Source: a virus. Taken from it: a stretch of 64,000 nucleotides of DNA. The DNA lies in the IMG/VR virus record IMGVR_UViG_3300043451_000043; one strand, written 5' to 3'. This document shows, in pieces, positions 1 through 64,000 of the stretch; positions within the stretch are counted from its first letter, which is position 1; each line of letters starts with the position of its first letter. The notes under the pieces were generated by a model. It was not told the origin of the DNA. It searched no databases and worked only from the letters and a program-made list of their open reading frames with translations. Position numbers and translations under genes: made by a program.

Positions 1-1
1 T

Positions 2-136
2 GATGACCTCCACGAATTGGTGGACGAGTTGAAGCGCGTGTCGTATGCCCACGCAGAAACCCACGGTCTGACCGTGACGGAAGCCATTGGTGCACTCGAG
101 CTGGCCAAGCACGAGTTGTTGCTGGAGCAACAATGA
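2..136 (+). CDS. 3' fragment of upstream gene (possibly terminase small subunit); partial at window edge
   Basis: Open frame from the window edge ending in TGA at 134-136, which overlaps the terL ATG at 133 (ATGA coupling). Position upstream of the large terminase. Confidence 0.3.
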   Translation, partial: DDLHELVDELKRVSYAHAETHGLTVTEAIGALELAKHELLLEQQ

Positions 137-1677
137 CTGAGAAAGTAGACCACGCCGCGGTAGAACTTGAGGCCCTGCTTCAGCAGGACTTGGGTTTGCT
201 CACCGAAGACGAGCTTATGGCTTTGGAAGAAGAAGTCGTGGAAGTCGAGCGACGCGAAGCAGCGCGTGCTGCACGTGAATCGTTACTTGAGTTCTGCGTT
301 CGGATGAACCCTGACTACAAGATTGGCGCTCACCACCGGAAATTGGCCCAGCTACTAGAAGACATGGCGTTCGAACGTAAAGATCGCGTCGCTGTGTCAG
401 TACCGCCACGTCACGGTAAGTCATTTCTCGTGTCAGTCTACTTTCCTGCATGGTTTTTAGGCAATTTCCCGAACAAAAAGGTCCTGATGGTGTCTCACAC
501 CACCGATTTGGCGGTGGATTTCGGCCGAAAAGTCCGAAATTTGGTGGACCAACAGACATACAAAGACATATTTCCAACTGTAACACTAGCAGCCGACTCA
601 AAAAGTGCTGGACGTTGGAACACAAACGCAGGCGGAGAGTATTTCGCGTGCGGTGTGGGCTCTGCGCTGGCCGGTCGTGGTGCTGACCTGTTGCTGGTGG
701 ACGACCCACACAACGAACAAGACATTTTGAACGGTAACTACGAGGCTTTCACCAAGGCATACGAGTGGTTCACGTTCGGTGCGCGTACGCGTCTGATGCC
801 CGGCGGCCGTGTGGCTATCGTGCACACCCGTTGGCACCCGAATGACTTGATTGGCAACATGGCCAAGGACATGGCCCGCAACGGTGAGGCCGATCAGTAC
901 GAATTCTTCGAGTTCCCAGCGATTTTCAATGAGGGCACCGAGGATGAGAAGGCCCTGTGGCCAGAGTTCTTCGACCTCAAGGCGTTGCATCGCACCAAAG
1001 CGTCCATGCCAGCGTTCCAGTGGAACGCCCAGTACCAGCAGAACCCGACGGCCGAGGAAGGTGCGCTCATCAAGCGCGAGTGGTGGAGGCTATGGGAGCG
1101 GGAGAACCCGCCACCGTGCGACTACATCATCATGACCCTTGACGCTGCGGCCGAATCCAACAACCGCGCTGACTTTTCCGCACTCTTGACGTGGGGTGTG
1201 TTCGAGGACGAGACCCTGACGCATGGTGCGCCACACATCATCTTGCTCAACGCCGTCAACGTGCGCGTGGAGTTTGGTGACTTGAAGGACCTGTGCCTGC
1301 GCGAGTACAAGGATTGGCAGCCAGACGCGTTCATCGTTGAAAAGAAGTCCAACGGCACGCCGCTGTTCCAAGAATTTCGTCGAATGGGCATCCCCGTGTC
1401 AGAATTCACCCCTCACAGGGGCACCGGTGACAAAGTTGCACGATTAAATGCTGTCTCAGATATTTTCAGATCGGGCATGGTCTGGTATCCTGCGGGTAGG
1501 CGCTGGGCAGAAGCGGTGGTCGAACAGGTCGCAGCTTTCCCAACCTCTGACCACGACGACATGGTTGACTGCACATCTATGGCGCTCGCACGCTTCCGCA
1601 ATGGCGGATTCATTCGTTTAGACAGCGACTACGACGACGAACCCGTAGGCCGCCCACGCAGAGCTGCGTACTATTAA
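133..1677 (+). CDS. terL: terminase large subunit
   Basis: 514 aa. Walker A-like PRHGKS, Walker B-like DLLLVDDPH, C-terminal acidic nuclease-like DHDDMVD. First gene of the head module. Confidence 0.8.
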   Translation: MTEKVDHAAVELEALLQQDLGLLTEDELMALEEEVVEVERREAARAARESLLEFCVRMNPDYKIGAHHRKLAQLLEDMAFERKDRVAVSVPPRHGKSFLVSVYFPAWFLGNFPNKKVLMVSHTTDLAVDFGRKVRNLVDQQTYKDIFPTVTLAADSKSAGRWNTNAGGEYFACGVGSALAGRGADLLLVDDPHNEQDILNGNYEAFTKAYEWFTFGARTRLMPGGRVAIVHTRWHPNDLIGNMAKDMARNGEADQYEFFEFPAIFNEGTEDEKALWPEFFDLKALHRTKASMPAFQWNAQYQQNPTAEEGALIKREWWRLWERENPPPCDYIIMTLDAAAESNNRADFSALLTWGVFEDETLTHGAPHIILLNAVNVRVEFGDLKDLCLREYKDWQPDAFIVEKKSNGTPLFQEFRRMGIPVSEFTPHRGTGDKVARLNAVSDIFRSGMVWYPAGRRWAEAVVEQVAAFPTSDHDDMVDCTSMALARFRNGGFIRLDSDYDDEPVGRPRRAAYY

Positions 1678-1686
1678 GGAACACAC

Positions 1687-4188
1687 ATGGCAATCGACAA
1701 AGCACTATACGGCGCACCAATGGGCTTGGAAGCCACAGCCGGACAACCTGATCTTGAGATCGAAATCGAGAACCCAGAGATGGTGACACTGGATGACGGT
1801 AGCGTAGAGATCACGCTCATCCCCGGTGGTAAAGAAGAAGGTGAAGATGACTTCAACGCCAACTTGGCAGAAGAGCTTGACGAAAGCCTCATGGCCGAGT
1901 TGGGCGAGACGCTTGTTAGTGACTACGGTGACGACCTTGCATCACGCAAAGAGTGGGAGAAGACCTACACCGAAGGCTTGAAATTGTTGGGCCTCCAGTA
2001 CGAAGAGCGTACTGAACCTTGGAACGGCGCGTGCGGCGTGTTCCACCCCATGCTGACAGAAGCCGTGGTGCGTTTCCAGAGCGAGACGATCATGGAGACG
2101 TTCCCTGCAATGGGCCCCGTTAAGACACAGATCATCGGCAAGCAGACCAAAGAGAAGCAAGCTGCGGCCACTCGCGTGCAAGACGACATGAACTATCAGC
2201 TCACAGAGGTGATGGTCGAGTACCGCCCCGAGCACGAGAAGATGTTGTGGAACTTGCCTATCGCGGGTTCTGCGTTTAAGAAGGTGTATTTCGACCCGGC
2301 ACTAGATCGCCAAGTGTCGATGTTCATCCCCGCGGAAGATGTGATCTTGCCTTACGGCACGTCTGAAATGTCACTCGCACCGCGCATCACACACCGTATG
2401 CGCAAGACCGAGAACGAGATCAAGCGCCTCATCAACGCTGGCTTCTATCGCGACATTGAGTTGGGTGACCCCAGCAAACAGCTCGACGAGATTCAGAAAG
2501 CCAAGGACAAAGAGACCGGCTTCAGTGCTGACCACGATGACCGCTTCCAGTTGTTGGAGATTCAGGTCGAGTTGGACCTTGAAGGCTACGAGCACAAGGA
2601 CGAGGATGGCGAACCCACAGGCATCGCTCTGCCTTACATCGTCACGATCGTCAAAGACACCAAAGAAATCTTGGCCATCCGTCGCAACTGGAAAGAGGGC
2701 GACGACACCTACCAAAAGCGCCAGCACATGGTGCACTACCAATACATCCCCGGCTTCGGTGCGTATGGCTTCGGCTTGATTCACTTGATCGGCGGCGCAA
2801 CCAAGAGCGCCACATCCATCACACGCCAGTTGGTGGACGCTGGTACGTTGAGCAACTTGCCCGGCGGTATGAAGACCCGCGGTTTGCGCATCAAGGGCGA
2901 CGACACACCGATCGCACCCGGCGAGTTCCGTGACGTGGACATCACATCTGGCTCGTTGCGCGACAACATCGTGCCGCTGCCATACAAGGAGCCATCGCAA
3001 ACTCTGTTGGCGTTGATGAACCAGATCGTTGACGACGCACGCCGCTTCGCCGCTGTGGCTGACATGAAGGTGTCGGACATGAGCGCCAACGCGCCCGTGG
3101 GTACAACACTGGCCATCCTTGAGCGCATGTTGAAGGTGATGTCTGCTGTGCAGGCCCGCTTGCACTACAGCCTCAAACAAGAATTGAAGTTGTTGGCTGG
3201 CATCATCCGCGACTACACAGACCCAGATTACAGCTACGAAGCCGACGGTCCCCGCGGTGCGCAGGCTAAAGAGTCTGACTATCACCAAGTCGAAGTCATC
3301 CCTGTTAGCGACCCCAACGCCGCAACCATGTCACAACGCGTGGTTCAGTACCAAGCCGTCATGCAGATGGCTGAGAAGGCACCACAGATTTACGACCAGC
3401 CCTACCTGCATCGCCAGATGTTGGAAGTGCTTGGTGTGAAGCACGCCGACAAGTTGGTACCAACCGAAGACGACATGAAGCCGGTGGACCCAGTGACAGA
3501 GAACATGAACGTGTTGAAGAACAAACCTGTCAAGGCGTTCCTCGAACAAGACCACGACGCACACATCGCTGTGCACATGGCTGCTATGCAAGACCCCAAG
3601 CTCATGCAGATCATGGGTCAGAACCCACAGGCCCAACTCATCTTGGGTGCTATGCACGCTCACTTGGCCGAACACGCTGGCTTCGCATATCGCAAGAAGA
3701 TCGAAGAGCAGTTGGGTGTACCACTCCCATTGCCCGGCAAGGACCAAGACCCAGAGATCGAGCGCGAGTTGGCACCATTGATCGCGCAAGCTGCACAACA
3801 GTTGTTGAAGCAGAACCAGATCGACATGGCCCAACAGCAACAGGCACAAGCTGCACAGCAAGCTGCCCAAGACCCATCTACCCAGATCGACTTGCAGAAG
3901 CTGCAACTCGAAGGTGCGAAAGTTCAGATCGCCCAGAAGAAGTTGGAGATGGATGCGGCCGCCAAGGCAGACCAAATCGACGTCGAACGCGAACGTATCG
4001 CTGCGCAAGAGCGCATCGCCGGTATGCAGGTCGGCGCAAAAACAGCCCACGACAAGGCATCCTTGTCAGCTAAACAACAAGCCGAAGGCTTGCGTATTGG
4101 TGTTGACATCGCACGTTCGAAAGAACAGATGCAGCACCAAGCACATCAATCCGCCCAACAGGCGCAACAAAAGAAGGAATCTAATTGA
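1687..4188 (+). CDS. portal protein (putative)
   Basis: 833 aa directly after terL. Long C-terminal Q/A-rich helical region as in P22-type portal barrels. Followed by scaffold and capsid genes. Confidence 0.6.
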   Translation: MAIDKALYGAPMGLEATAGQPDLEIEIENPEMVTLDDGSVEITLIPGGKEEGEDDFNANLAEELDESLMAELGETLVSDYGDDLASRKEWEKTYTEGLKLLGLQYEERTEPWNGACGVFHPMLTEAVVRFQSETIMETFPAMGPVKTQIIGKQTKEKQAAATRVQDDMNYQLTEVMVEYRPEHEKMLWNLPIAGSAFKKVYFDPALDRQVSMFIPAEDVILPYGTSEMSLAPRITHRMRKTENEIKRLINAGFYRDIELGDPSKQLDEIQKAKDKETGFSADHDDRFQLLEIQVELDLEGYEHKDEDGEPTGIALPYIVTIVKDTKEILAIRRNWKEGDDTYQKRQHMVHYQYIPGFGAYGFGLIHLIGGATKSATSITRQLVDAGTLSNLPGGMKTRGLRIKGDDTPIAPGEFRDVDITSGSLRDNIVPLPYKEPSQTLLALMNQIVDDARRFAAVADMKVSDMSANAPVGTTLAILERMLKVMSAVQARLHYSLKQELKLLAGIIRDYTDPDYSYEADGPRGAQAKESDYHQVEVIPVSDPNAATMSQRVVQYQAVMQMAEKAPQIYDQPYLHRQMLEVLGVKHADKLVPTEDDMKPVDPVTENMNVLKNKPVKAFLEQDHDAHIAVHMAAMQDPKLMQIMGQNPQAQLILGAMHAHLAEHAGFAYRKKIEEQLGVPLPLPGKDQDPEIERELAPLIAQAAQQLLKQNQIDMAQQQQAQAAQQAAQDPSTQIDLQKLQLEGAKVQIAQKKLEMDAAAKADQIDVERERIAAQERIAGMQVGAKTAHDKASLSAKQQAEGLRIGVDIARSKEQMQHQAHQSAQQAQQKKESN

Positions 4189-4379
4189 TACCTGAACTAG
4201 AAATCTTGCGGAAGAAATTCCGTGAACGCATGAACGATGTCGCGGATAACGTGTCAACGGGTAAATGCGCTGATTTTGGTGAATACCAAAAACTCTGCGG
4301 GGTGATCGAGGGCTTGGCCTACGCAGAACGTGACTTAATCGACCTCGCAGAAACTATGGAGAAAGCTCAAGATGAGTGA
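4185..4379 (+). CDS. hypothetical protein
   Basis: 64-aa ORF overlapping the portal stop (ATGA-type coupling). Head module. Confidence 0.4.
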   Translation: MIPELEILRKKFRERMNDVADNVSTGKCADFGEYQKLCGVIEGLAYAERDLIDLAETMEKAQDE

Positions 4380-4821
4380 AATCATTTTGCCTAACGCTGG
4401 CATCATCACACCCGGTATGTATGCCATCCCTGAAGTCCCACAGATTTCAGAAAAACAAGTCGAAGAAATCCCAATTGAGGAACGTGCACGCCAACTGCCC
4501 GAACCAAAAGGCTGGATGATTTTGGCTGCCGTGATTGATGTACCTGAGACATTCGAAGGTTCAAACATTATTCGCGCTGAAGCTACACGCAAGTCAGATG
4601 AGATGACCTCACCTGTGCTCTACGTGATGCAACTGGGCCCAGAAGCCTACAAAGACGAAACCAAATTCCCAAGCGGCCCCCGCTGCAAGGAAGGTGATTT
4701 CATCTTGACTCGCCCCTACGCAGGTACGCGAGTAAAAATCCACGGCAAAGAATTCCGCTTGCTCAACGACGACCAAGTAGAAGCGACCGTGCAAGACCCA
4801 CGTGGCATTAGCCGCGCATAA
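4372..4821 (+). CDS. hypothetical head-module protein
   Basis: 149-aa ORF overlapping the upstream gene end, coding-like composition. Confidence 0.45.
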   Translation: MSEIILPNAGIITPGMYAIPEVPQISEKQVEEIPIEERARQLPEPKGWMILAAVIDVPETFEGSNIIRAEATRKSDEMTSPVLYVMQLGPEAYKDETKFPSGPRCKEGDFILTRPYAGTRVKIHGKEFRLLNDDQVEATVQDPRGISRA

Positions 4822-4831
4822 GGAGTGAACG

Positions 4832-5875
4832 ATGTCTAAATTTAGAGGCGATACGTTCAAGTTCCCCGATGAAGTCCAAGTCAAACCCAAAGTGGGTGCG
4901 GAAGACGACGCAAAGGTGGAGTTTGAAATCGAGGGCCAAGAAGTCAAAGATGACAGCGACAAGGTTGTCAAGGAAGACAAGCCCAAGAAAGACGAACCTG
5001 AGATTGAGATTGTTGAAGACGAACCTGAGATTGAGAAGGCCACACCACATGCGGCCGACCCAGACGAAGAAGAGTTGGACCAATACTCATCGAACGTTAA
5101 AAAGCGAATTGACAAGCTGACACTGGCTCGTCGTGAAGAAGAGCGTGCAAAGCAGGCAGCCCTTCGCGAAAAGGCAGAGCTTGAACGTCTCGCACAAGCG
5201 GTGACGGAAGAAAACCGTCGCTTGCAAGAGTACATGCAGAACGGCGAGAAAGCCTACATGGAGAAGGTGCAAGCCCTCGCCCAAGTAGAGCTGGAACGCG
5301 CCAAGCAGAAGATGAGCCAAGCGTACGACGCGGGCGATTCGTCAGCATTGGCTAATGCACAGGAAGAAATGATGTTGGCCGGGCTAAAAGTGCAACAAGC
5401 ACAAAATTTTCGCCCAACCCCTATACAACAGCTAAAACCTGTAGTACAGTCCGCTCAAACGGCCCCCGCAGAGGTAGAGCCCGACCTAGACCCAAAGACA
5501 GCCGCATGGATGTCCAAGAATGAATGGTTCGGCGATGCTAAGAAAAAAGCCATGACCAGCTATGCGATGGGACTGCACCAAGAATTGGTCGATGATTACG
5601 GGCAAGACTTTGCCCGCACGGATAAATACTTCCAACATATCGACGCTCAAATGCGTCGCGTCTTCCCCGGTGAATTCGGCATTGAGCCCGAAGAAACCAC
5701 CCGGGAAACCCCAACCAAGACAAAACCCGCAACTGTTGTTGCGCCTGCGAGTCGTGTGACGGCGGCGAAGAAAATTCGCTTGACCCAAACACAAGTGTCG
5801 ATTGCCAAACGGCTAGGCGTCCCACTTGAAACTTATGCAAAACATGTAGCTGCTATGGAGAAACAAAATGGCTGA
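4832..5875 (+). CDS. scaffolding protein (putative)
   Basis: 347 aa, highly acidic/charged with coiled-coil character. Internal tandem duplication KDEPEIEIVEDEPEIEK. Sits between portal and capsid. Confidence 0.55.
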   Translation: MSKFRGDTFKFPDEVQVKPKVGAEDDAKVEFEIEGQEVKDDSDKVVKEDKPKKDEPEIEIVEDEPEIEKATPHAADPDEEELDQYSSNVKKRIDKLTLARREEERAKQAALREKAELERLAQAVTEENRRLQEYMQNGEKAYMEKVQALAQVELERAKQKMSQAYDAGDSSALANAQEEMMLAGLKVQQAQNFRPTPIQQLKPVVQSAQTAPAEVEPDLDPKTAAWMSKNEWFGDAKKKAMTSYAMGLHQELVDDYGQDFARTDKYFQHIDAQMRRVFPGEFGIEPEETTRETPTKTKPATVVAPASRVTAAKKIRLTQTQVSIAKRLGVPLETYAKHVAAMEKQNG

Positions 5876-6317
5876 AATTGACCGTAACCCACGTACCAAA
5901 TCCACTCGCGACGCTACCAAGCGTGTCGGATGGAAACCAGCAAGTATTCTTCCAGAGCCAGACAAACGACCCGGTATCGGGCACCGTTGGATTGCTACAT
6001 CCGTGCTAGGCGAATCCCAGCACACCAACGTGTCGAAAAAACGACGCGAAGGTTGGGAACCTGTACGTGCAGAAGATTATCCAGAACTTGAAGTTGTGGG
6101 TAATGCTCAAGGAAACGTCGAGATCGGTGGCTTGATGCTCTGCTCTGCCCCGCTTGAGATGATTGATTCCCGTAATGAGTATTACGCGAACGCTTCTCAA
6201 GCACAAACCGACTCTGTTGACCACAAGTTCACTGGGCTCTCAGACCCCCGTATGCCTGTGTTCTCTGAGAAAAAATCGGGTGTGTCGCGAGGCGCATCCT
6301 TTGGAACTGGAAATTAA
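5868..6317 (+). CDS. hypothetical head-module protein
   Basis: 149-aa ORF, overlaps the scaffold stop. Confidence 0.45.
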   Translation: MAEIDRNPRTKSTRDATKRVGWKPASILPEPDKRPGIGHRWIATSVLGESQHTNVSKKRREGWEPVRAEDYPELEVVGNAQGNVEIGGLMLCSAPLEMIDSRNEYYANASQAQTDSVDHKFTGLSDPRMPVFSEKKSGVSRGASFGTGN

Positions 6318-6330
6318 CTAGGAGCTAACT

Positions 6331-6927
6331 ATGGCATTCCCAACTGTCTCAGCACCTTATGGCTTGGACCCCGTCAATTCGCTTGACGGTAAGCCCTACG
6401 CCGGTGCTACCCGCCTGATTCCCGTTGCCGCTGGTTTCGGTACTGCCATTTTCAATGGCGATACCGTGCAAATCGACAGCACCGGTTATCTCATTAAATC
6501 AACCTCAACTAACGCTGGCACTATCGTTGGCGTGTGTATGGGTGGTCAATACGTGAACTCGAGCGGTCAAACCGTTCAAGGTCAGTACATCCCTGCATTG
6601 GCTTCGACTGCTGCTAACCCAGCATACGCCTACGTTGTGGACGACCAACAAGCATTGTTCAAAGTGGCCGTTGTTACCTCTGGTACAACTATGGGCACCG
6701 CGAGCCGCGCTGATGTCGGTTCTAACGTTGCTTTGGTGTTGAACGCTGGTTCCACTACCACCGGTGACTCAGCTTTTGCTGTGACATTGACTGGTGCTGG
6801 TACAACTGCAACCATCCCATTGCGCGTTATCGACGTGGTTGAGCAAACTGCCACTGCTCCCGGTGTGTACACCGAGTTGTTGGTGAAGATCAACGCCCAC
6901 CAATACAACAACACTACTGGTGTTTAA
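6331..6927 (+). CDS. capsid-associated/decoration-like protein (putative)
   Basis: 198 aa, G/T/A-rich and beta-rich composition, immediately upstream of the major capsid gene. RBS-like AGGAG upstream. Confidence 0.4.
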   Translation: MAFPTVSAPYGLDPVNSLDGKPYAGATRLIPVAAGFGTAIFNGDTVQIDSTGYLIKSTSTNAGTIVGVCMGGQYVNSSGQTVQGQYIPALASTAANPAYAYVVDDQQALFKVAVVTSGTTMGTASRADVGSNVALVLNAGSTTTGDSAFAVTLTGAGTTATIPLRVIDVVEQTATAPGVYTELLVKINAHQYNNTTGV

Positions 6928-6937
6928 GGAGTAAAAC

Positions 6938-7867
6938 ATGGCTATTTCACGCGCACAACTGCTCAAAGAATTGCTGCCCGGCCTGAACGCTTTGTTCGGC
7001 ATGGAATATGCACGCTACGGCGAAGAGCACAAAGAAATCTTCGAAACAGAAGCCTCTGAGCGTTCATTCGAAGAAGAAACCAAGCTGTCTGGCTTCACTG
7101 CCGCACCAGTCAAAAACGAAGGTTCTGCCATCGCTTATGACAATGCGCAAGAAGCATGGACTGCACGTTACAACCACGAGACAATCGCACAAGGTTTCTC
7201 TATCACTGAAGAAGCGATGGAAGACAACTTGTACGACAGCTTGAGCAATCGTTACACGAAAGCTTTGGCCCGCTCGATGGCTTACACCAAGCAAGTTAAA
7301 GCTGCTGCTATCTTGAACAACGGCTTCAGCCAAAACTACCTCGGTGGTGACGGCGTGTCATTGTTTGGTTACAACAGCTCTGGCACATTGGTGAACCACC
7401 CATTGGTTTCTGGTGGTACCAACGCCAACACACCCGCTGTCGCCGCCGACTTGAACGAGACTTCTTTGGAAGCCGCCGTGATTCAAATCGCTGGTTGGAC
7501 AGACGAACGTGGTCTGTTGATCGCCGCACGTCCTAAGAAATTGGTTGTGCCTCCAAACCTGATGTTCGTTGCAAAACGTCTGTTGGACACCGAACTCCGC
7601 GTCGGTACAACTGACAACGACATCAACGCGTTGAAGCAAATGGGCGCAATCCCAGAAGGCTACACCGTTAACCACTTCTTGACAGACACCAACGCATGGT
7701 TCCTGTTGACAGACGTGCCAAACGGCTTGAAGCACTTCGAACGCGTGGCTTTGGCCACTTCGATGGACGGTGACTTCGACACCGGCAACGTGCGCTACAA
7801 GGCACGTGAGCGTTACAGCTTCGGCTGGTCTGACCCACTCGGCGTCTACGGCTCTGCTGGCGCTTAA
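6938..7867 (+). CDS. major capsid protein (putative)
   Basis: 309 aa. Strong RBS (AAGGAG). Followed by a strong intrinsic terminator, as is typical for a highly expressed major capsid gene. Position after the scaffold. Confidence 0.6.
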   Translation: MAISRAQLLKELLPGLNALFGMEYARYGEEHKEIFETEASERSFEEETKLSGFTAAPVKNEGSAIAYDNAQEAWTARYNHETIAQGFSITEEAMEDNLYDSLSNRYTKALARSMAYTKQVKAAAILNNGFSQNYLGGDGVSLFGYNSSGTLVNHPLVSGGTNANTPAVAADLNETSLEAAVIQIAGWTDERGLLIAARPKKLVVPPNLMFVAKRLLDTELRVGTTDNDINALKQMGAIPEGYTVNHFLTDTNAWFLLTDVPNGLKHFERVALATSMDGDFDTGNVRYKARERYSFGWSDPLGVYGSAGA

Positions 7868-7877
7868 TGCACCACTG

Positions 7878-7906
7878 AAAAGGTCCTTCGGGACCTTTTC
7901 TTTTTG
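7878..7906 (+). terminator. rho-independent terminator
   Basis: Stem AAAAGGTCC-TTCG-GGACCTTTT followed by a T-run (CTTTTTGG). Confidence 0.8.
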
Positions 7907-8015
7907 GTGAAACGGGTGTATATTCACCCCAACCGGAATTTTCGGTGCGGCAAACAGGTCCGGCTGACCACATGCAGATTGGCGCACCACAACGCATGAT
8001 TTAAGGAGCATCCTC

Positions 8016-8450
8016 ATGGGATTCGCAACTCACTTAGGCCCTTGGTTGTTGGGCACTGTCAAAAACACTACTGGCACTACTGCTGGCACCGTTCGCAATA
8101 TGGGCGCTACCGTGGTCACTCAATCCGTTCCTATGGTCGCTGGCTCTGCCGTGACATTGATGTTGCCCGCTGGCGCGTTGATTCATGACGTGCAAGGCTA
8201 TGTGACTACCGGCGCTGTTGGCACGCCAAACGTGACTGTTGGCGGCACAATCATCGGTACACTTTCCACCGCCGCTGGCTTGAACGCTCTTAGCGTTACC
8301 GCAGCTAACGTAGGTACCATGTTGAACGTAGGTTCTACCGACGCTTTGTTGAGCTACACAGCTACCGCCGCTTCGGCCGGTACGTTGGTTGTTACCTACA
8401 CCGTCCGTGGTTCTGACGGCGCTGCTAACCCAACTAGCACACAACAATAA
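8016..8450 (+). CDS. virion protein, A/T/G-rich (decoration/Ig-like candidate)
   Basis: 144 aa, RBS AAGGAG, followed by a hairpin terminator. Confidence 0.45.
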   Translation: MGFATHLGPWLLGTVKNTTGTTAGTVRNMGATVVTQSVPMVAGSAVTLMLPAGALIHDVQGYVTTGAVGTPNVTVGGTIIGTLSTAAGLNALSVTAANVGTMLNVGSTDALLSYTATAASAGTLVVTYTVRGSDGAANPTSTQQ

Positions 8451-8458
8451 TTGATCTC

Positions 8459-8480
8459 AGGGGCTTCGGCCCCTGTCTTT
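8459..8480 (+). terminator. putative intrinsic terminator
   Basis: AGGGGC-TTCG-GCCCCT hairpin followed by a short T-rich tract (GTCTTT). Confidence 0.5.
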
Positions 8481-8488
8481 AAAGGAGA

Positions 8489-8785
8489 TTGATTATGACC
8501 ATGCAATATGATGTAAAGAGTACGCACTTAAACACGTCTGGTTCGGTGTACGCCAGCCGTGCGCGTGTGAAGGGCTTCTCTATCTGCGCAACTGCAAGTG
8601 CGGCCGGTACCTTGATTTTGAAGGACGGTGGTTCTAGCGGCACGAACTTGCTTGAGATTGATATTCCCTCGAACTCGAACCCAAACTCGTTTTACGTGTT
8701 GGTGCCGGGTGAAGGCGTATTGTTTTCAACCAACATTTACGCGACCCTTACGAACATCGCAAGCGTAACGGTGTTCTATGGCTGA
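8489..8785 (+). CDS. hypothetical protein
   Basis: 98 aa, RBS AAGGAGA upstream. Confidence 0.45.
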   Translation: MIMTMQYDVKSTHLNTSGSVYASRARVKGFSICATASAAGTLILKDGGSSGTNLLEIDIPSNSNPNSFYVLVPGEGVLFSTNIYATLTNIASVTVFYG

Positions 8786-9521
8786 TACCGAGAAGAGCAT
8801 TAGCCTAGCTGGGCGCAAACTCATGATTGCGATTCCAGCCTACGACAACAAGCTGAACATTGACGCAGCTTTTGCCTTGTCCAATCTGGCCGTTCAGGTT
8901 CAGTCGTTGGGGGTTAAGCTCTACCTCACGCACCTCTCGGGGTGCTCCCTCATTACGAAGGCTCGCAACTCATTGGTTGCGGACTTCTTGAAATCCGACG
9001 CGGACACGCTTTTGTTCGTCGATGCGGATATGGTGATTACCGCTGACGCCGTGCTCCGCCTTTTTGCGTTGAGCTTAGACAAAGACATCACAGCCGGTAG
9101 CTACCCACGTCGCGGCGCTGACCGCAAGTTCTTTTTAGATTACTACCTCGATGAGAACGGTGCTCTTGAGTTCGATAAGAACGGTTTGATGCGCGTAAAA
9201 CGTGTCGGCACCGGGTTCATGATGATTCAGCGGCACGTCCTTGAGACGATGGTTGCCAACCACCCAGAGTGGTCATACAACAACAACGTCGATAACCGTA
9301 CCGACAGCGCCATTTTTGACCTGAAGATCATCAATGGCGAATACTACGGCGAAGACTACCTCTTCTGTGACCGCGCAGCCGAAGACGGCTTCACGGTCTT
9401 CCTAGACCCCTCAATCAGTATCCCCCATATGGGCCAAGAGAAGTTCACCCGTGACTTCAACGAGGACGTCCTACAGCCATTGCTGGCCCAACACTGCACC
9501 GCAGTACCAAAGGCGGCGTAA
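8778..9521 (+). CDS. family 2 (GT-A fold) glycosyltransferase-like protein
   Basis: N-terminal LMIAIPAYDN resembles the IIPxYN motif. FVDADM is a DxD motif. GEDYLFCDRAAEDGF...PHMG resembles the GT2 C-terminal ED...H region. Confidence 0.6.
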   Translation: MADTEKSISLAGRKLMIAIPAYDNKLNIDAAFALSNLAVQVQSLGVKLYLTHLSGCSLITKARNSLVADFLKSDADTLLFVDADMVITADAVLRLFALSLDKDITAGSYPRRGADRKFFLDYYLDENGALEFDKNGLMRVKRVGTGFMMIQRHVLETMVANHPEWSYNNNVDNRTDSAIFDLKIINGEYYGEDYLFCDRAAEDGFTVFLDPSISIPHMGQEKFTRDFNEDVLQPLLAQHCTAVPKAA

Positions 9522-9763
9522 TGGAACTGATGATCTGGAACATCGCCCTGTCAGCCGTGCTTGCGCTGGTTGCATGGGTACTGAAAGACAAAGCCGAGGA
9601 ACTCAAACGCCTTGGCATCTTGCTGAACAAAACACGCGAAGAAGTCGCACGCGACTACGTAACGCGCACCGAAATTCACGCCGACATCACGCGGGTCCTC
9701 GACCGGTTGGATAGGCTGGATGAAAAGTTGGACCGTCTTGTGGAGAAACGTCATGGCATCTAA
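9521..9763 (+). CDS. small membrane protein (one TM helix plus coiled coil)
   Basis: 80 aa. Hydrophobic N-terminus IALSAVLALVAWVL followed by a charged helical region. ATGA overlap with the GT gene. Confidence 0.4.
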   Translation: MELMIWNIALSAVLALVAWVLKDKAEELKRLGILLNKTREEVARDYVTRTEIHADITRVLDRLDRLDEKLDRLVEKRHGI

Positions 9764-9845
9764 ACCACGCGTGGACCTGCAACGGGTCAATGAAAAGAAA
9801 ACCAACCACGGCGACATGTCGCTTTTTAAACAAGGAGGCCAAGTC

Positions 9846-10016
9846 ATGGCTACTAAATCTGCTATCACTAAAGCAAAAATGGGTTCTGTCAAAACTGCTG
9901 CCCCTAGCAAAGACGGCGTTGCATCCAAGGGTAAAACCAAGGGCAAGCAAGTCGCTATGAAGGGCATGAAGCCTCTGGGCATGTGCTCTGGCGGCATGAC
10001 CAAAGGCAAGAAGTAA
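9846..10016 (+). CDS. small lysine-rich basic protein (family member 1)
   Basis: ATG at 9846 preceded by AAGGAGG. 56 aa with a very high K/G content. Confidence 0.45.
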   Translation: MATKSAITKAKMGSVKTAAPSKDGVASKGKTKGKQVAMKGMKPLGMCSGGMTKGKK

Positions 10017-10031
10017 TTCAAGGAGGCCACT

Positions 10032-10445
10032 ATGGCAACCCGCAAACCCCGTAAGTTCGCCGAAGGCGATTACATCGAAGACGACGCAGTGCAGACCGAG
10101 GAACAAAACGCCTCGAACAACGCTATCGCTGCGGCAGCTCCGGCTAAGACCCCTTCGTTCAAAGAAGCCTTCGCTGCCGCCCGTGGTGCTGGCGACAAGA
10201 CCTTTGAATGGGGCGGTAAGAAGTTCACCACTGAGATGGCCAAGCCAAAAGCCGCTGTCAAAGCTGAACCTAAAGTCAAGACATTGGCACCCGCTGACAA
10301 AGGTGAGACCCGCAAGGCTCTCCCATTGAAGAGCACCAAGTCTGAGACCGGCAACAAGTTCATGGGCTCTACCGGCCTCAAATCCGGTGGTTCTGTGAAG
10401 GGTTGGGGTATGGCACGTGGGGCCCGCAAGGCCAAGGTGTACTAA
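10032..10445 (+). CDS. basic protein with conserved C-terminal GGSVKGWGxARGARKAKxY tail (family member 2)
   Basis: RBS AAGGAGG. C-terminus KSGGSVKGWGMARGARKAKVY is near-identical to the C-terminus of the 10979-11197 protein. Confidence 0.5.
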   Translation: MATRKPRKFAEGDYIEDDAVQTEEQNASNNAIAAAAPAKTPSFKEAFAAARGAGDKTFEWGGKKFTTEMAKPKAAVKAEPKVKTLAPADKGETRKALPLKSTKSETGNKFMGSTGLKSGGSVKGWGMARGARKAKVY

Positions 10446-10717
10446 TGCGCCCGAGCCGCGGTATGGGAGCCATCTCTAAAGCCAAGATGCCTGCGAAACG
10501 AGAAATTGTTCGCAAGGACGGCACTGAGCCAACCAAACTTTTCAAAAAGGGCGGTTGGATTAAGGACGCCATCAAGAAGCCCGGCGCGTTGCATGAGCAA
10601 CTCGGTGTGCCAAAGGGTGAGAAAATCCCCGCGAAGAAGCTGTCAAAGGCCGCTAAGGCCCCCGGCAAGTTGGGCCAACGTGCTCGCCTTGCTGAGACAT
10701 TGAAAGGTCTCAAGTAA
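10445..10717 (+). CDS. small lysine-rich basic protein (family member 3)
   Basis: ATG overlaps the preceding stop (TAATG). Contains KKGGW and is K-rich. Confidence 0.45.
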   Translation: MRPSRGMGAISKAKMPAKREIVRKDGTEPTKLFKKGGWIKDAIKKPGALHEQLGVPKGEKIPAKKLSKAAKAPGKLGQRARLAETLKGLK

Positions 10718-10971
10718 TGGCTAAGACTCCTGCGTGGCAACGTAAAGAAGGCAAGTCTGAGAAGGGCGGCTTGAATGCTAAAGGGCGTGCCTCTTACAAC
10801 AAAGCGAACCCCGGCAAGCCCGGTCTGAAGGCCCCACAGCCTGAGGGCGGACCTCGCAAGAAGTCGTTCTGCGCACGGATGTCCGGGATGAAAGCCAAGC
10901 TGACTTCTGAGAAGACAGCCAAGGACCCCAACAGCCGCATCAATAAAAGCCTTCGGGCATGGAAGTGCTGA
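10717..10971 (+). CDS. small basic protein (family member 4)
   Basis: 84 aa, K/G-rich, ATG overlaps the previous stop. Confidence 0.45.
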   Translation: MAKTPAWQRKEGKSEKGGLNAKGRASYNKANPGKPGLKAPQPEGGPRKKSFCARMSGMKAKLTSEKTAKDPNSRINKSLRAWKC

Positions 10972-10978
10972 GGTAGCT

Positions 10979-11197
10979 ATGAGCTTTAAAGACCTTCAAG
11001 GCGCTATCGGTATCGGTGGCCCTAAACTCGCACAGGCGGCGGGTCCTATTGGTGGTGGCGCTATTGCGGAACCTATTGGTGACGAACGCGCTAAGTGGGA
11101 AGAAGAACAAAAGCAAAAGCAGCAGGGCTACAAAAAAGGTGGCTCTGTCAAAGGCTGGGGCAAAGCTCGCGGCGCACGTAAAGCGAAAATGTACTAA
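10979..11197 (+). CDS. small basic protein with conserved C-terminal tail (family member 5)
   Basis: C-terminus KKGGSVKGWGKARGARKAKMY shared with 10032-10445. Confidence 0.5.
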   Translation: MSFKDLQGAIGIGGPKLAQAAGPIGGGAIAEPIGDERAKWEEEQKQKQQGYKKGGSVKGWGKARGARKAKMY

Positions 11198-11199
11198 TC

Positions 11200-12132
11200 A
11201 TGGCAATCACATCTGGTCAAACTTCATTCAACCTCGATCTAACTGAGTTGGTCGAGGAAGCGTTCGAACGTGCCGGAAGTGAGATGCGCACTGGCTACGA
11301 CCTGCGCACAGCCCGTCGTTCATTGAACTTGATGTTCTCTGATTGGGCCAACCGTGGCGTCAACATGTGGACGATTGAGCAGGGCACCATTAACTTGGTC
11401 CCCGGTCAAAACACGTACCCACTGCCAAACGACACCGTTGACTTGCTTGAGCACGTCATCCGTACACAGGCAAACCAGACAGCAAACCAAGCTGACTTGA
11501 CCATCACACGTATCAGCGTCTCGACCTATGCGACCCTCCCAAACAAGCTTCAGCAGGCTCGTCCAATTCAGGTATGGGTCCAAAGGTTGGATGGACAGAC
11601 TACGGCGTCAATCACGACTCTTGCGAGTGACATATCGTCTACTGACACAACGATTACGCTGACTTCGACCGTGGGATTGGCTGCTGCTGGGTTTATCAAA
11701 ATCGGCACTGAGACGATCAACTACGGCTATATCAGCGGGGACCAATTGGGTAACTGCTTCCGTGGGCAAGACAACACAACTGCTGCCGCGCATAGCGCAG
11801 GCGATGCAGTATCTGTACGTAACCTGCCAGCCGTCACTGTCTGGCCAACCCCTGACAGCTCACAAGCCTATCAGTTCGTCTACTGGCGCTTGCGCCGTAC
11901 ACAAGACGCTGGCGGTGGTGTGAACGTGATGGACGTGCCATTCCGTTTCGTGCCTTGTATGGCCGCCGGTTTGGCATATTACGTCGCGATGAAGGTGCCC
12001 GGCGGTATGGACCGCTTACAGGTGCTTAAAGCCCAATACGACGAGGCATGGTCCCTTGCTGCGCAAGAAGACCAAGAGAAGGCTGCTGTGCGCTTCGTAC
12101 CCCGCCAGATGTTCATTGGTGGCGGGACCTAA
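11200..12132 (+). CDS. virion structural protein (adaptor/tail candidate)
   Basis: 310-aa ORF in the late operon, tight spacing. Confidence 0.45.
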   Translation: MAITSGQTSFNLDLTELVEEAFERAGSEMRTGYDLRTARRSLNLMFSDWANRGVNMWTIEQGTINLVPGQNTYPLPNDTVDLLEHVIRTQANQTANQADLTITRISVSTYATLPNKLQQARPIQVWVQRLDGQTTASITTLASDISSTDTTITLTSTVGLAAAGFIKIGTETINYGYISGDQLGNCFRGQDNTTAAAHSAGDAVSVRNLPAVTVWPTPDSSQAYQFVYWRLRRTQDAGGGVNVMDVPFRFVPCMAAGLAYYVAMKVPGGMDRLQVLKAQYDEAWSLAAQEDQEKAAVRFVPRQMFIGGGT

Positions 12133-12557
12133 TGGGTAATCGGTTTTCCTCCGCAAAGAACAGCATCGCCGAGTGCGATCGCTGCGGCTTTCAGTTCAAG
12201 CTGAAAGAGCTTCGCCGCGAGGTCGTCAAAACCAAAAATTACGAGTTGTTGGTGTGTCGTCCATGTTGGGACCCAGACCAACCTCAACTGTTGTTGGGTA
12301 TGTACCCTGTGGATGACCCACAGGGTGTACGTAACCCACGTCCAGACACTACGTACTACGCTGCTGGTACTACGGGTCTGCAAACAATCATTGGTGCTAC
12401 AGACGAAGACGGTGTTGGCTTGCCCAGCGGCGGTAGTCGAGTCATTCAATGGGGTTGGGCACCGGTTGGTGGGGCCAGCTTAGACGATAATGGTCTAACG
12501 CCAAATAACTTGGCTTTGACTGTGAATATTGGTACAGTAACGATCAGCACAACGTAA
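12132..12557 (+). CDS. zinc-ribbon containing virion-module protein
   Basis: ATG overlaps the upstream stop. CDRCGF...CRPCW Cys4 motif. Confidence 0.45.
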   Translation: MGNRFSSAKNSIAECDRCGFQFKLKELRREVVKTKNYELLVCRPCWDPDQPQLLLGMYPVDDPQGVRNPRPDTTYYAAGTTGLQTIIGATDEDGVGLPSGGSRVIQWGWAPVGGASLDDNGLTPNNLALTVNIGTVTISTT

Positions 12558-12567
12558 GGAGCCGAAC

Positions 12568-12774
12568 ATGGCAAAAATGGAATCCGGCAAAGCCGACATG
12601 GCACAAGACAAAGCCCTCATCAAGAAGGCTTTCAAGCAACACGACAAGCAAGAACATAAGGGCAGCAAAGGCACAACTTTGAAGCTCAAGGCTGGTGGCC
12701 CAACATCTATGGACCGCATGAAAATGGGTCGTAACTTGTCTCGCGCTAACAATCAAAAACCCGGGAGCAAATAA
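12568..12774 (+). CDS. small lysine-rich basic protein (family member 6)
   Basis: 68 aa, RBS AAGGAG, K-rich. Confidence 0.45.
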   Translation: MAKMESGKADMAQDKALIKKAFKQHDKQEHKGSKGTTLKLKAGGPTSMDRMKMGRNLSRANNQKPGSK

Positions 12775-12974
12775 TGGCTACCTACAAACAACCTAAGAAG
12801 GTGTCTACCCCTGTGGTTGGCGCTGACGACATCAAAAAGACACTGAAGGATGCCAACGTGTCTGTGGCTAATATCCACAGCAACACATACAAGGGCACCA
12901 AGACTTCGGGTATCAAAATCCGTGGTACAGGCGCAGCTACCAAAGGCGTGATGGCACGCGGACCAATGGCCTAA
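12774..12974 (+). CDS. small basic protein (family member 7)
   Basis: 66 aa. Ends in KGVMARGPMA, which resembles the KGWGMARG tail of member 2. Confidence 0.45.
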   Translation: MATYKQPKKVSTPVVGADDIKKTLKDANVSVANIHSNTYKGTKTSGIKIRGTGAATKGVMARGPMA

Positions 12975-12975
12975 C

Positions 12976-13701
12976 ATGACCTACGACGAACTCTACGCAA
13001 CGATTCAGTCCTACACGGAAAACCAATTCCCGGACACATATCTTGCTGATGGAAGTGTGGTGTCTACCAAGACACAGATCGACACGTTCATCAAGCAGGC
13101 GGAGCAGCGCATCTTCAATACGGTGCAGTTCCCTTCATTGCGTAAGAACGTCACAGGTAACGTCACAAACGGTAACAAGTATTTGTCTTGCCCAGATGAT
13201 TTCTTGGCGACGTACTCTATTGCGATCATCGACGCTGACGAGAACTACGAATACCTGTTGAACAAGGACGTCAACTTCATCCGTCAGGCGTACCCAAATA
13301 CGAACGTGACGTATAACGGCTTGCCAAAATACTACGCGTTGTTTGGGCCAACAGTAGTGGGGGGTGGCACGATCACAAACGAGTTGTCGTTCATCTTAGG
13401 GCCGACCCCAGATGCCGACTACGGTGTCGAGCTTCACTATTATTACTACCCAGAGTCAATCACCACTGCTGGTACCTCTTGGTTGGGTGACAACCTCGAT
13501 TCCGTTTTGTTGTACGGTTCATTGGTTGAAGCCGCAACCTTCATGAAAGAAGAGGCGGACGTCATCGCTAACTACAACGGCAAGTACGCTGAAGCTCTTG
13601 GCTTGGCCAAACGTCTGGGTGATGGGTTGGAACGCAGCGATGCGTACCGTAGCGGCCAATTCCGAACTCCACCTCTGGCACAAAACTTCGGGGTTAAATA
13701 A
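12976..13701 (+). CDS. virion structural protein
   Basis: 241-aa ORF, ATGA-type coupling with neighbours. Confidence 0.45.
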   Translation: MTYDELYATIQSYTENQFPDTYLADGSVVSTKTQIDTFIKQAEQRIFNTVQFPSLRKNVTGNVTNGNKYLSCPDDFLATYSIAIIDADENYEYLLNKDVNFIRQAYPNTNVTYNGLPKYYALFGPTVVGGGTITNELSFILGPTPDADYGVELHYYYYPESITTAGTSWLGDNLDSVLLYGSLVEAATFMKEEADVIANYNGKYAEALGLAKRLGDGLERSDAYRSGQFRTPPLAQNFGVK

Positions 13702-14132
13702 TGGCCATCGCACAAGGCGCTACCAACACATTCAAAGTTGGGTTGCTAGATGGCAACTACGACTTGGCTACAGGCAATTTCAAAATTGCCTTGTTCACGG
13801 CCGCCGCGTCTATTGGACCGGAAACTACTGCGTACTCTATCGGTATGCCCGGAGAAGTTGTAGCCTCTGGCTACACACAAGGTGGCAATCCACTGACGAT
13901 CACTCAGGTGCCCACCATTGGGAACCAAACAGGTAACGCCACAGCGTATCTTTCGTTTCAGAACGTTTCATGGACTTCAGCATTAACTGCACGAGGTGCA
14001 TTGATTTACAACACAGACACGAATGCTTCGGTCTGTGTTCTAGACTTCGGCGCTGACAAAACTTCAACAACAACTTTTACGGTGCAGTTCCCCGCTGCTA
14101 CCAACACAGCGGCGATCATCCGCATCTCTTAA
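13701..14132 (+). CDS. virion structural protein
   Basis: 143-aa ORF, overlapping start. Confidence 0.45.
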   Translation: MAIAQGATNTFKVGLLDGNYDLATGNFKIALFTAAASIGPETTAYSIGMPGEVVASGYTQGGNPLTITQVPTIGNQTGNATAYLSFQNVSWTSALTARGALIYNTDTNASVCVLDFGADKTSTTTFTVQFPAATNTAAIIRIS

Positions 14133-14143
14133 CAGGAGCTACC

Positions 14144-14749
14144 ATGCACAAAGAAATTTCTGGTTTTGGCGACAGCGCTACAGCCACGCTACAAACAAAC
14201 GCTACCGTGCCCGAGGGTATGGGTATCGAAGGTCACTACCACGTTGAGTGCCGTGACGCTGAGGGTAATTTGAAGTGGGAAGAAAAGTTCCCTAACTTGG
14301 TGGTCGCGGTCGGTAAGCAATTGATGTTTGACACATTGCTGAAAGGCTCGAGCTACACAGTGGTCGGCCCATACCTCGGCCTGATTTCTGGTTCTGGTAA
14401 CACCTTCGCCGCTGCGGACACTATGTCCAGCCATTCTGGCTGGTCCGAATTTACTGCATACACTGTTGGCGGCTCCGCTGTCCGCGGTACCGCTGTGTTT
14501 GGCTCCGCATCATCTTCCGGCTTGACCCCAGCCAACGTTACTACCTCGACGGCTTCTGCTATCACATACACCATCACAGGCGGTGGCGGTACCGTTGGTG
14601 GCTGCTTCTTGGTGACCGGCTCAGGTGCTTCGTCAACCATTAGCAACACTTCTGGTACGTTGTATAGCGCGGGTGCATTCGCTACCGCCAAAGTGACAAC
14701 TGCTGGTGACACTGTTTCTGTTACATACAGCACAACAGCAACTTCTTAA
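14144..14749 (+). CDS. virion structural protein (fibre-like, G/T/S-rich)
   Basis: 201 aa, RBS AGGAG. Confidence 0.45.
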   Translation: MHKEISGFGDSATATLQTNATVPEGMGIEGHYHVECRDAEGNLKWEEKFPNLVVAVGKQLMFDTLLKGSSYTVVGPYLGLISGSGNTFAAADTMSSHSGWSEFTAYTVGGSAVRGTAVFGSASSSGLTPANVTTSTASAITYTITGGGGTVGGCFLVTGSGASSTISNTSGTLYSAGAFATAKVTTAGDTVSVTYSTTATS

Positions 14750-14761
14750 TAAGGGGTCGAA

Positions 14762-17227
14762 ATGACTCTGGCGCTATACGATCGGGTTCAAGAGACCACG
14801 ACAACGGCGGGCACAGGCACTATCACCCTCACAGGTGCTGTGGCTGGCTTTCAGTCGTTTGCGGTTGTCGGTAACGGCAACACTTGTTACTACACCATCG
14901 TCAACAGCACGGCGTGGGAAGTAGGTATCGGCACGTACTCGACTACGGGCCCGACTCTGGCGCGTACAACTGTCCTATCGAATTCAAACGCGGATACATC
15001 CCCAATTACCTTAGCGGGTCCTTCGTCGGTATTCCTGACCTACCCTGCGGAGAAGTCAGTTAATTTGGATGCTGACGGCGTATTGGTGATCGGGGAACCA
15101 ATCAGCTACTCTGACACCGACATCATCGCTACGTTCGCTTCGACCGTAGCTGGTTACAACCAGATGATCTTGCAGAACAAGAGTTCTGCTACAGACGCCT
15201 CAGCCAACTTCAACGTCTCGAACGACACAGCCACGGACACCACAGGTTTTGCCGAGCTGGGTATCAACTCATCTACGTTTAGTAATGGTGCGGGCGCGTT
15301 CAACATCCCCGGTGCGGCCTACCTAGCCTCTGCTTCAACCGATTTGTCGATTGGTACGTATGGCGCGTACAACATCCACTTCGCTACGAACAGTAGCACT
15401 ACGGATTCGATGACCATCTTTAACAGCGGCGGAATCTCCTTGGGTGGTTATGGGGACCCCGGCATCGGTAACATCTCGGCCAATAAGTTCGTGCCCGGGT
15501 ACACCGCAGTGGCATCTGCTGGTGGTACGACAACGCTGACCGCGGCGTCAAACTATTACCAACGGTTGACCGGTACGCAGAACCAAACATTTGTGCTGCC
15601 CGACGCTACCACCTTGGTGACGGGCACAACCTTCCTGATTGCCAACGACTCGACGGGTACGCTGACAATCAAGGACGGCGCGACAACTACGATCGAATCC
15701 ATTCCAGCCACGGGGGTTGACTACATCTACTTGATTAGCAACAGCACTGTTGCAGGTACATGGAAGACGTATTCGTTCAATCCAAGCAACTATGACTTTA
15801 CGTCCGGTAGCGCCAACTTTGGTGGCGCTACGATTTCTAATGCGGTGTGGAACGGTACAACGATTGGTTCCGGCTACGGTGGTACAGGCTTAACTACATT
15901 TGTAGCGGCCAACAACGCGATTTACTCGACAAGCTCTTCCGCTTTGACCGCTGGCACTTTACCGGTGGCCGCTGGCGGTACAGGCATAACGTCACTAACT
16001 GCCGGGTACATCCCATACGGTAACGGCACATCTGGCTTCGCGTCTTCTAGCTCCTTGCAGTTCGCAAGCGGCGTGTTGGTTGTTGGTGGGTCATCTGTTT
16101 TAGGCGGGGCGACAAACCCCATCACTGCTTTCACTGGAAGTACCAACAACTACATCCAGACATACGTTTACAACCAGAGCACGGGTATTAGCGCGTCTTC
16201 TGACTTTGTGGCGTACACAAACAACAGCACCGATGCCCACGGTTGGGCTGACTTGGGCTTTACCAGCTCAACGTATGCGGACCCTGTTTACACGGTCACA
16301 GGCCCCAACGAAGCCTACGTGTTTGGCTCTGCGCTGAACAGCTCGTTCACCGGCAACTTGGTCTACGCGACGGACTCGACAGGTTCGGCCAACGCGCATC
16401 AATGGTACGTAGGTGGTTTCACGCAGCTCAAGTCTGCATGGAAGATGCAGCTCACCTCGACAGGTTTGCAGTTGGCTGACGCATTGGCCACAAGTTACGG
16501 GGGTACCGGCTCAACATCGACCACATACTGCTCACTCACTACGAACGTAACAGGCACACTCCCCACTGCTAACGGTGGTACAGGTAACACATCCGGTCAA
16601 GCTGCACGCGTGGCAAACGCGCTGTCTGCGGGTACGGGTATGTCGTACACCTCCGGCACTACGTTTGATGGGTCGGCTGCACGTACGTTGAATTTAGCCA
16701 ACACAGCGGTGACCCCCGGGTCTTACACGTACTCAAGCATCACAGTTGACGCTCAAGGGCGGCTGACGTCCGCGTCATCGGGGTCGGCCCCATCGGCATT
16801 TCCCGCCGGAACTGCTATGCTGTTTGTACAAACCGCCGCCCCAACGGGGTGGACTAAATCTACAACGCATGACAACAAAGCCCTGCGTATTGTTTCAGGT
16901 ACCGCAGGTTCCGGGGGTTCGGTTGCCTTTACAACGGCGTTTACTTCTGGGTTATCAGCAGGCGCTACGACACTTAGCACGTCCCAAATACCTAGCCATA
17001 ACCACATTGGTGGTTTCGCACGCGCCGCCGGTTTTGAGTATTCAAACAACGCACTTTATAGCTATGCAGATTTAACTAGCGGGACAGCCGTAGCCGCGCA
17101 GGCCAGTGGGTACTACACAGGACGTTATGCTTATACGTCTTCTAACGGTAGTGGCGGTTCGCATAACCACACACTCCCCAGTTTTGCTGTGCAATATGTT
17201 GATGTCATCATAGCAACGAAGGATTAA
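14762..17227 (+). CDS. tail fibre / tail spike-like protein
   Basis: 821 aa, extremely G/T/S/A-rich with GGTG/YGGTG repeats typical of phage fibre proteins. Confidence 0.55.
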   Translation: MTLALYDRVQETTTTAGTGTITLTGAVAGFQSFAVVGNGNTCYYTIVNSTAWEVGIGTYSTTGPTLARTTVLSNSNADTSPITLAGPSSVFLTYPAEKSVNLDADGVLVIGEPISYSDTDIIATFASTVAGYNQMILQNKSSATDASANFNVSNDTATDTTGFAELGINSSTFSNGAGAFNIPGAAYLASASTDLSIGTYGAYNIHFATNSSTTDSMTIFNSGGISLGGYGDPGIGNISANKFVPGYTAVASAGGTTTLTAASNYYQRLTGTQNQTFVLPDATTLVTGTTFLIANDSTGTLTIKDGATTTIESIPATGVDYIYLISNSTVAGTWKTYSFNPSNYDFTSGSANFGGATISNAVWNGTTIGSGYGGTGLTTFVAANNAIYSTSSSALTAGTLPVAAGGTGITSLTAGYIPYGNGTSGFASSSSLQFASGVLVVGGSSVLGGATNPITAFTGSTNNYIQTYVYNQSTGISASSDFVAYTNNSTDAHGWADLGFTSSTYADPVYTVTGPNEAYVFGSALNSSFTGNLVYATDSTGSANAHQWYVGGFTQLKSAWKMQLTSTGLQLADALATSYGGTGSTSTTYCSLTTNVTGTLPTANGGTGNTSGQAARVANALSAGTGMSYTSGTTFDGSAARTLNLANTAVTPGSYTYSSITVDAQGRLTSASSGSAPSAFPAGTAMLFVQTAAPTGWTKSTTHDNKALRIVSGTAGSGGSVAFTTAFTSGLSAGATTLSTSQIPSHNHIGGFARAAGFEYSNNALYSYADLTSGTAVAAQASGYYTGRYAYTSSNGSGGSHNHTLPSFAVQYVDVIIATKD

Positions 17228-17228
17228 T

Positions 17229-17531
17229 ATGCGCGTAACTATTGTTCGTTCCGACGGTCTTGTGTCTGTAAACGGCGTGGCGTACGCAGGGCTTGATTTG
17301 TCTTTTATACCTGTAGATATACACGCGGTTCAGTGGTATGGTTCTTCTGGTGAAGTAGAGTACGTGGACCCCATGACCAACCGTATGCTGGCTAATACGG
17401 CGATTGAATCTATTACGGCTTTTCAGCAAGCGATTGATCTGTGGGAAACGACAAACACTCAAGCTACCCCCGTGCCAGACAACCTATTGGTTGACGATGG
17501 TGATTTCAATACGCCTATGGAGCAACCATGA
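17229..17531 (+). CDS. hypothetical protein (fibre assembly candidate)
   Basis: 100-aa ORF immediately after the fibre gene. Confidence 0.4.
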   Translation: MRVTIVRSDGLVSVNGVAYAGLDLSFIPVDIHAVQWYGSSGEVEYVDPMTNRMLANTAIESITAFQQAIDLWETTNTQATPVPDNLLVDDGDFNTPMEQP

Positions 17532-17839
17532 AAATAGAACCCGAAGCAAACTGCCCGCTCAACGGCTTCAACCCATGTAAAAAGCTAGGGTGCGCTTGGT
17601 TTATGCAGGTTAGAGGAAAAAACCCGAACACGGGGGAAGACGCGGATGAATGGGGTTGTTCGATGGCGTGGTTACCCGTTTTAATGATCGAAAATTCGCA
17701 GCAACAACGTCAAACAGGCGCTGCTGTGGAGAGCTTTAGAAATGAGATGGTTAAATCTACCGAGGTGGGCCAGCGAGTCTTACTTGCTGCCGCCGGGGTT
17801 ACGCCGCAGGCCCAACAAATGATTTTGGAGGGTAAGTAA
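17528..17839 (+). CDS. hypothetical protein
   Basis: 103 aa, ATGA overlap. Confidence 0.4.
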   Translation: MKIEPEANCPLNGFNPCKKLGCAWFMQVRGKNPNTGEDADEWGCSMAWLPVLMIENSQQQRQTGAAVESFRNEMVKSTEVGQRVLLAAAGVTPQAQQMILEGK

Positions 17840-17941
17840 ATGCGCATGACTATCCGTGTACCAGACGGCGCGGTTGGCGTCGAGCAACGGTTTTTTCCCG
17901 GATTTGACATGCCGAAAGCAGTATGGGTGGGGGTGTAACGT

Positions 17942-18910
17942 ATGTTCGGTTTCTCTTCGTTTGCACAAACGCCTTTCGCGTCGCTTGCGGGGACTAGCTA
18001 CGTCTTTGCGATCTCAGAAAATGTTGATGTTGCGTCTAACACGACTGAGCAATCGAACTACAACGTTTCAGTCATAGACAATATATTATTAGAAGACCTG
18101 AACTCACAAGCAGGTCTATTCTTTGAGAACATTAGCGAAGATGTTGGTGTTGCAGATTCCAACACGCAGTCGTGGGCGTTCGGGCAAACTATCTCGGAAG
18201 ATGTGGTTCTGGCGGATGACCTCAGCATCGCAGCACAATTTGTAAACTCAGTATCAGAAGGCGTGGTGATCGAAGACACGCCTATACCGTACTTTGCGTT
18301 ACTGGAAGATTTGACTGAACCGATTGATTCCGTGGAGGATTCCAACACACAGGCGTGGGCGTTTGTACAGACAATCGCGGAGAACATTGCCGCCGCTGCC
18401 CCAGCAACAGTACAGGCCAATTTCCCGTTAAGTATCGCAGAAGCTGTCGAGGCAGGGGATACCGCGTCTATTGCCGCGCAATTCGCTACGGCTCTAACAG
18501 AGGCACTTGTATCAGAGGATATTGAGACCATCATCTCGGTGTTTTTCTTGGACATCATCGAAAATTTAGACTCTGCCGCGACGCAGGCTATCGCCGCGCA
18601 GTTCGCACAATCAGTTTTTGAAAATTTGAACCCTGCGGACGCAGCATCTGTAGCCGCAGCTTTCAAAGCTTTGATTGCCGAGAACGTTGAGATGTTAGAC
18701 AATAGCGCGGTATCCGGGTGGGTCAAGATTATTGACGCTCAGATAGCAGGGTGGAGTGGTATCGACGACACCCAATCAGTAACTTGGACTGCTGTAGACG
18801 ACTCACAAACATCAAATTGGGCATCCATCAATGGTAGTCAAACCGCGGGCTGGACAACAGAACTGGATTCACAGACCCCTAGCTGGTCTACCATAACAAA
18901 CATTCAATAA
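17942..18910 (+). CDS. internal-repeat virion protein
   Basis: 322 aa with roughly 50-aa internal repeats (DSNTQ[SA]WAF, IAAQF...E) and four C-terminal 11-aa repeats D-SQT-x-W. Confidence 0.5.
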   Translation: MFGFSSFAQTPFASLAGTSYVFAISENVDVASNTTEQSNYNVSVIDNILLEDLNSQAGLFFENISEDVGVADSNTQSWAFGQTISEDVVLADDLSIAAQFVNSVSEGVVIEDTPIPYFALLEDLTEPIDSVEDSNTQAWAFVQTIAENIAAAAPATVQANFPLSIAEAVEAGDTASIAAQFATALTEALVSEDIETIISVFFLDIIENLDSAATQAIAAQFAQSVFENLNPADAASVAAAFKALIAENVEMLDNSAVSGWVKIIDAQIAGWSGIDDTQSVTWTAVDDSQTSNWASINGSQTAGWTTELDSQTPSWSTITNIQ

Positions 18911-18919
18911 GGACGCAAA

Positions 18920-20101
18920 ATGTCTTCTAGCTACTCACCAGACCTTCGCATTGAACTCATCGGTACCGGCGACCAAGCCGGTGTATGGGGCGCTACCACG
19001 AACACAAACCTTGGCACTTTGCTGGAATCCGCAATTGCTGGGTATACATCCGTCGCCGTTGCTTCTGCTAACCAAGCTTTTACAGTGTTGGACGGTGTAG
19101 CAGATCAAGCTCGTAACGCCACAATCGCGTTGACCACTTCTACCGGCGCTAACTTTGCGGTGTACGCCCCTCCCAGCCCCAAGCTGTATGCTATCTATAA
19201 CGCTAGCTCATACACCGCTACGATCTACAACTCGACTGTCAGTGGTAATACTACGGCTGCGGGTACCGGTGTAGCTATCCCCGCAGGTAAAACAATGACC
19301 GTATGGAGTGATGGTACAAACTTCGCCCAACAGAACACCCACCTGATCTCCCCTACGTTGGCATCGCCAACAATGACTACACCCGCGTTGGGTACCCCTG
19401 CTTCTGGCGTATTGACCAACGCTACTGGCCTGCCTATTTCTACTGGCGTGGCTGGTCTTGGTACCGGCGTTGCTACTGCTTTGGCCGTGAACGTCGGTTC
19501 TGCTGGTGCGCCGGTTGTTAACGGTGGGGCTTTGGGCACACCCTCTTCAGGCACGTTGACTAACGCTACAGGACTTCCATTGTCTTCTGGTGTTACAGGT
19601 ACATTGTCGGTAGCTAACGGCGGCACTGGCGCTACGTCTATTACATCTGGTGCTTTGGTTAAGGCCGCAGGTACGGGGGCTTTTTCAGCCGCGTCTGCTT
19701 CCGACATCGTAGGGCAAATCGGCTCCACCCCTGTTGCAAACGCTACCACGGCTGCAAACGGCGGCGTAACTTCCGTTAACAGTGCGACAGGCGCTGTTGA
19801 TCTGGCTTCTTTAGCTGCTTTTGATAGGTCTTTAAGCACAAACGGCTACCAAAAATTCCCGGGTGGTTTTACTGTGCAGTGGGGTACCGGAACCTACCCT
19901 AACACCGATTGGTTGTATACGGCCTTTCCTACGTCATTTGCGAGCCAATGCGTCGGGGTGTGGGTTATTATTCTGTACGATCAACAGGCATACGCTACGA
20001 TTTTGAAGCCATCGGCACCACCAACAGCGGCGGGTTTTACACACTTCACATTCAGCAACCCTACGGGCATACCATTCCGCTATATCGCCATCGGCTACTA
20101 A
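18920..20101 (+). CDS. tail fibre protein
   Basis: 393 aa. Repeated motif LGTP[AS]SG[VT]LTNATGLP and a G/T/A-rich composition. Confidence 0.55.
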   Translation: MSSSYSPDLRIELIGTGDQAGVWGATTNTNLGTLLESAIAGYTSVAVASANQAFTVLDGVADQARNATIALTTSTGANFAVYAPPSPKLYAIYNASSYTATIYNSTVSGNTTAAGTGVAIPAGKTMTVWSDGTNFAQQNTHLISPTLASPTMTTPALGTPASGVLTNATGLPISTGVAGLGTGVATALAVNVGSAGAPVVNGGALGTPSSGTLTNATGLPLSSGVTGTLSVANGGTGATSITSGALVKAAGTGAFSAASASDIVGQIGSTPVANATTAANGGVTSVNSATGAVDLASLAAFDRSLSTNGYQKFPGGFTVQWGTGTYPNTDWLYTAFPTSFASQCVGVWVIILYDQQAYATILKPSAPPTAAGFTHFTFSNPTGIPFRYIAIGY

Positions 20102-20104
20102 GAT

Positions 20105-20893
20105 GTGGACCCAATCAGTCTTCTCCTCATGGCGCAAAGCGCAGTCGGTGCTATCCGCGCTGGCTGCCAAATGCTGTCGGAAGGCAAAGCTGAGATCAGC
20201 AAGTTCAAAAAGCAAGTTGAGGGCGGCATCGCCGACGCGAAAGCGATCTACAAAGAGGTTACGGGTATCTGGGGTTGGGTCAAATCTTTATTTGGTGCGC
20301 CTCAGAAACCTGTTGCAAGCGTTAAGCATGTTCCCGAAACCAACTTCGGGAACATCGAGCCACCCAAGCCTGTGGCGAAAAAGGCAAATCGCCAACCGGA
20401 ACCAGAGTTAAGTTATGAGGAGTTTCAAGCGCGTGCGGTGCACGACATCTGCGAAAATTTAAAGGTCTACTTTGAGGCCATGAGGCATCTCAAAGCACAT
20501 TGTCGGGAACTCGAAGAAGAGGCTCTCACCACCGAGAAGGTTGCCGATAGTGCGATTGACCGCATTGAAATCCAGTGGCAGATGCAACAGCTTTCTGCCC
20601 AACTCAAGCAGGCCATGATTTATGGCACGCCTAGAGAGCTGGGGCTTGGTGCGATGTATGAGGATTTCCTCATCAAGTACGACGAAATTGTTGAGGCGCA
20701 AGAGGTAGCCCGGGCAGTCAAGGCTAGAAACGAAAGAAACAAGGCATGGCAACGCGAGCTTCTCAAACATCATCGAATCGACCGAACAATAGCGGTAGTG
20801 GCAATTCTGGTAATGGTGGCATGGATGTGGGGCATAGTGCTATCGCTCGCATGGCTCGTGAAGACACCCAATGGTTTATCGTCGCTGTTGTGA
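20105..20893 (+). CDS. hypothetical protein with C-terminal TM segment
   Basis: GTG start. 262 aa, coiled-coil, hydrophobic C-terminus. Confidence 0.4.
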   Translation: MDPISLLLMAQSAVGAIRAGCQMLSEGKAEISKFKKQVEGGIADAKAIYKEVTGIWGWVKSLFGAPQKPVASVKHVPETNFGNIEPPKPVAKKANRQPEPELSYEEFQARAVHDICENLKVYFEAMRHLKAHCRELEEEALTTEKVADSAIDRIEIQWQMQQLSAQLKQAMIYGTPRELGLGAMYEDFLIKYDEIVEAQEVARAVKARNERNKAWQRELLKHHRIDRTIAVVAILVMVAWMWGIVLSLAWLVKTPNGLSSLL

Positions 20894-21075
20894 TCTTGAG
20901 TCTAGTATTGTTCCTAGCCCTGCCAATGTCCTTGCTGGTGTTGGTAGAAACAGAGAAAATGAAGTCGGATGTCCGACACGAGATACGCCAGTTGAAGAAG
21001 CTAAAAGAACAGTTGAAGGAACAGAATGAAAAAGCTATTGTTGTTAAGCCTGCTTCTGACCCTGCTGGGTTGTGA
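20821..21075 (+). CDS. small single-TM protein (holin candidate), alternative frame
   Basis: Start MDVGHS in the 20746-21075 frame. TM FIVAVVILSLVLFLALPMSLLVLV followed by a highly charged C-terminus, just upstream of the lysis genes. Overlaps both neighbours, so uncertain. Confidence 0.3.
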   Translation: MDVGHSAIARMAREDTQWFIVAVVILSLVLFLALPMSLLVLVETEKMKSDVRHEIRQLKKLKEQLKEQNEKAIVVKPASDPAGL

Positions 21076-21244
21076 AGAACGTTACCGCTATCATTGCCAA
21101 GACCCAAAGAATTGGGCGCAGAAGCGATGCCAGCGCCCCGACTGTCAGTTCACCCAAGACTGTCCTGATTACCTCGTAGCACCTATTTTGGAGAAGCCAA
21201 GTGTCCCACAAGCACCAGCATCAACAGCGTCTTCTGACCGCTGA
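21026..21244 (+). CDS. putative lipoprotein
   Basis: MKKLLLLSLLLTLLGC is a canonical signal peptide plus lipobox. Four Cys follow. Confidence 0.4.
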   Translation: MKKLLLLSLLLTLLGCEERYRYHCQDPKNWAQKRCQRPDCQFTQDCPDYLVAPILEKPSVPQAPASTASSDR

Positions 21245-21707
21245 AGAAATTGAGGTCCGCGTCTGGGCCGCAGTCGTCGTTATCGTGACGTTCATCCTCG
21301 CGGGTATCGTCATGTTCATGCTCTACAGCTTGGCCTACGTAACGCAGCCTATCAAGAGTATGGCCCCGATGGACCAAGCCTTTGCCAAGATGCTCAACGA
21401 CATTGTGTTGTTGATCGTCGGCGGTATTGGCGGTGTTATGTCCAAGAAGGGCGTGCAGGCTATTTCAGAACGTATGGCTACCGCACAGGTGCCACCCCCA
21501 CAGCCCCAAGCCGTAGCGCCAAGTCCTAGCCCCGCGCCTACGGCTCAACCGGGCATGTTTGATTTCAACTTCAACGGTTTCAAGAACCCTGAGCTTGACG
21601 AAGAGTGGCGTGCACCCCCTCCACCTACTACCCCACCTGACTACGTGGACCCTGCTGTGGAGGAGATTGCCCATGAGCGAGCCGCAGCCAAGCGAGAGTC
21701 AACATGA
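21201..21707 (+). CDS. membrane protein (holin candidate)
   Basis: Two predicted TM helices (VWAAVVVIVTFILAGIVMF, IVLLIVGGIGGVMS), Pro-rich C-terminal tail, directly upstream of Rz. Confidence 0.35.
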   Translation: MSHKHQHQQRLLTAEEIEVRVWAAVVVIVTFILAGIVMFMLYSLAYVTQPIKSMAPMDQAFAKMLNDIVLLIVGGIGGVMSKKGVQAISERMATAQVPPPQPQAVAPSPSPAPTAQPGMFDFNFNGFKNPELDEEWRAPPPPTTPPDYVDPAVEEIAHERAAAKREST

Positions 21708-22114
21708 TTCCGAACCCCTCGATGATTCTGGGGGCTATCGTTGTCGCCTTAACTGCATATTTCTACGGCCACCATGTAGGCTATGCGCTAAAGGAAGCGG
21801 AGGACGCAGCTCTGATAGCCCAGAAGAACACCGAGATGCGCCAGCACAAGGATGAACAAGATGCCAAAGATGCCAACACCAAGCAAGAGTTTGAAGCTAA
21901 GTTGTCTAGCGTTATTGCTAGCCGCCCAAGGTTGTTCGTCCCCACCAAAGGTGGATGTGCCACCACTCCCGGCAACGATGGTCAAGCGCGAGCCGAACTT
22001 GACGGACAGACTGTTGAAGACCTTATCCGGCTCGTCGCCGAAGGAGACAGGGCCATCATCGAACTCAACTCCTGCATCGACAGGTACGAAGCCGTAAGGA
22101 ACACACTGAAATGA
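21704..22114 (+). CDS. i-spanin (Rz-like)
   Basis: N-terminal TM, charged coiled-coil periplasmic domain, contains an embedded +1 lipoprotein gene, upstream of the endolysin. Confidence 0.55.
   Translation: MIPNPSMILGAIVVALTAYFYGHHVGYALKEAEDAALIAQKNTEMRQHKDEQDAKDANTKQEFEAKLSSVIASRPRLFVPTKGGCATTPGNDGQARAELDGQTVEDLIRLVAEGDRAIIELNSCIDRYEAVRNTLK
21852..22097 (+). CDS. o-spanin (Rz1-like), embedded in the Rz frame
   Basis: 81 aa. Signal peptide with lipobox-like LAAQGC, Pro-rich mature part. Lies entirely inside 21704-22114 in another frame. Confidence 0.5.
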   Translation: MNKMPKMPTPSKSLKLSCLALLLAAQGCSSPPKVDVPPLPATMVKREPNLTDRLLKTLSGSSPKETGPSSNSTPASTGTKP

Positions 22115-22722
22115 TTACCGCATCGCAACTGACGCGTTTACATATCGACCCCGCCATGATGGACCCGCTCAATGCTACGTTCATCAAATTCAAGATCGAC
22201 ACACCCCGCAAGCAAGCTGCCTTCCTTGGCCAGTGCGGGCACGAGTGCGGCAACTTCCGCATCTTCGAAGAGAACCTGAACTACAAAGCCGCCACGCTGA
22301 TGAAGCTGTGGCCCAAGCGTTTCCCCGCCCTAGAAATTGCAAACCAGTATGCAGGCAACCCCAAGAAAATCGCGAATAACGTCTACGCTAACCGCATGGG
22401 CAATCGCGATGAGTCTAGTGGTGATGGCTATCGGTTTAGGGGTCGTGGTGGTATTCAGCTTACTGGCCACGCTAATTACTACCATGCTGGTCAAGCTCTT
22501 GGGGTGGACTTCGTAATGAACCCTGACTTGGTGGCCACGCCGCTGTACGCGATGTTGACTGCTGGGTGGTTCTGGTCTACCCACGGCTGCAATGAATTAG
22601 CCGAAGCTGCCAACTGGGTCGGTCTGACCAAGAAGATCAACGGCGGTACTATAGGTCTTGAGGACCGTGTATCCCATACAGCCCTCGCATTGAATGTGTG
22701 CGGTGAGTGCACTGTTGCCTGA
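22111..22722 (+). CDS. endolysin, glycoside hydrolase family 19-like
   Basis: QCGHECGNF, NRMGN and YRFRGRGGIQLTGHANY motifs typical of GH19 lysozymes. Confidence 0.65.
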   Translation: MITASQLTRLHIDPAMMDPLNATFIKFKIDTPRKQAAFLGQCGHECGNFRIFEENLNYKAATLMKLWPKRFPALEIANQYAGNPKKIANNVYANRMGNRDESSGDGYRFRGRGGIQLTGHANYYHAGQALGVDFVMNPDLVATPLYAMLTAGWFWSTHGCNELAEAANWVGLTKKINGGTIGLEDRVSHTALALNVCGECTVA

Positions 22723-22749
22723 AGCCCCGCTTAGTGAGAAAATCCCGCC

Positions 22750-24936
22750 ATGCCTTTACAGAAACTACAATTCCGCCCCGGTGTCAACCGTGAAGGCACA
22801 ACCCTCGCTAACGAAGGCGGCTGGTTTGATTGCGACAAGATTCGCTTTCGTTCTGGATACCCTGAAAAAATCGGTGGGTGGGTTCGTGATACCGGTGTAG
22901 CACAGGCAACCCTACAACCCCCAGTAGGTTCATATTGGGGTGTCGCACGTTCAATGTGGAATTGGATTACCTTGGGCGGCCAGAATCTTTTGGCCGTCGG
23001 TACCAACCTCAAATACTACATTCAGAACGGCCCTAACGGCTACTTCTACGACATCACACCTATACGCGTAACCCATGCAGGGATTACAAGTGCGTTCACA
23101 ACCGTTAACGGTTCTACTACTGTGACGGTTAACGACCCCGGCCACGGCGCGGTGAACAACGATTTCGTCACCATTTCTGCTGTCGGCGGTGCGGTCAACG
23201 GTATACCCGCGGCCAGCTTGAACCAAGAATTCCAGATCACGTATCTGAATTCGAACCAATACAACATCGTCGTGAACGCCCCCGCCACGTCTTCTGGCAC
23301 AGGCGGTACTGCAACGTTCACGTACCAAATCAACAGTGGTTTGGACGTTTACACATACGCAACTGGATGGGGTGCAGGTACTTGGGGCGGCGTTGTCACA
23401 GGTTCAAAAGTAACCACACTTAACACCACCGTCAATAGCAGCGCCACATCTATCGTGCTGACCTCGGCCACAGGCTTTACAACAACAGGTACGATCGTCA
23501 TCGACGCAGAATCTATTACATATTCTGGCGTCTCGACAAACACTTTGACAGGTTGCACTCGCGGTGCAAACGGCACTACTGCGGCCGCACATACCGCTGG
23601 TGCTACCGTGACGCAAGTCACTTCTTCATTCTCTGGGTGGGGCACTGCCGCTACATCTGGCGCGGTTGGCCAGCAGTTGCGTTTGTGGAGCCAATCTAAC
23701 TACGGGCAAGATTTGATCTTCAACCCCCGTGGTGGTGCGATGTACTACTGGGCGGTAAACGCAAACGTCAACACGTTTGACCGTGGCACCATCATGAAGG
23801 CTGGGGACTACATCCCCGGTTCTGGCAGCGTTGTCTATGATTCAACCACCCCGTCGATCGCCAACTTTGTCATGGTGTCAGACGCATCTCGATTTGTGAT
23901 AGCTATGGGTACCAACGACCCATCTGGCGCACTGTTCTCTGCAACACAAGACCCGTTGTTAATTCGTTGGTCGCAACAAGAACAGTTCTACACATGGACT
24001 CCCGCTGCGACAAACCAAGCAGGTGACTACCGTCTAAGTAGTGGCTCCGAGATCGTTGGCGCTTTGCAGACCCGACAAGAAATTTTGGTTTGGACCGATG
24101 CCGCGCTGTATTCCATGCAGTACCTTGGCCCACCTTATGTGTGGGGCTTCCAGATCATGGGTAGCAACCTATCCATCGCGGGACCAAACGCAATGGCTAC
24201 GGCGAACAACGTGACTTACTGGATGGGTTCAGATAAGTTTTACATGTACTCAGGCCGCGTAGAGACACTACCGTGCACTTTGCGTCAGTATGTGTTTGAC
24301 GACATCAACATGGACCAGTCTTACCAATTCTTTGCCAGCACCAATGAGGGCTACAACGAGATTTGGTGGTTCTATTGTTCGGCTGGTTCGGATGTTATCG
24401 ACAAGTATGTTGTGTTCAATCATCTTGAACGTACTTGGTACTACGGCACTATGGCCCGCACATACTGGCTCGACAGCCCCTTGCGTGCAGAACCAATGTC
24501 TGCCGGATATAACGGTCAGCTCATCTACCAAGAGACAGGTAACGACGATGGTACGACTACACCTGCTTCGCCTATTGAGGCTTACGTGCAGTCCTCTGAC
24601 TTTGATATTGGTGACGGCTACAACTTTGGCTTTGTTTGGCGGATTATTCCCGACGTGACGTTCGACGGTTCGAACGTAAACAACCCCGCAGTGACCTTCA
24701 CAGTGCGCCCACGTCAAAACCCCGGTACAAACTACGGAAGCACTGACACACCAACTGTAGCCAGCAAGCAGAACTACATTGGACAGCAGACTTACAACGT
24801 GCAGCAGTTCACCGAGTATGCGTATGTGCGGATTCGTGGGCGTCAGATGGCGTTCAAGATCAGTTCAGATGGCCTAGGTGTTGCGTGGCAGTTGGGTATG
24901 CCGCGCCTAGACGTTAAACCAGACGGACGGAGATAA
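22750..24936 (+). CDS. large virion structural protein
   Basis: 728 aa, G/T-rich beta composition, in the late operon after the lysis genes. Confidence 0.45.
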   Translation: MPLQKLQFRPGVNREGTTLANEGGWFDCDKIRFRSGYPEKIGGWVRDTGVAQATLQPPVGSYWGVARSMWNWITLGGQNLLAVGTNLKYYIQNGPNGYFYDITPIRVTHAGITSAFTTVNGSTTVTVNDPGHGAVNNDFVTISAVGGAVNGIPAASLNQEFQITYLNSNQYNIVVNAPATSSGTGGTATFTYQINSGLDVYTYATGWGAGTWGGVVTGSKVTTLNTTVNSSATSIVLTSATGFTTTGTIVIDAESITYSGVSTNTLTGCTRGANGTTAAAHTAGATVTQVTSSFSGWGTAATSGAVGQQLRLWSQSNYGQDLIFNPRGGAMYYWAVNANVNTFDRGTIMKAGDYIPGSGSVVYDSTTPSIANFVMVSDASRFVIAMGTNDPSGALFSATQDPLLIRWSQQEQFYTWTPAATNQAGDYRLSSGSEIVGALQTRQEILVWTDAALYSMQYLGPPYVWGFQIMGSNLSIAGPNAMATANNVTYWMGSDKFYMYSGRVETLPCTLRQYVFDDINMDQSYQFFASTNEGYNEIWWFYCSAGSDVIDKYVVFNHLERTWYYGTMARTYWLDSPLRAEPMSAGYNGQLIYQETGNDDGTTTPASPIEAYVQSSDFDIGDGYNFGFVWRIIPDVTFDGSNVNNPAVTFTVRPRQNPGTNYGSTDTPTVASKQNYIGQQTYNVQQFTEYAYVRIRGRQMAFKISSDGLGVAWQLGMPRLDVKPDGRR

Positions 24937-24938
24937 GC

Positions 24939-25253
24939 ATGGCGTCAAAGAATTCAATCGCCCCTCGACTACCCGCTGCACCTGTTGAATACAGCCAGCG
25001 GTTCATGGACGACCTGACAAACATCTTACGTTTGTATTTCACACAGTTGGACAACCCTTCGCCTATGCTGGCGGCGTCCCAAGGTGTAGGTACTGCTAGC
25101 GTAATTTCTGCATTAACTTTTGCACAACCTGACCCAGCTAACCCCGGGCAGTTTAAAATCAGCTTGCCAACACAGGCTGACCTTGCTAACCTCCGTTCTG
25201 GGGACGTCTACGTAGACACTTCGGCCAGCAACGTATTGAAAGTAAAAGTATGA
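24939..25253 (+). CDS. hypothetical virion-module protein
   Basis: 104-aa ORF. Confidence 0.4.
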   Translation: MASKNSIAPRLPAAPVEYSQRFMDDLTNILRLYFTQLDNPSPMLAASQGVGTASVISALTFAQPDPANPGQFKISLPTQADLANLRSGDVYVDTSASNVLKVKV

Positions 25254-26578
25254 GCCTTCACATTGCCGCAAAACATTTAGCCGCCCAAGGCCGTGGCCCC
25301 GACACAACCCTCGTCCACATGGCCCCACGCGAAGTGGCTGGCCTGCAAGCGATTGCAAAAGCCCACGGTGGTTCGCTGACGATCAACCCCGAAACCGGTC
25401 TGGCGGAAGCTGGATTCCTGTCACGCATCCTGCCTACTTTGGCGGGTGCTGCGTTGGCAGCTACCGGTGTCGGCGCTCCTATGGCGGCGTTGATGATTGG
25501 TGGAGGTACTGCGCTGGCTAAGGGTGACTTGAAAGCGGGCTTGATGGCTGGCTTGGGCGCATACGGCGGCGCTGGTTTAACAAGTGGCGCGGCCACCTTG
25601 GGTGCAGAGCAGGCTGGCACAGCCGCTGGCCAAGAAGCTGGATTGAAAGCCGGTGCGGAATCTTTGGGTACAACCCCCGAAGTTATGGCTACCCAGCAGG
25701 GGTCGCAACAAGCGTTGACAACTTCGTACCCAGACATGAGCGGCAACATCACCCCAGATACGTCATTCATCGACCCCACCAAGGCCCAACAATACAGCAA
25801 CGCGTACAGCGAGGCGTACAAGCCCGCGTTTGACGCCAACAACGTCAAGAACTTCGACAACACGATGTCGGGCTTCAAGGCCGCAGGTAACGACTTTGGC
25901 GCTTACGCAAAAGCTTCTGGTGGGTACGGTGGTTTGGCGCAATCTGGTCTGGCTGCTATGGCCCCTGCTATGGCTGACAAGCAGCCGGTCGTCCCCGGCG
26001 TGGAGCATTACAACGGCCCCTTGAGCCGTTACAGCATGTCGGAAAACTACAAGCCATACGAGGCCCAACAGCCCAACCCATACTACCAAGCGCAGTATCA
26101 AACCTACGCAGGTGGTGGTACGGTCGAGCAGATGTCTAACGCAAACGCAGTTGGCCAGAACACTGGGTACCCTCAAGCGGATATTCAAGGCCACGCGTAC
26201 GCAACGCCTTGGCAAACCCCCGTGTCTGAAAACATGGTCACCGACACCGCGGACACAGGTGTTAACCGTATGACCGGTGAAATGAACTTTGCCGCTGGCG
26301 GCCACTTGGGGGGCTACTCTGACGGCGGCCGTATGTTGAAAGGCCCCGGCGATGGCATGTCTGATTCGATTCCTGCAAAGATTGGTGCGAAGCAGCCTGC
26401 GCGTCTTGCTGATGGTGAGTTTGTTGTCCCTGCTGACGTTGTGTCTCACCTAGGTAATGGCTCTTCGGATGCTGGCGCAAAGCAGCTATACAAAATGATG
26501 GACCGCATCCGTGCGGCCCGCACTGGCAAAAAGAAACAAGCTCCGCAAGTCAACCCCGGTAAGGCCATGCCTGCATGA
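25250..26578 (+). CDS. internal virion protein candidate (G/A-rich)
   Basis: 442 aa, ATGA overlap. G/A-rich N-terminus with a predicted TM-like stretch. Confidence 0.45.
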   Translation: MSLHIAAKHLAAQGRGPDTTLVHMAPREVAGLQAIAKAHGGSLTINPETGLAEAGFLSRILPTLAGAALAATGVGAPMAALMIGGGTALAKGDLKAGLMAGLGAYGGAGLTSGAATLGAEQAGTAAGQEAGLKAGAESLGTTPEVMATQQGSQQALTTSYPDMSGNITPDTSFIDPTKAQQYSNAYSEAYKPAFDANNVKNFDNTMSGFKAAGNDFGAYAKASGGYGGLAQSGLAAMAPAMADKQPVVPGVEHYNGPLSRYSMSENYKPYEAQQPNPYYQAQYQTYAGGGTVEQMSNANAVGQNTGYPQADIQGHAYATPWQTPVSENMVTDTADTGVNRMTGEMNFAAGGHLGGYSDGGRMLKGPGDGMSDSIPAKIGAKQPARLADGEFVVPADVVSHLGNGSSDAGAKQLYKMMDRIRAARTGKKKQAPQVNPGKAMPA

Positions 26579-27036
26579 ACTACACCATAACGCTAGAGAA
26601 GTTCACTCAGAACTACAGGGAGCTTGAGCCCCTGTACCGTCAGCACTACGCTGAAATGACTGAACGCCTAGCGGCTGAGGGTGTTTTTTATAGCCCATAC
26701 GCTCCACGGTTGGATAAGTATGGTGAGGCTTGCGAGGGTGGGTGGCTTTTGAATTTTGTGGTCCGTTGTGACGGTGTTGCGGTTGGGTATAGCAATGTGT
26801 ACGTGACCAACGACATGCACAACAATGACCTGATTTGTCAAGAAGACACGGTGTTCGTTCTGAAAGAGCACCGCAACGGAATCGGTAAGAAGCTGGTTCA
26901 GTGTGTAGTTGAGGAGCTGCGATCACGTGGTGTGAAGCGGCTGATGGTGTCGGCAATGACCGACTTACGTGTGGCCAAACTCTGGAAGCGAATGGGCTTT
27001 AAAGAAATGGCGACACAAATGATTTATGAATTTTGA
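26575..27036 (+). CDS. GNAT family N-acetyltransferase
   Basis: VFVLKEHRNGIGKKLVQ matches the GNAT acetyl-CoA binding motif A (R/Q-x-x-G-x-G/A). 153 aa, the typical GNAT size. Confidence 0.6.
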   Translation: MNYTITLEKFTQNYRELEPLYRQHYAEMTERLAAEGVFYSPYAPRLDKYGEACEGGWLLNFVVRCDGVAVGYSNVYVTNDMHNNDLICQEDTVFVLKEHRNGIGKKLVQCVVEELRSRGVKRLMVSAMTDLRVAKLWKRMGFKEMATQMIYEF

Positions 27037-27044
27037 GGTGACCT

Positions 27045-28184
27045 ATGTGTGGTTCAAGTAGCCCAGCAGCTCCATCGTCGTCAACGACAAACACGTCGAA
27101 CATCCCCGAATACGCACGCCCGTACGTAGAGACAATGCTGGGTGCTACCCAGAAACAGTTGTTCGATACGAAGCAGACCGGCGGGGTGTATGACCCTAAC
27201 ACCGGCGTAACTTCGCCTACCTCTACCGAGATCACCGGCATGAAAGGCTATACGCCTTACAGTACCGATATGAACAACTATTTTGCTGGGTTCAACCCCA
27301 TGCAAGAACAAGCGTTCACCGGCGCGGCCAACCTCGGCCCTACACAACAAACTGCTGACGCTTCCACAATGGCTGGCGCTGCGGGTTTGAACGCGCTGAA
27401 CACCAACTACAACGGTATGCAAGCCACGTCACAAGACTTTGGCAACAACGCCGCTGCGCGATACATGAGCCCATACGCTATGCAAGCGTTGGCCCCTCAG
27501 TTACAAGAGCAAGCCCGTGCGTCTCAAATTGCTGGTCAGCAACAACAAGCTGAGGCTGTCGGTCGTGGCGCGTTCGGCGGTAGCCGTGACGCTTTGATGC
27601 GTGCGGAGCGCGAGCGCAATCTGGGTATCCAACAAGGTAACACGATCAGCCAAGGCTTGAACACCGCGTACAACAACGCGATGCAACAGTTCAACGCAGA
27701 CCAAGCCCGTGCAATGCAAGCGCAGACCGCCAACATTGGCCAGCAACAGTTCGGTGCCAATCTCGGTATGCAGGGTATCAACGCCGCCAATCAGGCCGCC
27801 AACACCTTGGGCACTTTGGGCCAGCAACAGTTTGGCCAAGAACAAGCCGCCATTGGCTTGCAGAACCAGCTCGGCTCTCAACAACAGGCGCTTGAGCAGA
27901 ACAAGATCAACCAAGCCATCCAGAACTACGCTACCCAACAGCAATGGGGTATGCAGCAGCTCTCCAACATGAACGCTATGTTGCGTGGCTTGCCCTTGCA
28001 GACTACATCGACACAGACCTACCAAGCTGCACCATCCACCGTATCTCAGATCGCTGGTCTTGGCTTGGCTGGTGCTGGCCTCGCTTCGAAGACAGCCGCT
28101 AAAGGTGGCTCGACCAAAGACATTAAGAAACGCCCATCCGCTGGCTTGGCCGCAGGCGCGTTGAACAAAGTAATGAAAGGCTAA
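27045..28184 (+). CDS. Q-rich internal virion protein candidate
   Basis: 379 aa, very Q/A/N-rich and helical. Confidence 0.45.
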   Translation: MCGSSSPAAPSSSTTNTSNIPEYARPYVETMLGATQKQLFDTKQTGGVYDPNTGVTSPTSTEITGMKGYTPYSTDMNNYFAGFNPMQEQAFTGAANLGPTQQTADASTMAGAAGLNALNTNYNGMQATSQDFGNNAAARYMSPYAMQALAPQLQEQARASQIAGQQQQAEAVGRGAFGGSRDALMRAERERNLGIQQGNTISQGLNTAYNNAMQQFNADQARAMQAQTANIGQQQFGANLGMQGINAANQAANTLGTLGQQQFGQEQAAIGLQNQLGSQQQALEQNKINQAIQNYATQQQWGMQQLSNMNAMLRGLPLQTTSTQTYQAAPSTVSQIAGLGLAGAGLASKTAAKGGSTKDIKKRPSAGLAAGALNKVMKG

Positions 28185-28186
28185 TC

Positions 28187-29287
28187 ATGCTGGGCAAATC
28201 AACTTCCAACATGTCGCTTGAAGAACTGCAAAAAGCAGTGATGGGCGCTAACCCCGCCATTGAGCCTTACCAAGCATTGGCTGCCATCGAGAAGATGGTC
28301 AAGGCCGAGAAAGCCAAGACCGCGCAGTTGGCTCAACAGCCGCGCCCTCAAGGTATGGTGGCCCAACGCACAATGGCCGAAGCTGCTGCACTACGTAACC
28401 CCTATATGGCGGCTGGTCTGGGCGCTGCCCCCGTCGCTTCTCCTGTGACCACCCCGATGGGTGAACAGGCTGCCCCTGTTGGTATGGCAGGCGGGGGCAT
28501 GGTTGCGTTCGCCAAAGGCGGTATCACACCCTACGAGTCTGGTTTTGAAGCCTTGTCTGATGATGAGCGCATCGCAGCCTTGCAGAAATACAAAGAAGCT
28601 CTTGGCGCGAACAACGCCGAACTGCTCTCTCCGTTAGAAGCCCAACAAGCCAAGTACGCACAAGAAGCTGAGAAGACCAAGAAGGGTGGTTTGAGTGACG
28701 CACTCCTCGCCGCAGGTCTGGGCATGATGGCTGGCAAATCCCAGTACGCCATGCAGAACATCGGTGAAGGCGGCCTAAAAGGTCTGGCCCAGTACCAAGA
28801 GTCACAGAAGGCCGCGCAAATGGCGCAAGACAAGATGTTGCAGTCTCAAGCCGATATGGCCAAGTCACGCATCGCCCTCGAAAAAGGCGACGAGACAACT
28901 GCTGCCGCACTGCAAAACCAAGCACGCCAAGAAGCACAGGCGGCTGGCCAATTCAAGCTACAAGGTCAATACTACGCTGGCTCCAACGCCGCGCAGATGG
29001 CTGCGGCTCAAAACCGTGGTTTGGCTGGTGGGTACGGCGCGGACAAGCAACGTTTGGCTGAACTCAAACTCATGTTGACCAGCAAGCAAGCAGAACTCAA
29101 AGACAAATCCATGATGCTACCAAAGAACGCCACACGTAAGGCGCAGTTGCAGGGTGAGGTGGACGAGTTGAACAAAGTGATTGCTTCGATGGCTGGGGTC
29201 GGTACAATGGCACCAAGTACCCCCGGCGCAGGCGCTGCTGGCGGTCAGAACGTATATAACTTCAACGACATTACGAAGCCTCAGTAA
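28187..29287 (+). CDS. A/Q-rich internal virion protein candidate
   Basis: 366-aa ORF, helical composition. Confidence 0.45.
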   Translation: MLGKSTSNMSLEELQKAVMGANPAIEPYQALAAIEKMVKAEKAKTAQLAQQPRPQGMVAQRTMAEAAALRNPYMAAGLGAAPVASPVTTPMGEQAAPVGMAGGGMVAFAKGGITPYESGFEALSDDERIAALQKYKEALGANNAELLSPLEAQQAKYAQEAEKTKKGGLSDALLAAGLGMMAGKSQYAMQNIGEGGLKGLAQYQESQKAAQMAQDKMLQSQADMAKSRIALEKGDETTAAALQNQARQEAQAAGQFKLQGQYYAGSNAAQMAAAQNRGLAGGYGADKQRLAELKLMLTSKQAELKDKSMMLPKNATRKAQLQGEVDELNKVIASMAGVGTMAPSTPGAGAAGGQNVYNFNDITKPQ

Positions 29288-29288
29288 C

Positions 29289-32200
29289 ATGGCCTACTCA
29301 ATTCGCCTCCCAGATGGTTCGCTGGTTCAGAACATCCCTGACAACATTCCACCACACGAGGCGAAGGCTCAAATCCTGCAATCCCGACCTGAGTTCGGCG
29401 ACACCAAACGTTCATGGGGCGAAGCTGCCGGTGACATCGGCGCAAGTGCGTTATCTGGTTTGGGCTCGTTGGCCCAGCTCCCCGGCCAAGCCTATGGGCT
29501 GGCCACAGGTGACTTCGATACTGGCATCCTGCAAGGAGCCAAGAAGTTGTCCAAGTTTGGTGAAAGCCTCAAGTCGGAAGGCTTGCAGGCACGCGAAGCA
29601 AAGCGCGACATCAAAGTAGCTGAGGCCGAGAAGAACGGCCAGCTCAGTGCATTCGGCACGTCGTTTGCCGAGACAGTCAAAGACCCCGCACTGTTCACAT
29701 CGTTCCTTGCGGAACAACTCCCACAACTGTTTGTGCCCGGCTCCGCCGCTATGGGTGCTGGCCGCATGGCGTTTGCCAAGGCTGTTGCCTCTGGCGCTGG
29801 TGAGAAAGCTGCTACCGCTGCCGCAGTTGCCGCCGGTACGGCCGCAGCCAAAGGTGCTGGCGCAGTTCAGCAAGGTGCCGATGTTGGCGCTCAAGCCTAC
29901 GAAGACCTCTACAAACGCCTTGTCAAAGACGGCAAGTCCAAAGAAGAAGCCGCAGCCCAAGCTATTGGTTTAGCGCGTGCCACCGGCGCAAGTGCAGCGG
30001 CTATTTCTTGGTTAGCGCAGGGCTTGCCCGGCGCACAGGCACTTGAGAAGGCGCTCGCAGGTGGCGCTACGAAGTCTGGCATTGCCAAGGCGTTTGCCGC
30101 AGGTGCAGCCGGTGAGGGCGTCAGCGAGATGGTCGAAGAAGGTGGTGGTAAGTTCTCGCAGAACTTAGCCATGCGCGACATTGACCCAACCCAAGCCTTG
30201 ATGCAAGGTGTCGGTGCTACTGCGGGTCAAGCGGCCGTTGGCGGTGTTGGTATGGGCGGTGCCGCAGGTGCTATCTCCAGTGGTCGCGGTCGCCCCGATG
30301 TGGCGCAGGTAGCCAAAGCTGCCAACGTACCGGCTAGCGATTTAGAGAAAGCCAATAACGAACGCATCCTTCGCCAGCAACAAGAACAACTGAGCGCCGC
30401 ACAAGGCAAAGAAGCCCGTGCCGGTGAGAAACTTCTCGCAGCAGAAGACGCAGATTTGGCTGCCCAAGCAGCCGCAGACAGCAAGGCACGGGGCGAAGCA
30501 CTCGCTGCTCAAGAAGCAGAACTCCGCGCAAAGCGCGAGGCTGACCTGCAAGCAGCGTTCCCTTCCGACTACCAAGATGTGATGGCTGGTGCCAACGCAT
30601 ACGCCGAACTGTTCAAAGAGAAGCAGTCGCTTGAGGGTGAGCGCAAGACCAAAGAAGTCCGCGCTCGCATCGCGCAGCTCGACGCCCGTATGCTTGAGAT
30701 TACGGAAGCTGACACCCGCGTGGCTTCTGCTGTGGCACAACTGCAAAAAGATCAAGAGAAGCTGGCAAAAGCCGCTGGCTTCCCCGCCAAGAAGTCTGCC
30801 AAGGCTATGGAGAACGCGCCCGCGCAGATGGAAATGCGTGAAGCGTTGGATGTGCCCACCCAACCACAGACCGATTTGTTTGGTAACCCACTACAAGTCG
30901 CGCCTGACGAAGCCACACCGACCGCAGGCGACTTGCTTGACGGCGTGCCCATGACCACGCAGAACCTCGAAGACGCAGGGCTTGGTCCGACACGCAAAGA
31001 GATGGTTGCCGCAGGACAGCGCAATCTGTTCCAACAACGCCAGCCACGCGGCGGGAAAACCTCCACGCCAACACAAGCTGACACCGGTTTAGAACAAGCC
31101 GTCACAACAGAAGAGCAACCAGTTACCGAGCCCAAGAAGGTTGAGAAGCCTGTCGCGCTCACACCTGAGACTGTGCCCACCACCGTCACACCCGACGTGC
31201 TGGGTGCCTTGGGAATTGGCCGCACAGCCACGATTCGCAAAGCCGACCACGGCATCATGGGCAAAGACATCGCCGACCCAGCACAAGCTGGGGAAGTCAA
31301 GTCCATTCTTGAAGCCTACAAAGAAGGCCGTAGTGCCCCCATCCAGCAGAAGATTGATGCCTACCTCGCACGACCAGAGTTCCAAGCCGCCGCGCCTACC
31401 GCGCCGACTACAACGGGAGAAACAAATGCTCGACCAGTTAAGCAAAAAGGACGTGGAGCTAGCGTTCCAGCACCTGTCGAAACCGATACAGGAAGCGCCG
31501 CCCCCGCAGTTGCAGAATCTGAACGAGCTGGAATGGTTCCTGTTGGACAGGATGTTGGCGCAGATACTGGCCGAAAAGCAAAGTCAGCCGCTCCAGTAAA
31601 CATGTTTGAGCAGTTGGTGCAGAAGGAAAAAGCGCCAGAAGAAGGCACTACACCCGACACCACGCTCAAGTCACTCCCCGACGATGTTGAGGCAGAAGTC
31701 CCCGTCCATCTCCGCCCGTGGGGTGGCGTACAGCTATGGCGTCCAGAATCTCAAGGCGCGGAAGCAATGACCGACGTGCAGGCCGCCCTCCAAGAGAAAG
31801 CACGAGCGGGTGATGTACGTGGTGCCTTGCAGGCTATCCTTGACGCGCCAGCAGGTGTGTACAACGAACTCGACAAGCTGGTGGCAAAACGTCTGCTGGC
31901 TGCTAGCTCGCTACCCACGCTGGAAGTTGTGGCCGCCAAAGAAGGTTCACCTGACGGTACGTACGATGCCGTGAACGACCACGTGCAGTTGACTGAAGGT
32001 TCGGTCGGCAGTCACACACTCTTGCATGAGTTGGTCCACGGGTTCGTCCACCGCATGATTGCCCTGCACGAAGGCGGTATCTCCAAGAACCTGCATATCG
32101 GTAACCTGCGCCAGCTCTACGACTTTATCGCCAAGCAACATCCTGAATTGGTGAAGACCTACGGCATGACAAACCTGAGCGAGTTCGCCTCTGAGGTCAT

Positions 32201-35096
32201 GTCAAACAAGGCGTTCCAGAAAGAACTGCAAAAGATTACCTACCGCCGCGAGAACGCTTTCACCGCGTTTGCCAAATCCGTGCTGCGCATCTTGGGCATC
32301 TCCCCCACCGACCAGAACACCGCACTGGGCTCTGCCCTGATCTCGGTTGAAGCTGTCATGGGTGAAGGCCGCCGCCTGCAAGAATCCGCCAAGGGCACGA
32401 ACGTCGAAGGCTCTCTCGACAATATCGCCAACGTGTGGGGTCAGGGCACACTGGATGCCATCCGCCAGATTCAAGATGCTGTCGGCTCCGATACCCCCGA
32501 ACAAGTTGGTGGGGTAATGGAACAAGCGTTGAGCGGTATCAAGCGTGCGCGTGAGAAGACAGGTATCTTGGCGGCGTTCCGCCAAGCCGCCGTGAACAAG
32601 TACGCCACCGTGGAATCCAAGGTTTCGCAGATGTTCTCGCAAGGCGTGCGCGATGCGTTCGGCAACCTGAACCCGATGTTGCTGGTGCGCCAAGCTGACG
32701 ACAGTGCCAAGACCATCATGGACTTCTTCCGCGCTGGTGGTATCCGAATCAACAAAGATGGTTTGGTAGAAACCTTCGACACCGACGCATCCGCAACACA
32801 GGCGCTCAAGGAAATCCAAGCGTTTGCAGAAGCCGAAGGCATGGACTTCGACAAGGCGAAGAAGGACATCTCCACCGTGTTGGAAGGCCACCGCCTGCAC
32901 TCAATCCGCGAGTTCAACAACCAGCTTGAGCAGTCAGCCAAGATACTGGAAGCCCAAGGCAAGAACAAGCAAGCCGATGCAGAGCGTGCCCGCAAGATTC
33001 GTCTGCACATGACGAACCAAGAGATCGACACGCTCGAAGAAATCTACCAATCTACCCCCCGCATCCAGAAGGTGCAGGAAGTGTTCAACGCAACCCGCGG
33101 TCAAGCGATTGACTTGATGGTGGCCAGCGGCCGCATCACCAAAGAGCGCGGTGAAGATTGGAAATCGAACTCTGCCTACGTGCCGTTTGACCGTGTGCTG
33201 GAAGACATTGGCCCCAACCCTATGCCACGTGGCAAGGGCTTGGCCGTACTCGGCAGCGACCCAAAGATCAAAGGCTCGATGGAGAAGCCAATCAAAAACG
33301 CCATCGACTCGTACATGAACACCCTCGGCTGGATGGTCGAAGATGCCATGAAGAACCGCGCTGCGGTCGAGTTGCTGGAAACTATGGCCGGTGTTGGTTA
33401 CGCTGAGAAGCACGCCAAACCTAGCATGGCCAAGAATGAAAATCTCGTGGTGCCCCGCCTATTCCAAAACGGCGAGCCTGTGTACTTCGAGGTGCAGAAC
33501 GAGTTCGATATGGCTGCGTTCCAGCAGGCCCCAGAGATGACCAACTGGCTCATCAAGGGTCTGGCCGCCACCTCACGATTCATGCGCACCAGCGTCACGG
33601 CAATGCCACCATTTGCGGTCAAGCAGGTGCTGGAAGACGCGACCCGTGCTGCCATGTATTCCGGCGTGGAGCGCCCACTTGTTGTGGCAATGAAGACTTT
33701 GTACAACCTGCCCCGCACCTTCTATGGTGAGTGGACCGGCAAGAAGTCTCCTATGGTCAAGCGCATGGAAGAGTTGGGCATCATCGGTGACTTCGACTTC
33801 AACATCTACCAGCCAACCACCGAGATCGAAAAAGAAATCGGCGCAAAGAAACGTGGCACCGCGGGCACGATCTTCCACAGGCTCGAACAGTTCACCAAGG
33901 CATCTGACTTGGCCGCACGCTTGGCTGTGTACGAAGAGACGATGCGCGACACCAACGGCGACGAAGTGCTGGCCCAGACCCGCGCACGCGAACTGATTAA
34001 CTTCAACCGCCGTGGTTCGTCAGGTACCATGAACACGCTGTCCCGCGTGATTCCCTTCTTCAACGCGTACGCCCAAGGCTTGGATGTACTGTACCGTTCA
34101 GCGTCTGGTATCGACTCGACCAGCTCGATCGAACGTGGTGCAGCACGTCGTTTGTTCTGGAGCCGTGTTGGCATGATGACTGCCTTCGGCATGATGTACG
34201 CCTTGGCCATGTCGGGCGACGACGGCTACGAGAACGCAACGGATGACGTGCGTGACAACAACTGGATTCTGCCCGGTGGCTTCAAACTGCCTGTGCCAAA
34301 AGAATTGGGCTTCATCTTCAAGGTCATCCCAGAGCGTGTCGTCGAATACGCCAAGCGTTCTGGTACCCCAGAAGAGCAGAGCGTAGCTGAAGCGGTCACT
34401 GGCGTGCTCAAGTCGGCGCTGTCCACCTACGGTATGCCAAACACTGTGCCGTCCACCATCCGCCCTGTGCTGGAGAACATGACCAACTATTCGTTCTTCT
34501 TGCAGCGTGAGTTGGAATCCACCTCGATGCAGGGTAAGGAGCCCGGCCAGCGTTACACATCCAGCACATCTGAGTTGGCCAAGGCGATCGGTGAAGCCAC
34601 TAACATGTCGCCAATCAAGATCGACAACCTCATCCGCGGCTGGTTCGGTATGGTTGGTTCGACTACCCTGCTGGCTACCGACGCGATGTTGAACCCAACA
34701 CGCCCTGACCGCCCGATCTACCAGATGCCGTTTGCCAGCATCTTCTTGTACGACACGATTGGTGGCCGCGCCAAGAATGAGTTCTACGACGTTCAGAACA
34801 AGGCAGCGCAGGCTGAGAACACCTTCAACGATCTGCTGGAGAAGGACCCTGCCAAGGCTGAGAAATACCTTGAGAAAAACGAGGCTCTGATTAACGCAGC
34901 ACCGGTGCTGAACTCATCTCTCGAAGAGCTGTCCAACTTGCGCCGATTGCGCCTAATGGTGGAGCAGGGTACCGACGAAGAACTCGGCATGGATGGCGCG
35001 GAACGCCGCAAGTTCATCGACGAGATTCGCCAAAACGAAAACGAGTCCCTGCGCTACGTGCGCGAGTTGAAAAAGCAAATCAACGACGCGCAATAA
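29289..35096 (+). CDS. giant virion protein (~1935 aa) with zincin-like HExxH motif
   Basis: ATG at 29289 right after the previous stop. N-terminal ~900 aa A/E/K/Q-rich coiled coil. HELVH at 32025-32039. Last gene of the + block. Confidence 0.55.
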   Translation: MAYSIRLPDGSLVQNIPDNIPPHEAKAQILQSRPEFGDTKRSWGEAAGDIGASALSGLGSLAQLPGQAYGLATGDFDTGILQGAKKLSKFGESLKSEGLQAREAKRDIKVAEAEKNGQLSAFGTSFAETVKDPALFTSFLAEQLPQLFVPGSAAMGAGRMAFAKAVASGAGEKAATAAAVAAGTAAAKGAGAVQQGADVGAQAYEDLYKRLVKDGKSKEEAAAQAIGLARATGASAAAISWLAQGLPGAQALEKALAGGATKSGIAKAFAAGAAGEGVSEMVEEGGGKFSQNLAMRDIDPTQALMQGVGATAGQAAVGGVGMGGAAGAISSGRGRPDVAQVAKAANVPASDLEKANNERILRQQQEQLSAAQGKEARAGEKLLAAEDADLAAQAAADSKARGEALAAQEAELRAKREADLQAAFPSDYQDVMAGANAYAELFKEKQSLEGERKTKEVRARIAQLDARMLEITEADTRVASAVAQLQKDQEKLAKAAGFPAKKSAKAMENAPAQMEMREALDVPTQPQTDLFGNPLQVAPDEATPTAGDLLDGVPMTTQNLEDAGLGPTRKEMVAAGQRNLFQQRQPRGGKTSTPTQADTGLEQAVTTEEQPVTEPKKVEKPVALTPETVPTTVTPDVLGALGIGRTATIRKADHGIMGKDIADPAQAGEVKSILEAYKEGRSAPIQQKIDAYLARPEFQAAAPTAPTTTGETNARPVKQKGRGASVPAPVETDTGSAAPAVAESERAGMVPVGQDVGADTGRKAKSAAPVNMFEQLVQKEKAPEEGTTPDTTLKSLPDDVEAEVPVHLRPWGGVQLWRPESQGAEAMTDVQAALQEKARAGDVRGALQAILDAPAGVYNELDKLVAKRLLAASSLPTLEVVAAKEGSPDGTYDAVNDHVQLTEGSVGSHTLLHELVHGFVHRMIALHEGGISKNLHIGNLRQLYDFIAKQHPELVKTYGMTNLSEFASEVMSNKAFQKELQKITYRRENAFTAFAKSVLRILGISPTDQNTALGSALISVEAVMGEGRRLQESAKGTNVEGSLDNIANVWGQGTLDAIRQIQDAVGSDTPEQVGGVMEQALSGIKRAREKTGILAAFRQAAVNKYATVESKVSQMFSQGVRDAFGNLNPMLLVRQADDSAKTIMDFFRAGGIRINKDGLVETFDTDASATQALKEIQAFAEAEGMDFDKAKKDISTVLEGHRLHSIREFNNQLEQSAKILEAQGKNKQADAERARKIRLHMTNQEIDTLEEIYQSTPRIQKVQEVFNATRGQAIDLMVASGRITKERGEDWKSNSAYVPFDRVLEDIGPNPMPRGKGLAVLGSDPKIKGSMEKPIKNAIDSYMNTLGWMVEDAMKNRAAVELLETMAGVGYAEKHAKPSMAKNENLVVPRLFQNGEPVYFEVQNEFDMAAFQQAPEMTNWLIKGLAATSRFMRTSVTAMPPFAVKQVLEDATRAAMYSGVERPLVVAMKTLYNLPRTFYGEWTGKKSPMVKRMEELGIIGDFDFNIYQPTTEIEKEIGAKKRGTAGTIFHRLEQFTKASDLAARLAVYEETMRDTNGDEVLAQTRARELINFNRRGSSGTMNTLSRVIPFFNAYAQGLDVLYRSASGIDSTSSIERGAARRLFWSRVGMMTAFGMMYALAMSGDDGYENATDDVRDNNWILPGGFKLPVPKELGFIFKVIPERVVEYAKRSGTPEEQSVAEAVTGVLKSALSTYGMPNTVPSTIRPVLENMTNYSFFLQRELESTSMQGKEPGQRYTSSTSELAKAIGEATNMSPIKIDNLIRGWFGMVGSTTLLATDAMLNPTRPDRPIYQMPFASIFLYDTIGGRAKNEFYDVQNKAAQAENTFNDLLEKDPAKAEKYLEKNEALINAAPVLNSSLEELSNLRRLRLMVEQGTDEELGMDGAERRKFIDEIRQNENESLRYVRELKKQINDAQ

Positions 35097-35126
35097 AAAA
35101 TCCCCTCGGTGATGAGCCGAGGGGAG
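35094..35126 (-). terminator. hairpin terminator at the convergence point
   Basis: TCCCCTCGG-TGATGAGC-CGAGGGGA stem with an A6 run on the + side, which reads as T-run after the stem on the - strand. Confidence 0.55.
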
Positions 35127-35175
35127 TCCAACCGATAAAGGAGAGGTAGCATGAACAACTACCGCCTTTATTGTA

Positions 35176-35403
35176 TTACGCCGTGCGCCAGATGCGAACC
35201 CCCCACATGCCATTCTCGACACGCGCTTGGTACTTGGTCTTGTAGCCAAACTGACGGGCCCGCATCCGAATAGACGTGGCCACGCTGCGGTCGTCAAGGC
35301 AGGGGATGAAGAAGGACGAGCCCACTATGAACTCGCCCCACTCGATCTTTATTTGGACGCCCAGTACCTCAAGCGGCTTGGTCGTCTTCATTGGCCTTGG
35401 CAA
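35176..35403 (-). CDS. small hypothetical protein
   Basis: 75-aa ORF between the primase stop and the terminator. Overlaps the primase 3' end. Confidence 0.3.
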   Translation of the reverse strand: MPRPMKTTKPLEVLGVQIKIEWGEFIVGSSFFIPCLDDRSVATSIRMRARQFGYKTKYQARVENGMWGVRIWRTA

Positions 35404-38209
35404 TCACGGCATCGTGGTCGAACACGCGGCTCAGTGAGTCGTCAATCAGGATGGCGTTCACGGGTGGTGCAGATACCAGCATACCTTTAGCCATACGCTT
35501 CTTGACGGATTCCACGCGGATTCCATCGTTCTTCAAGGCGTTCAGCGTCTCGTGGTAGCTGACCTGATTCTTCGAACACCACTCCTTGAATTTCTTCTGG
35601 ACGAGGTACAGGCACTTGGTATCCATGTCATAACGAACCATCAGTTCATTACGCGGAGTCATAAGCGGTGGCTTCGGTAAACCGTTGTCCGCCGCGTTGT
35701 CGTGGCCAACCAAGATGCTGTTGATGTTCGAGTTGATGAACGAACCGATTGCAGATGTGCCGTCCACAGGGATAGCCTTCACGTCACCCTTGCCGCCGCG
35801 CAGGAACACGATGAGCCACTTGAAGATGCGTAGCACGTCCATGTCGATCAGGCCCAGCTTCTTGGCGATCAGGCCGCCTGTGATGGCAACTGCACCGATG
35901 GTGGACCAGAAGCGTTCGCGTTGGCCAAGGCCAGCGGCGGCATCCAACTTCAACTGCACGTCACGCAGGGTCTCCAACACCTCATCGAGATTGCTGACCA
36001 CATACTGCATGTAAATCTCACCGGCCATACCGAAGTTGTTGGGCAGCTTGCCGAACAGTGAATCAGTAAATTCCTTCGAGAAGTTTGCGTCGCGGGTGAT
36101 CTTCAATTCGATGATACGCATCAACTCACCCTCGGGGAATTCCTTGAGGGAGTACAGCTTGTCGTACAGGCTGCTGTTCGATGACGTGATGGCCAGCAAG
36201 CGCCACAACGTGTTGTTGATACGCTCGGCGTTGACCTGCGATTCCATACGGTTCTTGCCGCGCCCTTGGGTGATGGCGTAAGCCAACTGAGACACGACCT
36301 CTTCCTTCATGTTGGTCACCTCGTCGATCGTGACCGGCAGGTTGTTCATCACACCAAAGCGGAAAATCTTGGCGTTGTACGTATCGTCGTTCTGCAACAA
36401 CATGTCGAACGGTTGACCCCAGATGCTGTTGATCGCCATCTGCACGGTTGACTTGCCGGTGCCTGAGCCGGGGCTCATGAGGTTGACAATGCCGCCACGG
36501 ACCGGCGAGAACTTAATCAGCGGTGCGCCAAAGCCCAACAAGAACGCGAAACCTTGTGGTTCCATGCCGGGGTTGTCATAGAAGTTCACCACGGTCTTCC
36601 ACTCTTCCAGCGTGCCTTTCTTGGTCAGCATGGCGCAAGCCTGCATGATGCCTGTCGAGGGTGGGCTGTACTTGACGCCGTTCTTCGTGATCTCTCGGTC
36701 GCCCAAGATGAATGTGTTTTCGTCCGTCCACCCAAACTGGGTGCGTACCTTCTCTGCTTGTTCCATATTCTGTAATTCCTTTACCCAACGTGATACGTAG
36801 AACATGAGTTCGTTGACGGCTTTATCAAGCACGACCACACCATGCTCACCGACTGCATCGCGGAAACGGTCTTTTGACAGCGCGGCGGTCAGCGGGATAG
36901 AGAACTCACGCACCCCATCTTTTGGCAGGTGCAGACGCATCCATAGCACTTCACCCAATGCAGGGTCGTGCATACGCTTCACGACATAGAAGTCATTCTC
37001 ATAAACCAGCTTGTCGTTGTCGCCTTCTTTCTCAGCGTCAGAGCGGCGATACACGCCACCATACTTGCCACGGAAAAATGGGAATGGATATGACGGAATG
37101 TGATACGTGCGAAGGTCATGGGTCTCGGCATCTTCAGTGACAACGATGTTGTCTTCTTCGGTAGCTTCGGCAATCTCTTTGCCCAGCACGATTGGTGAAC
37201 CAAACTTGCCGTGGTGTTTGCAGTCTGCGCAAACCTTTGGGCGCAACGAATTGAAAACGTCACAGGTGTAAGGCCCCTTGGTTTGGCCAGCCTTGTACTC
37301 GGTCTCACCACGGTCGTAGGACGCGTGCTGGTCAGAGATAGTGTGGATAGCTTCGTCACGGTCAACGCAGTGTTGCGCAATCGAGAGGCCAGCTCGCCAT
37401 AGAGGTTCTTCGATGTCATTCTGCTCCTCCAGTATGTGGTTGAGCTGCGCACAACCTTCCAGCTTCAACATGATGATCTTGCTGAAACGGTAGGTGTTGT
37501 TTTTACCCATCAACGTCTTGCTGGTCTCATCCATCTCAGTTTGGCGGAGGTGCTCTGGGATGTCAAAGGGCAATGCGTTCGTAGGCTGGCTTGTCTCGGG
37601 TGCACCGAGGGCTTTTGCAAACTCAATCAGGTCAATCAAACCGAAGCCAGCGATGTACTCGACAGGCAAGGGGTTCGATGGGTCTTTGTAGTTGAGGGTG
37701 TCAGGCACGCGCAGGATGCGTGCGGTGTCAGTGGTACAGGCAGGGTCGGCTTCGAGGCCGCGCTCCACACAAACTTCTTTCAGGCGTTTCGCTACAGGTA
37801 ACCAGACATCCTTTGAAATTGCTTCTGGCAGCACCCAATACGTGTGTACCCCTCTGCCTGAGTTGATGCAGATGGGTTGTGGGAGATTGAGGTCGGCACA
37901 GAATTGGCCGAGTGCTGCGATTGCGTCTTCGCGGGTGGGGTAGGGCTTGTTGTCACCGCAGTCCAAGTCCAACCAAAAGGCTTTCAGTTGGGTGACGTTG
38001 GACGCTAGGCGACGTGGGTTGTCAGATTGTTCGAACGATGCGGGTGCGAAATATACGTCAGCACCTGCTGCATACATTTGGTCAATCTGAACCTCAAGCG
38101 AGGGGATGTCATTGGCGAACCGTGCGCGAACCTTGCCTTGCATAATCCCGACGGCGCAATACAAACCAGAGTCGGCAAGCACTGCTGTCAGGAATTCGTT
38201 TTTTGTCAT
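35369..38209 (-). CDS. primase-polymerase (Prim-Pol) fused to SF3 (D5-like) helicase
   Basis: N-terminal FWLDLDCGD (DxD) and SGRGVHTYW (sGxGxH) Prim-Pol motifs. C-terminal Walker A NLMSPGSGTGKST and Walker B-like VTIDEVTN. Confidence 0.7.
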   Translation of the reverse strand: MTKNEFLTAVLADSGLYCAVGIMQGKVRARFANDIPSLEVQIDQMYAAGADVYFAPASFEQSDNPRRLASNVTQLKAFWLDLDCGDNKPYPTREDAIAALGQFCADLNLPQPICINSGRGVHTYWVLPEAISKDVWLPVAKRLKEVCVERGLEADPACTTDTARILRVPDTLNYKDPSNPLPVEYIAGFGLIDLIEFAKALGAPETSQPTNALPFDIPEHLRQTEMDETSKTLMGKNNTYRFSKIIMLKLEGCAQLNHILEEQNDIEEPLWRAGLSIAQHCVDRDEAIHTISDQHASYDRGETEYKAGQTKGPYTCDVFNSLRPKVCADCKHHGKFGSPIVLGKEIAEATEEDNIVVTEDAETHDLRTYHIPSYPFPFFRGKYGGVYRRSDAEKEGDNDKLVYENDFYVVKRMHDPALGEVLWMRLHLPKDGVREFSIPLTAALSKDRFRDAVGEHGVVVLDKAVNELMFYVSRWVKELQNMEQAEKVRTQFGWTDENTFILGDREITKNGVKYSPPSTGIMQACAMLTKKGTLEEWKTVVNFYDNPGMEPQGFAFLLGFGAPLIKFSPVRGGIVNLMSPGSGTGKSTVQMAINSIWGQPFDMLLQNDDTYNAKIFRFGVMNNLPVTIDEVTNMKEEVVSQLAYAITQGRGKNRMESQVNAERINNTLWRLLAITSSNSSLYDKLYSLKEFPEGELMRIIELKITRDANFSKEFTDSLFGKLPNNFGMAGEIYMQYVVSNLDEVLETLRDVQLKLDAAAGLGQRERFWSTIGAVAITGGLIAKKLGLIDMDVLRIFKWLIVFLRGGKGDVKAIPVDGTSAIGSFINSNINSILVGHDNAADNGLPKPPLMTPRNELMVRYDMDTKCLYLVQKKFKEWCSKNQVSYHETLNALKNDGIRVESVKKRMAKGMLVSAPPVNAILIDDSLSRVFDHDAVIAKANEDDQAA

Positions 38210-38238
38210 GGCAGTTCATTTCGCTAAGGGTTAATCGG

Positions 38239-38463
38239 TCAGACGCGTTCGATGTATTTCATCAACTTATTCAACGTCGCAGGCTTTGGGTCGAACTCGC
38301 CAGTGAACCAGCCGTATACGGCAACGGTGCTCACACCAGCAACTTCGGCGACCTTACGGACGGGAATGTTTTTCTTAATACACACGCGGCCTAACTTAAC
38401 CCCGATGCGCTTGCCATCAGCGTCTTTGTTCTTCTGAACGATTGATAGGGAATAGCCGATCAT
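38239..38463 (-). CDS. HTH transcriptional regulator
   Basis: 74 aa. VRKVAEVAGVSTVAVYGW is a classic helix-turn-helix. Confidence 0.5.
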   Translation of the reverse strand: MIGYSLSIVQKNKDADGKRIGVKLGRVCIKKNIPVRKVAEVAGVSTVAVYGWFTGEFDPKPATLNKLMKYIERV

Positions 38464-38530
38464 GATTTTCTTTCTAAATGGGTGACCCCCAACGCGGGGT
38501 CTGTAGCTCCACGAATGGACGCGAAGGGGG

Positions 38531-38558
38531 TCGAAAAGATAGGCGGGTTGCCCCGCCC
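38531..38558 (-). terminator. putative intrinsic terminator
   Basis: GGCGGG-TTGC-CCCGCC stem followed on the - strand by TATCTTTTCG. Confidence 0.45.
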
Positions 38559-38562
38559 CTGA

Positions 38563-39441
38563 TTACTCAGCGTCGTCAGCCCACTCGTCAAGGACGGAAG
38601 CTACGCTCTTGCTTTCAACCTTGGTCTTGGTCACCTTGGTTGGCTCTTTGACAGGCTCATCAGATGAGCTTGCTGCTGGTGCTGCTTTAGCAAATGTTGC
38701 TGGCAGTGCGGGTGCCTTGTCGGTACCGTCCACTTGGTTCACTGTCATCGACACTGCGTTCAGTGCATCAGTGGATTCACCTTGTGCCTTGGCGCTGGCC
38801 ATCTCTTGCACGCTCAATGGGCGCACAGCTTTGAACGTCAGCTTAGGTGTGGCGCTGGCTGTGTCGAAACGCATCTCGGTCACAACGGCTGTCACGGGGA
38901 TACCGTGGCCGCCCAAGAACTTAGCGTACTGTTGCAATGGCATCTTGGCTGGGTCTGTGCCGAAGATAGATTGGCCGGGCAACGACAGTTGGTACACGTC
39001 GCCGTCGAGGTTGTTTTCCAAAGCCACAGCAATGCGTTGGTTGAAACGGCAAGCGCGTGAATCGCCTTGGCCAGAACCTTTGATGTTCTGTGGGCAGTTC
39101 TGGCAGTTAGTGGACTGCTTGTTCTTCGAGCTTGCGTCTGGTGCAACGCCGTCATTTGATTGGCACTCGGGTGATGCGTTCTGGCCTTCGACATACGAGC
39201 CAGCGTAGTAGCTGCGCGAAATCTTTTCAGCAGAGCGAACGATCACAACGTTCATAGCGCGGTCGTCGTTTTGTGCGACTTCCTTACCGCCGACGATCAT
39301 GCGGAACACGCCGCCTTTGATAGAGATGCGCTTGCCGTTACCACCAGAACCCATCAACGCTTTGGTTGTCGCGTCGAGTTCGAGGTTTTGCAAGTGTGCT
39401 GGCAGTGCGTTGCCGCTGGCGAATAAAGTGATTTCAGACAT
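38563..39441 (-). CDS. hypothetical Cys-cluster (zinc-finger) protein; possible ssDNA-binding role
   Basis: 292 aa. CQSNDG...CQNCPQ...C cluster and a Gly-rich N-terminus. Located in the replication module. Confidence 0.35.
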   Translation of the reverse strand: MSEITLFASGNALPAHLQNLELDATTKALMGSGGNGKRISIKGGVFRMIVGGKEVAQNDDRAMNVVIVRSAEKISRSYYAGSYVEGQNASPECQSNDGVAPDASSKNKQSTNCQNCPQNIKGSGQGDSRACRFNQRIAVALENNLDGDVYQLSLPGQSIFGTDPAKMPLQQYAKFLGGHGIPVTAVVTEMRFDTASATPKLTFKAVRPLSVQEMASAKAQGESTDALNAVSMTVNQVDGTDKAPALPATFAKAAPAASSSDEPVKEPTKVTKTKVESKSVASVLDEWADDAE

Positions 39442-39444
39442 GTG

Positions 39445-39648
39445 TTACTCCTTGGGTTGCAATGTTGCGTGGATGTTGTTGAATTGGGTGATGATGTTGT
39501 GGACCAAGCCTTCGACTTGTTCCATTGGCAGCTTGCGCAGCACACCAACGATGCCCTGCACTTCTTGCGCAGTCAGCACGATCGGGTACATCGGGTTCGC
39601 TGGGGTTGGTTCCTGTGAGGCTTCTGGGGTTTGGACTTCTTCGGTCAT
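39445..39648 (-). CDS. hypothetical protein
   Basis: 67-aa ORF, acidic. Confidence 0.4.
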   Translation of the reverse strand: MTEEVQTPEASQEPTPANPMYPIVLTAQEVQGIVGVLRKLPMEQVEGLVHNIITQFNNIHATLQPKE

Positions 39649-39917
39649 TTGACTTCCTTCATGATGTCGATGTTCATATTGAAATGTTTCGCGAGTTCGC
39701 TGGCAAAGAAGCGGTAGCTCTTGCCGACCCTCACATACGGAATACGCTTTGCTGGGTCTTGCTCCCGAATCAAAGTGTGGATGGTTGACGGGGCGACTTG
39801 CAAAAGCTTCGCCACCTGCGCCAATGTCAGTGCAGTTTCCAATTTAGCTCCTTCGTACTGTAACAGTGTATCGGTTGTCAACGTTAAGTCCCGGGGGCAA
39901 AAGGTCGGGATTTTCAC
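39645..39917 (-). CDS. HTH DNA-binding protein (AlpA/excisionase-like fold)
   Basis: LTLAQVAKLLQVAPSTIHTLIR HTH. The true start may be an internal TTG near 39842, since the ATG version overlaps the upstream gene by 74 nt. Confidence 0.4.
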   Translation of the reverse strand: MKIPTFCPRDLTLTTDTLLQYEGAKLETALTLAQVAKLLQVAPSTIHTLIREQDPAKRIPYVRVGKSYRFFASELAKHFNMNIDIMKEVK

Positions 39918-40233
39918 GTAGAAAGTTTTTCATCGCAAGCTGCGATATGCGGCGCTCTACTAAATCAAGCGCATCGTGATCTCGAATGAACTTGTGCATC
40001 GCGCCCCAATCTCCCGTCCAGTAGCGTGTTGAGATGCTACGGATGGCAGTGCCATGTGCTGTCTTGATGCTTTCAGCACCGGTTGATTTGCAGGTCTCAA
40101 GCAGGTTCTGTTCGACCAGCTCCATCTGCTCTTTGATTGCGTTGTCTTGTGCTTCGTATGCAGCTTTCAATTCGGCACGCTTGTCGCGCATCTTTATGTA
40201 AGCCTTAACGAGCTTGTCTGCTGTAATGTCCAT
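39844..40233 (-). CDS. hypothetical protein
   Basis: 129-aa ORF, helical. Confidence 0.4.
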   Translation of the reverse strand: MDITADKLVKAYIKMRDKRAELKAAYEAQDNAIKEQMELVEQNLLETCKSTGAESIKTAHGTAIRSISTRYWTGDWGAMHKFIRDHDALDLVERRISQLAMKNFLRENPDLLPPGLNVDNRYTVTVRRS

Positions 40234-40284
40234 GCTCTTCCTTTCAGTGTTTTTTCGTTAATCATACACCATAACTTGTCAATG

Positions 40285-41838
40285 TCAAGTACCTCCTACA
40301 GTTTCTTTATAGAGTTCCATCAAATTAAATTGGGCCTCTTCTTTATTGTCTAAAGCCTTGTACAACTTCGTCTCTACAGGCGAGCCTTGCAGCTTCACCA
40401 CCAGACACTTGTTGACTTGGCCAGCGCGGTGGACACGGGCGTTAGCCTGTGCGTAGGTCTCATATGACGTGATGGGTGACCACCACACCACAGTGTTGGC
40501 TGCGTGCAACGTTACGCCGTGCGATGCAGCTTGCGGCTGGATGACAAGCACCCTCGGGTCAGGCTGCTCTTGGAATTTCTTGAACACATCGGTGCGTCGC
40601 CCTGCTGGAACCCCGCCGTGGATTACGTCCGCCGTATAGCCCGCCTTGAGCAGCTCGTCGTAGATGATCTCGATCGAATGGCGGAACGGCACGAACACCA
40701 ACACCTTGTGGCTGGACTCGTCGATCACTTCCTTGAGCACCGACATGCGGTTGCTGGCATCGAAGGACACCACCTCGTCGTTGTCGGTGTAGACCGCACC
40801 ACAAGAAATTTGCAGCAGCTTGTTGAGCTTGGCCGCCGCGTTGACTGCGGTGATCTCTTCGCCTGCGGCGTTGACTGCCATGACCTTGCGCAGCTTCTCG
40901 TAATACTTGACCTGCTGTGGCGTGAGCGGTACCTCACGTTCTGTGTACAACATGTCTGGTAGATCAAGGCATTCTTCTTTGGTGAATCGGATGGCCGGTT
41001 GCAGCAGCGTGCTGACCGTCTGCTGCGCGTCCACCTTGGGCACCCACTTGAACTGCGTGATCTTGTGCATCACCTGATCGCGGTACATCGTGAAGCTACG
41101 GGGCGTAGAGCTGGGGCTGACCAGCTTGGCCAAGCCATAGGCATCCAAGGGTGACTGCGAGGCAGGCGTACCCGTCAGCATCCACAGCCACATGTCAGGC
41201 TTGAGCAAACGGTTCAGTGTCTTCCAGCGCGTTGTAGTAGCGGTCTTATAAGCATTGGCCTCGTCGATAACAATCATGTCGAAACCTGCGTTGGCAATCA
41301 CATCTTCCACCACAGCCACGCCGTCGAAGTTGATGATGACGAACTCAGCGTCCGAGTTGATGACCTGTGTGCGCTTCTCTTTGCTGCCGTATGCGATGCC
41401 TACCTTGCGGTGCATTGCCGCCTTGAAGATGTCGTTCTGCCATGCAGCTTGCATGATTGACAGTGGGCAGATGACCAGCACACGCTTGATTTGCTTGGCC
41501 TTCATCAAGTAGTCGCAGGCCCACGTGATCGACATTGTTTTGCCTGTGCCGGGGTCGTTGAAACAGAACGCTCTACGGTGCAGCGTTAGGAACGCGGCAG
41601 TCTGCTTCTGGTGTGTGAACGGGTCGTAGATGCCCGGCCACTTGTACTTGGCCATGATGGGTGACGGCACGTTCTTGATCTTGAGGTTCTTCAAGACCTG
41701 CGCTTCTTCCAAACCCCAGTGAACCATCACCGTACTGACAGGCCCCTCTTCGATCAGGGCGCTCTTGGGGATGACGTTCAGCACCTTGTGAGGGTTACGT
41801 AGGCGTAGCTTGAGCGCCTTGCCTTCAATGATTTCCAT
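40285..41838 (-). CDS. SF2 DEAD/DEAH-like (SNF2-related) DNA helicase
   Basis: Walker A FNDPGTGKT, Walker B MIVIDEANAYK, helicase C-like region. Confidence 0.65.
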   Translation of the reverse strand: MEIIEGKALKLRLRNPHKVLNVIPKSALIEEGPVSTVMVHWGLEEAQVLKNLKIKNVPSPIMAKYKWPGIYDPFTHQKQTAAFLTLHRRAFCFNDPGTGKTMSITWACDYLMKAKQIKRVLVICPLSIMQAAWQNDIFKAAMHRKVGIAYGSKEKRTQVINSDAEFVIINFDGVAVVEDVIANAGFDMIVIDEANAYKTATTTRWKTLNRLLKPDMWLWMLTGTPASQSPLDAYGLAKLVSPSSTPRSFTMYRDQVMHKITQFKWVPKVDAQQTVSTLLQPAIRFTKEECLDLPDMLYTEREVPLTPQQVKYYEKLRKVMAVNAAGEEITAVNAAAKLNKLLQISCGAVYTDNDEVVSFDASNRMSVLKEVIDESSHKVLVFVPFRHSIEIIYDELLKAGYTADVIHGGVPAGRRTDVFKKFQEQPDPRVLVIQPQAASHGVTLHAANTVVWWSPITSYETYAQANARVHRAGQVNKCLVVKLQGSPVETKLYKALDNKEEAQFNLMELYKETVGGT

Positions 41839-42019
41839 CTATAGCCTCTTTTTTCTTTAACGTGTTGAACAGCGCGTAGGCATCTAGCAACCGTATGACA
41901 AGAATGGCCCTACCTTCGGAGTCGTCATAGATGGTTTCATACAGCGCGTGCTGTCGTATGTGCTGCTCAAATTCTTCTAGGGTCATAGGGTCTCCAATAG
42001 CGAAATAGACCGAAAGCAC
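41825..42019 (-). CDS. hypothetical protein
   Basis: 64-aa ORF overlapping the helicase start. Confidence 0.35.
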   Translation of the reverse strand: MLSVYFAIGDPMTLEEFEQHIRQHALYETIYDDSEGRAILVIRLLDAYALFNTLKKKEAIDGNH

Positions 42020-42188
42020 AATGTGCAGTCAGTCAGGGATATGGCGGCACCTTGCGGGTGCCAATCGGCTGAATCACCATCCGTTCTGAAAGGGGAGGTA
42101 GACGGCTTCAGCAGGTGCGGTTAATAGGGTCCAAACTTACAAAGTCCCCCGCCGCCCCACTCACACCTTTGGGCAGCGTATTGCAAGA

Positions 42189-42467
42189 TCACTTCTTCTT
42201 TGGCTTGTTCACCTTCACCGTGTGATCGCTGTTGCGACTGAACGAACGGTTTGCAGATGGTGTCTTCAAACGCAGGTTAGCTTTGCCAGCACTGCCCCCT
42301 TTGGACAGCGGCACTTTATGGTCAATGTCTTTGCCCTTGCGGTCAATGCCTTCGCGGTCATACAGATCACGGGCAGCTTCACGTTTGCGGCGGGCGGGTG
42401 CCTCACCACGTGCGAGTTGTTGCTGGTATTCTTTTTTGTAGGGGCGGGGCTTGTTGACGTAGGGCAT
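42189..42467 (-). CDS. HNH endonuclease-like small protein
   Basis: DIDHKVPLSKGG resembles the HNH motif. Basic tails. Confidence 0.45.
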   Translation of the reverse strand: MPYVNKPRPYKKEYQQQLARGEAPARRKREAARDLYDREGIDRKGKDIDHKVPLSKGGSAGKANLRLKTPSANRSFSRNSDHTVKVNKPKKK

Positions 42468-42470
42468 TTG

Positions 42471-43145
42471 TTACTTTCTTCCACAGTGAGCGCACTCGCT
42501 CACCCAGCAGTAATTTTTACACAAACCGTTGGGTTTTGCATTCCAAACTCCACTGCTATATGCACCTTCCAGCATGGTGATGGTTGGCATCCAGTTGCCC
42601 CAGTAACGGTGCTGTTGCTGGGCTTCGTAGACAGCGGGCACAAACTTACCTTCGGTCAGGAACAGCAGGCCGCCTTTGACCTTTGTGATGTTTGGCCAAC
42701 GCTTAAACACGGCCAAGGCCATGAGTTCGAGCTGGCTCACGTCAGCGTAGCGGCTCTTGCCCATCTTGTAGTCGATGACACGGGCTTCGTTCTTCTCGTG
42801 GTCGATGATGAGCAGGTCGGCCACGCCACGGAACCAGCAGTCAGCCGCAAAGAAGTCACATGGTTCCAACGCTTCGGTCAATGCGAACTTGATCTCGCAG
42901 TGCTTTTCGCCGGGGATGCGCTTCAATGCGTCCAAGGGTTCCTGCATGAAGTCGAACTTCGGGGGGATGGGTGTGCCGTCCTTGATGTAGAACTCGGCGG
43001 CACTGTGTGCCTCCTTGCCGTACATCGCCGCTTCGCCTTCGGGCTCTTTCACATCCTTGAGTACACGCGTGTGGTAATACTTCTTGGGGCAAGTGGTAAA
43101 AGTTTTCAGGCTAGAAAACGACCATGCTGGAATCTTAGCAGTCAC
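42471..43145 (-). CDS. PD-(D/E)XK nuclease with C-terminal Fe-S Cys cluster (Cas4/RecB-like exonuclease)
   Basis: ADLLIIDHEKNEARVIDYKMGK is a D...E-x-K type motif. CKNYCWVSECAHC terminal cysteines. Confidence 0.6.
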   Translation of the reverse strand: MTAKIPAWSFSSLKTFTTCPKKYYHTRVLKDVKEPEGEAAMYGKEAHSAAEFYIKDGTPIPPKFDFMQEPLDALKRIPGEKHCEIKFALTEALEPCDFFAADCWFRGVADLLIIDHEKNEARVIDYKMGKSRYADVSQLELMALAVFKRWPNITKVKGGLLFLTEGKFVPAVYEAQQQHRYWGNWMPTITMLEGAYSSGVWNAKPNGLCKNYCWVSECAHCGRK

Positions 43146-45024
43146 CGTACGACACTCCCATACCGCTTTCGCAGTTCACTGGTAAACCTTCTGCCCATGA
43201 TGGCGTCCAACGCATACACGTCTCAACGTAATCACGAGCCTCGTCAGACTCTTCATGCCGCGCAACAATGCCGATAGCATCGTGAACCGTGAGGACCACT
43301 TTGTATCGCTTGGCAATCTTTAACATCTGTTCACCGATGATACACCGCGCTATTGCTTGTGTGAAGTTTTCTACGACCTTTCCACCATAAATCTTGTTCG
43401 CGCCTTTTCGTGTTGTGTACTGAAACTGACGCTTACCTTCGGCGTCTACAACTTCTTGCAAGCCGTTGTAGAAAATGTGCAGGCCGTTCGGAAGCAAGAT
43501 GCCGTGTTCGTCCACGGTCAGCAAGCCATCGCGGCCGAGGGTCATCGTCTGCCCACGTACCATGCACCGTAGGGCTTCTTGCGACTCGCGCCAGAGCTGG
43601 GGGATTCGAGGATACGTCTCACGGTACGTTGCGATAATCCGCGCAGCTTCCGCTGTGTCAATCTCAGTGCCAAAAGTTTTGAGTTGAGCTTGGAACTTGG
43701 GCCCTCCCATACCGTAGCCAGCACCAAGAATGGTTGTCTTACCCACAAATCTCTCCGGCGCATCAACAGCAGCAACCGGTTTGCCGTAGATTGCCGATGC
43801 CATGATCTTGTAAACGTCATCGCCATTTGCAAACGCTCCTACTAAGTCGTCTTGATTGGCCTCCCACGCAAGCGTGCGGGCCTCGATTTGAGATGAGTCA
43901 GCGTCGATGAAGACGTAACCCTCTGGGGCCACGATGGCCTTCTTGAGCTTGCCTGCGTTCGCGCCACGGCTCGGCAGGTTCTGCAAGTTGATTGAGTCAG
44001 TACCACCCCAACGGCCAGTGTGCGCCGCGTAGTATTTCAACGGGATGGGGAACGGCCCGCGCTTTGAGATGTCGATGAACCGCTGGGTGCGGGTCTCTTC
44101 CAGCGTGGATTTAGTGCCCAGACGAGCTGCGCACAATGCCTGCACCCGTGTGTCGGGATGCTCCAGCAAAGCCTTGAAGCCTTCGTCCGTCTTGGCAAAC
44201 GCCCACGTCTCTTTGCCTGTGGTCATGCTGATCTTGAGCGGGGGGTTCACGCCCAAACCTTTCAACATCTCAGCAAACTGTGGGTTGCTCATCAACGTCT
44301 TGCGCACCGTGGCCTTGGTTTCCTCGTCACCCAAAATGTGCTTGACCGCCAACTCTTTGTGCCCGATGGACTGCAAAGCGTTGACTAGGTGGTTGGTCTT
44401 CTGCGCGGCGGTGTCAGCCAAGTGCATCTCAAGGCTCTTGGTATCGAGCTTCAACACGGGGTGGATGAACATGCTCAGGGTCAGGTCAATCAGCTTGAGT
44501 TCCATCTTAGGGAACCCAGCAGCCATCATCTTGTTGAAGATGAGGTACGTCAGCTCAACGTCCTTGCGGCAATACTGACCGTAGTTGTGCAGCTCCATCT
44601 GTGTGAAGTTGCGGAGGTGTTTGCCCTTGGCGTCGTTCACCTCGGTGCCCTTTTCCCCCACACCGTAGCGCAACGACATGTTGGCCAGAGATACGCTGGC
44701 ATCCACACCGTGCAGAGCGCGGCCCATCGACATGGTATCTAGCCAGCCTTTGGGTTTGATGCCGTACAGCCACGACAGAATCGCGCCATCGAACATGGCG
44801 TTGTGAGCCAGCACAAGTGAGTCAGACCAAGGCAGCATGGCCAAGGCAGCTTCGATCTCAGGCCCCGTACCTGTCACCCAGCGCGTGATGCCGTCGTCGA
44901 TCTTGTAGGCAAAGCCAATGGTCTCGAAGTTCGGGCTACGCACGTACTCCTCAGTGCTGATCTTGCTCAGGCTGTACTCTTGGTCATAGTACGTCTCGAA
45001 GTCGATTGTGATGAGGTGTGTCAT
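43135..45024 (-). CDS. DNA polymerase, family A (3'-5' exo plus pol, no 5' nuclease domain)
   Basis: Exo I IDFETYYD. Motif A DADSSQIEAR. Motif B RFVGKTTILGAGYGMG. Motif C VHDAIGI, a variant of HDE. Confidence 0.75.
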   Translation of the reverse strand: MTHLITIDFETYYDQEYSLSKISTEEYVRSPNFETIGFAYKIDDGITRWVTGTGPEIEAALAMLPWSDSLVLAHNAMFDGAILSWLYGIKPKGWLDTMSMGRALHGVDASVSLANMSLRYGVGEKGTEVNDAKGKHLRNFTQMELHNYGQYCRKDVELTYLIFNKMMAAGFPKMELKLIDLTLSMFIHPVLKLDTKSLEMHLADTAAQKTNHLVNALQSIGHKELAVKHILGDEETKATVRKTLMSNPQFAEMLKGLGVNPPLKISMTTGKETWAFAKTDEGFKALLEHPDTRVQALCAARLGTKSTLEETRTQRFIDISKRGPFPIPLKYYAAHTGRWGGTDSINLQNLPSRGANAGKLKKAIVAPEGYVFIDADSSQIEARTLAWEANQDDLVGAFANGDDVYKIMASAIYGKPVAAVDAPERFVGKTTILGAGYGMGGPKFQAQLKTFGTEIDTAEAARIIATYRETYPRIPQLWRESQEALRCMVRGQTMTLGRDGLLTVDEHGILLPNGLHIFYNGLQEVVDAEGKRQFQYTTRKGANKIYGGKVVENFTQAIARCIIGEQMLKIAKRYKVVLTVHDAIGIVARHEESDEARDYVETCMRWTPSWAEGLPVNCESGMGVSYGDC

Positions 45025-45614
45025 AGAGCGTCCCTGCGCTTGATGTATTCCTGCACGGTCATGCCCATCTTCTTGGCCATCACGTGGTCGGTATGCGTGA
45101 CGAGAATCTTATTCAGCTTCTCACGCTGGTCCTTGGCCACGTACTTGTACGCTGTGTTGGTATCTGCCATCTGTACCGGCTGGCCTTCGGTCTTGGCGTA
45201 CACCGTATCGAACGCGCTGTTCAATGTTGCCAAGGTCTGCTGCTGCATCGCCGATGTGGTCAGCACAGTGCTTGGGCTAGTGCCGCGCAAGATACCTTGT
45301 GAGGCTTGCTTACCTAATCCAGCTTGGAATGTTTGCTCGGGGCTTGGGCCGAGGTCGTTACCAGACACGATGTTCTTCAACATGTCTTTGTGCAGACGTG
45401 CCAAGTACGCCTTGCGGTACGCCTCAAGTAGTGTGACGCGTTCATGTTCAGTCAATGCCCAAAGCGTGCGGTGATAGCGGTTTTCAGTCTCGTCAATGGC
45501 GTAGGCTTCCAACCCACGTACTAACGTATCCCAACGCCCGTTCATTTGAAACTCGTCAGGGTTGGTTTCAAGACGTGCCAGCACGAGTTTTGTGAAGTCA
45601 CTAAGTTCAGACAT
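45021..45614 (-). CDS. hypothetical protein
   Basis: 197-aa ORF, ATGA overlap with the polymerase. Confidence 0.45.
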   Translation of the reverse strand: MSELSDFTKLVLARLETNPDEFQMNGRWDTLVRGLEAYAIDETENRYHRTLWALTEHERVTLLEAYRKAYLARLHKDMLKNIVSGNDLGPSPEQTFQAGLGKQASQGILRGTSPSTVLTTSAMQQQTLATLNSAFDTVYAKTEGQPVQMADTNTAYKYVAKDQREKLNKILVTHTDHVMAKKMGMTVQEYIKRRDAL

Positions 45615-45972
45615 ATAACCCCTCCAATTTGTTAAGTAAGTTTTGCAGTTCGTCTTGGTTGTTTTCGTTCACCACCATAGCGGTACCACCGTTCTGCACG
45701 ATCTTGGCTATCTCGCGGTCTTGCAAGACAGTTGTGGTTCCTTTGCCAGCCTTACATTCAATGGCCAAGAAGTGTCCATGTATGCAGCAGATGATGTCAG
45801 GAATTCCTTGACGACCATAGCCATTGGCTGGGGGGAAGAAGTAGTAGACGTTGTGCCTGTCGAGCATCTTTGCAACATCGCGTTTAACTTTCGCTTCGGG
45901 TGTCAGTGCCATTTGATTTCTCCAATGCTTGCAGGATTGCGATTGCGTGTACGGCTTGTGTCTTCGCGTCAT
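45607..45972 (-). CDS. VRR-NUC domain nuclease
   Basis: GIPDIICC...GHFLAIECK is PD-(D/E)XK in the VRR-NUC arrangement. Confidence 0.5.
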   Translation of the reverse strand: MTRRHKPYTQSQSCKHWRNQMALTPEAKVKRDVAKMLDRHNVYYFFPPANGYGRQGIPDIICCIHGHFLAIECKAGKGTTTVLQDREIAKIVQNGGTAMVVNENNQDELQNLLNKLEGLYV

Positions 45973-46429
45973 CTAACGCATTGTGGTGCGTACCCCCACG
46001 GACGAACGGGATGTCAGGGCGCAGGGTCTTCAACGTGCGGTAGCAGCGATCGTTCCAAAACTTCCAAGGCTGTTCTCCATGTGTCTTGCGGTACGCGTTA
46101 GACAGGATGACGTTATCGAATGAAGCACCATTGCCCCACACCACGGCGTCGTGTGGTAGCCAGCGCTCAAACCCCGAGAGCACAACCGGCAGGGATACGC
46201 CGCTCTTCTTGAACGCAGCACGGGCTTCATCTGACTGCTGCATCCACCACATCACGGTGCTGACGTCCATCTGTAATCCAAAATCCACGCAGCTCTGTGC
46301 GTCGATGTTCTCGTAGAACTCTCGCCCCAACTCACCCGTCGCGTGGTCAAACTCAACCGCGCCAAGGGCGATGATGACAGAGTTGCTACCGTTACCCAAT
46401 GTTTCTAAATCGACCATTACGTTATTCAT
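45884..46429 (-). CDS. DnaQ-like 3'-5' exonuclease (DEDD)
   Basis: MVDLETLG (Exo I), HD...GNGASFDNVIL (Exo II/III). Start taken at the internal Met MNNVM to avoid overlap. Confidence 0.55.
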   Translation of the reverse strand: MNNVMVDLETLGNGSNSVIIALGAVEFDHATGELGREFYENIDAQSCVDFGLQMDVSTVMWWMQQSDEARAAFKKSGVSLPVVLSGFERWLPHDAVVWGNGASFDNVILSNAYRKTHGEQPWKFWNDRCYRTLKTLRPDIPFVRGGTHHNALDDAKTQAVHAIAILQALEKSNGTDTRSES

Positions 46430-46815
46430 TTTTGTTTTCCTAGTGAGAGCAAGAACAACATGCAGCATGTGGCATGTGCAAGGTGAGACAAGCCTGTCTC
46501 TTTATCAGTGGCTTCGCCTTCGTTGTACTTGATGATGTGGCGGAACGCGGCGGCGAGGTAGCGTGTCTCTGCATGTTCAACATGCTTCCAGTTGTCACGT
46601 GCGTATTTCTTTGCGCCGAACTCTAGCACCTTGACCACTTCGTCCATGCCGTCCCACGGCACGAGTGTGTAGTCGAGCTTGCCGCCGTCAAACTTCATGC
46701 CTTTCTCGGCAGCTTCTGCCATCAGGCTCATCTTATCAGCCAAGGCTTTCATCGCCTCTTCTTCCTCTGGTGTGAACTCAGGGAACATTTCAATTTGTGC
46801 GTTGGTAGGTATCAT
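46426..46815 (-). CDS. dATP/dGTP diphosphohydrolase N-terminal domain-like protein (PF18909-like)
   Basis: DGGKLDYTLVPWDGMDEVVKVLEFGAKKYARDNWKHV...RYLAAAFRHI fits my recollection of that family pattern. Not searchable here. Confidence 0.45.
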   Translation of the reverse strand: MIPTNAQIEMFPEFTPEEEEAMKALADKMSLMAEAAEKGMKFDGGKLDYTLVPWDGMDEVVKVLEFGAKKYARDNWKHVEHAETRYLAAAFRHIIKYNEGEATDKETGLSHLAHATCCMLFLLSLGKQK

Positions 46816-46987
46816 CTTTGTAGTCCTTCAGTTGGTTGGATGGTTATGGTTACTTTCAATATGCCGAGATCAGGGAGAGCGAAGTTCTGCGCATCTGTCT
46901 TCTTGTCGAACATGATGTACAGGCCGTAGCTGTTCCTGACTAAGCGCCCTTTGCGGGTCACCGCCCACATAGCTTTGCGAATCTTCT

Positions 46988-47467
46988 TCATGCTGGTTGC
47001 CTTTCAACAATAGGTCGCATCAAGCGGTTCTGAAATTCAAGGTTGATGATGTCCATCGCCTTCTCCATGTCGCGCACGGTAGACAGGTTGAGCTGTTCAT
47101 CATGCAACTCCATGACAAGGTTGAGCGCCTTCAACTCACTGGCTTTAAGGATGAACCTGCCGGACTCAACCCCGCGTCTAGCCACCGCGTAGAGCGCGTC
47201 TTGTGCCTCACGTATTTCCACCGCCCAATCCTTACCGAACTCAGGGCGCAGTCGTGTGTAGGCTTCCGTCATGTTCATCATGCCAATCAGCACGTCGATC
47301 TCGTTGCGCGTCGCGTCACCTCTACGTAGGGTGTCCATCGCAGAGTGGTTCTTGATACGTAGGTCGGTCGTCAGCGTCACGCTGTTCATCGGCTTCAGGC
47401 CAGACAGCACCCAGTTAACTAAGTCGGGGCGCACACCCTTGGATTTGTATTTGCTTTTCTTTCTCAT
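46988..47467 (-). CDS. hypothetical protein
   Basis: 159 aa, basic N-terminus. Confidence 0.45.
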   Translation of the reverse strand: MRKKSKYKSKGVRPDLVNWVLSGLKPMNSVTLTTDLRIKNHSAMDTLRRGDATRNEIDVLIGMMNMTEAYTRLRPEFGKDWAVEIREAQDALYAVARRGVESGRFILKASELKALNLVMELHDEQLNLSTVRDMEKAMDIINLEFQNRLMRPIVERQPA

Positions 47468-47600
47468 CGTGTCTTCCGCACGAGTGCGGCCCTATCAAGT
47501 TTGCGAATGATGTCTTCGAGCTGGCGCACCTTAGATTCCAGCTCTTCAACGCGCTTCTCAAGTTGGGCGCGTATCTGTTCTGGGCTTCGGTGTGGCACGC

Positions 47601-47792
47601 TTAGGCCGATGGGTTTTCTTTCTTGCATACGTGGTCCGATGGGTATTTAGACGACAACATAAACTTCACGCCGCACTGTGGGCACGTCACCTCTACGGCT
47701 GACCAATCAACTGTGTCGTAGCCCTTGCTGTAGTTCTTGTGGTTGGTCGGGCGTTGGTCATCACCCTTACCTGCTTCGCTGTAGTGCGTCAT
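47601..47792 (-). CDS. small zinc-binding protein
   Basis: 63 aa, CPQCGV...HVC. Confidence 0.4.
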   Translation of the reverse strand: MTHYSEAGKGDDQRPTNHKNYSKGYDTVDWSAVEVTCPQCGVKFMLSSKYPSDHVCKKENPSA

Positions 47793-48133
47793 TTCTTCAC
47801 CCCCTTGGGCATACCCGCCTTGTTGAAAATATGGAACTCGGTCGGTGCCAAGTTGGGTCGGTGCAGGTGTGCTGCACGGATGGGGTGCTTGGCATTTGTG
47901 ACGACGGTGAACGCTGCCTTGTTTACTGCTTCACGCGCAGCCTTGGCTTTACCACCTTGAATAACACCGTTGGCTTTCTGTGTGGCTTCGAGGCGGATGC
48001 TGCTCAAGAACTCTGGCATGTACGTCTTCACGTAGTCAGGGTGGAAAGCATTGATGATGGGTGGTTGTTCAGGTTTCAAAACGAAGCATCCTTTGATGGG
48101 GTCATATGTTGTTAGGCTCATTCGACACCACAC
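47789..48133 (-). CDS. hypothetical protein
   Basis: 114-aa ORF. The start may be an internal Met near 48118. Confidence 0.4.
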   Translation of the reverse strand: MWCRMSLTTYDPIKGCFVLKPEQPPIINAFHPDYVKTYMPEFLSSIRLEATQKANGVIQGGKAKAAREAVNKAAFTVVTNAKHPIRAAHLHRPNLAPTEFHIFNKAGMPKGVKK

Positions 48134-48378
48134 ACTTTCTTCATGTAGGCCACGTAGATTTGGTCGGGCGTGTCGTAGTTGGTAGGGTCATCAGCGATGT
48201 AGTAAATGACTGACGGCTTACCAAAATCACGGTTCTTTTTCACGGGGGTGACGATGACTTTGTTGACGCCCGTTTCTTTATTGAAACGATGCAGGTAGTG
48301 TTCTTTGTCGCCAGAGATGTGCATCACCAAATCCATACGTTGGGTGCAGAACTCTTCAAAGGTCAGCTCGGGTCTCAT
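48118..48378 (-). CDS. hypothetical protein
   Basis: 86-aa ORF. Confidence 0.4.
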   Translation of the reverse strand: MRPELTFEEFCTQRMDLVMHISGDKEHYLHRFNKETGVNKVIVTPVKKNRDFGKPSVIYYIADDPTNYDTPDQIYVAYMKKVCGVE

Positions 48379-48420
48379 AGGGGGCTCTCCGGTAATTGTT
48401 GTCGTTGTTGGGTAGCGTAA

Positions 48421-48708
48421 TCACGCTCCTGCTTTTTGGTCCACGGTATCGGTGGGTGGGGTGGAAATGGCCACGTCATGTCGTTCCTCACAAAATTCTA
48501 TAGATGCGTTGGCGATCATGACGCGTGACTCTTGCAGATTGCACTTCTCACATGAACGCCGCTGAATGACGTTGACGCCTGTGTTCTCGGGGTCATCCCA
48601 CTTGGTCCACTTGTGGCGGCATTTGTCACGGTGTTCAACCAAGTGAATCACCAGCATGACCAGCATTACAGAGGCAGGGATAGTCACCATCAAAAATAAG
48701 TCTGTCAT
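48421..48708 (-). CDS. membrane protein with zinc-ribbon
   Basis: TM LFLMVTIPASVMLVMLVIHL followed by CRHKW...CEKC. Confidence 0.4.
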   Translation of the reverse strand: MTDLFLMVTIPASVMLVMLVIHLVEHRDKCRHKWTKWDDPENTGVNVIQRRSCEKCNLQESRVMIANASIEFCEERHDVAISTPPTDTVDQKAGA

Positions 48709-48950
48709 TGCATGTCCCTCAGCTTATCCAAGTGGTCCCAATAGAACTCAGTGTGTGCCTTGGCATCTTCCACCTTGTCGTGGTCGAGGTACTTGCACAC
48801 ATCACGTGCAGCTTCAACCGCACCTTGCAGATGTGTGTGAGCACGAGCGCCGTATTCAAAGCCCATCTCGTAGGCGTTCTCCATCGCAGTCACTGTGTTC
48901 TCGTCACAGCCAACGCTACGCAACAGCGTAGACATTTCATCTTTAGTCAT
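48705..48950 (-). CDS. hypothetical protein
   Basis: 81 aa, acidic, ATGA overlap. Confidence 0.4.
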   Translation of the reverse strand: MTKDEMSTLLRSVGCDENTVTAMENAYEMGFEYGARAHTHLQGAVEAARDVCKYLDHDKVEDAKAHTEFYWDHLDKLRDMQ

Positions 48951-49168
48951 TTTGAAATTCCATCCAGTAGAAGAAGCCCCACAGCAGTGCTACCAGCACA
49001 CCGCAGCCCAGCGCCATGAGAAGCACCATCAGTGCTACGTTCTCGATCATTTGCAGGTCCCCATACTCATTGCTTTGCTATGCAGCACATCCCACACGTC
49101 TGGGTCACCAGCGAATAGGAAGCAGCACACGAGTAGGAATACCCAGAAGCGTGTGTCATTGCTGTCCA

Positions 49169-49453
49169 TCAGTAGCCCCTTGCCTTGCGGCGTTCTGCCC
49201 AATACGCCTCGTTTTCGGCAGCATCCTTACGAGCACCTACTACGCGCAAGTAGTTGATAGCCAACATGCCGACCACGATAGAGATACCGATCATCAGCAT
49301 CCCTACCCAGAAGTTCGTGCAGAGTTGCCAGAGCACCATCAGCACCCATGTGATTGCGGTGGTTGCGCCCACCACAAAGATAGCGATGCTTTTAAGTGTC
49401 GGTACGGTGGCTTGCCACGCGGCTTTTAAATCGTCTTTAAATTGTTGTTGCAT
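49169..49453 (-). CDS. small membrane protein
   Basis: 94 aa, two hydrophobic helices. Confidence 0.4.
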   Translation of the reverse strand: MQQQFKDDLKAAWQATVPTLKSIAIFVVGATTAITWVLMVLWQLCTNFWVGMLMIGISIVVGMLAINYLRVVGARKDAAENEAYWAERRKARGY

Positions 49454-49658
49454 ATCTTTCCTCCTTACTCACATAGCTGATTCGCAAGAACAGCGCCCAG
49501 CCAAACAACCCAGTGCTGATAGCGTAGAACATGCGGTCTTCCCGAGCCCACATGAATGGGTCGAAGTTGGCACCTACGATAGCCATAAATGGATACACCA
49601 ATGCCGCCGACACAATGAACGGCGTGACGCACAGCGTCATCTCTTTAAGTTCTTTCAT
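49437..49658 (-). CDS. small membrane protein
   Basis: 73 aa, hydrophobic helices. Confidence 0.4.
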   Translation of the reverse strand: MKELKEMTLCVTPFIVSAALVYPFMAIVGANFDPFMWAREDRMFYAISTGLFGWALFLRISYVSKEERYATTI

Positions 49659-50146
49659 TGTGCCACCTCTTTACCTTTAGGCCAACCCAACTTGCTCAAG
49701 TCAGCCACAACATTTGCAAGGGCTGGTAGTGTGGTGATCGGTTTCTCAATCGTCGGGAAGTAGCTCTTGAACTCGGGCAGTCGGTCGTTGAGTTGTTTGA
49801 TAGTGGTACATGCCATGACAGCAGCTTTGAGCGAGTCACGTGCGTTCTGCCGCGCCTTGTCTTCGTCGTGGTATTTCTGCTTGAGCTGGTCAAGGGTCTT
49901 GGTTTCAACATCCCCGATGACCACATCCCGCGTACCCCAGCTACACCCGTCGTATATCAAATCGCCGAAGTGGTGGGTGCGTAACGCGTGCGGTGCCTTC
50001 TTGTACAGCTTGCGGCACTCAGGTGACATGGCCTTGACGATGGCGGCTTGCAGTTCCTCCCTGCGCTTCTTCTTGTCTGGTACCGGCACATCATTCATGA
50101 TGGCGCGGACGATTGCCTCTTTATCCCATTTGGTGATGCGTGACAT
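49655..50146 (-). CDS. hypothetical protein
   Basis: 163-aa ORF. Confidence 0.4.
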   Translation of the reverse strand: MSRITKWDKEAIVRAIMNDVPVPDKKKRREELQAAIVKAMSPECRKLYKKAPHALRTHHFGDLIYDGCSWGTRDVVIGDVETKTLDQLKQKYHDEDKARQNARDSLKAAVMACTTIKQLNDRLPEFKSYFPTIEKPITTLPALANVVADLSKLGWPKGKEVAQ

Positions 50147-50330
50147 TTGATTCCCCTTTGATGATTGGTTTTACATGGCATGAATGGTGGAGGGTGCTGA
50201 GACCCTCCCCCTCTAGTTGGCAGACGTACCGCCATTTGTTCTTCCACAGGTAGCGCCCGAGGAACGTGAACCGTTGGCCTGTACGTTTGAGCATGAATCT
50301 CGCCCCTTCGGGCAGCTCCCGTAGAAACAT
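50121..50330 (-). CDS. hypothetical protein
   Basis: Start assigned to the internal Met (MFLREL) so that it abuts the SPFH gene stop. Low certainty. Confidence 0.3.
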   Translation of the reverse strand: MFLRELPEGARFMLKRTGQRFTFLGRYLWKNKWRYVCQLEGEGLSTLHHSCHVKPIIKGESNVTHHQMG

Positions 50331-51133
50331 CACTTCACGTGAATGAATGGCGTGGCGTTGCCCGACATAGTGGCAGGCAGCTTGCCGTCCCACTTCTTGA
50401 TGGCTTCGAGGTCAACGAACTGCTGGCCGCCCTGTGCTGACACGGCAGATGCCTTGATACGGATTGCATCGGCTACACCCTGAGCCTCGACACGCATACG
50501 CTCGGCTTCGGCCTTGGCCAACTCAACTTCCTTCTGCTTGGCGTTGATCTGGAATTGGCGGTTGGCCGCTTCCATGATGGCCTTCTCAAGTGCGGGGTCG
50601 GTCACGAGGTTACGCACGTTGGCACTACGCACAAAGAACCAGCCCTTACCTGCTGACTCGTCGAGGTCCTTCTGCAACTGCTTGACCACATCGGCAGCGA
50701 TTGACGTGCGCTCAGTGTGTACCGTGGCAGAGCCGTACTTGGTCACCGTGTTGTAGATGTTCTCACGTGCTTGGCGGGTCACATAGTTCATACCGATGCG
50801 TGCGCCGTCTTCGCCCTTCTCATAGGTTACGTCGCCCGGCCAGCGGGTCATGATGTCCGCAGCTTTGCTTGGGTCGATCTGAATGTAGATGTCCACGTCC
50901 AAGTCAGACAGTGTGATCTTGTCGCTTGTCTGCGGCTTCATGTCGTCGAACTTCAGCAAGAGTTCTTTTGCAGATACCTCGGTCACACGTTTGAACATGG
51001 TGAAGTACACGCCCGGCGGCATGGTCTCATGCTTGACCTGACCCAGCGTGGATTCCACACCGATGTTGCCCGTGTCGATTTGTGAACATGCTGTCAGCCA
51101 GACAGCGGCGAATGCGATTAAAAGTCGTTTCAT
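50330..51133 (-). CDS. SPFH/band-7 (prohibitin/HflKC-like) domain lipoprotein
   Basis: MKRLLIAFAAVWLTAC is a signal peptide plus lipobox. Body has the SPFH-like arrangement with a C-terminal coiled coil AKAEAERMRVEAQ. Confidence 0.55.
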   Translation of the reverse strand: MKRLLIAFAAVWLTACSQIDTGNIGVESTLGQVKHETMPPGVYFTMFKRVTEVSAKELLLKFDDMKPQTSDKITLSDLDVDIYIQIDPSKAADIMTRWPGDVTYEKGEDGARIGMNYVTRQARENIYNTVTKYGSATVHTERTSIAADVVKQLQKDLDESAGKGWFFVRSANVRNLVTDPALEKAIMEAANRQFQINAKQKEVELAKAEAERMRVEAQGVADAIRIKASAVSAQGGQQFVDLEAIKKWDGKLPATMSGNATPFIHVK

Positions 51134-51143
51134 GTATCTCTCC

Positions 51144-51380
51144 TTAAAAGATTTTTCCGGAACCAAAAGTAGCTTGCGTCATGAACGCCAGCCATACGAG
51201 TAAGAACAATGCCACCACCTTGAACAGATGTGTGCCACGGAACTTACGCAAAGCGTCCTTGGCCTCGCTCGGCAGGTAGTACCAACCGAAGTAGCCAATG
51301 AACACAATTAGGGTGAGGGCAATGAGATGTTTCATTTCCACGTCCTCCACATATAGACACCGATAAATATCCACATGCAC
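51144..51380 (-). CDS. small membrane protein
   Basis: 78 aa, two TM helices. Confidence 0.4.
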   Translation of the reverse strand: MHVDIYRCLYVEDVEMKHLIALTLIVFIGYFGWYYLPSEAKDALRKFRGTHLFKVVALFLLVWLAFMTQATFGSGKIF

Positions 51381-51637
51381 ACACCGATAGCCAAGTACGC
51401 CTTGTCTTGCCAGCGTTGCTCAGGTGGGTAGAACGATTCCATGCCGTCACCTAGATGGCGGAACGCATCGTCTGTTGTGCGTGGGAAGCACCGTGTCGTA
51501 GGGCAACCGTGGTTGTCGATGTAGTGCTGGGCACGTTCACGTGTCGATGCACGTACAACCTTGGGCTTCTTATAGATAGCGACGAGCAGCCTACGCTTGA
51601 CTCGCGTCTTGATGATTGTGTAGATACGGTTAAACAT
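51332..51637 (-). CDS. hypothetical protein
   Basis: 101 aa, TM near the C-terminus. Confidence 0.35.
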   Translation of the reverse strand: MFNRIYTIIKTRVKRRLLVAIYKKPKVVRASTRERAQHYIDNHGCPTTRCFPRTTDDAFRHLGDGMESFYPPEQRWQDKAYLAIGVCMWIFIGVYMWRTWK

Positions 51638-51963
51638 TATTTAATCTCTCCAAAAAATCTGCCTTGGGTTGGGTCCCCAGTGCCGTCATAGAAAGCACTC
51701 ATCTTGTCTTGTGCCATGTCAATGATGACCTTACGCTTCTTCACAAGATGCTTGCTGTTCTCAGACACCAGCCAGTACGCGTCACCGATGCGGTGGCCGA
51801 TGGATTTAATCTCACCCATAGGGTCAACCATACTGAGCAATGCCACATCCTTGCGTACCCAATCGGGCAACGCCTCGTCCGTGAACGTAGCACTGGGGCC
51901 GATCGTGTCTGTCGTGTTCTCAAGGTAGCACGTCAGCGACCAGCGCCCGCTTGGTTTGCGCAT
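51637..51963 (-). CDS. hypothetical protein
   Basis: Start assigned to the internal Met (MRKPSG) downstream of the VWA gene stop. Confidence 0.35.
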   Translation of the reverse strand: MRKPSGRWSLTCYLENTTDTIGPSATFTDEALPDWVRKDVALLSMVDPMGEIKSIGHRIGDAYWLVSENSKHLVKKRKVIIDMAQDKMSAFYDGTGDPTQGRFFGEIK

Positions 51964-52006
51964 TACTCGGTATAGGTAGTCTGGGTGTCGTTGCAATTTC
52001 TTTCCT

Positions 52007-53176
52007 TCACATATGAACGGTAACGCCGTTAGCAGCGGTGATATGTCGGTTGTCAGCGATACACCAGAGTATTGGCGCAGGCCAATCGGTGCCCCAGCTT
52101 CCGAAGACTTCACCGTCTGTAAGCATGACGATACAGTCGGGTTTGATATTGTGCTCATTGAGATAGGCAGACATGCACTCGGGGTCGGTGCCGCCGCCAC
52201 CTTTAGGCTTAGTGGATTCGCGCAGTGTTGATAGCGCGGCTTCGTCATAGGTTTCGTGTGCTGCAACGTTGTGCCCCCAGTAAATCAGATCGACCATCTC
52301 AGGCTTCACAGAATCAAAAATTGATTGCGCCTCGGACAAGAAAGCAGCCAGTTCCTTGTTGCCAATAGAGCCAGACGTGTCTACGCCCACCGCGATGCGG
52401 AAGATGCGATCACTGAAGGTTGTGGGCAACATCAGGTCTTGGCTTTGGAAACGTCGATTGATACGACGATAGCTTGAGTAGTCGTCGCCAACCTTACTGT
52501 TCGTGATGAACTCACGCAACGCCTCACGCCAATCAACCTTAGGCTCCAGCATGTCGAGTAGGGCGCGGTCAACGTTCACGCCAGCCTTGGATGCAAGGAT
52601 GCCGCCTTGACGCAACGCGCCGTCAATCGTGCGGGCCAGCTCATCCACCTCATCAGGTGTCATGTCTTCGGTGCTGTCCCAATCGTGTTGGTCGAAGCCT
52701 GCATTGCCAGACTTACCTGCGGAGCTGCCACCGTTGGGGTACTGTTGCTTGAGCTTGCGGAACACCTCACCTGCGTCCATGCCACGGTACTGCTCGTCGA
52801 GGCAACCACCATCAGGCAGTTTGACGAAACGATCTTTGAGGTAGCGGTCGTTGATCGGCAGGTTGATAACGAAGTCACACGCCATGTTCGCAAGCATGGG
52901 GTCTTCCTTATACATCCAGCGCCAGATGAACGTGTGCTTAAACGCGCAGTGCATCTTCTCATGCAACACCAAACCCATCAGCTCTTGGTCAGACAAGGTA
53001 GCAATGAATTGTTGGCTGTACTTGGTGTTCACGCCATCGGTACATGCGGTCACCGCAGGGTCATCGACCACTTCGGTTTTGCCATACATGATGATGCCAG
53101 CAAGCATCATGTACTCAGGGTCACGGATGAGTGACACGTGAGCGCGTTCGAGTCGCTGTTGTGGTGTTAAGTTCAT
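52007..53176 (-). CDS. VWA domain protein with N-terminal putative metallopeptidase (HExxH) domain (DUF2201/VWA-like architecture)
   Basis: LVLHEKMHCAF contains HExxH. VDTSGSIG is a D-x-S-G-S MIDAS motif. Partnered with the MoxR ATPase. Confidence 0.6.
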   Translation of the reverse strand: MNLTPQQRLERAHVSLIRDPEYMMLAGIIMYGKTEVVDDPAVTACTDGVNTKYSQQFIATLSDQELMGLVLHEKMHCAFKHTFIWRWMYKEDPMLANMACDFVINLPINDRYLKDRFVKLPDGGCLDEQYRGMDAGEVFRKLKQQYPNGGSSAGKSGNAGFDQHDWDSTEDMTPDEVDELARTIDGALRQGGILASKAGVNVDRALLDMLEPKVDWREALREFITNSKVGDDYSSYRRINRRFQSQDLMLPTTFSDRIFRIAVGVDTSGSIGNKELAAFLSEAQSIFDSVKPEMVDLIYWGHNVAAHETYDEAALSTLRESTKPKGGGGTDPECMSAYLNEHNIKPDCIVMLTDGEVFGSWGTDWPAPILWCIADNRHITAANGVTVHM

Positions 53177-53177
53177 A

Positions 53178-53555
53178 TTACCTCCGGCCTATCGGCCCTT
53201 TCGATCTGAGTTTCTTGAGTTCGGCTAAGTCTTTGCTTACCTGCTCGGCGTGTCGCTTCACAGCTTCGTCAACCATCGGCCCGAGGAGCCGCTGTACTTC
53301 GCTACCCACACCATCAGCCAGTATCAAGCGCAGGTTACGTTGCAATTGGTCTTCAAAGTAATGCTTGAGTGGTGTGCGCATGGTTTTAAGCTCTGCGTCA
53401 ACCAGCTTGCCTGATACCCAACTGCAAACCTCGGGGCGATCGAACACCGCCGCCATAGCTGCGTGGATACGGTCAGTCACAACGTCGCCGTCTTTCAACA
53501 GCATCCACGCATCAGCCTTTTGCTTTTCTTCTGGTGTCATCGTGAGCCCTTCCAA
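53178..53555 (-). CDS. hypothetical protein
   Basis: 125-aa ORF between the VWA and MoxR genes. Confidence 0.4.
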   Translation of the reverse strand: MEGLTMTPEEKQKADAWMLLKDGDVVTDRIHAAMAAVFDRPEVCSWVSGKLVDAELKTMRTPLKHYFEDQLQRNLRLILADGVGSEVQRLLGPMVDEAVKRHAEQVSKDLAELKKLRSKGPIGRR

Positions 53556-53848
53556 GGTAGGGGTTGAATTGCATTCTGGTTGTTAGCTATCTGACCAGAT
53601 GTGTTGCTGGCAAACTGCGAGTTGTATATCTGCTGTGCCATTTGATTCTTGGTGTTCATCATCGACTGCGCCAGACTGTTCTGATACTGCTGTGATTGAT
53701 ACGCCATACGCTCCCGCTCAAGGGTATCGAGCGCGTTTTGTATTAGCTGTGGGTTCTTCAGAAGCACGGCGAGAATCTTCTTCTCGACGGCTTCATCCGC
53801 AGACAACAGTATGGCGGCGTTCGCTTTGTTGTTATCTTTCTCGTTCAT
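53537..53848 (-). CDS. Q/N-rich hypothetical protein
   Basis: Start at the internal Met (MNEKDNN), giving ATGA coupling with the MoxR stop. Confidence 0.35.
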   Translation of the reverse strand: MNEKDNNKANAAILLSADEAVEKKILAVLLKNPQLIQNALDTLERERMAYQSQQYQNSLAQSMMNTKNQMAQQIYNSQFASNTSGQIANNQNAIQPLPWKGSR

Positions 53849-53852
53849 GGCA

Positions 53853-54908
53853 TCACACGAACATGTATTGATTCTGGATAGCGAAGCCCGTGAACTTGCT
53901 GTTGTCGAGCACGAACGCCTTGCTGTCTTTCTTGATAGCAGTGGTGCAGAACAACGCTTGCATTTCCTTGGGCATACGTGCCATGTAATCCATCCACGCA
54001 TCGAGTGTGCCTTCCTCAACCCAGTTCAACGCTTGGTGAGTCAGCATCATCTTGCCTGCGATTTCCTTAGGCATCTTGGCGTTCTCAGGGTCAGCAAGAA
54101 TCTCGGCACGCTTGGGCAACGAGTCACCCATAGCAATCCACGCTTGCAAGTCAACGGTAGCTGGCGCACCGATGGTGCCGATCAGTGCCACCTCAAGCGC
54201 GTTGTTGGTGAAGCGATGACGGTTGTTCACGATCTTGCTGGCCTGTGTCAACGAGCGGTGTGTCACGAACGCAGTGCGTTGTGCCTTGGGGTGGAAGATG
54301 TATGGGTTGTCGTTCGGGTCTTGGTAGTGATCGAACGGTGCCAACGCCTCGGGGCGCTCACCTGCCCACATGATGATCTCAGGTGCCACGCCATTGAGTG
54401 ATGCGTAGTCGTCAATCCATTCCTTAGCGGTAGGCTTGGCCATCTTCACGAATGATAGGCGGTTGCGGTGGTGTGCTTGGAACGTATCGCCCACAGACTC
54501 AGAGCCTAGGTTGGTCGTTGCAAACACGATGCTGTCAGGGTGCAGGTATTGGTTACCCAAGCGGCGCTCAACCAGCAGAGGTAGGGCCGCATCTTTCACA
54601 GGCTTGGATGCCTTACCCATCTCGTCCAGCATGAGGACGACAGGCGTGTTGTCGTGCATACCCAGCGAAGCGTTGGGGTAGAACTCAGATGACTTGGTTG
54701 CGTGGTCAACAGCAGGTACACGGAAGTCACCCTCGTGCATCACAGTCATGTCGAGGTACATCTTGCGGTGCGTAGGGAAACGCTTGGCCACCATGTCGAT
54801 CAAAGATGATTTACCAGAACCGATGTGGCCCTCAACAATAGTGGTCACGTCAGCGCCAGTGGCGGAGATAAAGTCAACGGTCTCGTTGTAGTTCATGTGA
54901 GCTTGCAT
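53853..54908 (-). CDS. MoxR-family AAA+ ATPase
   Basis: Walker A GHIGSGKSS, Walker B VVLMLDEMGKA. Size and arrangement as in MoxR/CbbQ-like ATPases. Confidence 0.65.
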   Translation of the reverse strand: MQAHMNYNETVDFISATGADVTTIVEGHIGSGKSSLIDMVAKRFPTHRKMYLDMTVMHEGDFRVPAVDHATKSSEFYPNASLGMHDNTPVVLMLDEMGKASKPVKDAALPLLVERRLGNQYLHPDSIVFATTNLGSESVGDTFQAHHRNRLSFVKMAKPTAKEWIDDYASLNGVAPEIIMWAGERPEALAPFDHYQDPNDNPYIFHPKAQRTAFVTHRSLTQASKIVNNRHRFTNNALEVALIGTIGAPATVDLQAWIAMGDSLPKRAEILADPENAKMPKEIAGKMMLTHQALNWVEEGTLDAWMDYMARMPKEMQALFCTTAIKKDSKAFVLDNSKFTGFAIQNQYMFV

Positions 54909-54925
54909 AGTAGTCTTTCAGTTGG

Positions 54926-55792
54926 TTAGATTTCAAGTTGGAATTTTTCTACGAGGTCATTCATCTTTGTCTTGACTGACTCACGTAGCTCAGGGGACTC
55001 ACGTAGGGATTTGATGTCTACGTTCTCTAATGACAGCTCAAGCTGTCGTCGTGCTTCTTCTAGCTTGGGGTCGTCCAGCACGTTAAGCGATTTCAATGTC
55101 TCGCACAAACGCAGGGCGTTCTCAAGCATGGATGCAAACAACTTCGATGGCTTGCCATCTTCTTTGGGCACCATCTTGTTGCGGATGTGGGTGATCTCTA
55201 GATACAACCTATCCCACGGCTCGATCATGGCATCCTCAAGGCGGTCACGCATGGTCGCTTCGAACTTGTCCTTGAGCTGCTGTGCGGCCTCGGCAGGTAT
55301 GTCTACACGGAAGTCACCAGACTCAGGCACAGGTGTGAAGTGGTAGCGTAGGGCAAACTTCTTATGGAGGTCTGACGCGTCAGGGTACTCTTTCGAATCG
55401 AAAAGTTTTCCCAGCTTGAAAGCCTGTGCTGCTACCTTTGTCGAGTAGTTATTCACAAACCTATCCACAAGCGCGTTGAACTGTTGCTCGTGCTGATTCA
55501 GCTCGTGGCTAATGTCGAAGAACGCTTTGGTTGGTACCAAGCGTGTGCCTGTGTCTGACCACGGCAGAGTCACCTGATACAACCATGTGCGCACCAAGCC
55601 AGCGTACGAATTGATCGCGGCTAGGTCATCGTCCTCAGCAAACAGATTCTTGTGAACCGATGTAGCTGAAGCACGTGCGCCCTTGGCCAAGCTAACCTCG
55701 TTGGCTGTTGCCTTGTCTTGCTTGCGCCCTGTGTACACAGAGATGTTTAAGTCGAGCAGCATCGCACTCGACGAGAGTGATTTATGTTTCAT
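54926..55792 (-). CDS. hypothetical protein (first gene of the MoxR-VWA cluster)
   Basis: 288-aa ORF. Confidence 0.45.
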   Translation of the reverse strand: MKHKSLSSSAMLLDLNISVYTGRKQDKATANEVSLAKGARASATSVHKNLFAEDDDLAAINSYAGLVRTWLYQVTLPWSDTGTRLVPTKAFFDISHELNQHEQQFNALVDRFVNNYSTKVAAQAFKLGKLFDSKEYPDASDLHKKFALRYHFTPVPESGDFRVDIPAEAAQQLKDKFEATMRDRLEDAMIEPWDRLYLEITHIRNKMVPKEDGKPSKLFASMLENALRLCETLKSLNVLDDPKLEEARRQLELSLENVDIKSLRESPELRESVKTKMNDLVEKFQLEI

Positions 55793-55810
55793 GATTTCCT
55801 ACCGGTAGGA

Positions 55811-56272
55811 TTAAGCAGTGCGCAAGATTTCGATCTTGTTCGTGGTCTTGTTGGTGCACACCTTGTGCGAGTCATTGCCGAAGCACTTGGCCGCAGCGTT
55901 GGACACCGTACTGAGCAAGTCGTGCAGATTCACGTCACACATAATCATCTCAGGGGTCAAGCCAATCTCGGCCACATCACCAACCTTGAGGCATTCAACG
56001 TAAGGCAAGACTGCGTTGCGCATCGAACCGTATGGCATTTTCAAAGCGCGGCGTTTGGCTTCTTTTTTGGGGGGCTTGGCGGCCACCAGTTCCAAAGAAC
56101 CCTGCGTGATAGTCGTGCCATCGCTCAAGCGAATGATGTACTCAGTACCAGCCACAGCCAGTAGGCGCAGCGCCTGCTCGATGGTACGTTTGACAATCTC
56201 AGGCGCAGTAGATGCGGCGAGAGTAGGGTTTGTTACTTGGTTCACGGTGCGTGAGTTGTTTGCGTTTGTCAT
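55811..56272 (-). CDS. hypothetical protein
   Basis: 153-aa ORF, RBS GGAGA. Confidence 0.45.
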   Translation of the reverse strand: MTNANNSRTVNQVTNPTLAASTAPEIVKRTIEQALRLLAVAGTEYIIRLSDGTTITQGSLELVAAKPPKKEAKRRALKMPYGSMRNAVLPYVECLKVGDVAEIGLTPEMIMCDVNLHDLLSTVSNAAAKCFGNDSHKVCTNKTTNKIEILRTA

Positions 56273-56341
56273 AGAAGTTTCTCCAGTTAATTTGTTTACA
56301 TGATGAAGTTTACATCATAAAGTTGGTTGTGTCAAGTATGT

Positions 56342-56737
56342 TTAGGGTTTCATCCAATCGGGTGCCTCCGTATAGTCAGCACCGAAATACTTACTGATAC
56401 GTAGCTGCATACCATCGCCCGTCCTGAAGAAGTGATCTTCAGCGGCCTTGATAGTCATGATGTCATCACCATCACAGTCAATGTGGATATACGCCTCGTC
56501 GTTGTGCTGGTACTTGTCACACCTGCTGTCCTTAGTAGCGTGCCACTTGTCGTTGGCTGGTGTCATCCACACATAGTCGTAGTTACCGTTGTACCCACGC
56601 ACCTCGTCAGGTATCTCAGCAGGTAGCTTGGGGTTCAGCTTCAACACGCAGTGCATCTCGGTATCTTCTACCGTGTAGTTTGAATAGCCTGTGTCACGTG
56701 TGAACAGGAACTTACATTGCAAGCATGAGTTACTCAT
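56342..56737 (-). CDS. hypothetical Cys-rich protein
   Basis: Start at MSNSCLQCKF. Has CxxC. Confidence 0.4.
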   Translation of the reverse strand: MSNSCLQCKFLFTRDTGYSNYTVEDTEMHCVLKLNPKLPAEIPDEVRGYNGNYDYVWMTPANDKWHATKDSRCDKYQHNDEAYIHIDCDGDDIMTIKAAEDHFFRTGDGMQLRISKYFGADYTEAPDWMKP

Positions 56738-57164
56738 TGGGTATCTCCCTCGATTGAATGTCCGTGATGGGGTCAACAGCGCGTAGCTGTGCGGCTAGGT
56801 TCTCAAGCTGTGCCTTGACGAACGCCATGTTGCGGTACACCTCGGAGTAGCCGGGATTGCTGAAGCTATACCTCGTGTGCAGGTACGGTGATATGTCACC
56901 TGCGTGGCCGCAGTCGAAGCCCATCTTCGTGCCGCTGTTGAATGTGATGCCACCATGCACAGCTAAGTCAGGCTCAGTCTCACTAGCCAGCGGATGATGT
57001 GCGCCCATGTATACGTAGCCACATAGGTGGCCAAGCTCAGGGTGCCGCTTCACTTCGCACCAATACCCATGCGATACGAACAGCGCGTTGTCGGGCTCAA
57101 GCTCCCACTCAGGTACAGGCTCGGCTCGGTCAGGTACGTTAATCATGTGGTTCATGTCGTTCAT
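56730..57164 (-). CDS. hypothetical His/Cys-rich protein
   Basis: 144-aa ORF. Confidence 0.4.
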   Translation of the reverse strand: MNDMNHMINVPDRAEPVPEWELEPDNALFVSHGYWCEVKRHPELGHLCGYVYMGAHHPLASETEPDLAVHGGITFNSGTKMGFDCGHAGDISPYLHTRYSFSNPGYSEVYRNMAFVKAQLENLAAQLRAVDPITDIQSREIPNE

Positions 57165-57173
57165 GTTGGTTCC

Positions 57174-57677
57174 TTAGTTGTCGAAGAAGAAAACGAATCG
57201 GAAGTCAGTGGCGTCATCTTCTTCGCGCACGTTCACCCCACAATAGGTTTCTAGAAATAGAAGAACAGCACGGTTAGCCCCATACTCCAGCACATCCTTT
57301 GCGTATTGCTTTTGCAGGTGGCCTATCGTTTCATCGTTCTGTTCATCAACGGCCTCGATGTACTTGGCTACAAACTCAGGCGCTAAACAATGCGAATGGC
57401 TATGCCCATCCCCTCGCCACTCAGTGACGTACTGCGTGTATAGGGGCGACGCATCTGGTGGTATACCCCTTGGCGCAGGGCCCTCACCACGCACGCCAGC
57501 TAGCTTGGCAAACAATCGGTAGAACCTACCTTCTACTTGCCAGAACAGCGCGCTTGACCAACTACGGTCGCCGTCCATACCAAATGCTATGCGTGATGCT
57601 GGTGCAAAGGTTTGCACAGTCGCCCACTCGCCGTTCTTCAATCGCTTCTCAGCGTACAGGTGAATGTCTGCGCCCAT
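57174..57677 (-). CDS. hypothetical protein
   Basis: 167 aa, contains HSHSHC. Confidence 0.4.
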   Translation of the reverse strand: MGADIHLYAEKRLKNGEWATVQTFAPASRIAFGMDGDRSWSSALFWQVEGRFYRLFAKLAGVRGEGPAPRGIPPDASPLYTQYVTEWRGDGHSHSHCLAPEFVAKYIEAVDEQNDETIGHLQKQYAKDVLEYGANRAVLLFLETYCGVNVREEDDATDFRFVFFFDN

Positions 57678-57678
57678 G

Positions 57679-57864
57679 TCATGCCCCTACTTTCTTTTTG
57701 AAATCTTCGAACGCTTGCACCATCTTGTTACGTGCTGACTCGTCTTCGATCAACACCTTCAAGAAGAATCGTGTCTTTTGTTCTTCGTCGCGATACTTGA
57801 GCGCGAAGCCTGTTGCCAATGCTGCCCATGTGAACAGCACGATTTCTGTGATTGAGATTTCCAT
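57679..57864 (-). CDS. hypothetical small protein
   Basis: 61-aa ORF, one TM. Confidence 0.35.
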   Translation of the reverse strand: MEISITEIVLFTWAALATGFALKYRDEEQKTRFFLKVLIEDESARNKMVQAFEDFKKKVGA

Positions 57865-57865
57865 G

Positions 57866-58099
57866 TCATTTCCTTTTTAACATTAGGTAAGTGATGATCT
57901 TGTCGCTGTGCTTGGCCACTTCGTGCCACATCTCAGCGGGTAGCAAGGTCTTGCCTTGGTTGCTCTCGTTCAGCGAGTTGTCGCTGTTGAGCGTGTAATG
58001 TGCGCTGTACATCGTCATCTTCTTCCAGTAGTAGATGCGCACGTAGTTGTCTTTGTCGTACACATATACGCTCAGCTTGCCCCATTTGAAGTCACTCAT
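57866..58099 (-). CDS. hypothetical small protein
   Basis: 77-aa ORF. Confidence 0.35.
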   Translation of the reverse strand: MSDFKWGKLSVYVYDKDNYVRIYYWKKMTMYSAHYTLNSDNSLNESNQGKTLLPAEMWHEVAKHSDKIITYLMLKRK

Positions 58100-58368
58100 C
58101 AGTTGCTACCCAGTATGAGTAGCACCCTCGCCTTGGGCAATGCCGCATCGAAGTAGGCTTGCACCCGCTTCGGTAGCCGTGGCACTTCCTCGAATGGTTC
58201 GGTGGTGTTCGGCGAGTATTGGTACATCGGTGCGCTGATAGCCAACGTCTCTTTGTCCCGATACAGGTGCATCTCCCACTCGCGTTTACGTACTGAGAAC
58301 TGCACCCATATGTCCACGTACTCAGCGTCTTGCGACATGTCGTATTCGAGCTTCACGTTACCCCCCAA
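58099..58368 (-). CDS. hypothetical small protein
   Basis: 89-aa ORF. Confidence 0.35.
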   Translation of the reverse strand: MGGNVKLEYDMSQDAEYVDIWVQFSVRKREWEMHLYRDKETLAISAPMYQYSPNTTEPFEEVPRLPKRVQAYFDAALPKARVLLILGSN

Positions 58369-58591
58369 GAATCAAAATGGTTTTCAGTTTGTCGAGATGC
58401 TTTTGTACCTCGATGCGGAATGGGCGCGGTGCGTCTTTGCAGATGACTAACCTTGGTGCGCTGTTCTCGATGAACATACTTGCGTGTGCAAACGGTACGT
58501 TGGGGTGATAGATGCTCAACCCATGTGAAGTACGCTCCACCCACATCGTGCCCGACAGGTGTATGGTTTTTGTTGGGTGTCCCATAGTCAT
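58358..58591 (-). CDS. hypothetical small protein
   Basis: Start at the internal Met (MTMGHP) with ATGA coupling. Confidence 0.3.
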   Translation of the reverse strand: MTMGHPTKTIHLSGTMWVERTSHGLSIYHPNVPFAHASMFIENSAPRLVICKDAPRPFRIEVQKHLDKLKTILILGG

Positions 58592-58872
58592 CCTTTCAGT
58601 ATGGCCAGCGCCTGCGCTTTGGTTAGCGCGGCTTTGAATACAGGCTCGGCTTCTTCGCACACGCCGTTGACCTCACGCCAAGTATTCGTGCGGTTGTAGT
58701 CTTTCTTGCTCATCATCCAAGTGCCATCAGGTTCAACGAACGCCATGTATTCCACGTGTGTCTTTGTCGTTGTGGTGTAGCCAATGCGGATGCAAGAGTG
58801 GTTTGCGAACTCATCGTACGCAATGCTGATTACCACCCATTGCTTCCTAGCTGGAACAATTACTTTTGCCAT
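58588..58872 (-). CDS. hypothetical small protein
   Basis: 94-aa ORF. Confidence 0.35.
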   Translation of the reverse strand: MAKVIVPARKQWVVISIAYDEFANHSCIRIGYTTTTKTHVEYMAFVEPDGTWMMSKKDYNRTNTWREVNGVCEEAEPVFKAALTKAQALAILKG

Positions 58873-58873
58873 A

Positions 58874-59959
58874 TCACTGTGGCATGTGCAAGGTATCGAA
58901 CACAGTACACAACACGCTGTCCATGTCGTGCGTCTCGGCGAGTGCTTGCCAACGCTTGATAGCCTTGGGCGTGATCTTCTTCTTGTCGAGGAACTTCAAC
59001 GCGAACTCAGGGTCTTCGGGGTACACAGACTCAGCGGCCATCCACAACAACTCGTCAGGCCAACCGAACTCTGCGTCAGTCAACGCGTCTTGCAAGATGC
59101 CCGTGCCAAGCATGTCATCGTCATACGAAGAAAGCCACCAGTTCTTCTTGCCGAACGCAGAGCCTTGGTACTTGTCCTCGACCTCACCAGCTTTCCTACT
59201 CGTAGGAAGTTTGTCCCACTTGATGTTGAGCACAGCTTCACTCAATGCAATGAAGTGTTGAATGTCGAGGGACTCGTGTTCGCTATGCTCACGGGCGTAG
59301 CCTACCGATATGTTGGTGCATTCGGGGATGATGTCAACGAACTCGGCTGTGTCGGTATAGACACCGCTGTCGTCAGGCAGATACATCATGCGCTCGTCTG
59401 CGTTCAATGCGTCAGCTAGTGCTTGGCCAAACGCATCAGAGCAACAACGACCCCACCCTTGGTGTGTGATAACGCTGTCGATACCACGGCGGTCAAAGGC
59501 AATGGCTCGGTCGAACTCACCCAGTAGGTCAGCGTGATGCTCGGCGATATGCTTGGCACCGATGCCGCCACATTCCTCACCCTGCGAGAAGATGTAATAG
59601 CCAGCCACGTCATTGTGAATCAGGTGCATGAGCATTGCACAGCCAGCGCCGTCATCTGCGCCGAGTGGTGCGCCATTCGCGTGCCAATGTGTATCGGTCT
59701 TGCGAATCTTGTTAGCACCTACCTCACGATGCACTGTGTCAACGTGTGAGATGAACAAGGTACGGCTGTCACCATCGTGTCGATTGTCTACGTGCAGGTT
59801 GTCGCAGTCATCGAGGAACGCACGTTCAGCGAGATGCACAGGTAACTCTTGCCACAGCCATTGCGTAAAGAAGTCAACGCTAGGTGTATTGTGTGGTCGC
59901 TTCATAGACAGGCCACGAGCGAGAGTTGTATAGAGGATAGAGTGTTTGTTGAATGTCAT
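58874..59959 (-). CDS. M20/M28/M42-type zinc metallopeptidase-like protein
   Basis: ISHVDTVH (HxDTV), GADDGAG (resembles GADDKAG of peptidase T), SQGEECGGIGA (EE-x-G). Confidence 0.45.
   Translation of the reverse strand: MTFNKHSILYTTLARGLSMKRPHNTPSVDFFTQWLWQELPVHLAERAFLDDCDNLHVDNRHDGDSRTLFISHVDTVHREVGANKIRKTDTHWHANGAPLGADDGAGCAMLMHLIHNDVAGYYIFSQGEECGGIGAKHIAEHHADLLGEFDRAIAFDRRGIDSVITHQGWGRCCSDAFGQALADALNADERMMYLPDDSGVYTDTAEFVDIIPECTNISVGYAREHSEHESLDIQHFIALSEAVLNIKWDKLPTSRKAGEVEDKYQGSAFGKKNWWLSSYDDDMLGTGILQDALTDAEFGWPDELLWMAAESVYPEDPEFALKFLDKKKITPKAIKRWQALAETHDMDSVLCTVFDTLHMPQ
59193..59208. repeat. palindrome TTCCTAC-TC-GTAGGAA (intragenic copy)
   Basis: Perfect 7+2+7 inverted repeat inside the M20-like gene. 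Confidence 0.45.
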
Positions 59960-59990
59960 GATAGTTTCCAGTTGCGGTTAAATTAAAAAG

Positions 59991-60005
59991 TCCTACGTGT
60001 AGGAA
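59991..60005. promoter_or_regulatory. palindrome TCCTAC-GT-GTAGGA (operator/promoter-like site, copy 1)
   Basis: Inverted repeat in the 46-bp spacer upstream of the 58874-59959 gene. Confidence 0.5.
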
Positions 60006-61463
60006 TTACTCAGCGGTTTCGCTGGCTTCGTCTTGCTCAGGTGCATCGTCAGGGTGGTATGTCTCACCATCCACAGTCACAGGCTCGACTTCGCTGTATA
60101 GGTAGTAGTCGGATGTGGCGTAGCATTTCCATGCGTCATCCTCATGCGCCCACTCACCATCGTGCAGTTGCACACAGTTCTTGACTAGGCGGTACTCGCT
60201 GTCGTGTTCGCAGTAGCAGACACGATCATCGTCAGTGGCATACCAATCACCGTCAATACACACGGCGTCATCTTCGGCGCACAGGTCACCGTTATCAAGG
60301 CGCACGAGGCTGTTGTCATCGAGATAGTCGGTGTCTACGTATTCATCCCAGCCCTCGACCCACTCAACGTTGTCCTCGTGGATGTAGCGTTGGTAACCGT
60401 GTCGGCTGTACGCATAGCGGTAGTTGTTGTCAACACACGATGAACACACATGGCTGTCCTCGTCTGCGCCAACCCAGTAGCCGTCACCATCATCGAAGCG
60501 GGTGCCACAGTCCTCACATTCCTCGCTGCCAGCTTCCTCAGTCGTGCCGTCAGTTTGGTTGCAGGTGTAGTCACCGCAGTCAGCGATGAACAAACCCACA
60601 GGCTTGCCATCTACGAACTCAATGTCAACCTCTTGGTTGCAGCCATCGAGATACGGTGCGAGGAAATCTTCGGGGTTGCGGCCACGTGATACGTACTTGA
60701 GCTTGGTGCCCCACGCATAGCCACCACAATGTGCATACCCCTGAGCCTTGAGCCATGCGGCCAGCGTCTCGTCAGCGTTGCTATACCCACCATGCGGGTC
60801 TTTCTTGTAGGTGCGGACGAAATACTTGTTGCCATGCTGGTCGGTGTTGCACAGCGCACGACCCACGGTGTCGCCGTCATAGATACGCACAGCCATGTGC
60901 CAGCCCAAGGTTGGGCAATAGGTTTCGTAGGGGTGACGGCCAGCGTCAGCGCCCCACACCATGCACGAGCGTGGGCCTTTGAGCAGGTGGTAGAGCATTT
61001 CCGCTGTGGTGTGTACGAACTTCATGTCGCTGTTGCTATGCAACGCAACCAAGTCACGCAGTGCATGGTCAGGCAGCATGGTGAAGTGCGCACGTAGGTA
61101 CTTGCCGATGGATGTGACTACCTGACGGTCAGCCTCGCCACTACGCTCGTCCCGTGTGTAGGCCAAGCGGGTGGTGTCAGTCGTGGATTCATGCGGCCAT
61201 TGCAAGAGCAACAGTTGCCAATCGTCAGGCCGTGACATACGCAAAGCCTTACGCACGATGGGGTGCAGTGGATAGCGTTCTTGCTCACGTTGGTGCCATG
61301 CACGTGCTGGTCGTGCGATATACGGCTCACCTAATAGGTGGCGCTGTTGGTACTCAGACCACACATATCGGCGGTCTACCCGTGCGGTGCGCAGGATGCG
61401 AGCGGCTTGGTTAAAGATGTTTTCCATATCATCGGCGTTGTAGCCGTGTTCGATGTATTCCAT
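60006..61463 (-). CDS. hypothetical Cys-rich, highly acidic protein
   Basis: 485 aa. C-terminal half D/E/C/Y-rich with multiple CxxC pairs. Confidence 0.45.
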   Translation of the reverse strand: MEYIEHGYNADDMENIFNQAARILRTARVDRRYVWSEYQQRHLLGEPYIARPARAWHQREQERYPLHPIVRKALRMSRPDDWQLLLLQWPHESTTDTTRLAYTRDERSGEADRQVVTSIGKYLRAHFTMLPDHALRDLVALHSNSDMKFVHTTAEMLYHLLKGPRSCMVWGADAGRHPYETYCPTLGWHMAVRIYDGDTVGRALCNTDQHGNKYFVRTYKKDPHGGYSNADETLAAWLKAQGYAHCGGYAWGTKLKYVSRGRNPEDFLAPYLDGCNQEVDIEFVDGKPVGLFIADCGDYTCNQTDGTTEEAGSEECEDCGTRFDDGDGYWVGADEDSHVCSSCVDNNYRYAYSRHGYQRYIHEDNVEWVEGWDEYVDTDYLDDNSLVRLDNGDLCAEDDAVCIDGDWYATDDDRVCYCEHDSEYRLVKNCVQLHDGEWAHEDDAWKCYATSDYYLYSEVEPVTVDGETYHPDDAPEQDEASETAE

Positions 61464-61497
61464 TTGGATTCCCCTTTCAGTTGCGATAAAGATGTTT

Positions 61498-61513
61498 TTC
61501 CTACGGGTAGGAA
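61498..61513. promoter_or_regulatory. palindrome TTCCTAC-GG-GTAGGAA with adjacent ATAAAGATGTTTTT box
   Basis: Perfect inverted repeat 35 bp upstream of the 60006-61463 gene start. Confidence 0.55.
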
Positions 61514-61514
61514 G

Positions 61515-61733
61515 TTAGGTTGTCCCACCCTTATGGGATGAGTTGAGCCCTTTGAGCAGGGCGTGGTCGGTCACCACGATGTAGTTGCTCTTGGGCATTG
61601 GCACGATGGTGTGCTTCTGTGCTTTGGCCAGCTTCTCGCCGCAGGTCATGCAGGTTCGAAAGCCCAGCTTGGCGCGTGCTGGTGGCACACGCTCGGCATA
61701 ACAGCAGGTGCAGATCAGGTTGTGGTAGTGCAT
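61515..61733 (-). CDS. small zinc-finger protein
   Basis: Start at MHYHNL (same 5' UTR as the 60006-61463 gene). ICTCCY...CMTCGEK. Confidence 0.4.
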   Translation of the reverse strand: MHYHNLICTCCYAERVPPARAKLGFRTCMTCGEKLAKAQKHTIVPMPKSNYIVVTDHALLKGLNSSHKGGTT

Positions 61734-62070
61734 TTGGATTCCCTTCAGTTGCGATGGATTCCCCTGCCGTTGGCAGGGTGGTGCGGTATGCACCGCAAGG
61801 CTGTCTCATAACCAGCCTCACGTTGAATACAGTTGTGTATTGTTGTCCGCTGTACTGTCTCATAACCAGTATGCGCTCGGTTTACATTTTGTTTTGTCGC
61901 TTGTATTGCTTTTCTTGATGTGCTGTTACCACACACCAAGGCCGACTGACTACGGCACGCCTTCTCGCTGAACATTGATGGAATGAACCCATGTGCCAGC
62001 TTCTGTATTTACAGCGGCGGTTTTGTTTACCTGATTGGGGTCAGGTGTGTATAAGATGTTTTTAAAGAAC

Positions 62071-62086
62071 TTCCTACGGGTAGGAA
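62071..62086. promoter_or_regulatory. palindrome TTCCTAC-GG-GTAGGAA with adjacent ATAAGATGTTTTT box
   Basis: Identical to the 61498 copy, with the same flanking box. Heads a ~340-nt leader. Confidence 0.55.
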
Positions 62087-62207
62087 ACTTGCCTACACCA
62101 TTCGAGGGCGATACCTCGACTAATTGGGTATATCTTAACACAGTAAAGGTACCTTGTCAAGTTGGGAAGGCCCAGTTTTGGGGGTTTGCGGCCCCACGGG
62201 CCACCAG

Positions 62208-62627
62208 TTATTCGACCCGCTTGATCTCAAGGTAGGCGCGTTTGTTGTATTCGAATCGGTTGGTGATGAAGGCTTTGTCGAAGTTGGTTCGCTGATAGCT
62301 GCAAGCCACGCGCAGGTTGTTGGCATCGACCATGTGCACCACGAGGTATTCGCCCACGGCCATCTTCTTCAGTTTGTACAGTGCCAGCTTGCGGTCAGGC
62401 TCAAAGAATTTGCTGACCATGTTCGAGCGCCGCGCCAGTTGGTTGCGGTCTTCGCGCTCTTGGGCTTGTGCATCGGTCTCACGCTGGCCGCTGTCTTCCA
62501 GCTCACGGTTCTTCTGCATGATCTCGCTGGACTGCAAGGCGCTGGCTCGTACATCATCAGGTATGTCGTGCAGGGTTGCAAATAGGTCGCCGAGGTCGGC
62601 GCTCAGGGGTGTGTGCTTGGTGTCCAT
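62208..62627 (-). CDS. hypothetical early protein
   Basis: 139 aa, RBS AAAGGAAC. Confidence 0.45.
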   Translation of the reverse strand: MDTKHTPLSADLGDLFATLHDIPDDVRASALQSSEIMQKNRELEDSGQRETDAQAQEREDRNQLARRSNMVSKFFEPDRKLALYKLKKMAVGEYLVVHMVDANNLRVACSYQRTNFDKAFITNRFEYNKRAYLEIKRVE

Positions 62628-62874
62628 GCAGGTTCCTTTACATTGTTAAGGGTGAGTGTTGTGGTAGTGTACCAGAAGTCCATTAGTGTTCCTAAACAGT
62701 CTAAGGCGTTCCAGCCATGTTCTCTAAGCGATAGGAACGGTGAAACGATAATAGAGGTGAGTGGATGTTGACGCTGAGTTGCGTTGCCCACAAAAAAGTC
62801 TAACTAAGTCTAATTTCTGCGGGGTGCGTTTGGCGTTTTTTGGGATGGCGCTCTACCAGACGAACGGACGGAAA

Positions 62875-62890
62875 TTCCTACTAGTAGGAA
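62875..62890. promoter_or_regulatory. palindrome TTCCTAC-TA-GTAGGAA
   Basis: Perfect inverted repeat in the right-end noncoding region. Confidence 0.5.
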
Positions 62891-62945
62891 CATTTACATA
62901 GTAAAGATACCAAAAAGCCCAGCGCCATTTTGGAAATGCCAGAAT

Positions 62946-63000
62946 TATTAGAGAGAGAGATAGATATATATATAAATAGTAGTAGTAGTAGAAGAAAAAG
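62946..63000. repeat. microsatellite-like low-complexity tract (GA)5-(TA)n-(TAG)5-A-rich
   Basis: agagagagagatagatatatatataaatagtagtagtagtagaagaaaaag. Confidence 0.7.
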
Positions 63001-63029
63001 CCCCTGCCAAACATTGCCAACTAATGCAA

Positions 63030-63135
63030 AACATGATTAAACATGATGTTCCGATATACCACTTGGAACGCGTGGGTACAAATTAGACAAATTAGGAACG
63101 CGTAGTTGCGTTGGAACGGCCTAGTTGCATAGGTG
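63030..63135. repeat. iteron-like direct repeats
   Basis: AAACATGAT x2, ACAAATTAG x2, GGAACGCGT x2 plus GGAACGG, TAGTTGC x2. Confidence 0.5.
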
Positions 63136-63220
63136 CATCGGAGCCAAGAAGCCACCAGTTACCAGTTCCCTGAAAGATGGGCGCAAAAAAGCCCGCAGGG
63201 CGTAAACCATGCGGGCAATA

Positions 63221-63251
63221 AAAAACCCCGCTTGCGCGGGGTCTGTGGTTT
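63221..63251 (-). terminator. rho-independent terminator
   Basis: CCCCGC-TTGC-GCGGGG stem with A-run on the + side and T-run on the - strand, directly downstream of the stop of 63269-63736. Confidence 0.6.
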
Positions 63252-63268
63252 TTCCTACGCGGTAGGAA
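63252..63268. promoter_or_regulatory. palindrome TTCCTAC-GCG-GTAGGAA
   Basis: Between the stop codon and the terminator of the 63269-63736 gene. Confidence 0.5.
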
Positions 63269-63736
63269 TTATTCCGAAATTTCGTACCCGTTCGCCGTCA
63301 AATAATCGGCGATGCAACCTGCCAAAGTGTCGGCCTTTGCGTCATCGTATGCGCTTTGAATTTCGGCGGCGAATGTTGCGAAGCCATCGGCACTAAACAT
63401 TTTTGCAACAAACGCGGCGAATTCGGGCGCGGCCTTTTCTTTGCCTTTGCCTTTGGCGCTACCTTTGGATGCACTGAAAGAAAATGGCACATCATCGTTC
63501 ACGGCGGCGACAAACGCCGTCACATAATTGGCGTAAGTCTTGGCCGTTTTGCCTTTGAACGCGGCGGCCATTGCATCCATCAAGGCCATGCGATTCGAAC
63601 AAGTGGCCTTTGACTTTCCAAACTTAACGCCCGCTTTGCGAAGCTCGGCAACCTTTGTTGCGATTATTTCCAAAGCGTTAGCGCCCGCGTGAATGGCGAT
63701 GGCGGCTGACTTGATGGTGTCGATAGAGTTTGTCAT
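63269..63736 (-). CDS. hypothetical early protein (A/K-rich)
   Basis: Start at MTNSIDT with RBS AAAGGGGAA. 156 aa. Confidence 0.45.
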   Translation of the reverse strand: MTNSIDTIKSAAIAIHAGANALEIIATKVAELRKAGVKFGKSKATCSNRMALMDAMAAAFKGKTAKTYANYVTAFVAAVNDDVPFSFSASKGSAKGKGKEKAAPEFAAFVAKMFSADGFATFAAEIQSAYDDAKADTLAGCIADYLTANGYEISE

Positions 63737-63855
63737 AAGATGTTTCCCCTTTGGTATCGGTGGCATGAGTTGCCATACCTTGAACCGATGACTCTATTGT
63801 GCCTAAGTTTAATGCGTTTGTCAAGCGTTATCTATCGCGTGATGTTGTTTCGTGT

Positions 63856-63871
63856 TTCCTACCCGTAGGAA
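63856..63871. promoter_or_regulatory. palindrome TTCCTAC-CC-GTAGGAA
   Basis: About 120 bp upstream of the 63736 start. A TTGACA hexamer (on the - strand) lies ~35 bp further toward the gene. Confidence 0.5.
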
Positions 63872-64000
63872 AAAGTGACCAGTTCCCCGCGACCCCACCG
63901 CACCCCCACCATCCCGCTGGGGATTGGGACTCCGCCACTTCCCTTACATTGTGTTACACACGAACGATGACCAGACAAAACCAAATTGGGCGCCCAGCCC

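Follow-up and report, generated by a model that had tools for sequence, protein, structure and literature searches.

Organization of the early region

The early region of the window, i.e. the whole 64,000-nt stretch of phage DNA that was analysed (IMGVR_UViG_3300043451_000043), is driven by near-consensus sigma70 promoters and contains eight copies of a short palindrome, all of them confined to 55.8-63.9 kb. The outermost copy, pal0 (TTCCTAC-CC-GTAGGAA, 63856-63871), precedes the sigma70-like promoter P1 (TTGACA-17-CACAAT, 63796-63824, minus strand), 32 nt away from its -35 hexamer, and is therefore not transcribed from it. P1 drives gene 1, the first early gene (63269-63736, minus strand; 155 aa from the ATG at 63736). 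Only 1 nt past its stop codon follows palB (TTCCTAC-GCG-GTAGGAA, 63252-63268), and about 7 nt further on the tandem intrinsic terminators T1 and T2 (63185-63244, minus strand). T1 has a stem at approximately 63226-63241 and a T-run at 63220-63225, and T2, which was read from the sequence, a stem at approximately 63191-63216 and a T-run at 63185-63190. Between these terminators and the gene at 62208-62627 extends a 550-nt non-coding stretch containing palC (TTCCTAC-TA-GTAGGAA, 62875-62890). The next promoter, P2 (TTGACA-17-TAAGAT with TG, 62132-62160, minus strand), is followed at about +39 from its predicted start by palD (TTCCTAC-GG-GTAGGAA, 62071-62086), immediately after which stands a motif that we take to resemble boxA (GTTCTTTAAAAACA, 62057-62070, minus strand).

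The remaining copies are found in or between genes. palE (TTCCTAC-GG-GTAGGAA, 61498-61513) begins 1 nt past the stop of a Zn-ribbon gene (61515-61733) and 34 nt upstream of the ATG of a 485-aa gene, whose stop in turn abuts palF (GTCCTAC-GT-GTAGGAA, 59990-60005), 30 nt from the ATG of a peptidase gene (58874-59959). An exact copy within the peptidase gene (59193-59208) occupies the same codons in the related lineages L122 and L036 and is absent from that place in L120. A third promoter, P3 (TTGACA-17-TAAACT, 56307-56335, minus strand), precedes palG (TTCCTAC-CG-GTAGGAT, 55796-55811), which is located between the gene at 55811-56272 and a DUF3150 gene, and the AGGAA of palG serves at the same time as Shine-Dalgarno sequence of the DUF3150 ATG at 55792. 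Four other lineages (L187, L164, L168 and L181) carry their own palindrome just within the 5' end of the DUF3150 gene. Most copies are transcribed, and a promoter is close to only three of the eight copies of the window.

The original prediction had listed seven perfect copies of TTCCTAC-N2/3-GTAGGAA. Six of these are exact (at 59193, 61498, 62071, 62875, 63252 and 63856), while the one placed at 59991-60005 truly spans 59990-60005 and has a mismatch in its outermost pair only, with perfect 6-bp arms; palG, also with one outer mismatch, had been missed. The statement that the copy number is far above chance was borne out, since 100 dinucleotide-preserving shuffles of the window yielded no exact copy. 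Likewise, the late block on the plus strand is free of copies at up to three mismatches, as had been noticed, and the same is true for the minus-strand genes from 35 to 55 kb except for one chance-level hit at 52002 with three mismatches. Five copies were further said to occupy short spacers immediately before genes. This applies to palE and palF and in addition to palG, 3 nt from its ATG, i.e. to three copies, but neither to pal0, which is upstream of a promoter, nor to palB, which directly follows the stop of gene 1 and is itself followed by two terminators, nor to palC and palD in their long non-coding stretches or the copy within the peptidase gene.

Each lineage carries its own palindrome at homologous sites

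The relatives are metagenomic sequences, whose lineages are labelled by numbers as above. Among them at least 20 different perfect palindromes were found, one per lineage, each in 4-10 copies and in the same early region. Counting the pattern across the genome and its relatives, as had been suggested, thus showed the copies to be restricted to early DNA: summed over 20 lineages, 160 kb of early DNA contain 131 copies and 165 kb of late DNA none. Furthermore, no palindrome reached three or more copies at 42 primase-anchored loci. The most informative comparison is with L120, the closest relative of the window in TerL (90% identity), DUF3150 (85% identity) and peptidase. It carries GTCATAC-NN-GTATGAC at positions homologous to the copies of the window, and GTCA(T/G)AC is found at the equivalents of pal0, palB, palC, palD, palE, palF and palG. 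Hence, homologous sites change in concert between lineages, and the palindromes mark the recognition site of a factor that evolves along with the phage. The surrounding early region is hyperplastic, with few early genes common even to close relatives, and the palindromes bracket these genes.

The placement of the sites is fixed as well. In at least 22 of 33 lineages a copy precedes the first sigma70-like promoter by 3-90 bp, and in none of these was a promoter-like site found on the early strand within about 200 nt upstream of the first palindrome; three of them have a weak 9/12 promoter match 237-383 nt upstream. The order of stop codon, palindrome and terminator after gene 1 recurs in most lineages, and at internal sigma70-like promoters 29 promoter-palindrome pairs with the palindrome at +29 to +50 were found across lineages. 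Other copies stand between cistrons, among them copies 12-35 nt before an SD-ATG, and the lineage comparison also revealed several copies within coding sequence and one right before terminators.

DNA operator or RNA hairpin

The original prediction favoured sites for a dimeric DNA-binding protein and argued against an RNA hairpin, whose 7-bp stem and 2-nt loop would be too tight. The latter argument is weak, because ViennaRNA folds every copy into a stem of 5-7 bp with a loop of 3-4 nt (-3.8 to -7.1 kcal/mol), so that RNA folding is predicted to be possible but marginal. With such energies the copies do not form the G/C-rich stable stem plus U-run of an intrinsic terminator; a T-run accompanies only the copy at 59990, and the true terminators adjoin palB. 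What stands is that the copies behave as sequence-specific recognition sites and not as generic hairpins, given their arms, which are identical within a genome, their variable centre, the lack of G:U compensation and their restriction to the early region. Of 183 sites across the lineages, 142 are perfect, and mismatches fall mostly on the outermost or innermost arm position, only 7 of 45 being G:U. At two of its sites L120 accommodates a G.A mismatch in mid-stem. This pattern speaks for half-site recognition, not hairpin pairing. In contrast, the stem of a 5' leader hairpin neighbouring the palindrome does covary, as a structural RNA would.

The sites have conserved half-sites with dyad symmetry around a free centre, as an operator would, and the 7+2/3+7 layout resembles classical HTH operators with their conserved arms and unconstrained centre. 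Not in line with an operator are the spacer length, which differs by one base within genomes, and the spacer base bias, which is strand-specific (the template-strand loop is G-biased) and not predicted by a simple symmetric operator model. Nevertheless, pal0 lies upstream of P1 and has no nearby upstream promoter in most lineages, and must hence act as DNA.

The explanation that we prefer, although we would give it slightly less than an even chance, is that the palindromes form a set of operators. Their reader would be a phage-encoded regulator of early transcription that is sequence-specific, co-evolves with its sites and acts mainly on double-stranded DNA. The palindromes would be the cis-acting sites of one regulon over the early transcription units of the phage family, with every copy in a genome read by a single factor; as its specificity evolves with the phage, this factor should be phage-encoded. 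It would most likely be a dimer that reads two half-sites of 6-7 bp on double-stranded DNA. One site flanks the strongest early promoter on its upstream side, one separates gene 1 from the tandem terminators, one lies approximately 35-50 bp into the transcript of each internal promoter, and the remainder are between cistrons. Upon occupancy of these sites, the factor may modulate the activity of host RNA polymerase at P1 and, during elongation through the early operons, either block or modify the enzyme, and the outcome may be early shut-off or read-through control.

Similar arrangements are known from other mobile elements. The conserved inverted repeats (CIRs) of phiC31 and the stoperators of mycobacteriophage L5 are multi-copy operators spread through the early region of the phage, where one phage-encoded protein reads the sites and silences transcription, partly by blocking elongation. 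Both systems share with the palindromes the many copies of a short intergenic site in early operons, some near promoters and some right after stop codons. However, these phages are temperate, the binder is the immunity repressor and stoperators are asymmetric, whereas in the phage studied here neither a repressor nor an integrase was recognised, the spacer is strand-biased and the site switches between close relatives. IncP plasmids also carry many copies of one palindromic operator (about a dozen), which are read by KorB/KorA at varied promoter distances as a global regulon. That system uses a ParB-family protein, and none was found among the proteins scanned here.

A serious rival, owing to the strand bias of the spacer and a layout like that of nutL/nutR, is reading at the RNA level, which we consider rather unlikely. 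A hairpin in the nascent early mRNA would be recognised by a phage-encoded RNA-binding protein (an N-like antiterminator, a translational repressor or a processing nuclease), which would govern whether the terminators that follow gene 1 are read through, or else what becomes of each cistron. In lambda, nutL and nutR consist of boxA and a boxB hairpin that acts with the antiterminator N. The parallels are a site that one operon has in its leader and the other between its first gene and first terminator; a lineage-specific hairpin that would co-evolve with a small early protein of rapid evolution; and a boxA-like motif beside one copy. In the window, palB, palD and most other copies are in transcribed leaders upstream of terminators, internal promoters have their palindrome at +29 to +50, the palindrome stands between the first gene and the tandem terminators in most lineages, copies precede SD-ATG at short distance, the strand-specific spacer bias favours reading of RNA, and the unconstrained spacer length is what a loop would allow. 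Yet, pal0 is conserved upstream of P1 and would be absent from RNA. Moreover, known hairpin-binding proteins have targets in which the loop rather than the stem is conserved, and the opposite is seen here, as loops vary and stems are strictly conserved and invariant within a genome. The RNA hairpins are weak, mismatches show no G:U bias and a mid-stem G.A is tolerated. The boxA-like motif, GTTCTTTAA(AAA)CA, was found 2-23 nt past the palD-type palindrome in 10 lineages, all of the clade of the window, and hence accompanies only one of the eight copies in one clade. No match for an RNA element was obtained in Rfam and no N-like protein was recognised, and the eight copies compare with two nut sites in lambda.

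Candidates for the palindrome-binding factor

Under the preferred operator explanation, our best lead for the factor, judged from protein sequence comparisons, is the basic N-terminal domain of the gene 1 product, in which it is followed by a Lys/Gly linker and a swappable C-terminal domain. In seven other TTCCTAC lineages compared, the N-terminal domain is 47-64% identical to that of the window, and three further TCCTAC lineages retain its conserved motifs. In L120 identity drops to 34%, which is anomalously diverged for the closest relative. The C-terminal domain swaps independently of the palindrome type, and no DNA-binding fold was recognised in the N-terminal domain. One more specific possibility, which we regard as unlikely, is that the palindromes are loading sites for this product, an abundant immediate-early protein of undescribed fold whose N-terminal domain would read the palindrome and whose swappable C-terminal domain would engage host RNA polymerase.

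The HTH_3 protein (38239-38463), already proposed in the original prediction, is a second candidate. It is encoded by a core gene that is also present in lineages with other palindromes, but its recognition helix is variable even within TTCCTAC lineages, so that this comparison speaks neither for nor against it. For HTH_17, the other HTH protein of the original prediction, no contig was found that combines it with a different palindrome. The Zn-ribbon protein was excluded as reader.

Other explanations

Quite improbable, in our view, is that the palindromes are primarily cassette boundaries, i.e. recombination points that shuffle ORFan early genes, with regulation being secondary, comparable to the PeSL elements of T4-type phages or integron attC sites. 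PeSLs combine near-consensus sigma70 early promoters with stem-loops between ORFan early genes of hyperplastic regions, and recombine as repeated cassettes flanking ORFans (PMC2839356, PMC4122927). A hyperplastic early region with repeated regulatory elements that bracket poorly shared genes, some with near-consensus sigma70 promoters, would suit this explanation. However, the stem-loops of PeSLs are G/C-rich terminators of loosely conserved sequence within or beside the promoter (PMC2839356, PMC4122927), whereas the palindromes have exact, weakly pairing arms with A/T-rich flanks and vary between lineages, and they either stand at +29 to +50 or lack a promoter. Their common sequence is only 14-16 bp with different flanks, and not a stretch of approximately 100 bp in which a sigma70 early promoter is fused to a terminator stem-loop. 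Because the centre of 2-3 nt differs between copies, gene conversion cannot account for the identical arms, and homologous exchange does not require perfect dyad symmetry. Neither an integrase nor an HUH transposase was seen in a non-exhaustive scan of the proteins.

Co-option of binding sites of a host regulator, also raised in the original prediction, is very improbable. The size of the palindrome suits many bacterial transcription factors and the phage factor is still only a candidate, but the arms differ between relatives as close as the window and L120 and exist in at least 20 versions within a single phage family, which leaves this explanation unsupported.

Finally, extruded DNA hairpins that serve as promoters for an unrecognised, possibly virion-borne, phage RNA polymerase as in N4 are already largely refuted and barely credible: short, phage-specific inverted repeats cluster at the early end with short leaders to the SD-ATG and a G-biased template-strand loop, and a virion protein of 1971 aa is similar to N4 vRNAP in its N-terminal part, but this similarity spans profile positions 189-646 only and does not include the polymerase domain, the protein is of the polyvalent HExxH/LPD38 type and has neither RNAP motifs nor a PDB match, an 821-aa ORF gave no match either, no phage RNA polymerase was detectable, host-type sigma70 promoters drive the region, the palindrome is without polarity and its loop is not conserved, and copies occur just before terminators or in coding sequence.

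Significance

The palindromes provide a testable regulatory map of the early region for an abundant uncultured phage family. This family relies on host RNA polymerase, and hardly any of its early genes has a known function. An own palindrome, restricted to the early end, is also a simple marker of the early region and of genome orientation in metagenomic phage contigs. Moreover, the family-wide switching of palindromes at homologous sites represents a natural experiment of unusual clarity on how sites and their reader co-evolve, and the reader, once found, would give at least 20 orthogonal site-protein pairs. If the palindromes are loading sites for the gene 1 product, the family would operate an N/Q-like switch for read-through or shut-off, with an address code that was rewritten 20 times or more, and would hold a natural library of matched protein-site pairs.

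A palindrome specific to each lineage

The palindrome TTCCTAC-N2/3-GTAGGAA in the early region of this uncultured phage is real, and the phenomenon reaches well past the window. The exact pattern is present six times, at 63856 (pal0), 63252 (palB), 62875 (palC), 62071 (palD), 61498 (palE) and, inside a peptidase gene, at 59193, while it did not occur in 100 dinucleotide-preserving shuffles. A relaxed search, which allowed a 6-bp core or one mismatch, added GTCCTAC-GT-GTAGGAA at 59990-60005 (palF) and TTCCTAC-CG-GTAGGAT at 55796-55811 (palG), both with the mismatch in the outermost pair. All eight copies together span 55.8 to 63.9 kb. The original prediction counted seven perfect copies, of which six are indeed exact and the seventh has one outer mismatch, and it overlooked the eighth; of five copies said to stand directly before genes, only three are so placed. 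Its statement that the late block is free of copies was borne out, as a mismatch-tolerant scan found no similar copy in the + strand structural block, nor among the genes on the - strand between 35 and 55 kb.

A scan of IMG/VR with the exact pattern returned many contigs with 3-7 copies each. They come from relatives whose terminase and portal genes are 70-78% identical in DNA, and in them the palindromes cluster immediately upstream of the terminase genes. We fetched 80 terminase-anchored loci and sought a repeated palindrome upstream of the terminase. Most importantly, each lineage carries one perfect palindrome with its own sequence, in 4-10 copies. The forms found were TTCCTAC-N2/3, GTCATAC-N2, CTCATAC-N2, CCTTACA-N1/2, GTTATAC-N3, GTTAGGC-N3, GTTAGTCA-N1, GTTAGGGA-N2, TAGTCA-N2, GTAGTC(G), TGTCAACA-N1/2, TTATCGG-N2, TTATGC/TTATGGA, CTGTAA-N2, (T)ACGTAA / TAGTAA and TTTCCTAC-N1; other anchors gave TTAACA-N2, TTAGGTA-N1, TCGGGAC-N1 and TCCCTAC-N2. 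Across 20 lineages there were 131 copies in a total of 160 kb upstream of the terminase and 0 in 165 kb downstream. As a control, 42 primase-anchored loci contained no palindrome with at least three copies. Loci anchored on the exonuclease belonged to unrelated phages and were set aside.

The closest relative, the metagenomic locus L120 (TerL 90%, DUF3150 85% and peptidase 71% identical), has GTCA(T/G)AC-N2/3-GTATGAC at the sites homologous to pal0, palB, palC, palD, palE, palF and palG. Within the phage family of the window, a scan with GTCATAC-NN-GTATGAC found several copies in only one contig. The switch in place at homologous sites rules out chance and makes a conserved host regulator unlikely, so that the co-opted host protein offered by the original prediction is not supported. 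It rather calls for a trans-acting factor, here termed the reader, which would co-evolve with its sites.

Position relative to genes, promoters and terminators

The genes in the palindrome region lie on the - strand, and a promoter scan found three near-consensus sigma70-type promoters on this strand, each with a perfect TTGACA: P1 (63824-63796), P2 (62160-62132) and P3 (56335-56307). The first copy in this direction, pal0, stands 32 nt before P1, which is followed by the first early gene, gene 1 (63736-63269). PalB begins 1 nt past the stop codon of gene 1 and is followed by two intrinsic terminators, one at 63244-63223 (-) and another just beyond. Approximately 290 nt of non-coding DNA separate these from palC, after which come gene 62627-62208, P2 and, at about +39 from the predicted P2 start, palD. 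A leader of about 330 nt then extends to the Zn-ribbon gene (61515-61733), followed by palE, a 485-aa gene, palF, the peptidase gene with its internal copy, eight small genes, P3, gene 56272-55811, palG and the DUF3150 gene. According to this order, most copies in the window are transcribed.

Similar rules apply across lineages. A sigma70-like promoter follows the first palindrome after 3-90 nt, most commonly after 10-17 or 31-38 nt, in at least 22 of 33 lineages, which puts the site centre at roughly -50 to -80; in none of these lineages do the 200 nt or so before the palindrome contain a promoter-like site on the early strand. The next copy is in most lineages found 0-4 nt past the stop codon of the first gene, before one or two intrinsic terminators. 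Downstream of strong internal promoters, the following palindrome begins at +29 to +50 (29 cases, nearly all lineages). The leaders of these promoters are homologous and share a 5' hairpin, in which the stem covaries and the loop keeps GGGAAWTCG; hence, the tight spacing may in part be due to shared ancestry of a promoter-leader-palindrome module. The hairpin, at 62102-62119 (-) in the window and with equivalents in L120, L066, L193, L160, L179 and other relatives, suggests a conserved leader element of P2-type transcripts. The remaining copies are intercistronic, 43 of them 0-9 nt past a stop codon and many 12-35 nt before an SD-ATG, and in four lineages the palindrome is situated a few codons inside the DUF3150 gene.

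Several other features were seen in these non-coding stretches. The segment 62628-63180 contains a low-complexity AGAGAG/(TA)n/(AGT)n tract (62940-63000), three GCGTTCC(A/T)A repeats (~63060-63125) and orphan half-sites TTCCTA/TAGGAA at 62689, 62732 and 63093; it could be an origin or an additional regulatory region. The untranslated leader between palD and the Zn-ribbon gene harbors a 15-nt direct repeat, ctgtctcataaccag, at ~61803-61817 and 61856-61870 and may encode a small RNA; an Rfam search with this leader RNA gave no match. The window and all its relatives have a G-rich tract (GGGGTGCGGTGGGG and similar; 63872-63920 in the window, sense strand -) immediately before the first palindrome, where the early and terminase gene blocks diverge; it could mark a genome end or packaging region. 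Leaders after some palindromes (aaCTTTAACTTAAGAAAC...ATG; ~11002 in L118, ~4191 in L122, 59960-59989 in the window) are reminiscent of the translational enhancer of T7 gene 10.

Recognition as DNA or as RNA

Within a genome the arms are the same in every copy and the centre sequence is free. Perfect sites make up 142 of 183 across lineages, arm mismatches are concentrated at the outermost or innermost position, and G:U accounts for 7 of the 45 mismatched pairs, approximately the chance level. The original prediction of a sequence-specific binding site is supported by these identical arms, the free centre and the mismatches without G:U bias. Two L120 sites share the same mid-stem G.A mismatch. 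Judged from such sequence patterns, the palindromes are possibly DNA operators, a reading to which we give slightly less than even confidence.

A strong rival, although we regard it as less probable, is that the palindromes act as RNA in the manner of nut sites. Their layout mirrors lambda nutL/nutR, with a palindrome early in the leader and another between the first gene and its terminators. Moreover, an operator is expected to have fixed half-site spacing and a strand-symmetric preference, whereas here the spacer length differs by one base inside a genome and the spacer bias is strand-specific. On the sense strand of the TTCCTAC family, C occupies the first spacer position in 46 of 62 sites, but only 18 of 62 have G at the mirror position; spacers rich in C/A exceed their complement 35 to 7 (p = 8e-6, flanks even), with independence overstated because the sites are partly homologous. 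The bias is weaker in other lineages but has the same direction (40 to 20), and L171 has C in all six single-base spacers. Past palD, the window's clade carries GTTCTTTAA(AAA)CA. The motif directly after palD, GTTCTTTAAAAACA at 62057-62070 (-), appears similar to boxA of antitermination sites, and such a boxA-like motif lies 2-23 nt past the P2-proximal palindrome in 10 lineages of this clade and is absent in distant lineages. However, pal0 is conserved where it is not transcribed, the stem is invariant while the loop is free, and the RNA hairpins are weak (-3.8 to -7.1 kcal/mol), several being no better than shuffles. The neighboring leader hairpin, a true RNA structure, differs from the palindromes in that its stem covaries. 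Rfam gave no match. Because of pal0 and the invariant stem with free loop, we weigh recognition of duplex DNA somewhat above that of RNA. A Q-like factor, reading DNA yet acting on the transcribing polymerase, would by analogy reconcile much of both.

The copies are not intrinsic terminators, and N4-type hairpin promoters were dismissed because the polymerase is absent from the ORFs searched: PHROGs, Pfam, PDB sequences and motif patterns revealed no phage RNA polymerase in the 1971-aa and 821-aa ORFs. Of the N4 vRNAP profile, only the N-terminal, non-catalytic part was matched by the 1971-aa polyvalent virion protein (29181-35096, +), in which an HExxH motif and, at the C-terminus, an LPD38 domain are present but polymerase motifs are lacking. 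The match is in the N-terminal region of the protein, which also resembles DarB-like proteins.

Candidate readers

The best lead for the reader is gene 1, which remains a candidate. Its position is invariably first, under the strongest promoter and between pal0 and palB. The basic N-terminal domain of its product (pI 9-9.8) is 47-64% identical to that of the window in the other seven TTCCTAC lineages compared; the conserved motifs of this domain also occur in three more TCCTAC lineages that were fetched independently. In L120, the nearest genome overall, identity falls to 34%. In a second gene 1 family, positions 96-97 are Ser-Arg in three GTTAGGC lineages, Lys-Lys with GTTAGTC and Ala-Lys with GTTATAC. 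The C-terminal domain swaps without regard to palindrome type. Against gene 1, overall similarity does not follow the site, as L193 and L140, both with GTTATAC, share 25% identity. Pfam yielded noise only, and the predicted structure is helical, with no DNA-binding fold detected.

The HTH_3 protein (38239-38463), which the original prediction put forward as a reader together with HTH_17, is a core gene product with 40-54% identity also in the TTAACA, TTAGGTA and TCGGGAC lineages. Its putative recognition helix varies among TTCCTAC lineages (STVA, TKIT, TTVA, STVC), which makes the comparison not decisive. For HTH_17 (39645-39917) no link to any lineage with another palindrome was found. The Zn-ribbon protein was rejected, since it hardly varies between lineages whose palindromes differ (73% identical in L391, which has GTTAGGC); it is universal in the family and also occurs in unrelated phages without repeated palindromes.

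Relation to known phages and regulatory systems

The phage has no near-DNA match among known sequenced phages, and the majority of its early proteins are without family match. Its closest cultured relatives are HTVC023P-type pelagiphages (TerL 46% identical), which differ in genome layout and whose papers say nothing of repeats of this kind. The phage encodes a dATP/dGTP diphosphohydrolase N-terminal domain (46426-46815, -) and an Nmad5 nucleotide-modification domain (49655-50146, -) and may modify its own DNA bases. In L122 (9325-9363) the small-terminase gene begins 6 nt past a TTAACT-18-TATAGT promoter-like site, which suggests a leaderless late transcript or a very short leader.

The closest functional analogues of the palindromes are multi-copy operator sets of mobile elements, namely phiC31 CIRs, L5 stoperators and KorB/KorA sites, while lambda nut sites are closest in layout. 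Literature searches for a described equivalent returned PeSL papers only. T4-type PeSL cassettes have a similar setting (early, hyperplastic, sigma70 promoter plus stem-loop) but differ in every defining detail (PMC2839356, PMC4122927). We file the palindromes as repeated sites that probably mark a phage early-region regulon. Unusual are the at least 20 lineage-specific versions switched at homologous sites, the stereotyped placement with respect to host-type promoters and terminators, and the centre with its strand bias. With its matched sites, this natural series lends itself to a direct search for the reader by experiment.

Follow-up and report, generated by a model that had tools for sequence, protein, structure and literature searches.

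The window analysed here is a 64,000-nucleotide stretch of viral DNA, representing a compact phage genome of about 64-65 kb in which only one large non-coding gap, of approximately 640 nt, is present (Table 1). If two ORFs of 62 and 55 aa, neither of them conserved, are disregarded, this gap is by far the largest, the runner-up measuring at most 176 nt. The small ORFs that can be read within it are translations without conservation, and gene callers leave the counterpart gap of the relatives empty. An earlier note, made from the sequence alone, had described a large non-coding stretch at the right end of the window; this stretch is real, being the largest gap and containing no conserved ORF. 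Its GC content is 45 % as compared with 53.6 % for the 64-kb window, the latter being lower than the figure of about 56 % that the note had given for the genome. Read along the minus strand, the stop of the first early gene is followed by a palindrome, two tandem terminators, a conserved box and short tandem repeats, after which come GGAAC/GTTCC pentamers, an AT-rich microsatellite tract, further pentamers and the next operon.

Table 1. Coordinates of the non-coding module, its elements and the genes discussed in the text
Feature	Position	Strand	Basis
Non-coding module	62628-63268		between start of 139-aa gene and stop of 165-aa gene
p139 (139 aa), downstream of the module	62208-62627	-	ORF call
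Left pentamer cluster: GTTCC 62688, 62708; GGAAC 62734	62688-62738		pentamer enrichment
Palindrome TTCCTAC-TA-GTAGGAA, in the module	62875-62890		member of repeated family
C-free AT-rich composite microsatellite (GA)5-(TA)5-(TAG)5-AAGAAAAAG, candidate DNA unwinding element	62941-63000		stability minimum
Tandem AAACATGATT x1.9, also given as AAACATGAT(T) x2	63029-63047		TRF-type repeat search
Right pentamer cluster: GTTCC 63048; GGAAC 63065, 63095, 63113	63048-63117		pentamer enrichment
Degenerate 8-10-bp tandem array GCGTAGTTGC, GCCTAGTTGC, ATAGGTGC	63100-63139		repeat family
Conserved box GCCACCAGTT-ACCAGTTCCC	63151-63170		alignment of relatives
Second predicted terminator, hairpin GCCCGC...GCGGGC then T6	63185-63216	-	inverted-repeat pair
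First predicted terminator, hairpin ACCCCGCGCAAGCGGGGT then T6; plus-strand T-run too	63213-63244	-	hairpin search
Palindrome TTCCTAC-GCG-GTAGGAA, directly adjoining the p165 stop codon	63252-63268		same position in relatives
p165 (165 aa), first early gene	63269-63766, likely true start 63736	-	ORF call
Primase-polymerase/helicase (DUF927), 946 aa, candidate trans-acting initiator	35369-38209	-	profile and PDB matches

The gene for p165 is followed by two predicted intrinsic terminators in tandem, whose hairpins comprise 13 predicted pairs, 4 of them changed on both sides in a compensatory manner across 11 sequences. What had been taken for one bidirectional terminator is better described as two tandem minus-strand terminators, only the first of which has a plus-strand T-run as well. 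In the conserved box, CCACCAGTT shows no variation among the 11 aligned modules. Further copies, all of them on one and the same strand, are at 56084, 59136, 62202 and, in the form GACCAGTT, at 63877. On the minus strand the box reads ACTGGTGG and resembles E. coli Chi, the 8-mers numbering just 4 against 2 expected. A single 10-mer shared by the box and Rhizobium phage RHph_TM3_14A corresponds to chance expectation, and the Chi likeness is a lead only. Both palindrome copies reported earlier were found, at 62875-62890 and at 63252-63268. They belong to a family of six exact and two near copies, all located between 55.8 and 63.9 kb, where none would be expected by chance; in the relative L002 the copy next to the early gene is replaced by GTCATAC..GTATGAC. 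T4-type PeSL and REP elements are intergenic stem-loop cassettes of phages and bacterial elements, respectively, and the palindromes alone resemble them in that identical short copies repeat at mosaic early-region gene boundaries; they differ in having arms of just 7 nt separated by 1-4 nt, which form weak hairpins and change symmetrically between lineages, the arm variants being TTCCTAC, GTCATAC, CTCATAC and GTTATAC. N4-type hairpin promoters were considered for the palindromes and rejected, as no virion RNA polymerase was found in the phage; its 1971-aa virion protein contains an LPD38 domain, matches a PHROG in the N-terminal part only and has no PDB match to the N4 vRNAP.

The centre of the module is occupied by a microsatellite made of (AG)5 at 62950-62959, TAGATATATATATAAA, (TAG)5 at 62977-62991 and a terminal AAGAAAAAG ending at 63000. 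The odd tract that had been noticed at 62946-63000 is therefore present, and nowhere in the window is the duplex less stable, whether 30-, 50- or 100-bp segments of the 64 kb are compared (z 5.4, 5.8 and 5.1, respectively). It also contains the longest stretch of the window devoid of a single base (60 nt without C), and TRF recognises (TAG)5 as the only repeat of the window with a period of 3 or less. An equivalent tract is found in at least 17 relatives, with a different sequence and with an orientation that is flipped between lineages. Indeed, the sequence differs even between genomes in which the neighbouring protein is 94 % identical, and on the plus strand, taken as in the window, the tract is C-free in the window and in L015 but G-free in L002, L004 and L086/L087. 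Among relatives, position and composition are kept while sequence is not. Constrained composition combined with free orientation is what would be expected of an unwinding element, thus suggesting that the tract behaves more like such an element than like part of a promoter or an RNA. The option that it is an assembly or engineering artefact is refuted by JGI, ENA and Logan assemblies sharing the same module. The alternative of a slipped-strand hotspot holds in part, since the tract does evolve fast by slippage and inversion, although its place and composition are maintained. For annotation, this means that the odd microsatellite should be taken as genuine, that it is hypervariable and that contig breaks are likely to stem from it.

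Short repeats accumulate around the tract. The module has 10 occurrences of GGAAC/GTTCC where 0.98 would be expected (p 9e-8) and 4 of TAGGAAC where 0.04 would be, and both top 300-nt windows in a pentamer scoring of the 64 kb fall inside the module. Within 300 nt of the tract, 4 pentamers lie on the left and 5 on the right in mixed orientation (<<>> and <>>>< in the window, <<<><<>> and <>>>> in L066), which represents a tendency without a clean rule. The enrichment flanks the AT tract in the relatives as well, with 13 pentamers against 1.0 expected in L066 and 14 against 2.1 in L059. In addition to the pentamers, the right cluster holds a tandem ACAAATTAG x2 at 63078-63095; GGAACGCGT occurs at 63065 and 63095, with GGAACGG at 63113. 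The block aligned to the AAACATGATT tandem reads GACATGACAAGACRTRA in the relatives. The degenerate array, an extra copy of whose unit lies at 62773-62787, includes TAGTTGC at 63103 and 63122, and its position is taken in relatives by 3-6 clearer RTRGTTGC copies. The strict form TTGC[AG]T[AG] is enriched in several relatives but not in the module of the window, where it occurs once (0.44 expected); CGCAACT shows no enrichment across the window (14 against 12.9 expected). The longest repeat units of the gap are 8-10 bp in 2-3 copies. All the direct repeats listed in the earlier note are present, including AGTTGCGTTG at 62778 and 63104. Exact 9-mer repeats number 6 pairs against 0.87 expected, a modest excess that is reached by 20 of 2000 shuffles; most of the listed 9-mers do not matter, while the GGAAC pentamers and the degenerate TAGTTGC array do. 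A sigma-54 promoter was also considered in TGGAAC-N-TTGC and discarded, the spacing being off by at least one base in a by-eye check.

The same module is found at the same place in more than 20 independent metagenome contigs, its layout being shared by at least 17 IMG/VR relatives and by ENA and Logan contigs. In each of these, the locus is least stable in a 40-50-mer that is a microsatellite-like AT tract with flanking GGAAC. The module, the order of its blocks and its composition are retained among relatives whose terminase is only 65-87 % identical, and conservation is higher in its non-coding blocks than in the neighbouring protein. What fills the gap is a genuine control module, conserved within a family of uncultured phages. 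A nucleotide search with 62000-64000 against 50,697 phage records returned no match, a scan for tRNA and tmRNA detected none, and an Rfam 15 scan of 58000-64000 gave only two sub-threshold matches (E 0.28 and 0.4). No account of the module was found in the literature on HTVC023P, primase-helicase iterons, the palindrome sequence or DUF927 origins.

As to the flanking genes, p165 has its own promoter-like site at 63824-63796; structure prediction gave an all-helical model for which a fold search retrieved no significant match, and an exact-sequence look-up of the protein found nothing. Close relatives carry other genes in place of p139, a search for relatives with the p139 protein returned one irrelevant locus, and PHROG, Pfam and NCBIfam had nothing for p139, p165 and p485. 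A plausible replication initiator is predicted elsewhere in the same genome. Indeed, the 946-aa primase-polymerase/helicase matches PHROG primase/helicase families, PF06048 and NCBIfam Cch1, and its sequence matches in the PDB include Cch (5DGK, 3e-7) and a SaPI protein (8TCH, 5e-7). The model of its C-terminal 292 aa matches Cch and the SaPIbov1 initiator with a probability of 0.99-1.0; a winged-helix part is suggested only weakly, by HSF and TcpK domain matches with E about 1.

On these grounds, we give roughly even odds that the gap is a replication origin, or at least the main site of initiator binding and unwinding, sharing its space with the promoter of the next operon. Counted in its favour are a gap of 640 nt where other gaps do not exceed 176 nt, the tenfold enrichment of GGAAC/GTTCC on both sides of the tract, the coincidence in the tract of the global stability minimum and the longest single-base-free run, and the relationship of the helicase part to Cch and the SaPI initiator by sequence and, for the C-terminal model, by fold. 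The proposal of an origin or regulatory hub made in the earlier note is upheld as regards an easily melted element beside short repeats, its conservation and a candidate initiator, and on this reading the site would fire as an origin. The 946-aa protein would belong to the group of self-loading initiator-helicases that includes SCCmec Cch and SaPI Rep. It would bind the short repeats that flank the tract left and right, the GGAAC/GTTCC pentamers being the putative true iteron family and the TAGTTGC array with the CCACCAGTT box possibly a further binding site. Once assembled at the repeats, it would open the tract, the point of lowest duplex stability in the genome, its primase-polymerase domain would then prime, and the family-A polymerase (43135-45024) would extend. 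The two tandem terminators would keep transcription of the first early gene out of the site, while a promoter pointing leftward, placed in the gap's left third, would drive the next operon and may aid opening.

Such an arrangement has its closest parallel in the SaPI origins, in which 6-12 iterons of five or six nucleotides surround an AT-rich centre and are bound by the C-terminal winged helix of the initiator (PMC9371898). In the same way, the short GGAAC/GTTCC repeats of the module flank an easily melted AT-rich centre, and the primase-helicase of the window matches 5DGK and 8TCH, from SCCmec and SaPI elements whose helicase is itself the initiator. The module differs in lying 25 kb from the helicase gene, while SaPI origins are directly downstream of rep, in the mixed orientation of its iterons and in the additional 8-10-bp tandem array and conserved box. 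Moreover, unlike in SaPI and SCCmec, the helicase is fused to a primase-polymerase and is encoded by a 64-kb lytic-type phage, its binding as initiator being predicted. Other systems offer partial likenesses. In iteron origins such as lambda ori, P1 oriR and RK2 oriV the repeats adjoin an AT-rich unwinding region; lambdoid and theta-plasmid iterons are 17-22 bp long and form phased tandem arrays, and in lambda the origin lies inside the initiator gene and nearby transcription helps it fire. The repeats of the module are instead dispersed and 5-10 bp long, and a search of the gap for DnaA boxes (TTATCCACA, up to 1 mismatch) found none; the consensus may not be that of the host, and this absence is relevant only if the host initiator is used. 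The core origin of SV40 and polyomavirus contains GAGGC pentanucleotides in both orientations beside an AT tract, and these are bound by a helicase that is also initiator and transcription regulator. Likewise, the rightward promoter of the relatives has GGAAC sites, as does the module; homology is not claimed, as the helicase here belongs to the Cch/MCM-like group and is not a large T antigen, and the layout is much looser. Finally, the T7 primary origin and T4 oriF/oriG consist of an intergenic early-region promoter and an AT-rich element in which composition prevails over sequence, and they use the transcript as primer without iteron arrays. The module resembles them in being intergenic, in the early region, with an AT-rich element whose composition rather than sequence is kept, but its tract is upstream, not downstream, of the likely promoter.

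Some observations count against an origin, namely the distance from the primase-helicase gene and the pentamer orientation, which is not cleanly opposed. Cumulative G-C does not have its extrema at the module: it bottoms out at 60791, which is 1.8 kb left of the gap, and peaks at 2286, the amplitude of the skew being weak. Local skew is highest in the gap (0.244), and the skew test proposed in the earlier note speaks neither for an origin nor against it. In favour of an origin, the two gene arms diverge at a point about 1-1.5 kb away from the module, and forks leaving the module would be mostly co-directional with transcription. Against an origin at the module, the divergent region of the relatives contains a second AT tract and is a competing origin candidate.

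The main rival explanation, for which the probability is appreciable but well short of even, is that the gap is purely transcriptional, with terminators, the promoter of the next operon, GGAAC sites for a phage or host regulator and an AT tract that is bendable or upstream-activating. A promoter is in fact required, since two terminators precede the gap, and this also counts against an origin. In four relatives a -10 of the TG-TACAAT type is present at aligned minus-strand positions, and palindromes of the same family lie near two sigma-70-like promoters in the window. Moreover, in the divergent region of the relatives GGAAC inverted pairs are found directly upstream of a rightward TTGACA-N17/18-TATATT promoter, so that the pentamer could be a transcription-factor site. 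On the other hand, the tract is placed about 250-320 nt upstream of the gene start and well upstream of the -10 predicted in relatives, it is inverted between close relatives without loss, a sigma-70-like promoter search of the window's own gap found none, and 640 nt is more than a promoter needs in so compact a genome. That the gap instead serves for packaging or injection, or marks a physical end of the genome, with repeats recognised by the terminase or the ejection machinery, is improbable. T7-like phages do have short repeat arrays near their genome ends, on the circular map some 1.5 kb separate the gap from the terminase genes, and the breaks of contigs L012, L033 and L053 lie no more than tens of bases from such AT tracts. 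However, breaks at low-complexity or strain-variable DNA are predicted by assembly alone and other contigs read through, the opposite-strand gene p165 and a second control region separate the gap from the small-terminase-like gene, and nothing links the repeats to the terminase. A functionless gap, that is, a hypervariable slippage tract at a recombination junction of early-gene cassettes or an assembly artefact, is about as improbable: the tract varies in repeat number and by inversion and close relatives differ in the genes downstream, but retention of order and composition despite the divergence of the terminase, non-coding blocks that outdo the neighbouring protein in conservation and the agreement of independent assemblies from three sources all speak against it. 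Least credible, at a very small probability, is a non-coding RNA such as a plus-strand transcript ending at the bidirectional hairpin, since the plus-strand T-run at the first terminator and a plus-strand promoter-like match within the AT tract of one relative are outweighed by a best Rfam hit far under the gathering score, by the conservation of short words and composition rather than paired regions, and by the inversion of the central tract between relatives.

Returning to the replication origin, Pseudomonas phage Rollin and Rhizobium phage RHph_TM3_14A, both cultured and distantly related, carry the same replication gene set and comparable gaps. In Rollin (nt 1-1450), TTGCATACT x3 abuts a (TAA)5 tract (z 5.8), and in RHph_TM3_14A the gap (19355-20125) follows the first early genes, and the four 40-mers of lowest stability in that genome all fall inside it. 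Both phages are thus cultured proxies in which the origin idea can be tested. A broader proposal, which we consider unlikely in its entirety, is that a widespread uncultured dsDNA phage clade together with distant cultured relatives such as these two phages uses a SaPI/SCCmec-style origin, with a primase-polymerase fused to a Cch-type self-loading helicase and, as unwinding element, a strand-asymmetric microsatellite whose C-free strand flips. If this were true, the flip of the tract between near-identical genomes could set the strand that is primed first, and with it the first fork's polarity. For nearly all uncultured phages the origin is unknown, and the module provides this clade with a recognisable conserved cis-element and a candidate initiator. 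The design of short iterons around an AT-rich centre, served by a self-loading helicase, would thereby be extended from staphylococcal islands to lytic-type phages.

The window covers nearly all of a phage genome, with structural genes running rightward up to about 35 kb and a leftward arm from about 64 kb in which numerous small early genes accompany the primase-helicase, a SNF2 helicase and a family-A polymerase. No close relative was found among catalogued phages; the terminase shares 46 % identity with HTVC023P-type pelagiphages and the polymerase 35 % with Rhizobium and Pseudomonas phages. In a 1971-aa virion protein (29181-35096), an LPD38 domain ('large polyvalent protein') is present and the N-terminus is weakly similar to the DarB-like and N4 virion RNA polymerase families; a polymerase domain was not detected in it. 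The gap of interest lies between two leftward genes, p139 and p165. It is indeed the largest non-coding stretch, all other gaps being 176 nt or shorter. Its small ORFs match only low-complexity or antisense sequence in relatives, where independent gene calling places no gene in the corresponding interval. The first early gene, p165, has its own sigma-70-like promoter and two terminators, and its all-helical product with a Lys/Gly-rich linker gave no fold or family match.

Coordinates of features in the window and in related loci (L-numbers)
Feature	Position	Strand or direction	Remark
Large terminase	133-1677	rightward	
Portal	1687-4188	rightward	
Primase-helicase	35369-38209	leftward	
Family-A polymerase	43135-45024	leftward	
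p139	62208-62627	leftward	left neighbour of gap
Gap (module)	62628-63268		
AT-rich tract	62941-63000		
p165, first early gene	63269-63766	leftward	right neighbour of gap; likely true start 63736, as homologues begin nine codons further in
p165 promoter	63824-63796		
Palindrome copies	55796-55811, 59193-59208, 59990-60005, 61498-61513, 62071-62086, 62875-62890, 63252-63268, 63856-63871		
Box GCCACCAGTT	56084, 59136, 62202, 63153	plus	
Box variant GACCAGTT	63877	plus	
CGCAACTG	59970-59976, 61479-61485	minus	
Contig ends near AT tract or C-rich stretch	L012 22-69, L033 20-60, L053 44-84; starts of L086, L088, L089		
Divergent control region	L021 9085-9400, L022 3300-3600, L004 9080-9400, L002 7840-8120		

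All the sequence elements that the earlier note had listed in this gap are present where it placed them, and three of its details needed correction. The GC content, put at about 56 %, measures 53.6 % in the window and 45 % in the gap, and the single bidirectional terminator is actually two tandem minus-strand terminators. The clustered direct repeats exist, but exact 9-mers exceed chance only modestly (6 pairs versus 0.87 expected, a count equalled in 20/2000 shuffles). Stronger signals come from other features. The pentamer GGAAC/GTTCC occurs 10 times versus 0.98 expected, and its two densest 300-nt windows in the whole 64 kb both fall inside the gap. At lengths of 30, 50 and 100 bp no duplex in the window is less stable than the AT-rich microsatellite tract (z 5.4, 5.8 and 5.1, respectively), which also contains the longest run free of a single base, 60 nt without C. 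CGCAACTG, the complement of the AGTTGCG repeats of the module, is also found 15-25 nt upstream of two early-gene start codons, in both cases just after a palindrome; it is not enriched across the window.

The same module is present in relatives, of which 80 loci were retrieved with the terminase as query. Nucleotide similarity is lost at about 62100-63180, with flanks that still align and spacing that is retained. Among the equivalent stretches read, one common architecture is shared by L004, L009, L013, L015-L017 and L020-L023, while L002 has it with a different palindrome and L024, L025, L059 and L066 show a looser form. Read along the plus strand of the window, the elements are, in sequence, the downstream gene start, GGAAC/AGAAC words, a palindrome, the AT-rich microsatellite-like tract, AACATGA-type words with further GGAAC, an RTRGTTGC tandem array, an invariant CCACCAGTT box, two terminator hairpins, a palindrome and the p165 homologue's stop. 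The tract is the least stable 40-mer of the entire locus in at least 17 loci, which also show GGAAC enrichment within 300 nt of the tract, with the highest counts in L066 (13 versus 1.0 expected) and L059 (14 versus 2.1). The module is also found in ENA and Logan contigs whose p165 homologue shares 94 % identity with that of the window, so an assembly or engineering artefact is excluded. All aligned relatives have CCACCAGTT unchanged in the module, and further copies of the ten-base box are confined to the plus strand of the leftward arm. Its complement, ACTGGTGG, resembles the E. coli Chi site, but the 8-mers are barely enriched (4 versus 2 expected).

The palindromes are treated here as a distinct repeat family, since they also occur outside the module and GGAAC is retained where the palindrome is swapped (L002). 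TTCCTAC-N1-4-GTAGGAA is present in six exact and two one-mismatch copies, all of them between 55.8 and 63.9 kb and most at gene boundaries, and the corresponding RNA hairpins are weak (-4 to -7 kcal/mol). Relatives keep the arms and vary the spacer, and other lineages have 7-nt-arm families of their own in comparable places (GTCATAC in L002, CTCATAC in L066, GTTATAC in L027, CCTTACA in L025, TGTAGTC in L074), the arms being uniform per genome and altered symmetrically between lineages. A p165 homologue was detected neither in L002, where the palindrome differs, nor in L058, which keeps TTCCTAC.

The tract retains its position and composition among relatives and differs in sequence. Even contigs with the same 94 % identical p165 homologue combine (GA)n, (TA)n, (TTA)n, (TAG)n and (CT)n in different ways. 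Its strong strand asymmetry is reversed between genomes: the plus strand, in the window's orientation, lacks C in the window and L015 and lacks G in L002, L004 and L086/L087. Read on the minus strand, the window's tract is nearly the same as the plus-strand tract of L004 and L086. The slipped-strand hotspot proposed earlier thus holds in part, as slippage and inversion of the tract are tolerated whereas its loss is not. Such behaviour is expected of a DNA unwinding element; a promoter part, an RNA or a coding sequence would not be expected to show it.

The 946-aa primase-helicase is a candidate initiator; its N-terminus has a primase-polymerase match, and it contains a DUF927 helicase domain. 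Matches of the helicase part are to the SCCmec Cch helicase (5DGK, 3e-7), a SaPI protein (8TCH, 5e-7) and the NCBIfam Cch1 model. The protein's C-terminal 292 residues, modelled from an alignment of 29 homologues (pLDDT 71), are significantly similar in fold only to Cch and to the SaPIbov1 'initiation of replication protein with helicase activity' (probability 0.99-1.0), weak winged-helix matches ranking below. In SaPI origins, six to twelve penta- or hexanucleotide iterons on either side of an AT-rich centre are recognised by a winged helix in the C-terminal domain of the initiator, whose helicase is self-loading (PMC9371898). The window's module matches this design in outline. Comparable gaps are found in distant cultured relatives that have the same replication genes. 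In Pseudomonas phage Rollin (L082), whose primase-helicase is 31 % identical, nt 1-1450 are non-coding. A (TAA)5 tract there, the genome's least stable 50-mer (z 5.8), is abutted by three TTGCATACT copies and has inverted TTGCATACT copies on its other side; a separate palindrome family is also present, and the record has a run of N in this region. Rhizobium phage RHph_TM3_14A (L091), with the same replication gene set, has a 770-nt gap (19355-20125) directly after the first early genes, containing the four 40-mers of lowest stability in the 60.9-kb genome. Both gaps also contain short tandem repeats and palindromes of their own, of the form AAAAGGTAG-N7-CTACCTTTT. No characterisation of either gap was found in the literature searched.

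All in all, we give about even chances that the gap is a replication origin. Counted against this, or tempering it, are the mixed orientation of the pentamers around the tract and the 25 kb to the helicase gene. The cumulative GC skew is weak, with its minimum at 60791, 1.8 kb left of the gap, and its maximum at 2286; the A-T extremes (62854 and 35331) merely track gene orientation. A purely transcriptional hub is possible but rather unlikely. The promoter of the next operon must be in the gap because two conserved terminators precede it, and a TG-TACAAT -10 lies at aligned positions in four relatives, although none of this type passes a promoter scan in the window's own gap. Moreover, the divergent region between p165 and a terS-like gene in relatives, which maps past the window's right end, has a second AT tract and, immediately before the rightward promoter, a GTTCCAGAAC or GTTCCGGAAC pair. 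GGAAC may thus be the site of a regulator, and the divergent region is a competing origin candidate, or else a late-promoter control site. This region also contains a palindrome, the box, C-rich runs and a conserved GGAGTCCCGT block, and its GTTCC/GGAAC inverted pair closely precedes a rightward TTGACA-N17/18-TATATT promoter. Packaging or physical ends, a neutral junction and an RNA gene are improbable even when taken together. Several metagenome contigs end no more than tens of bases from the AT tracts or from the C-rich stretch upstream of p165, which could reflect breakage in assembly at low-complexity or strain-variable DNA or hint at physical ends.

Genes directly downstream of the module differ among genomes with 94 % identical p165 (62208-62627 in the window versus 5145-5992 in L084 and 1220-1810 in L086), placing it at an early-gene cassette exchange boundary. 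Collectively, the gap is a real, conserved, origin-like cis-module, a new example of a known design and not a novel type of element, whose unusual twist is a hypervariable, invertible tract that is a candidate for DNA unwinding.
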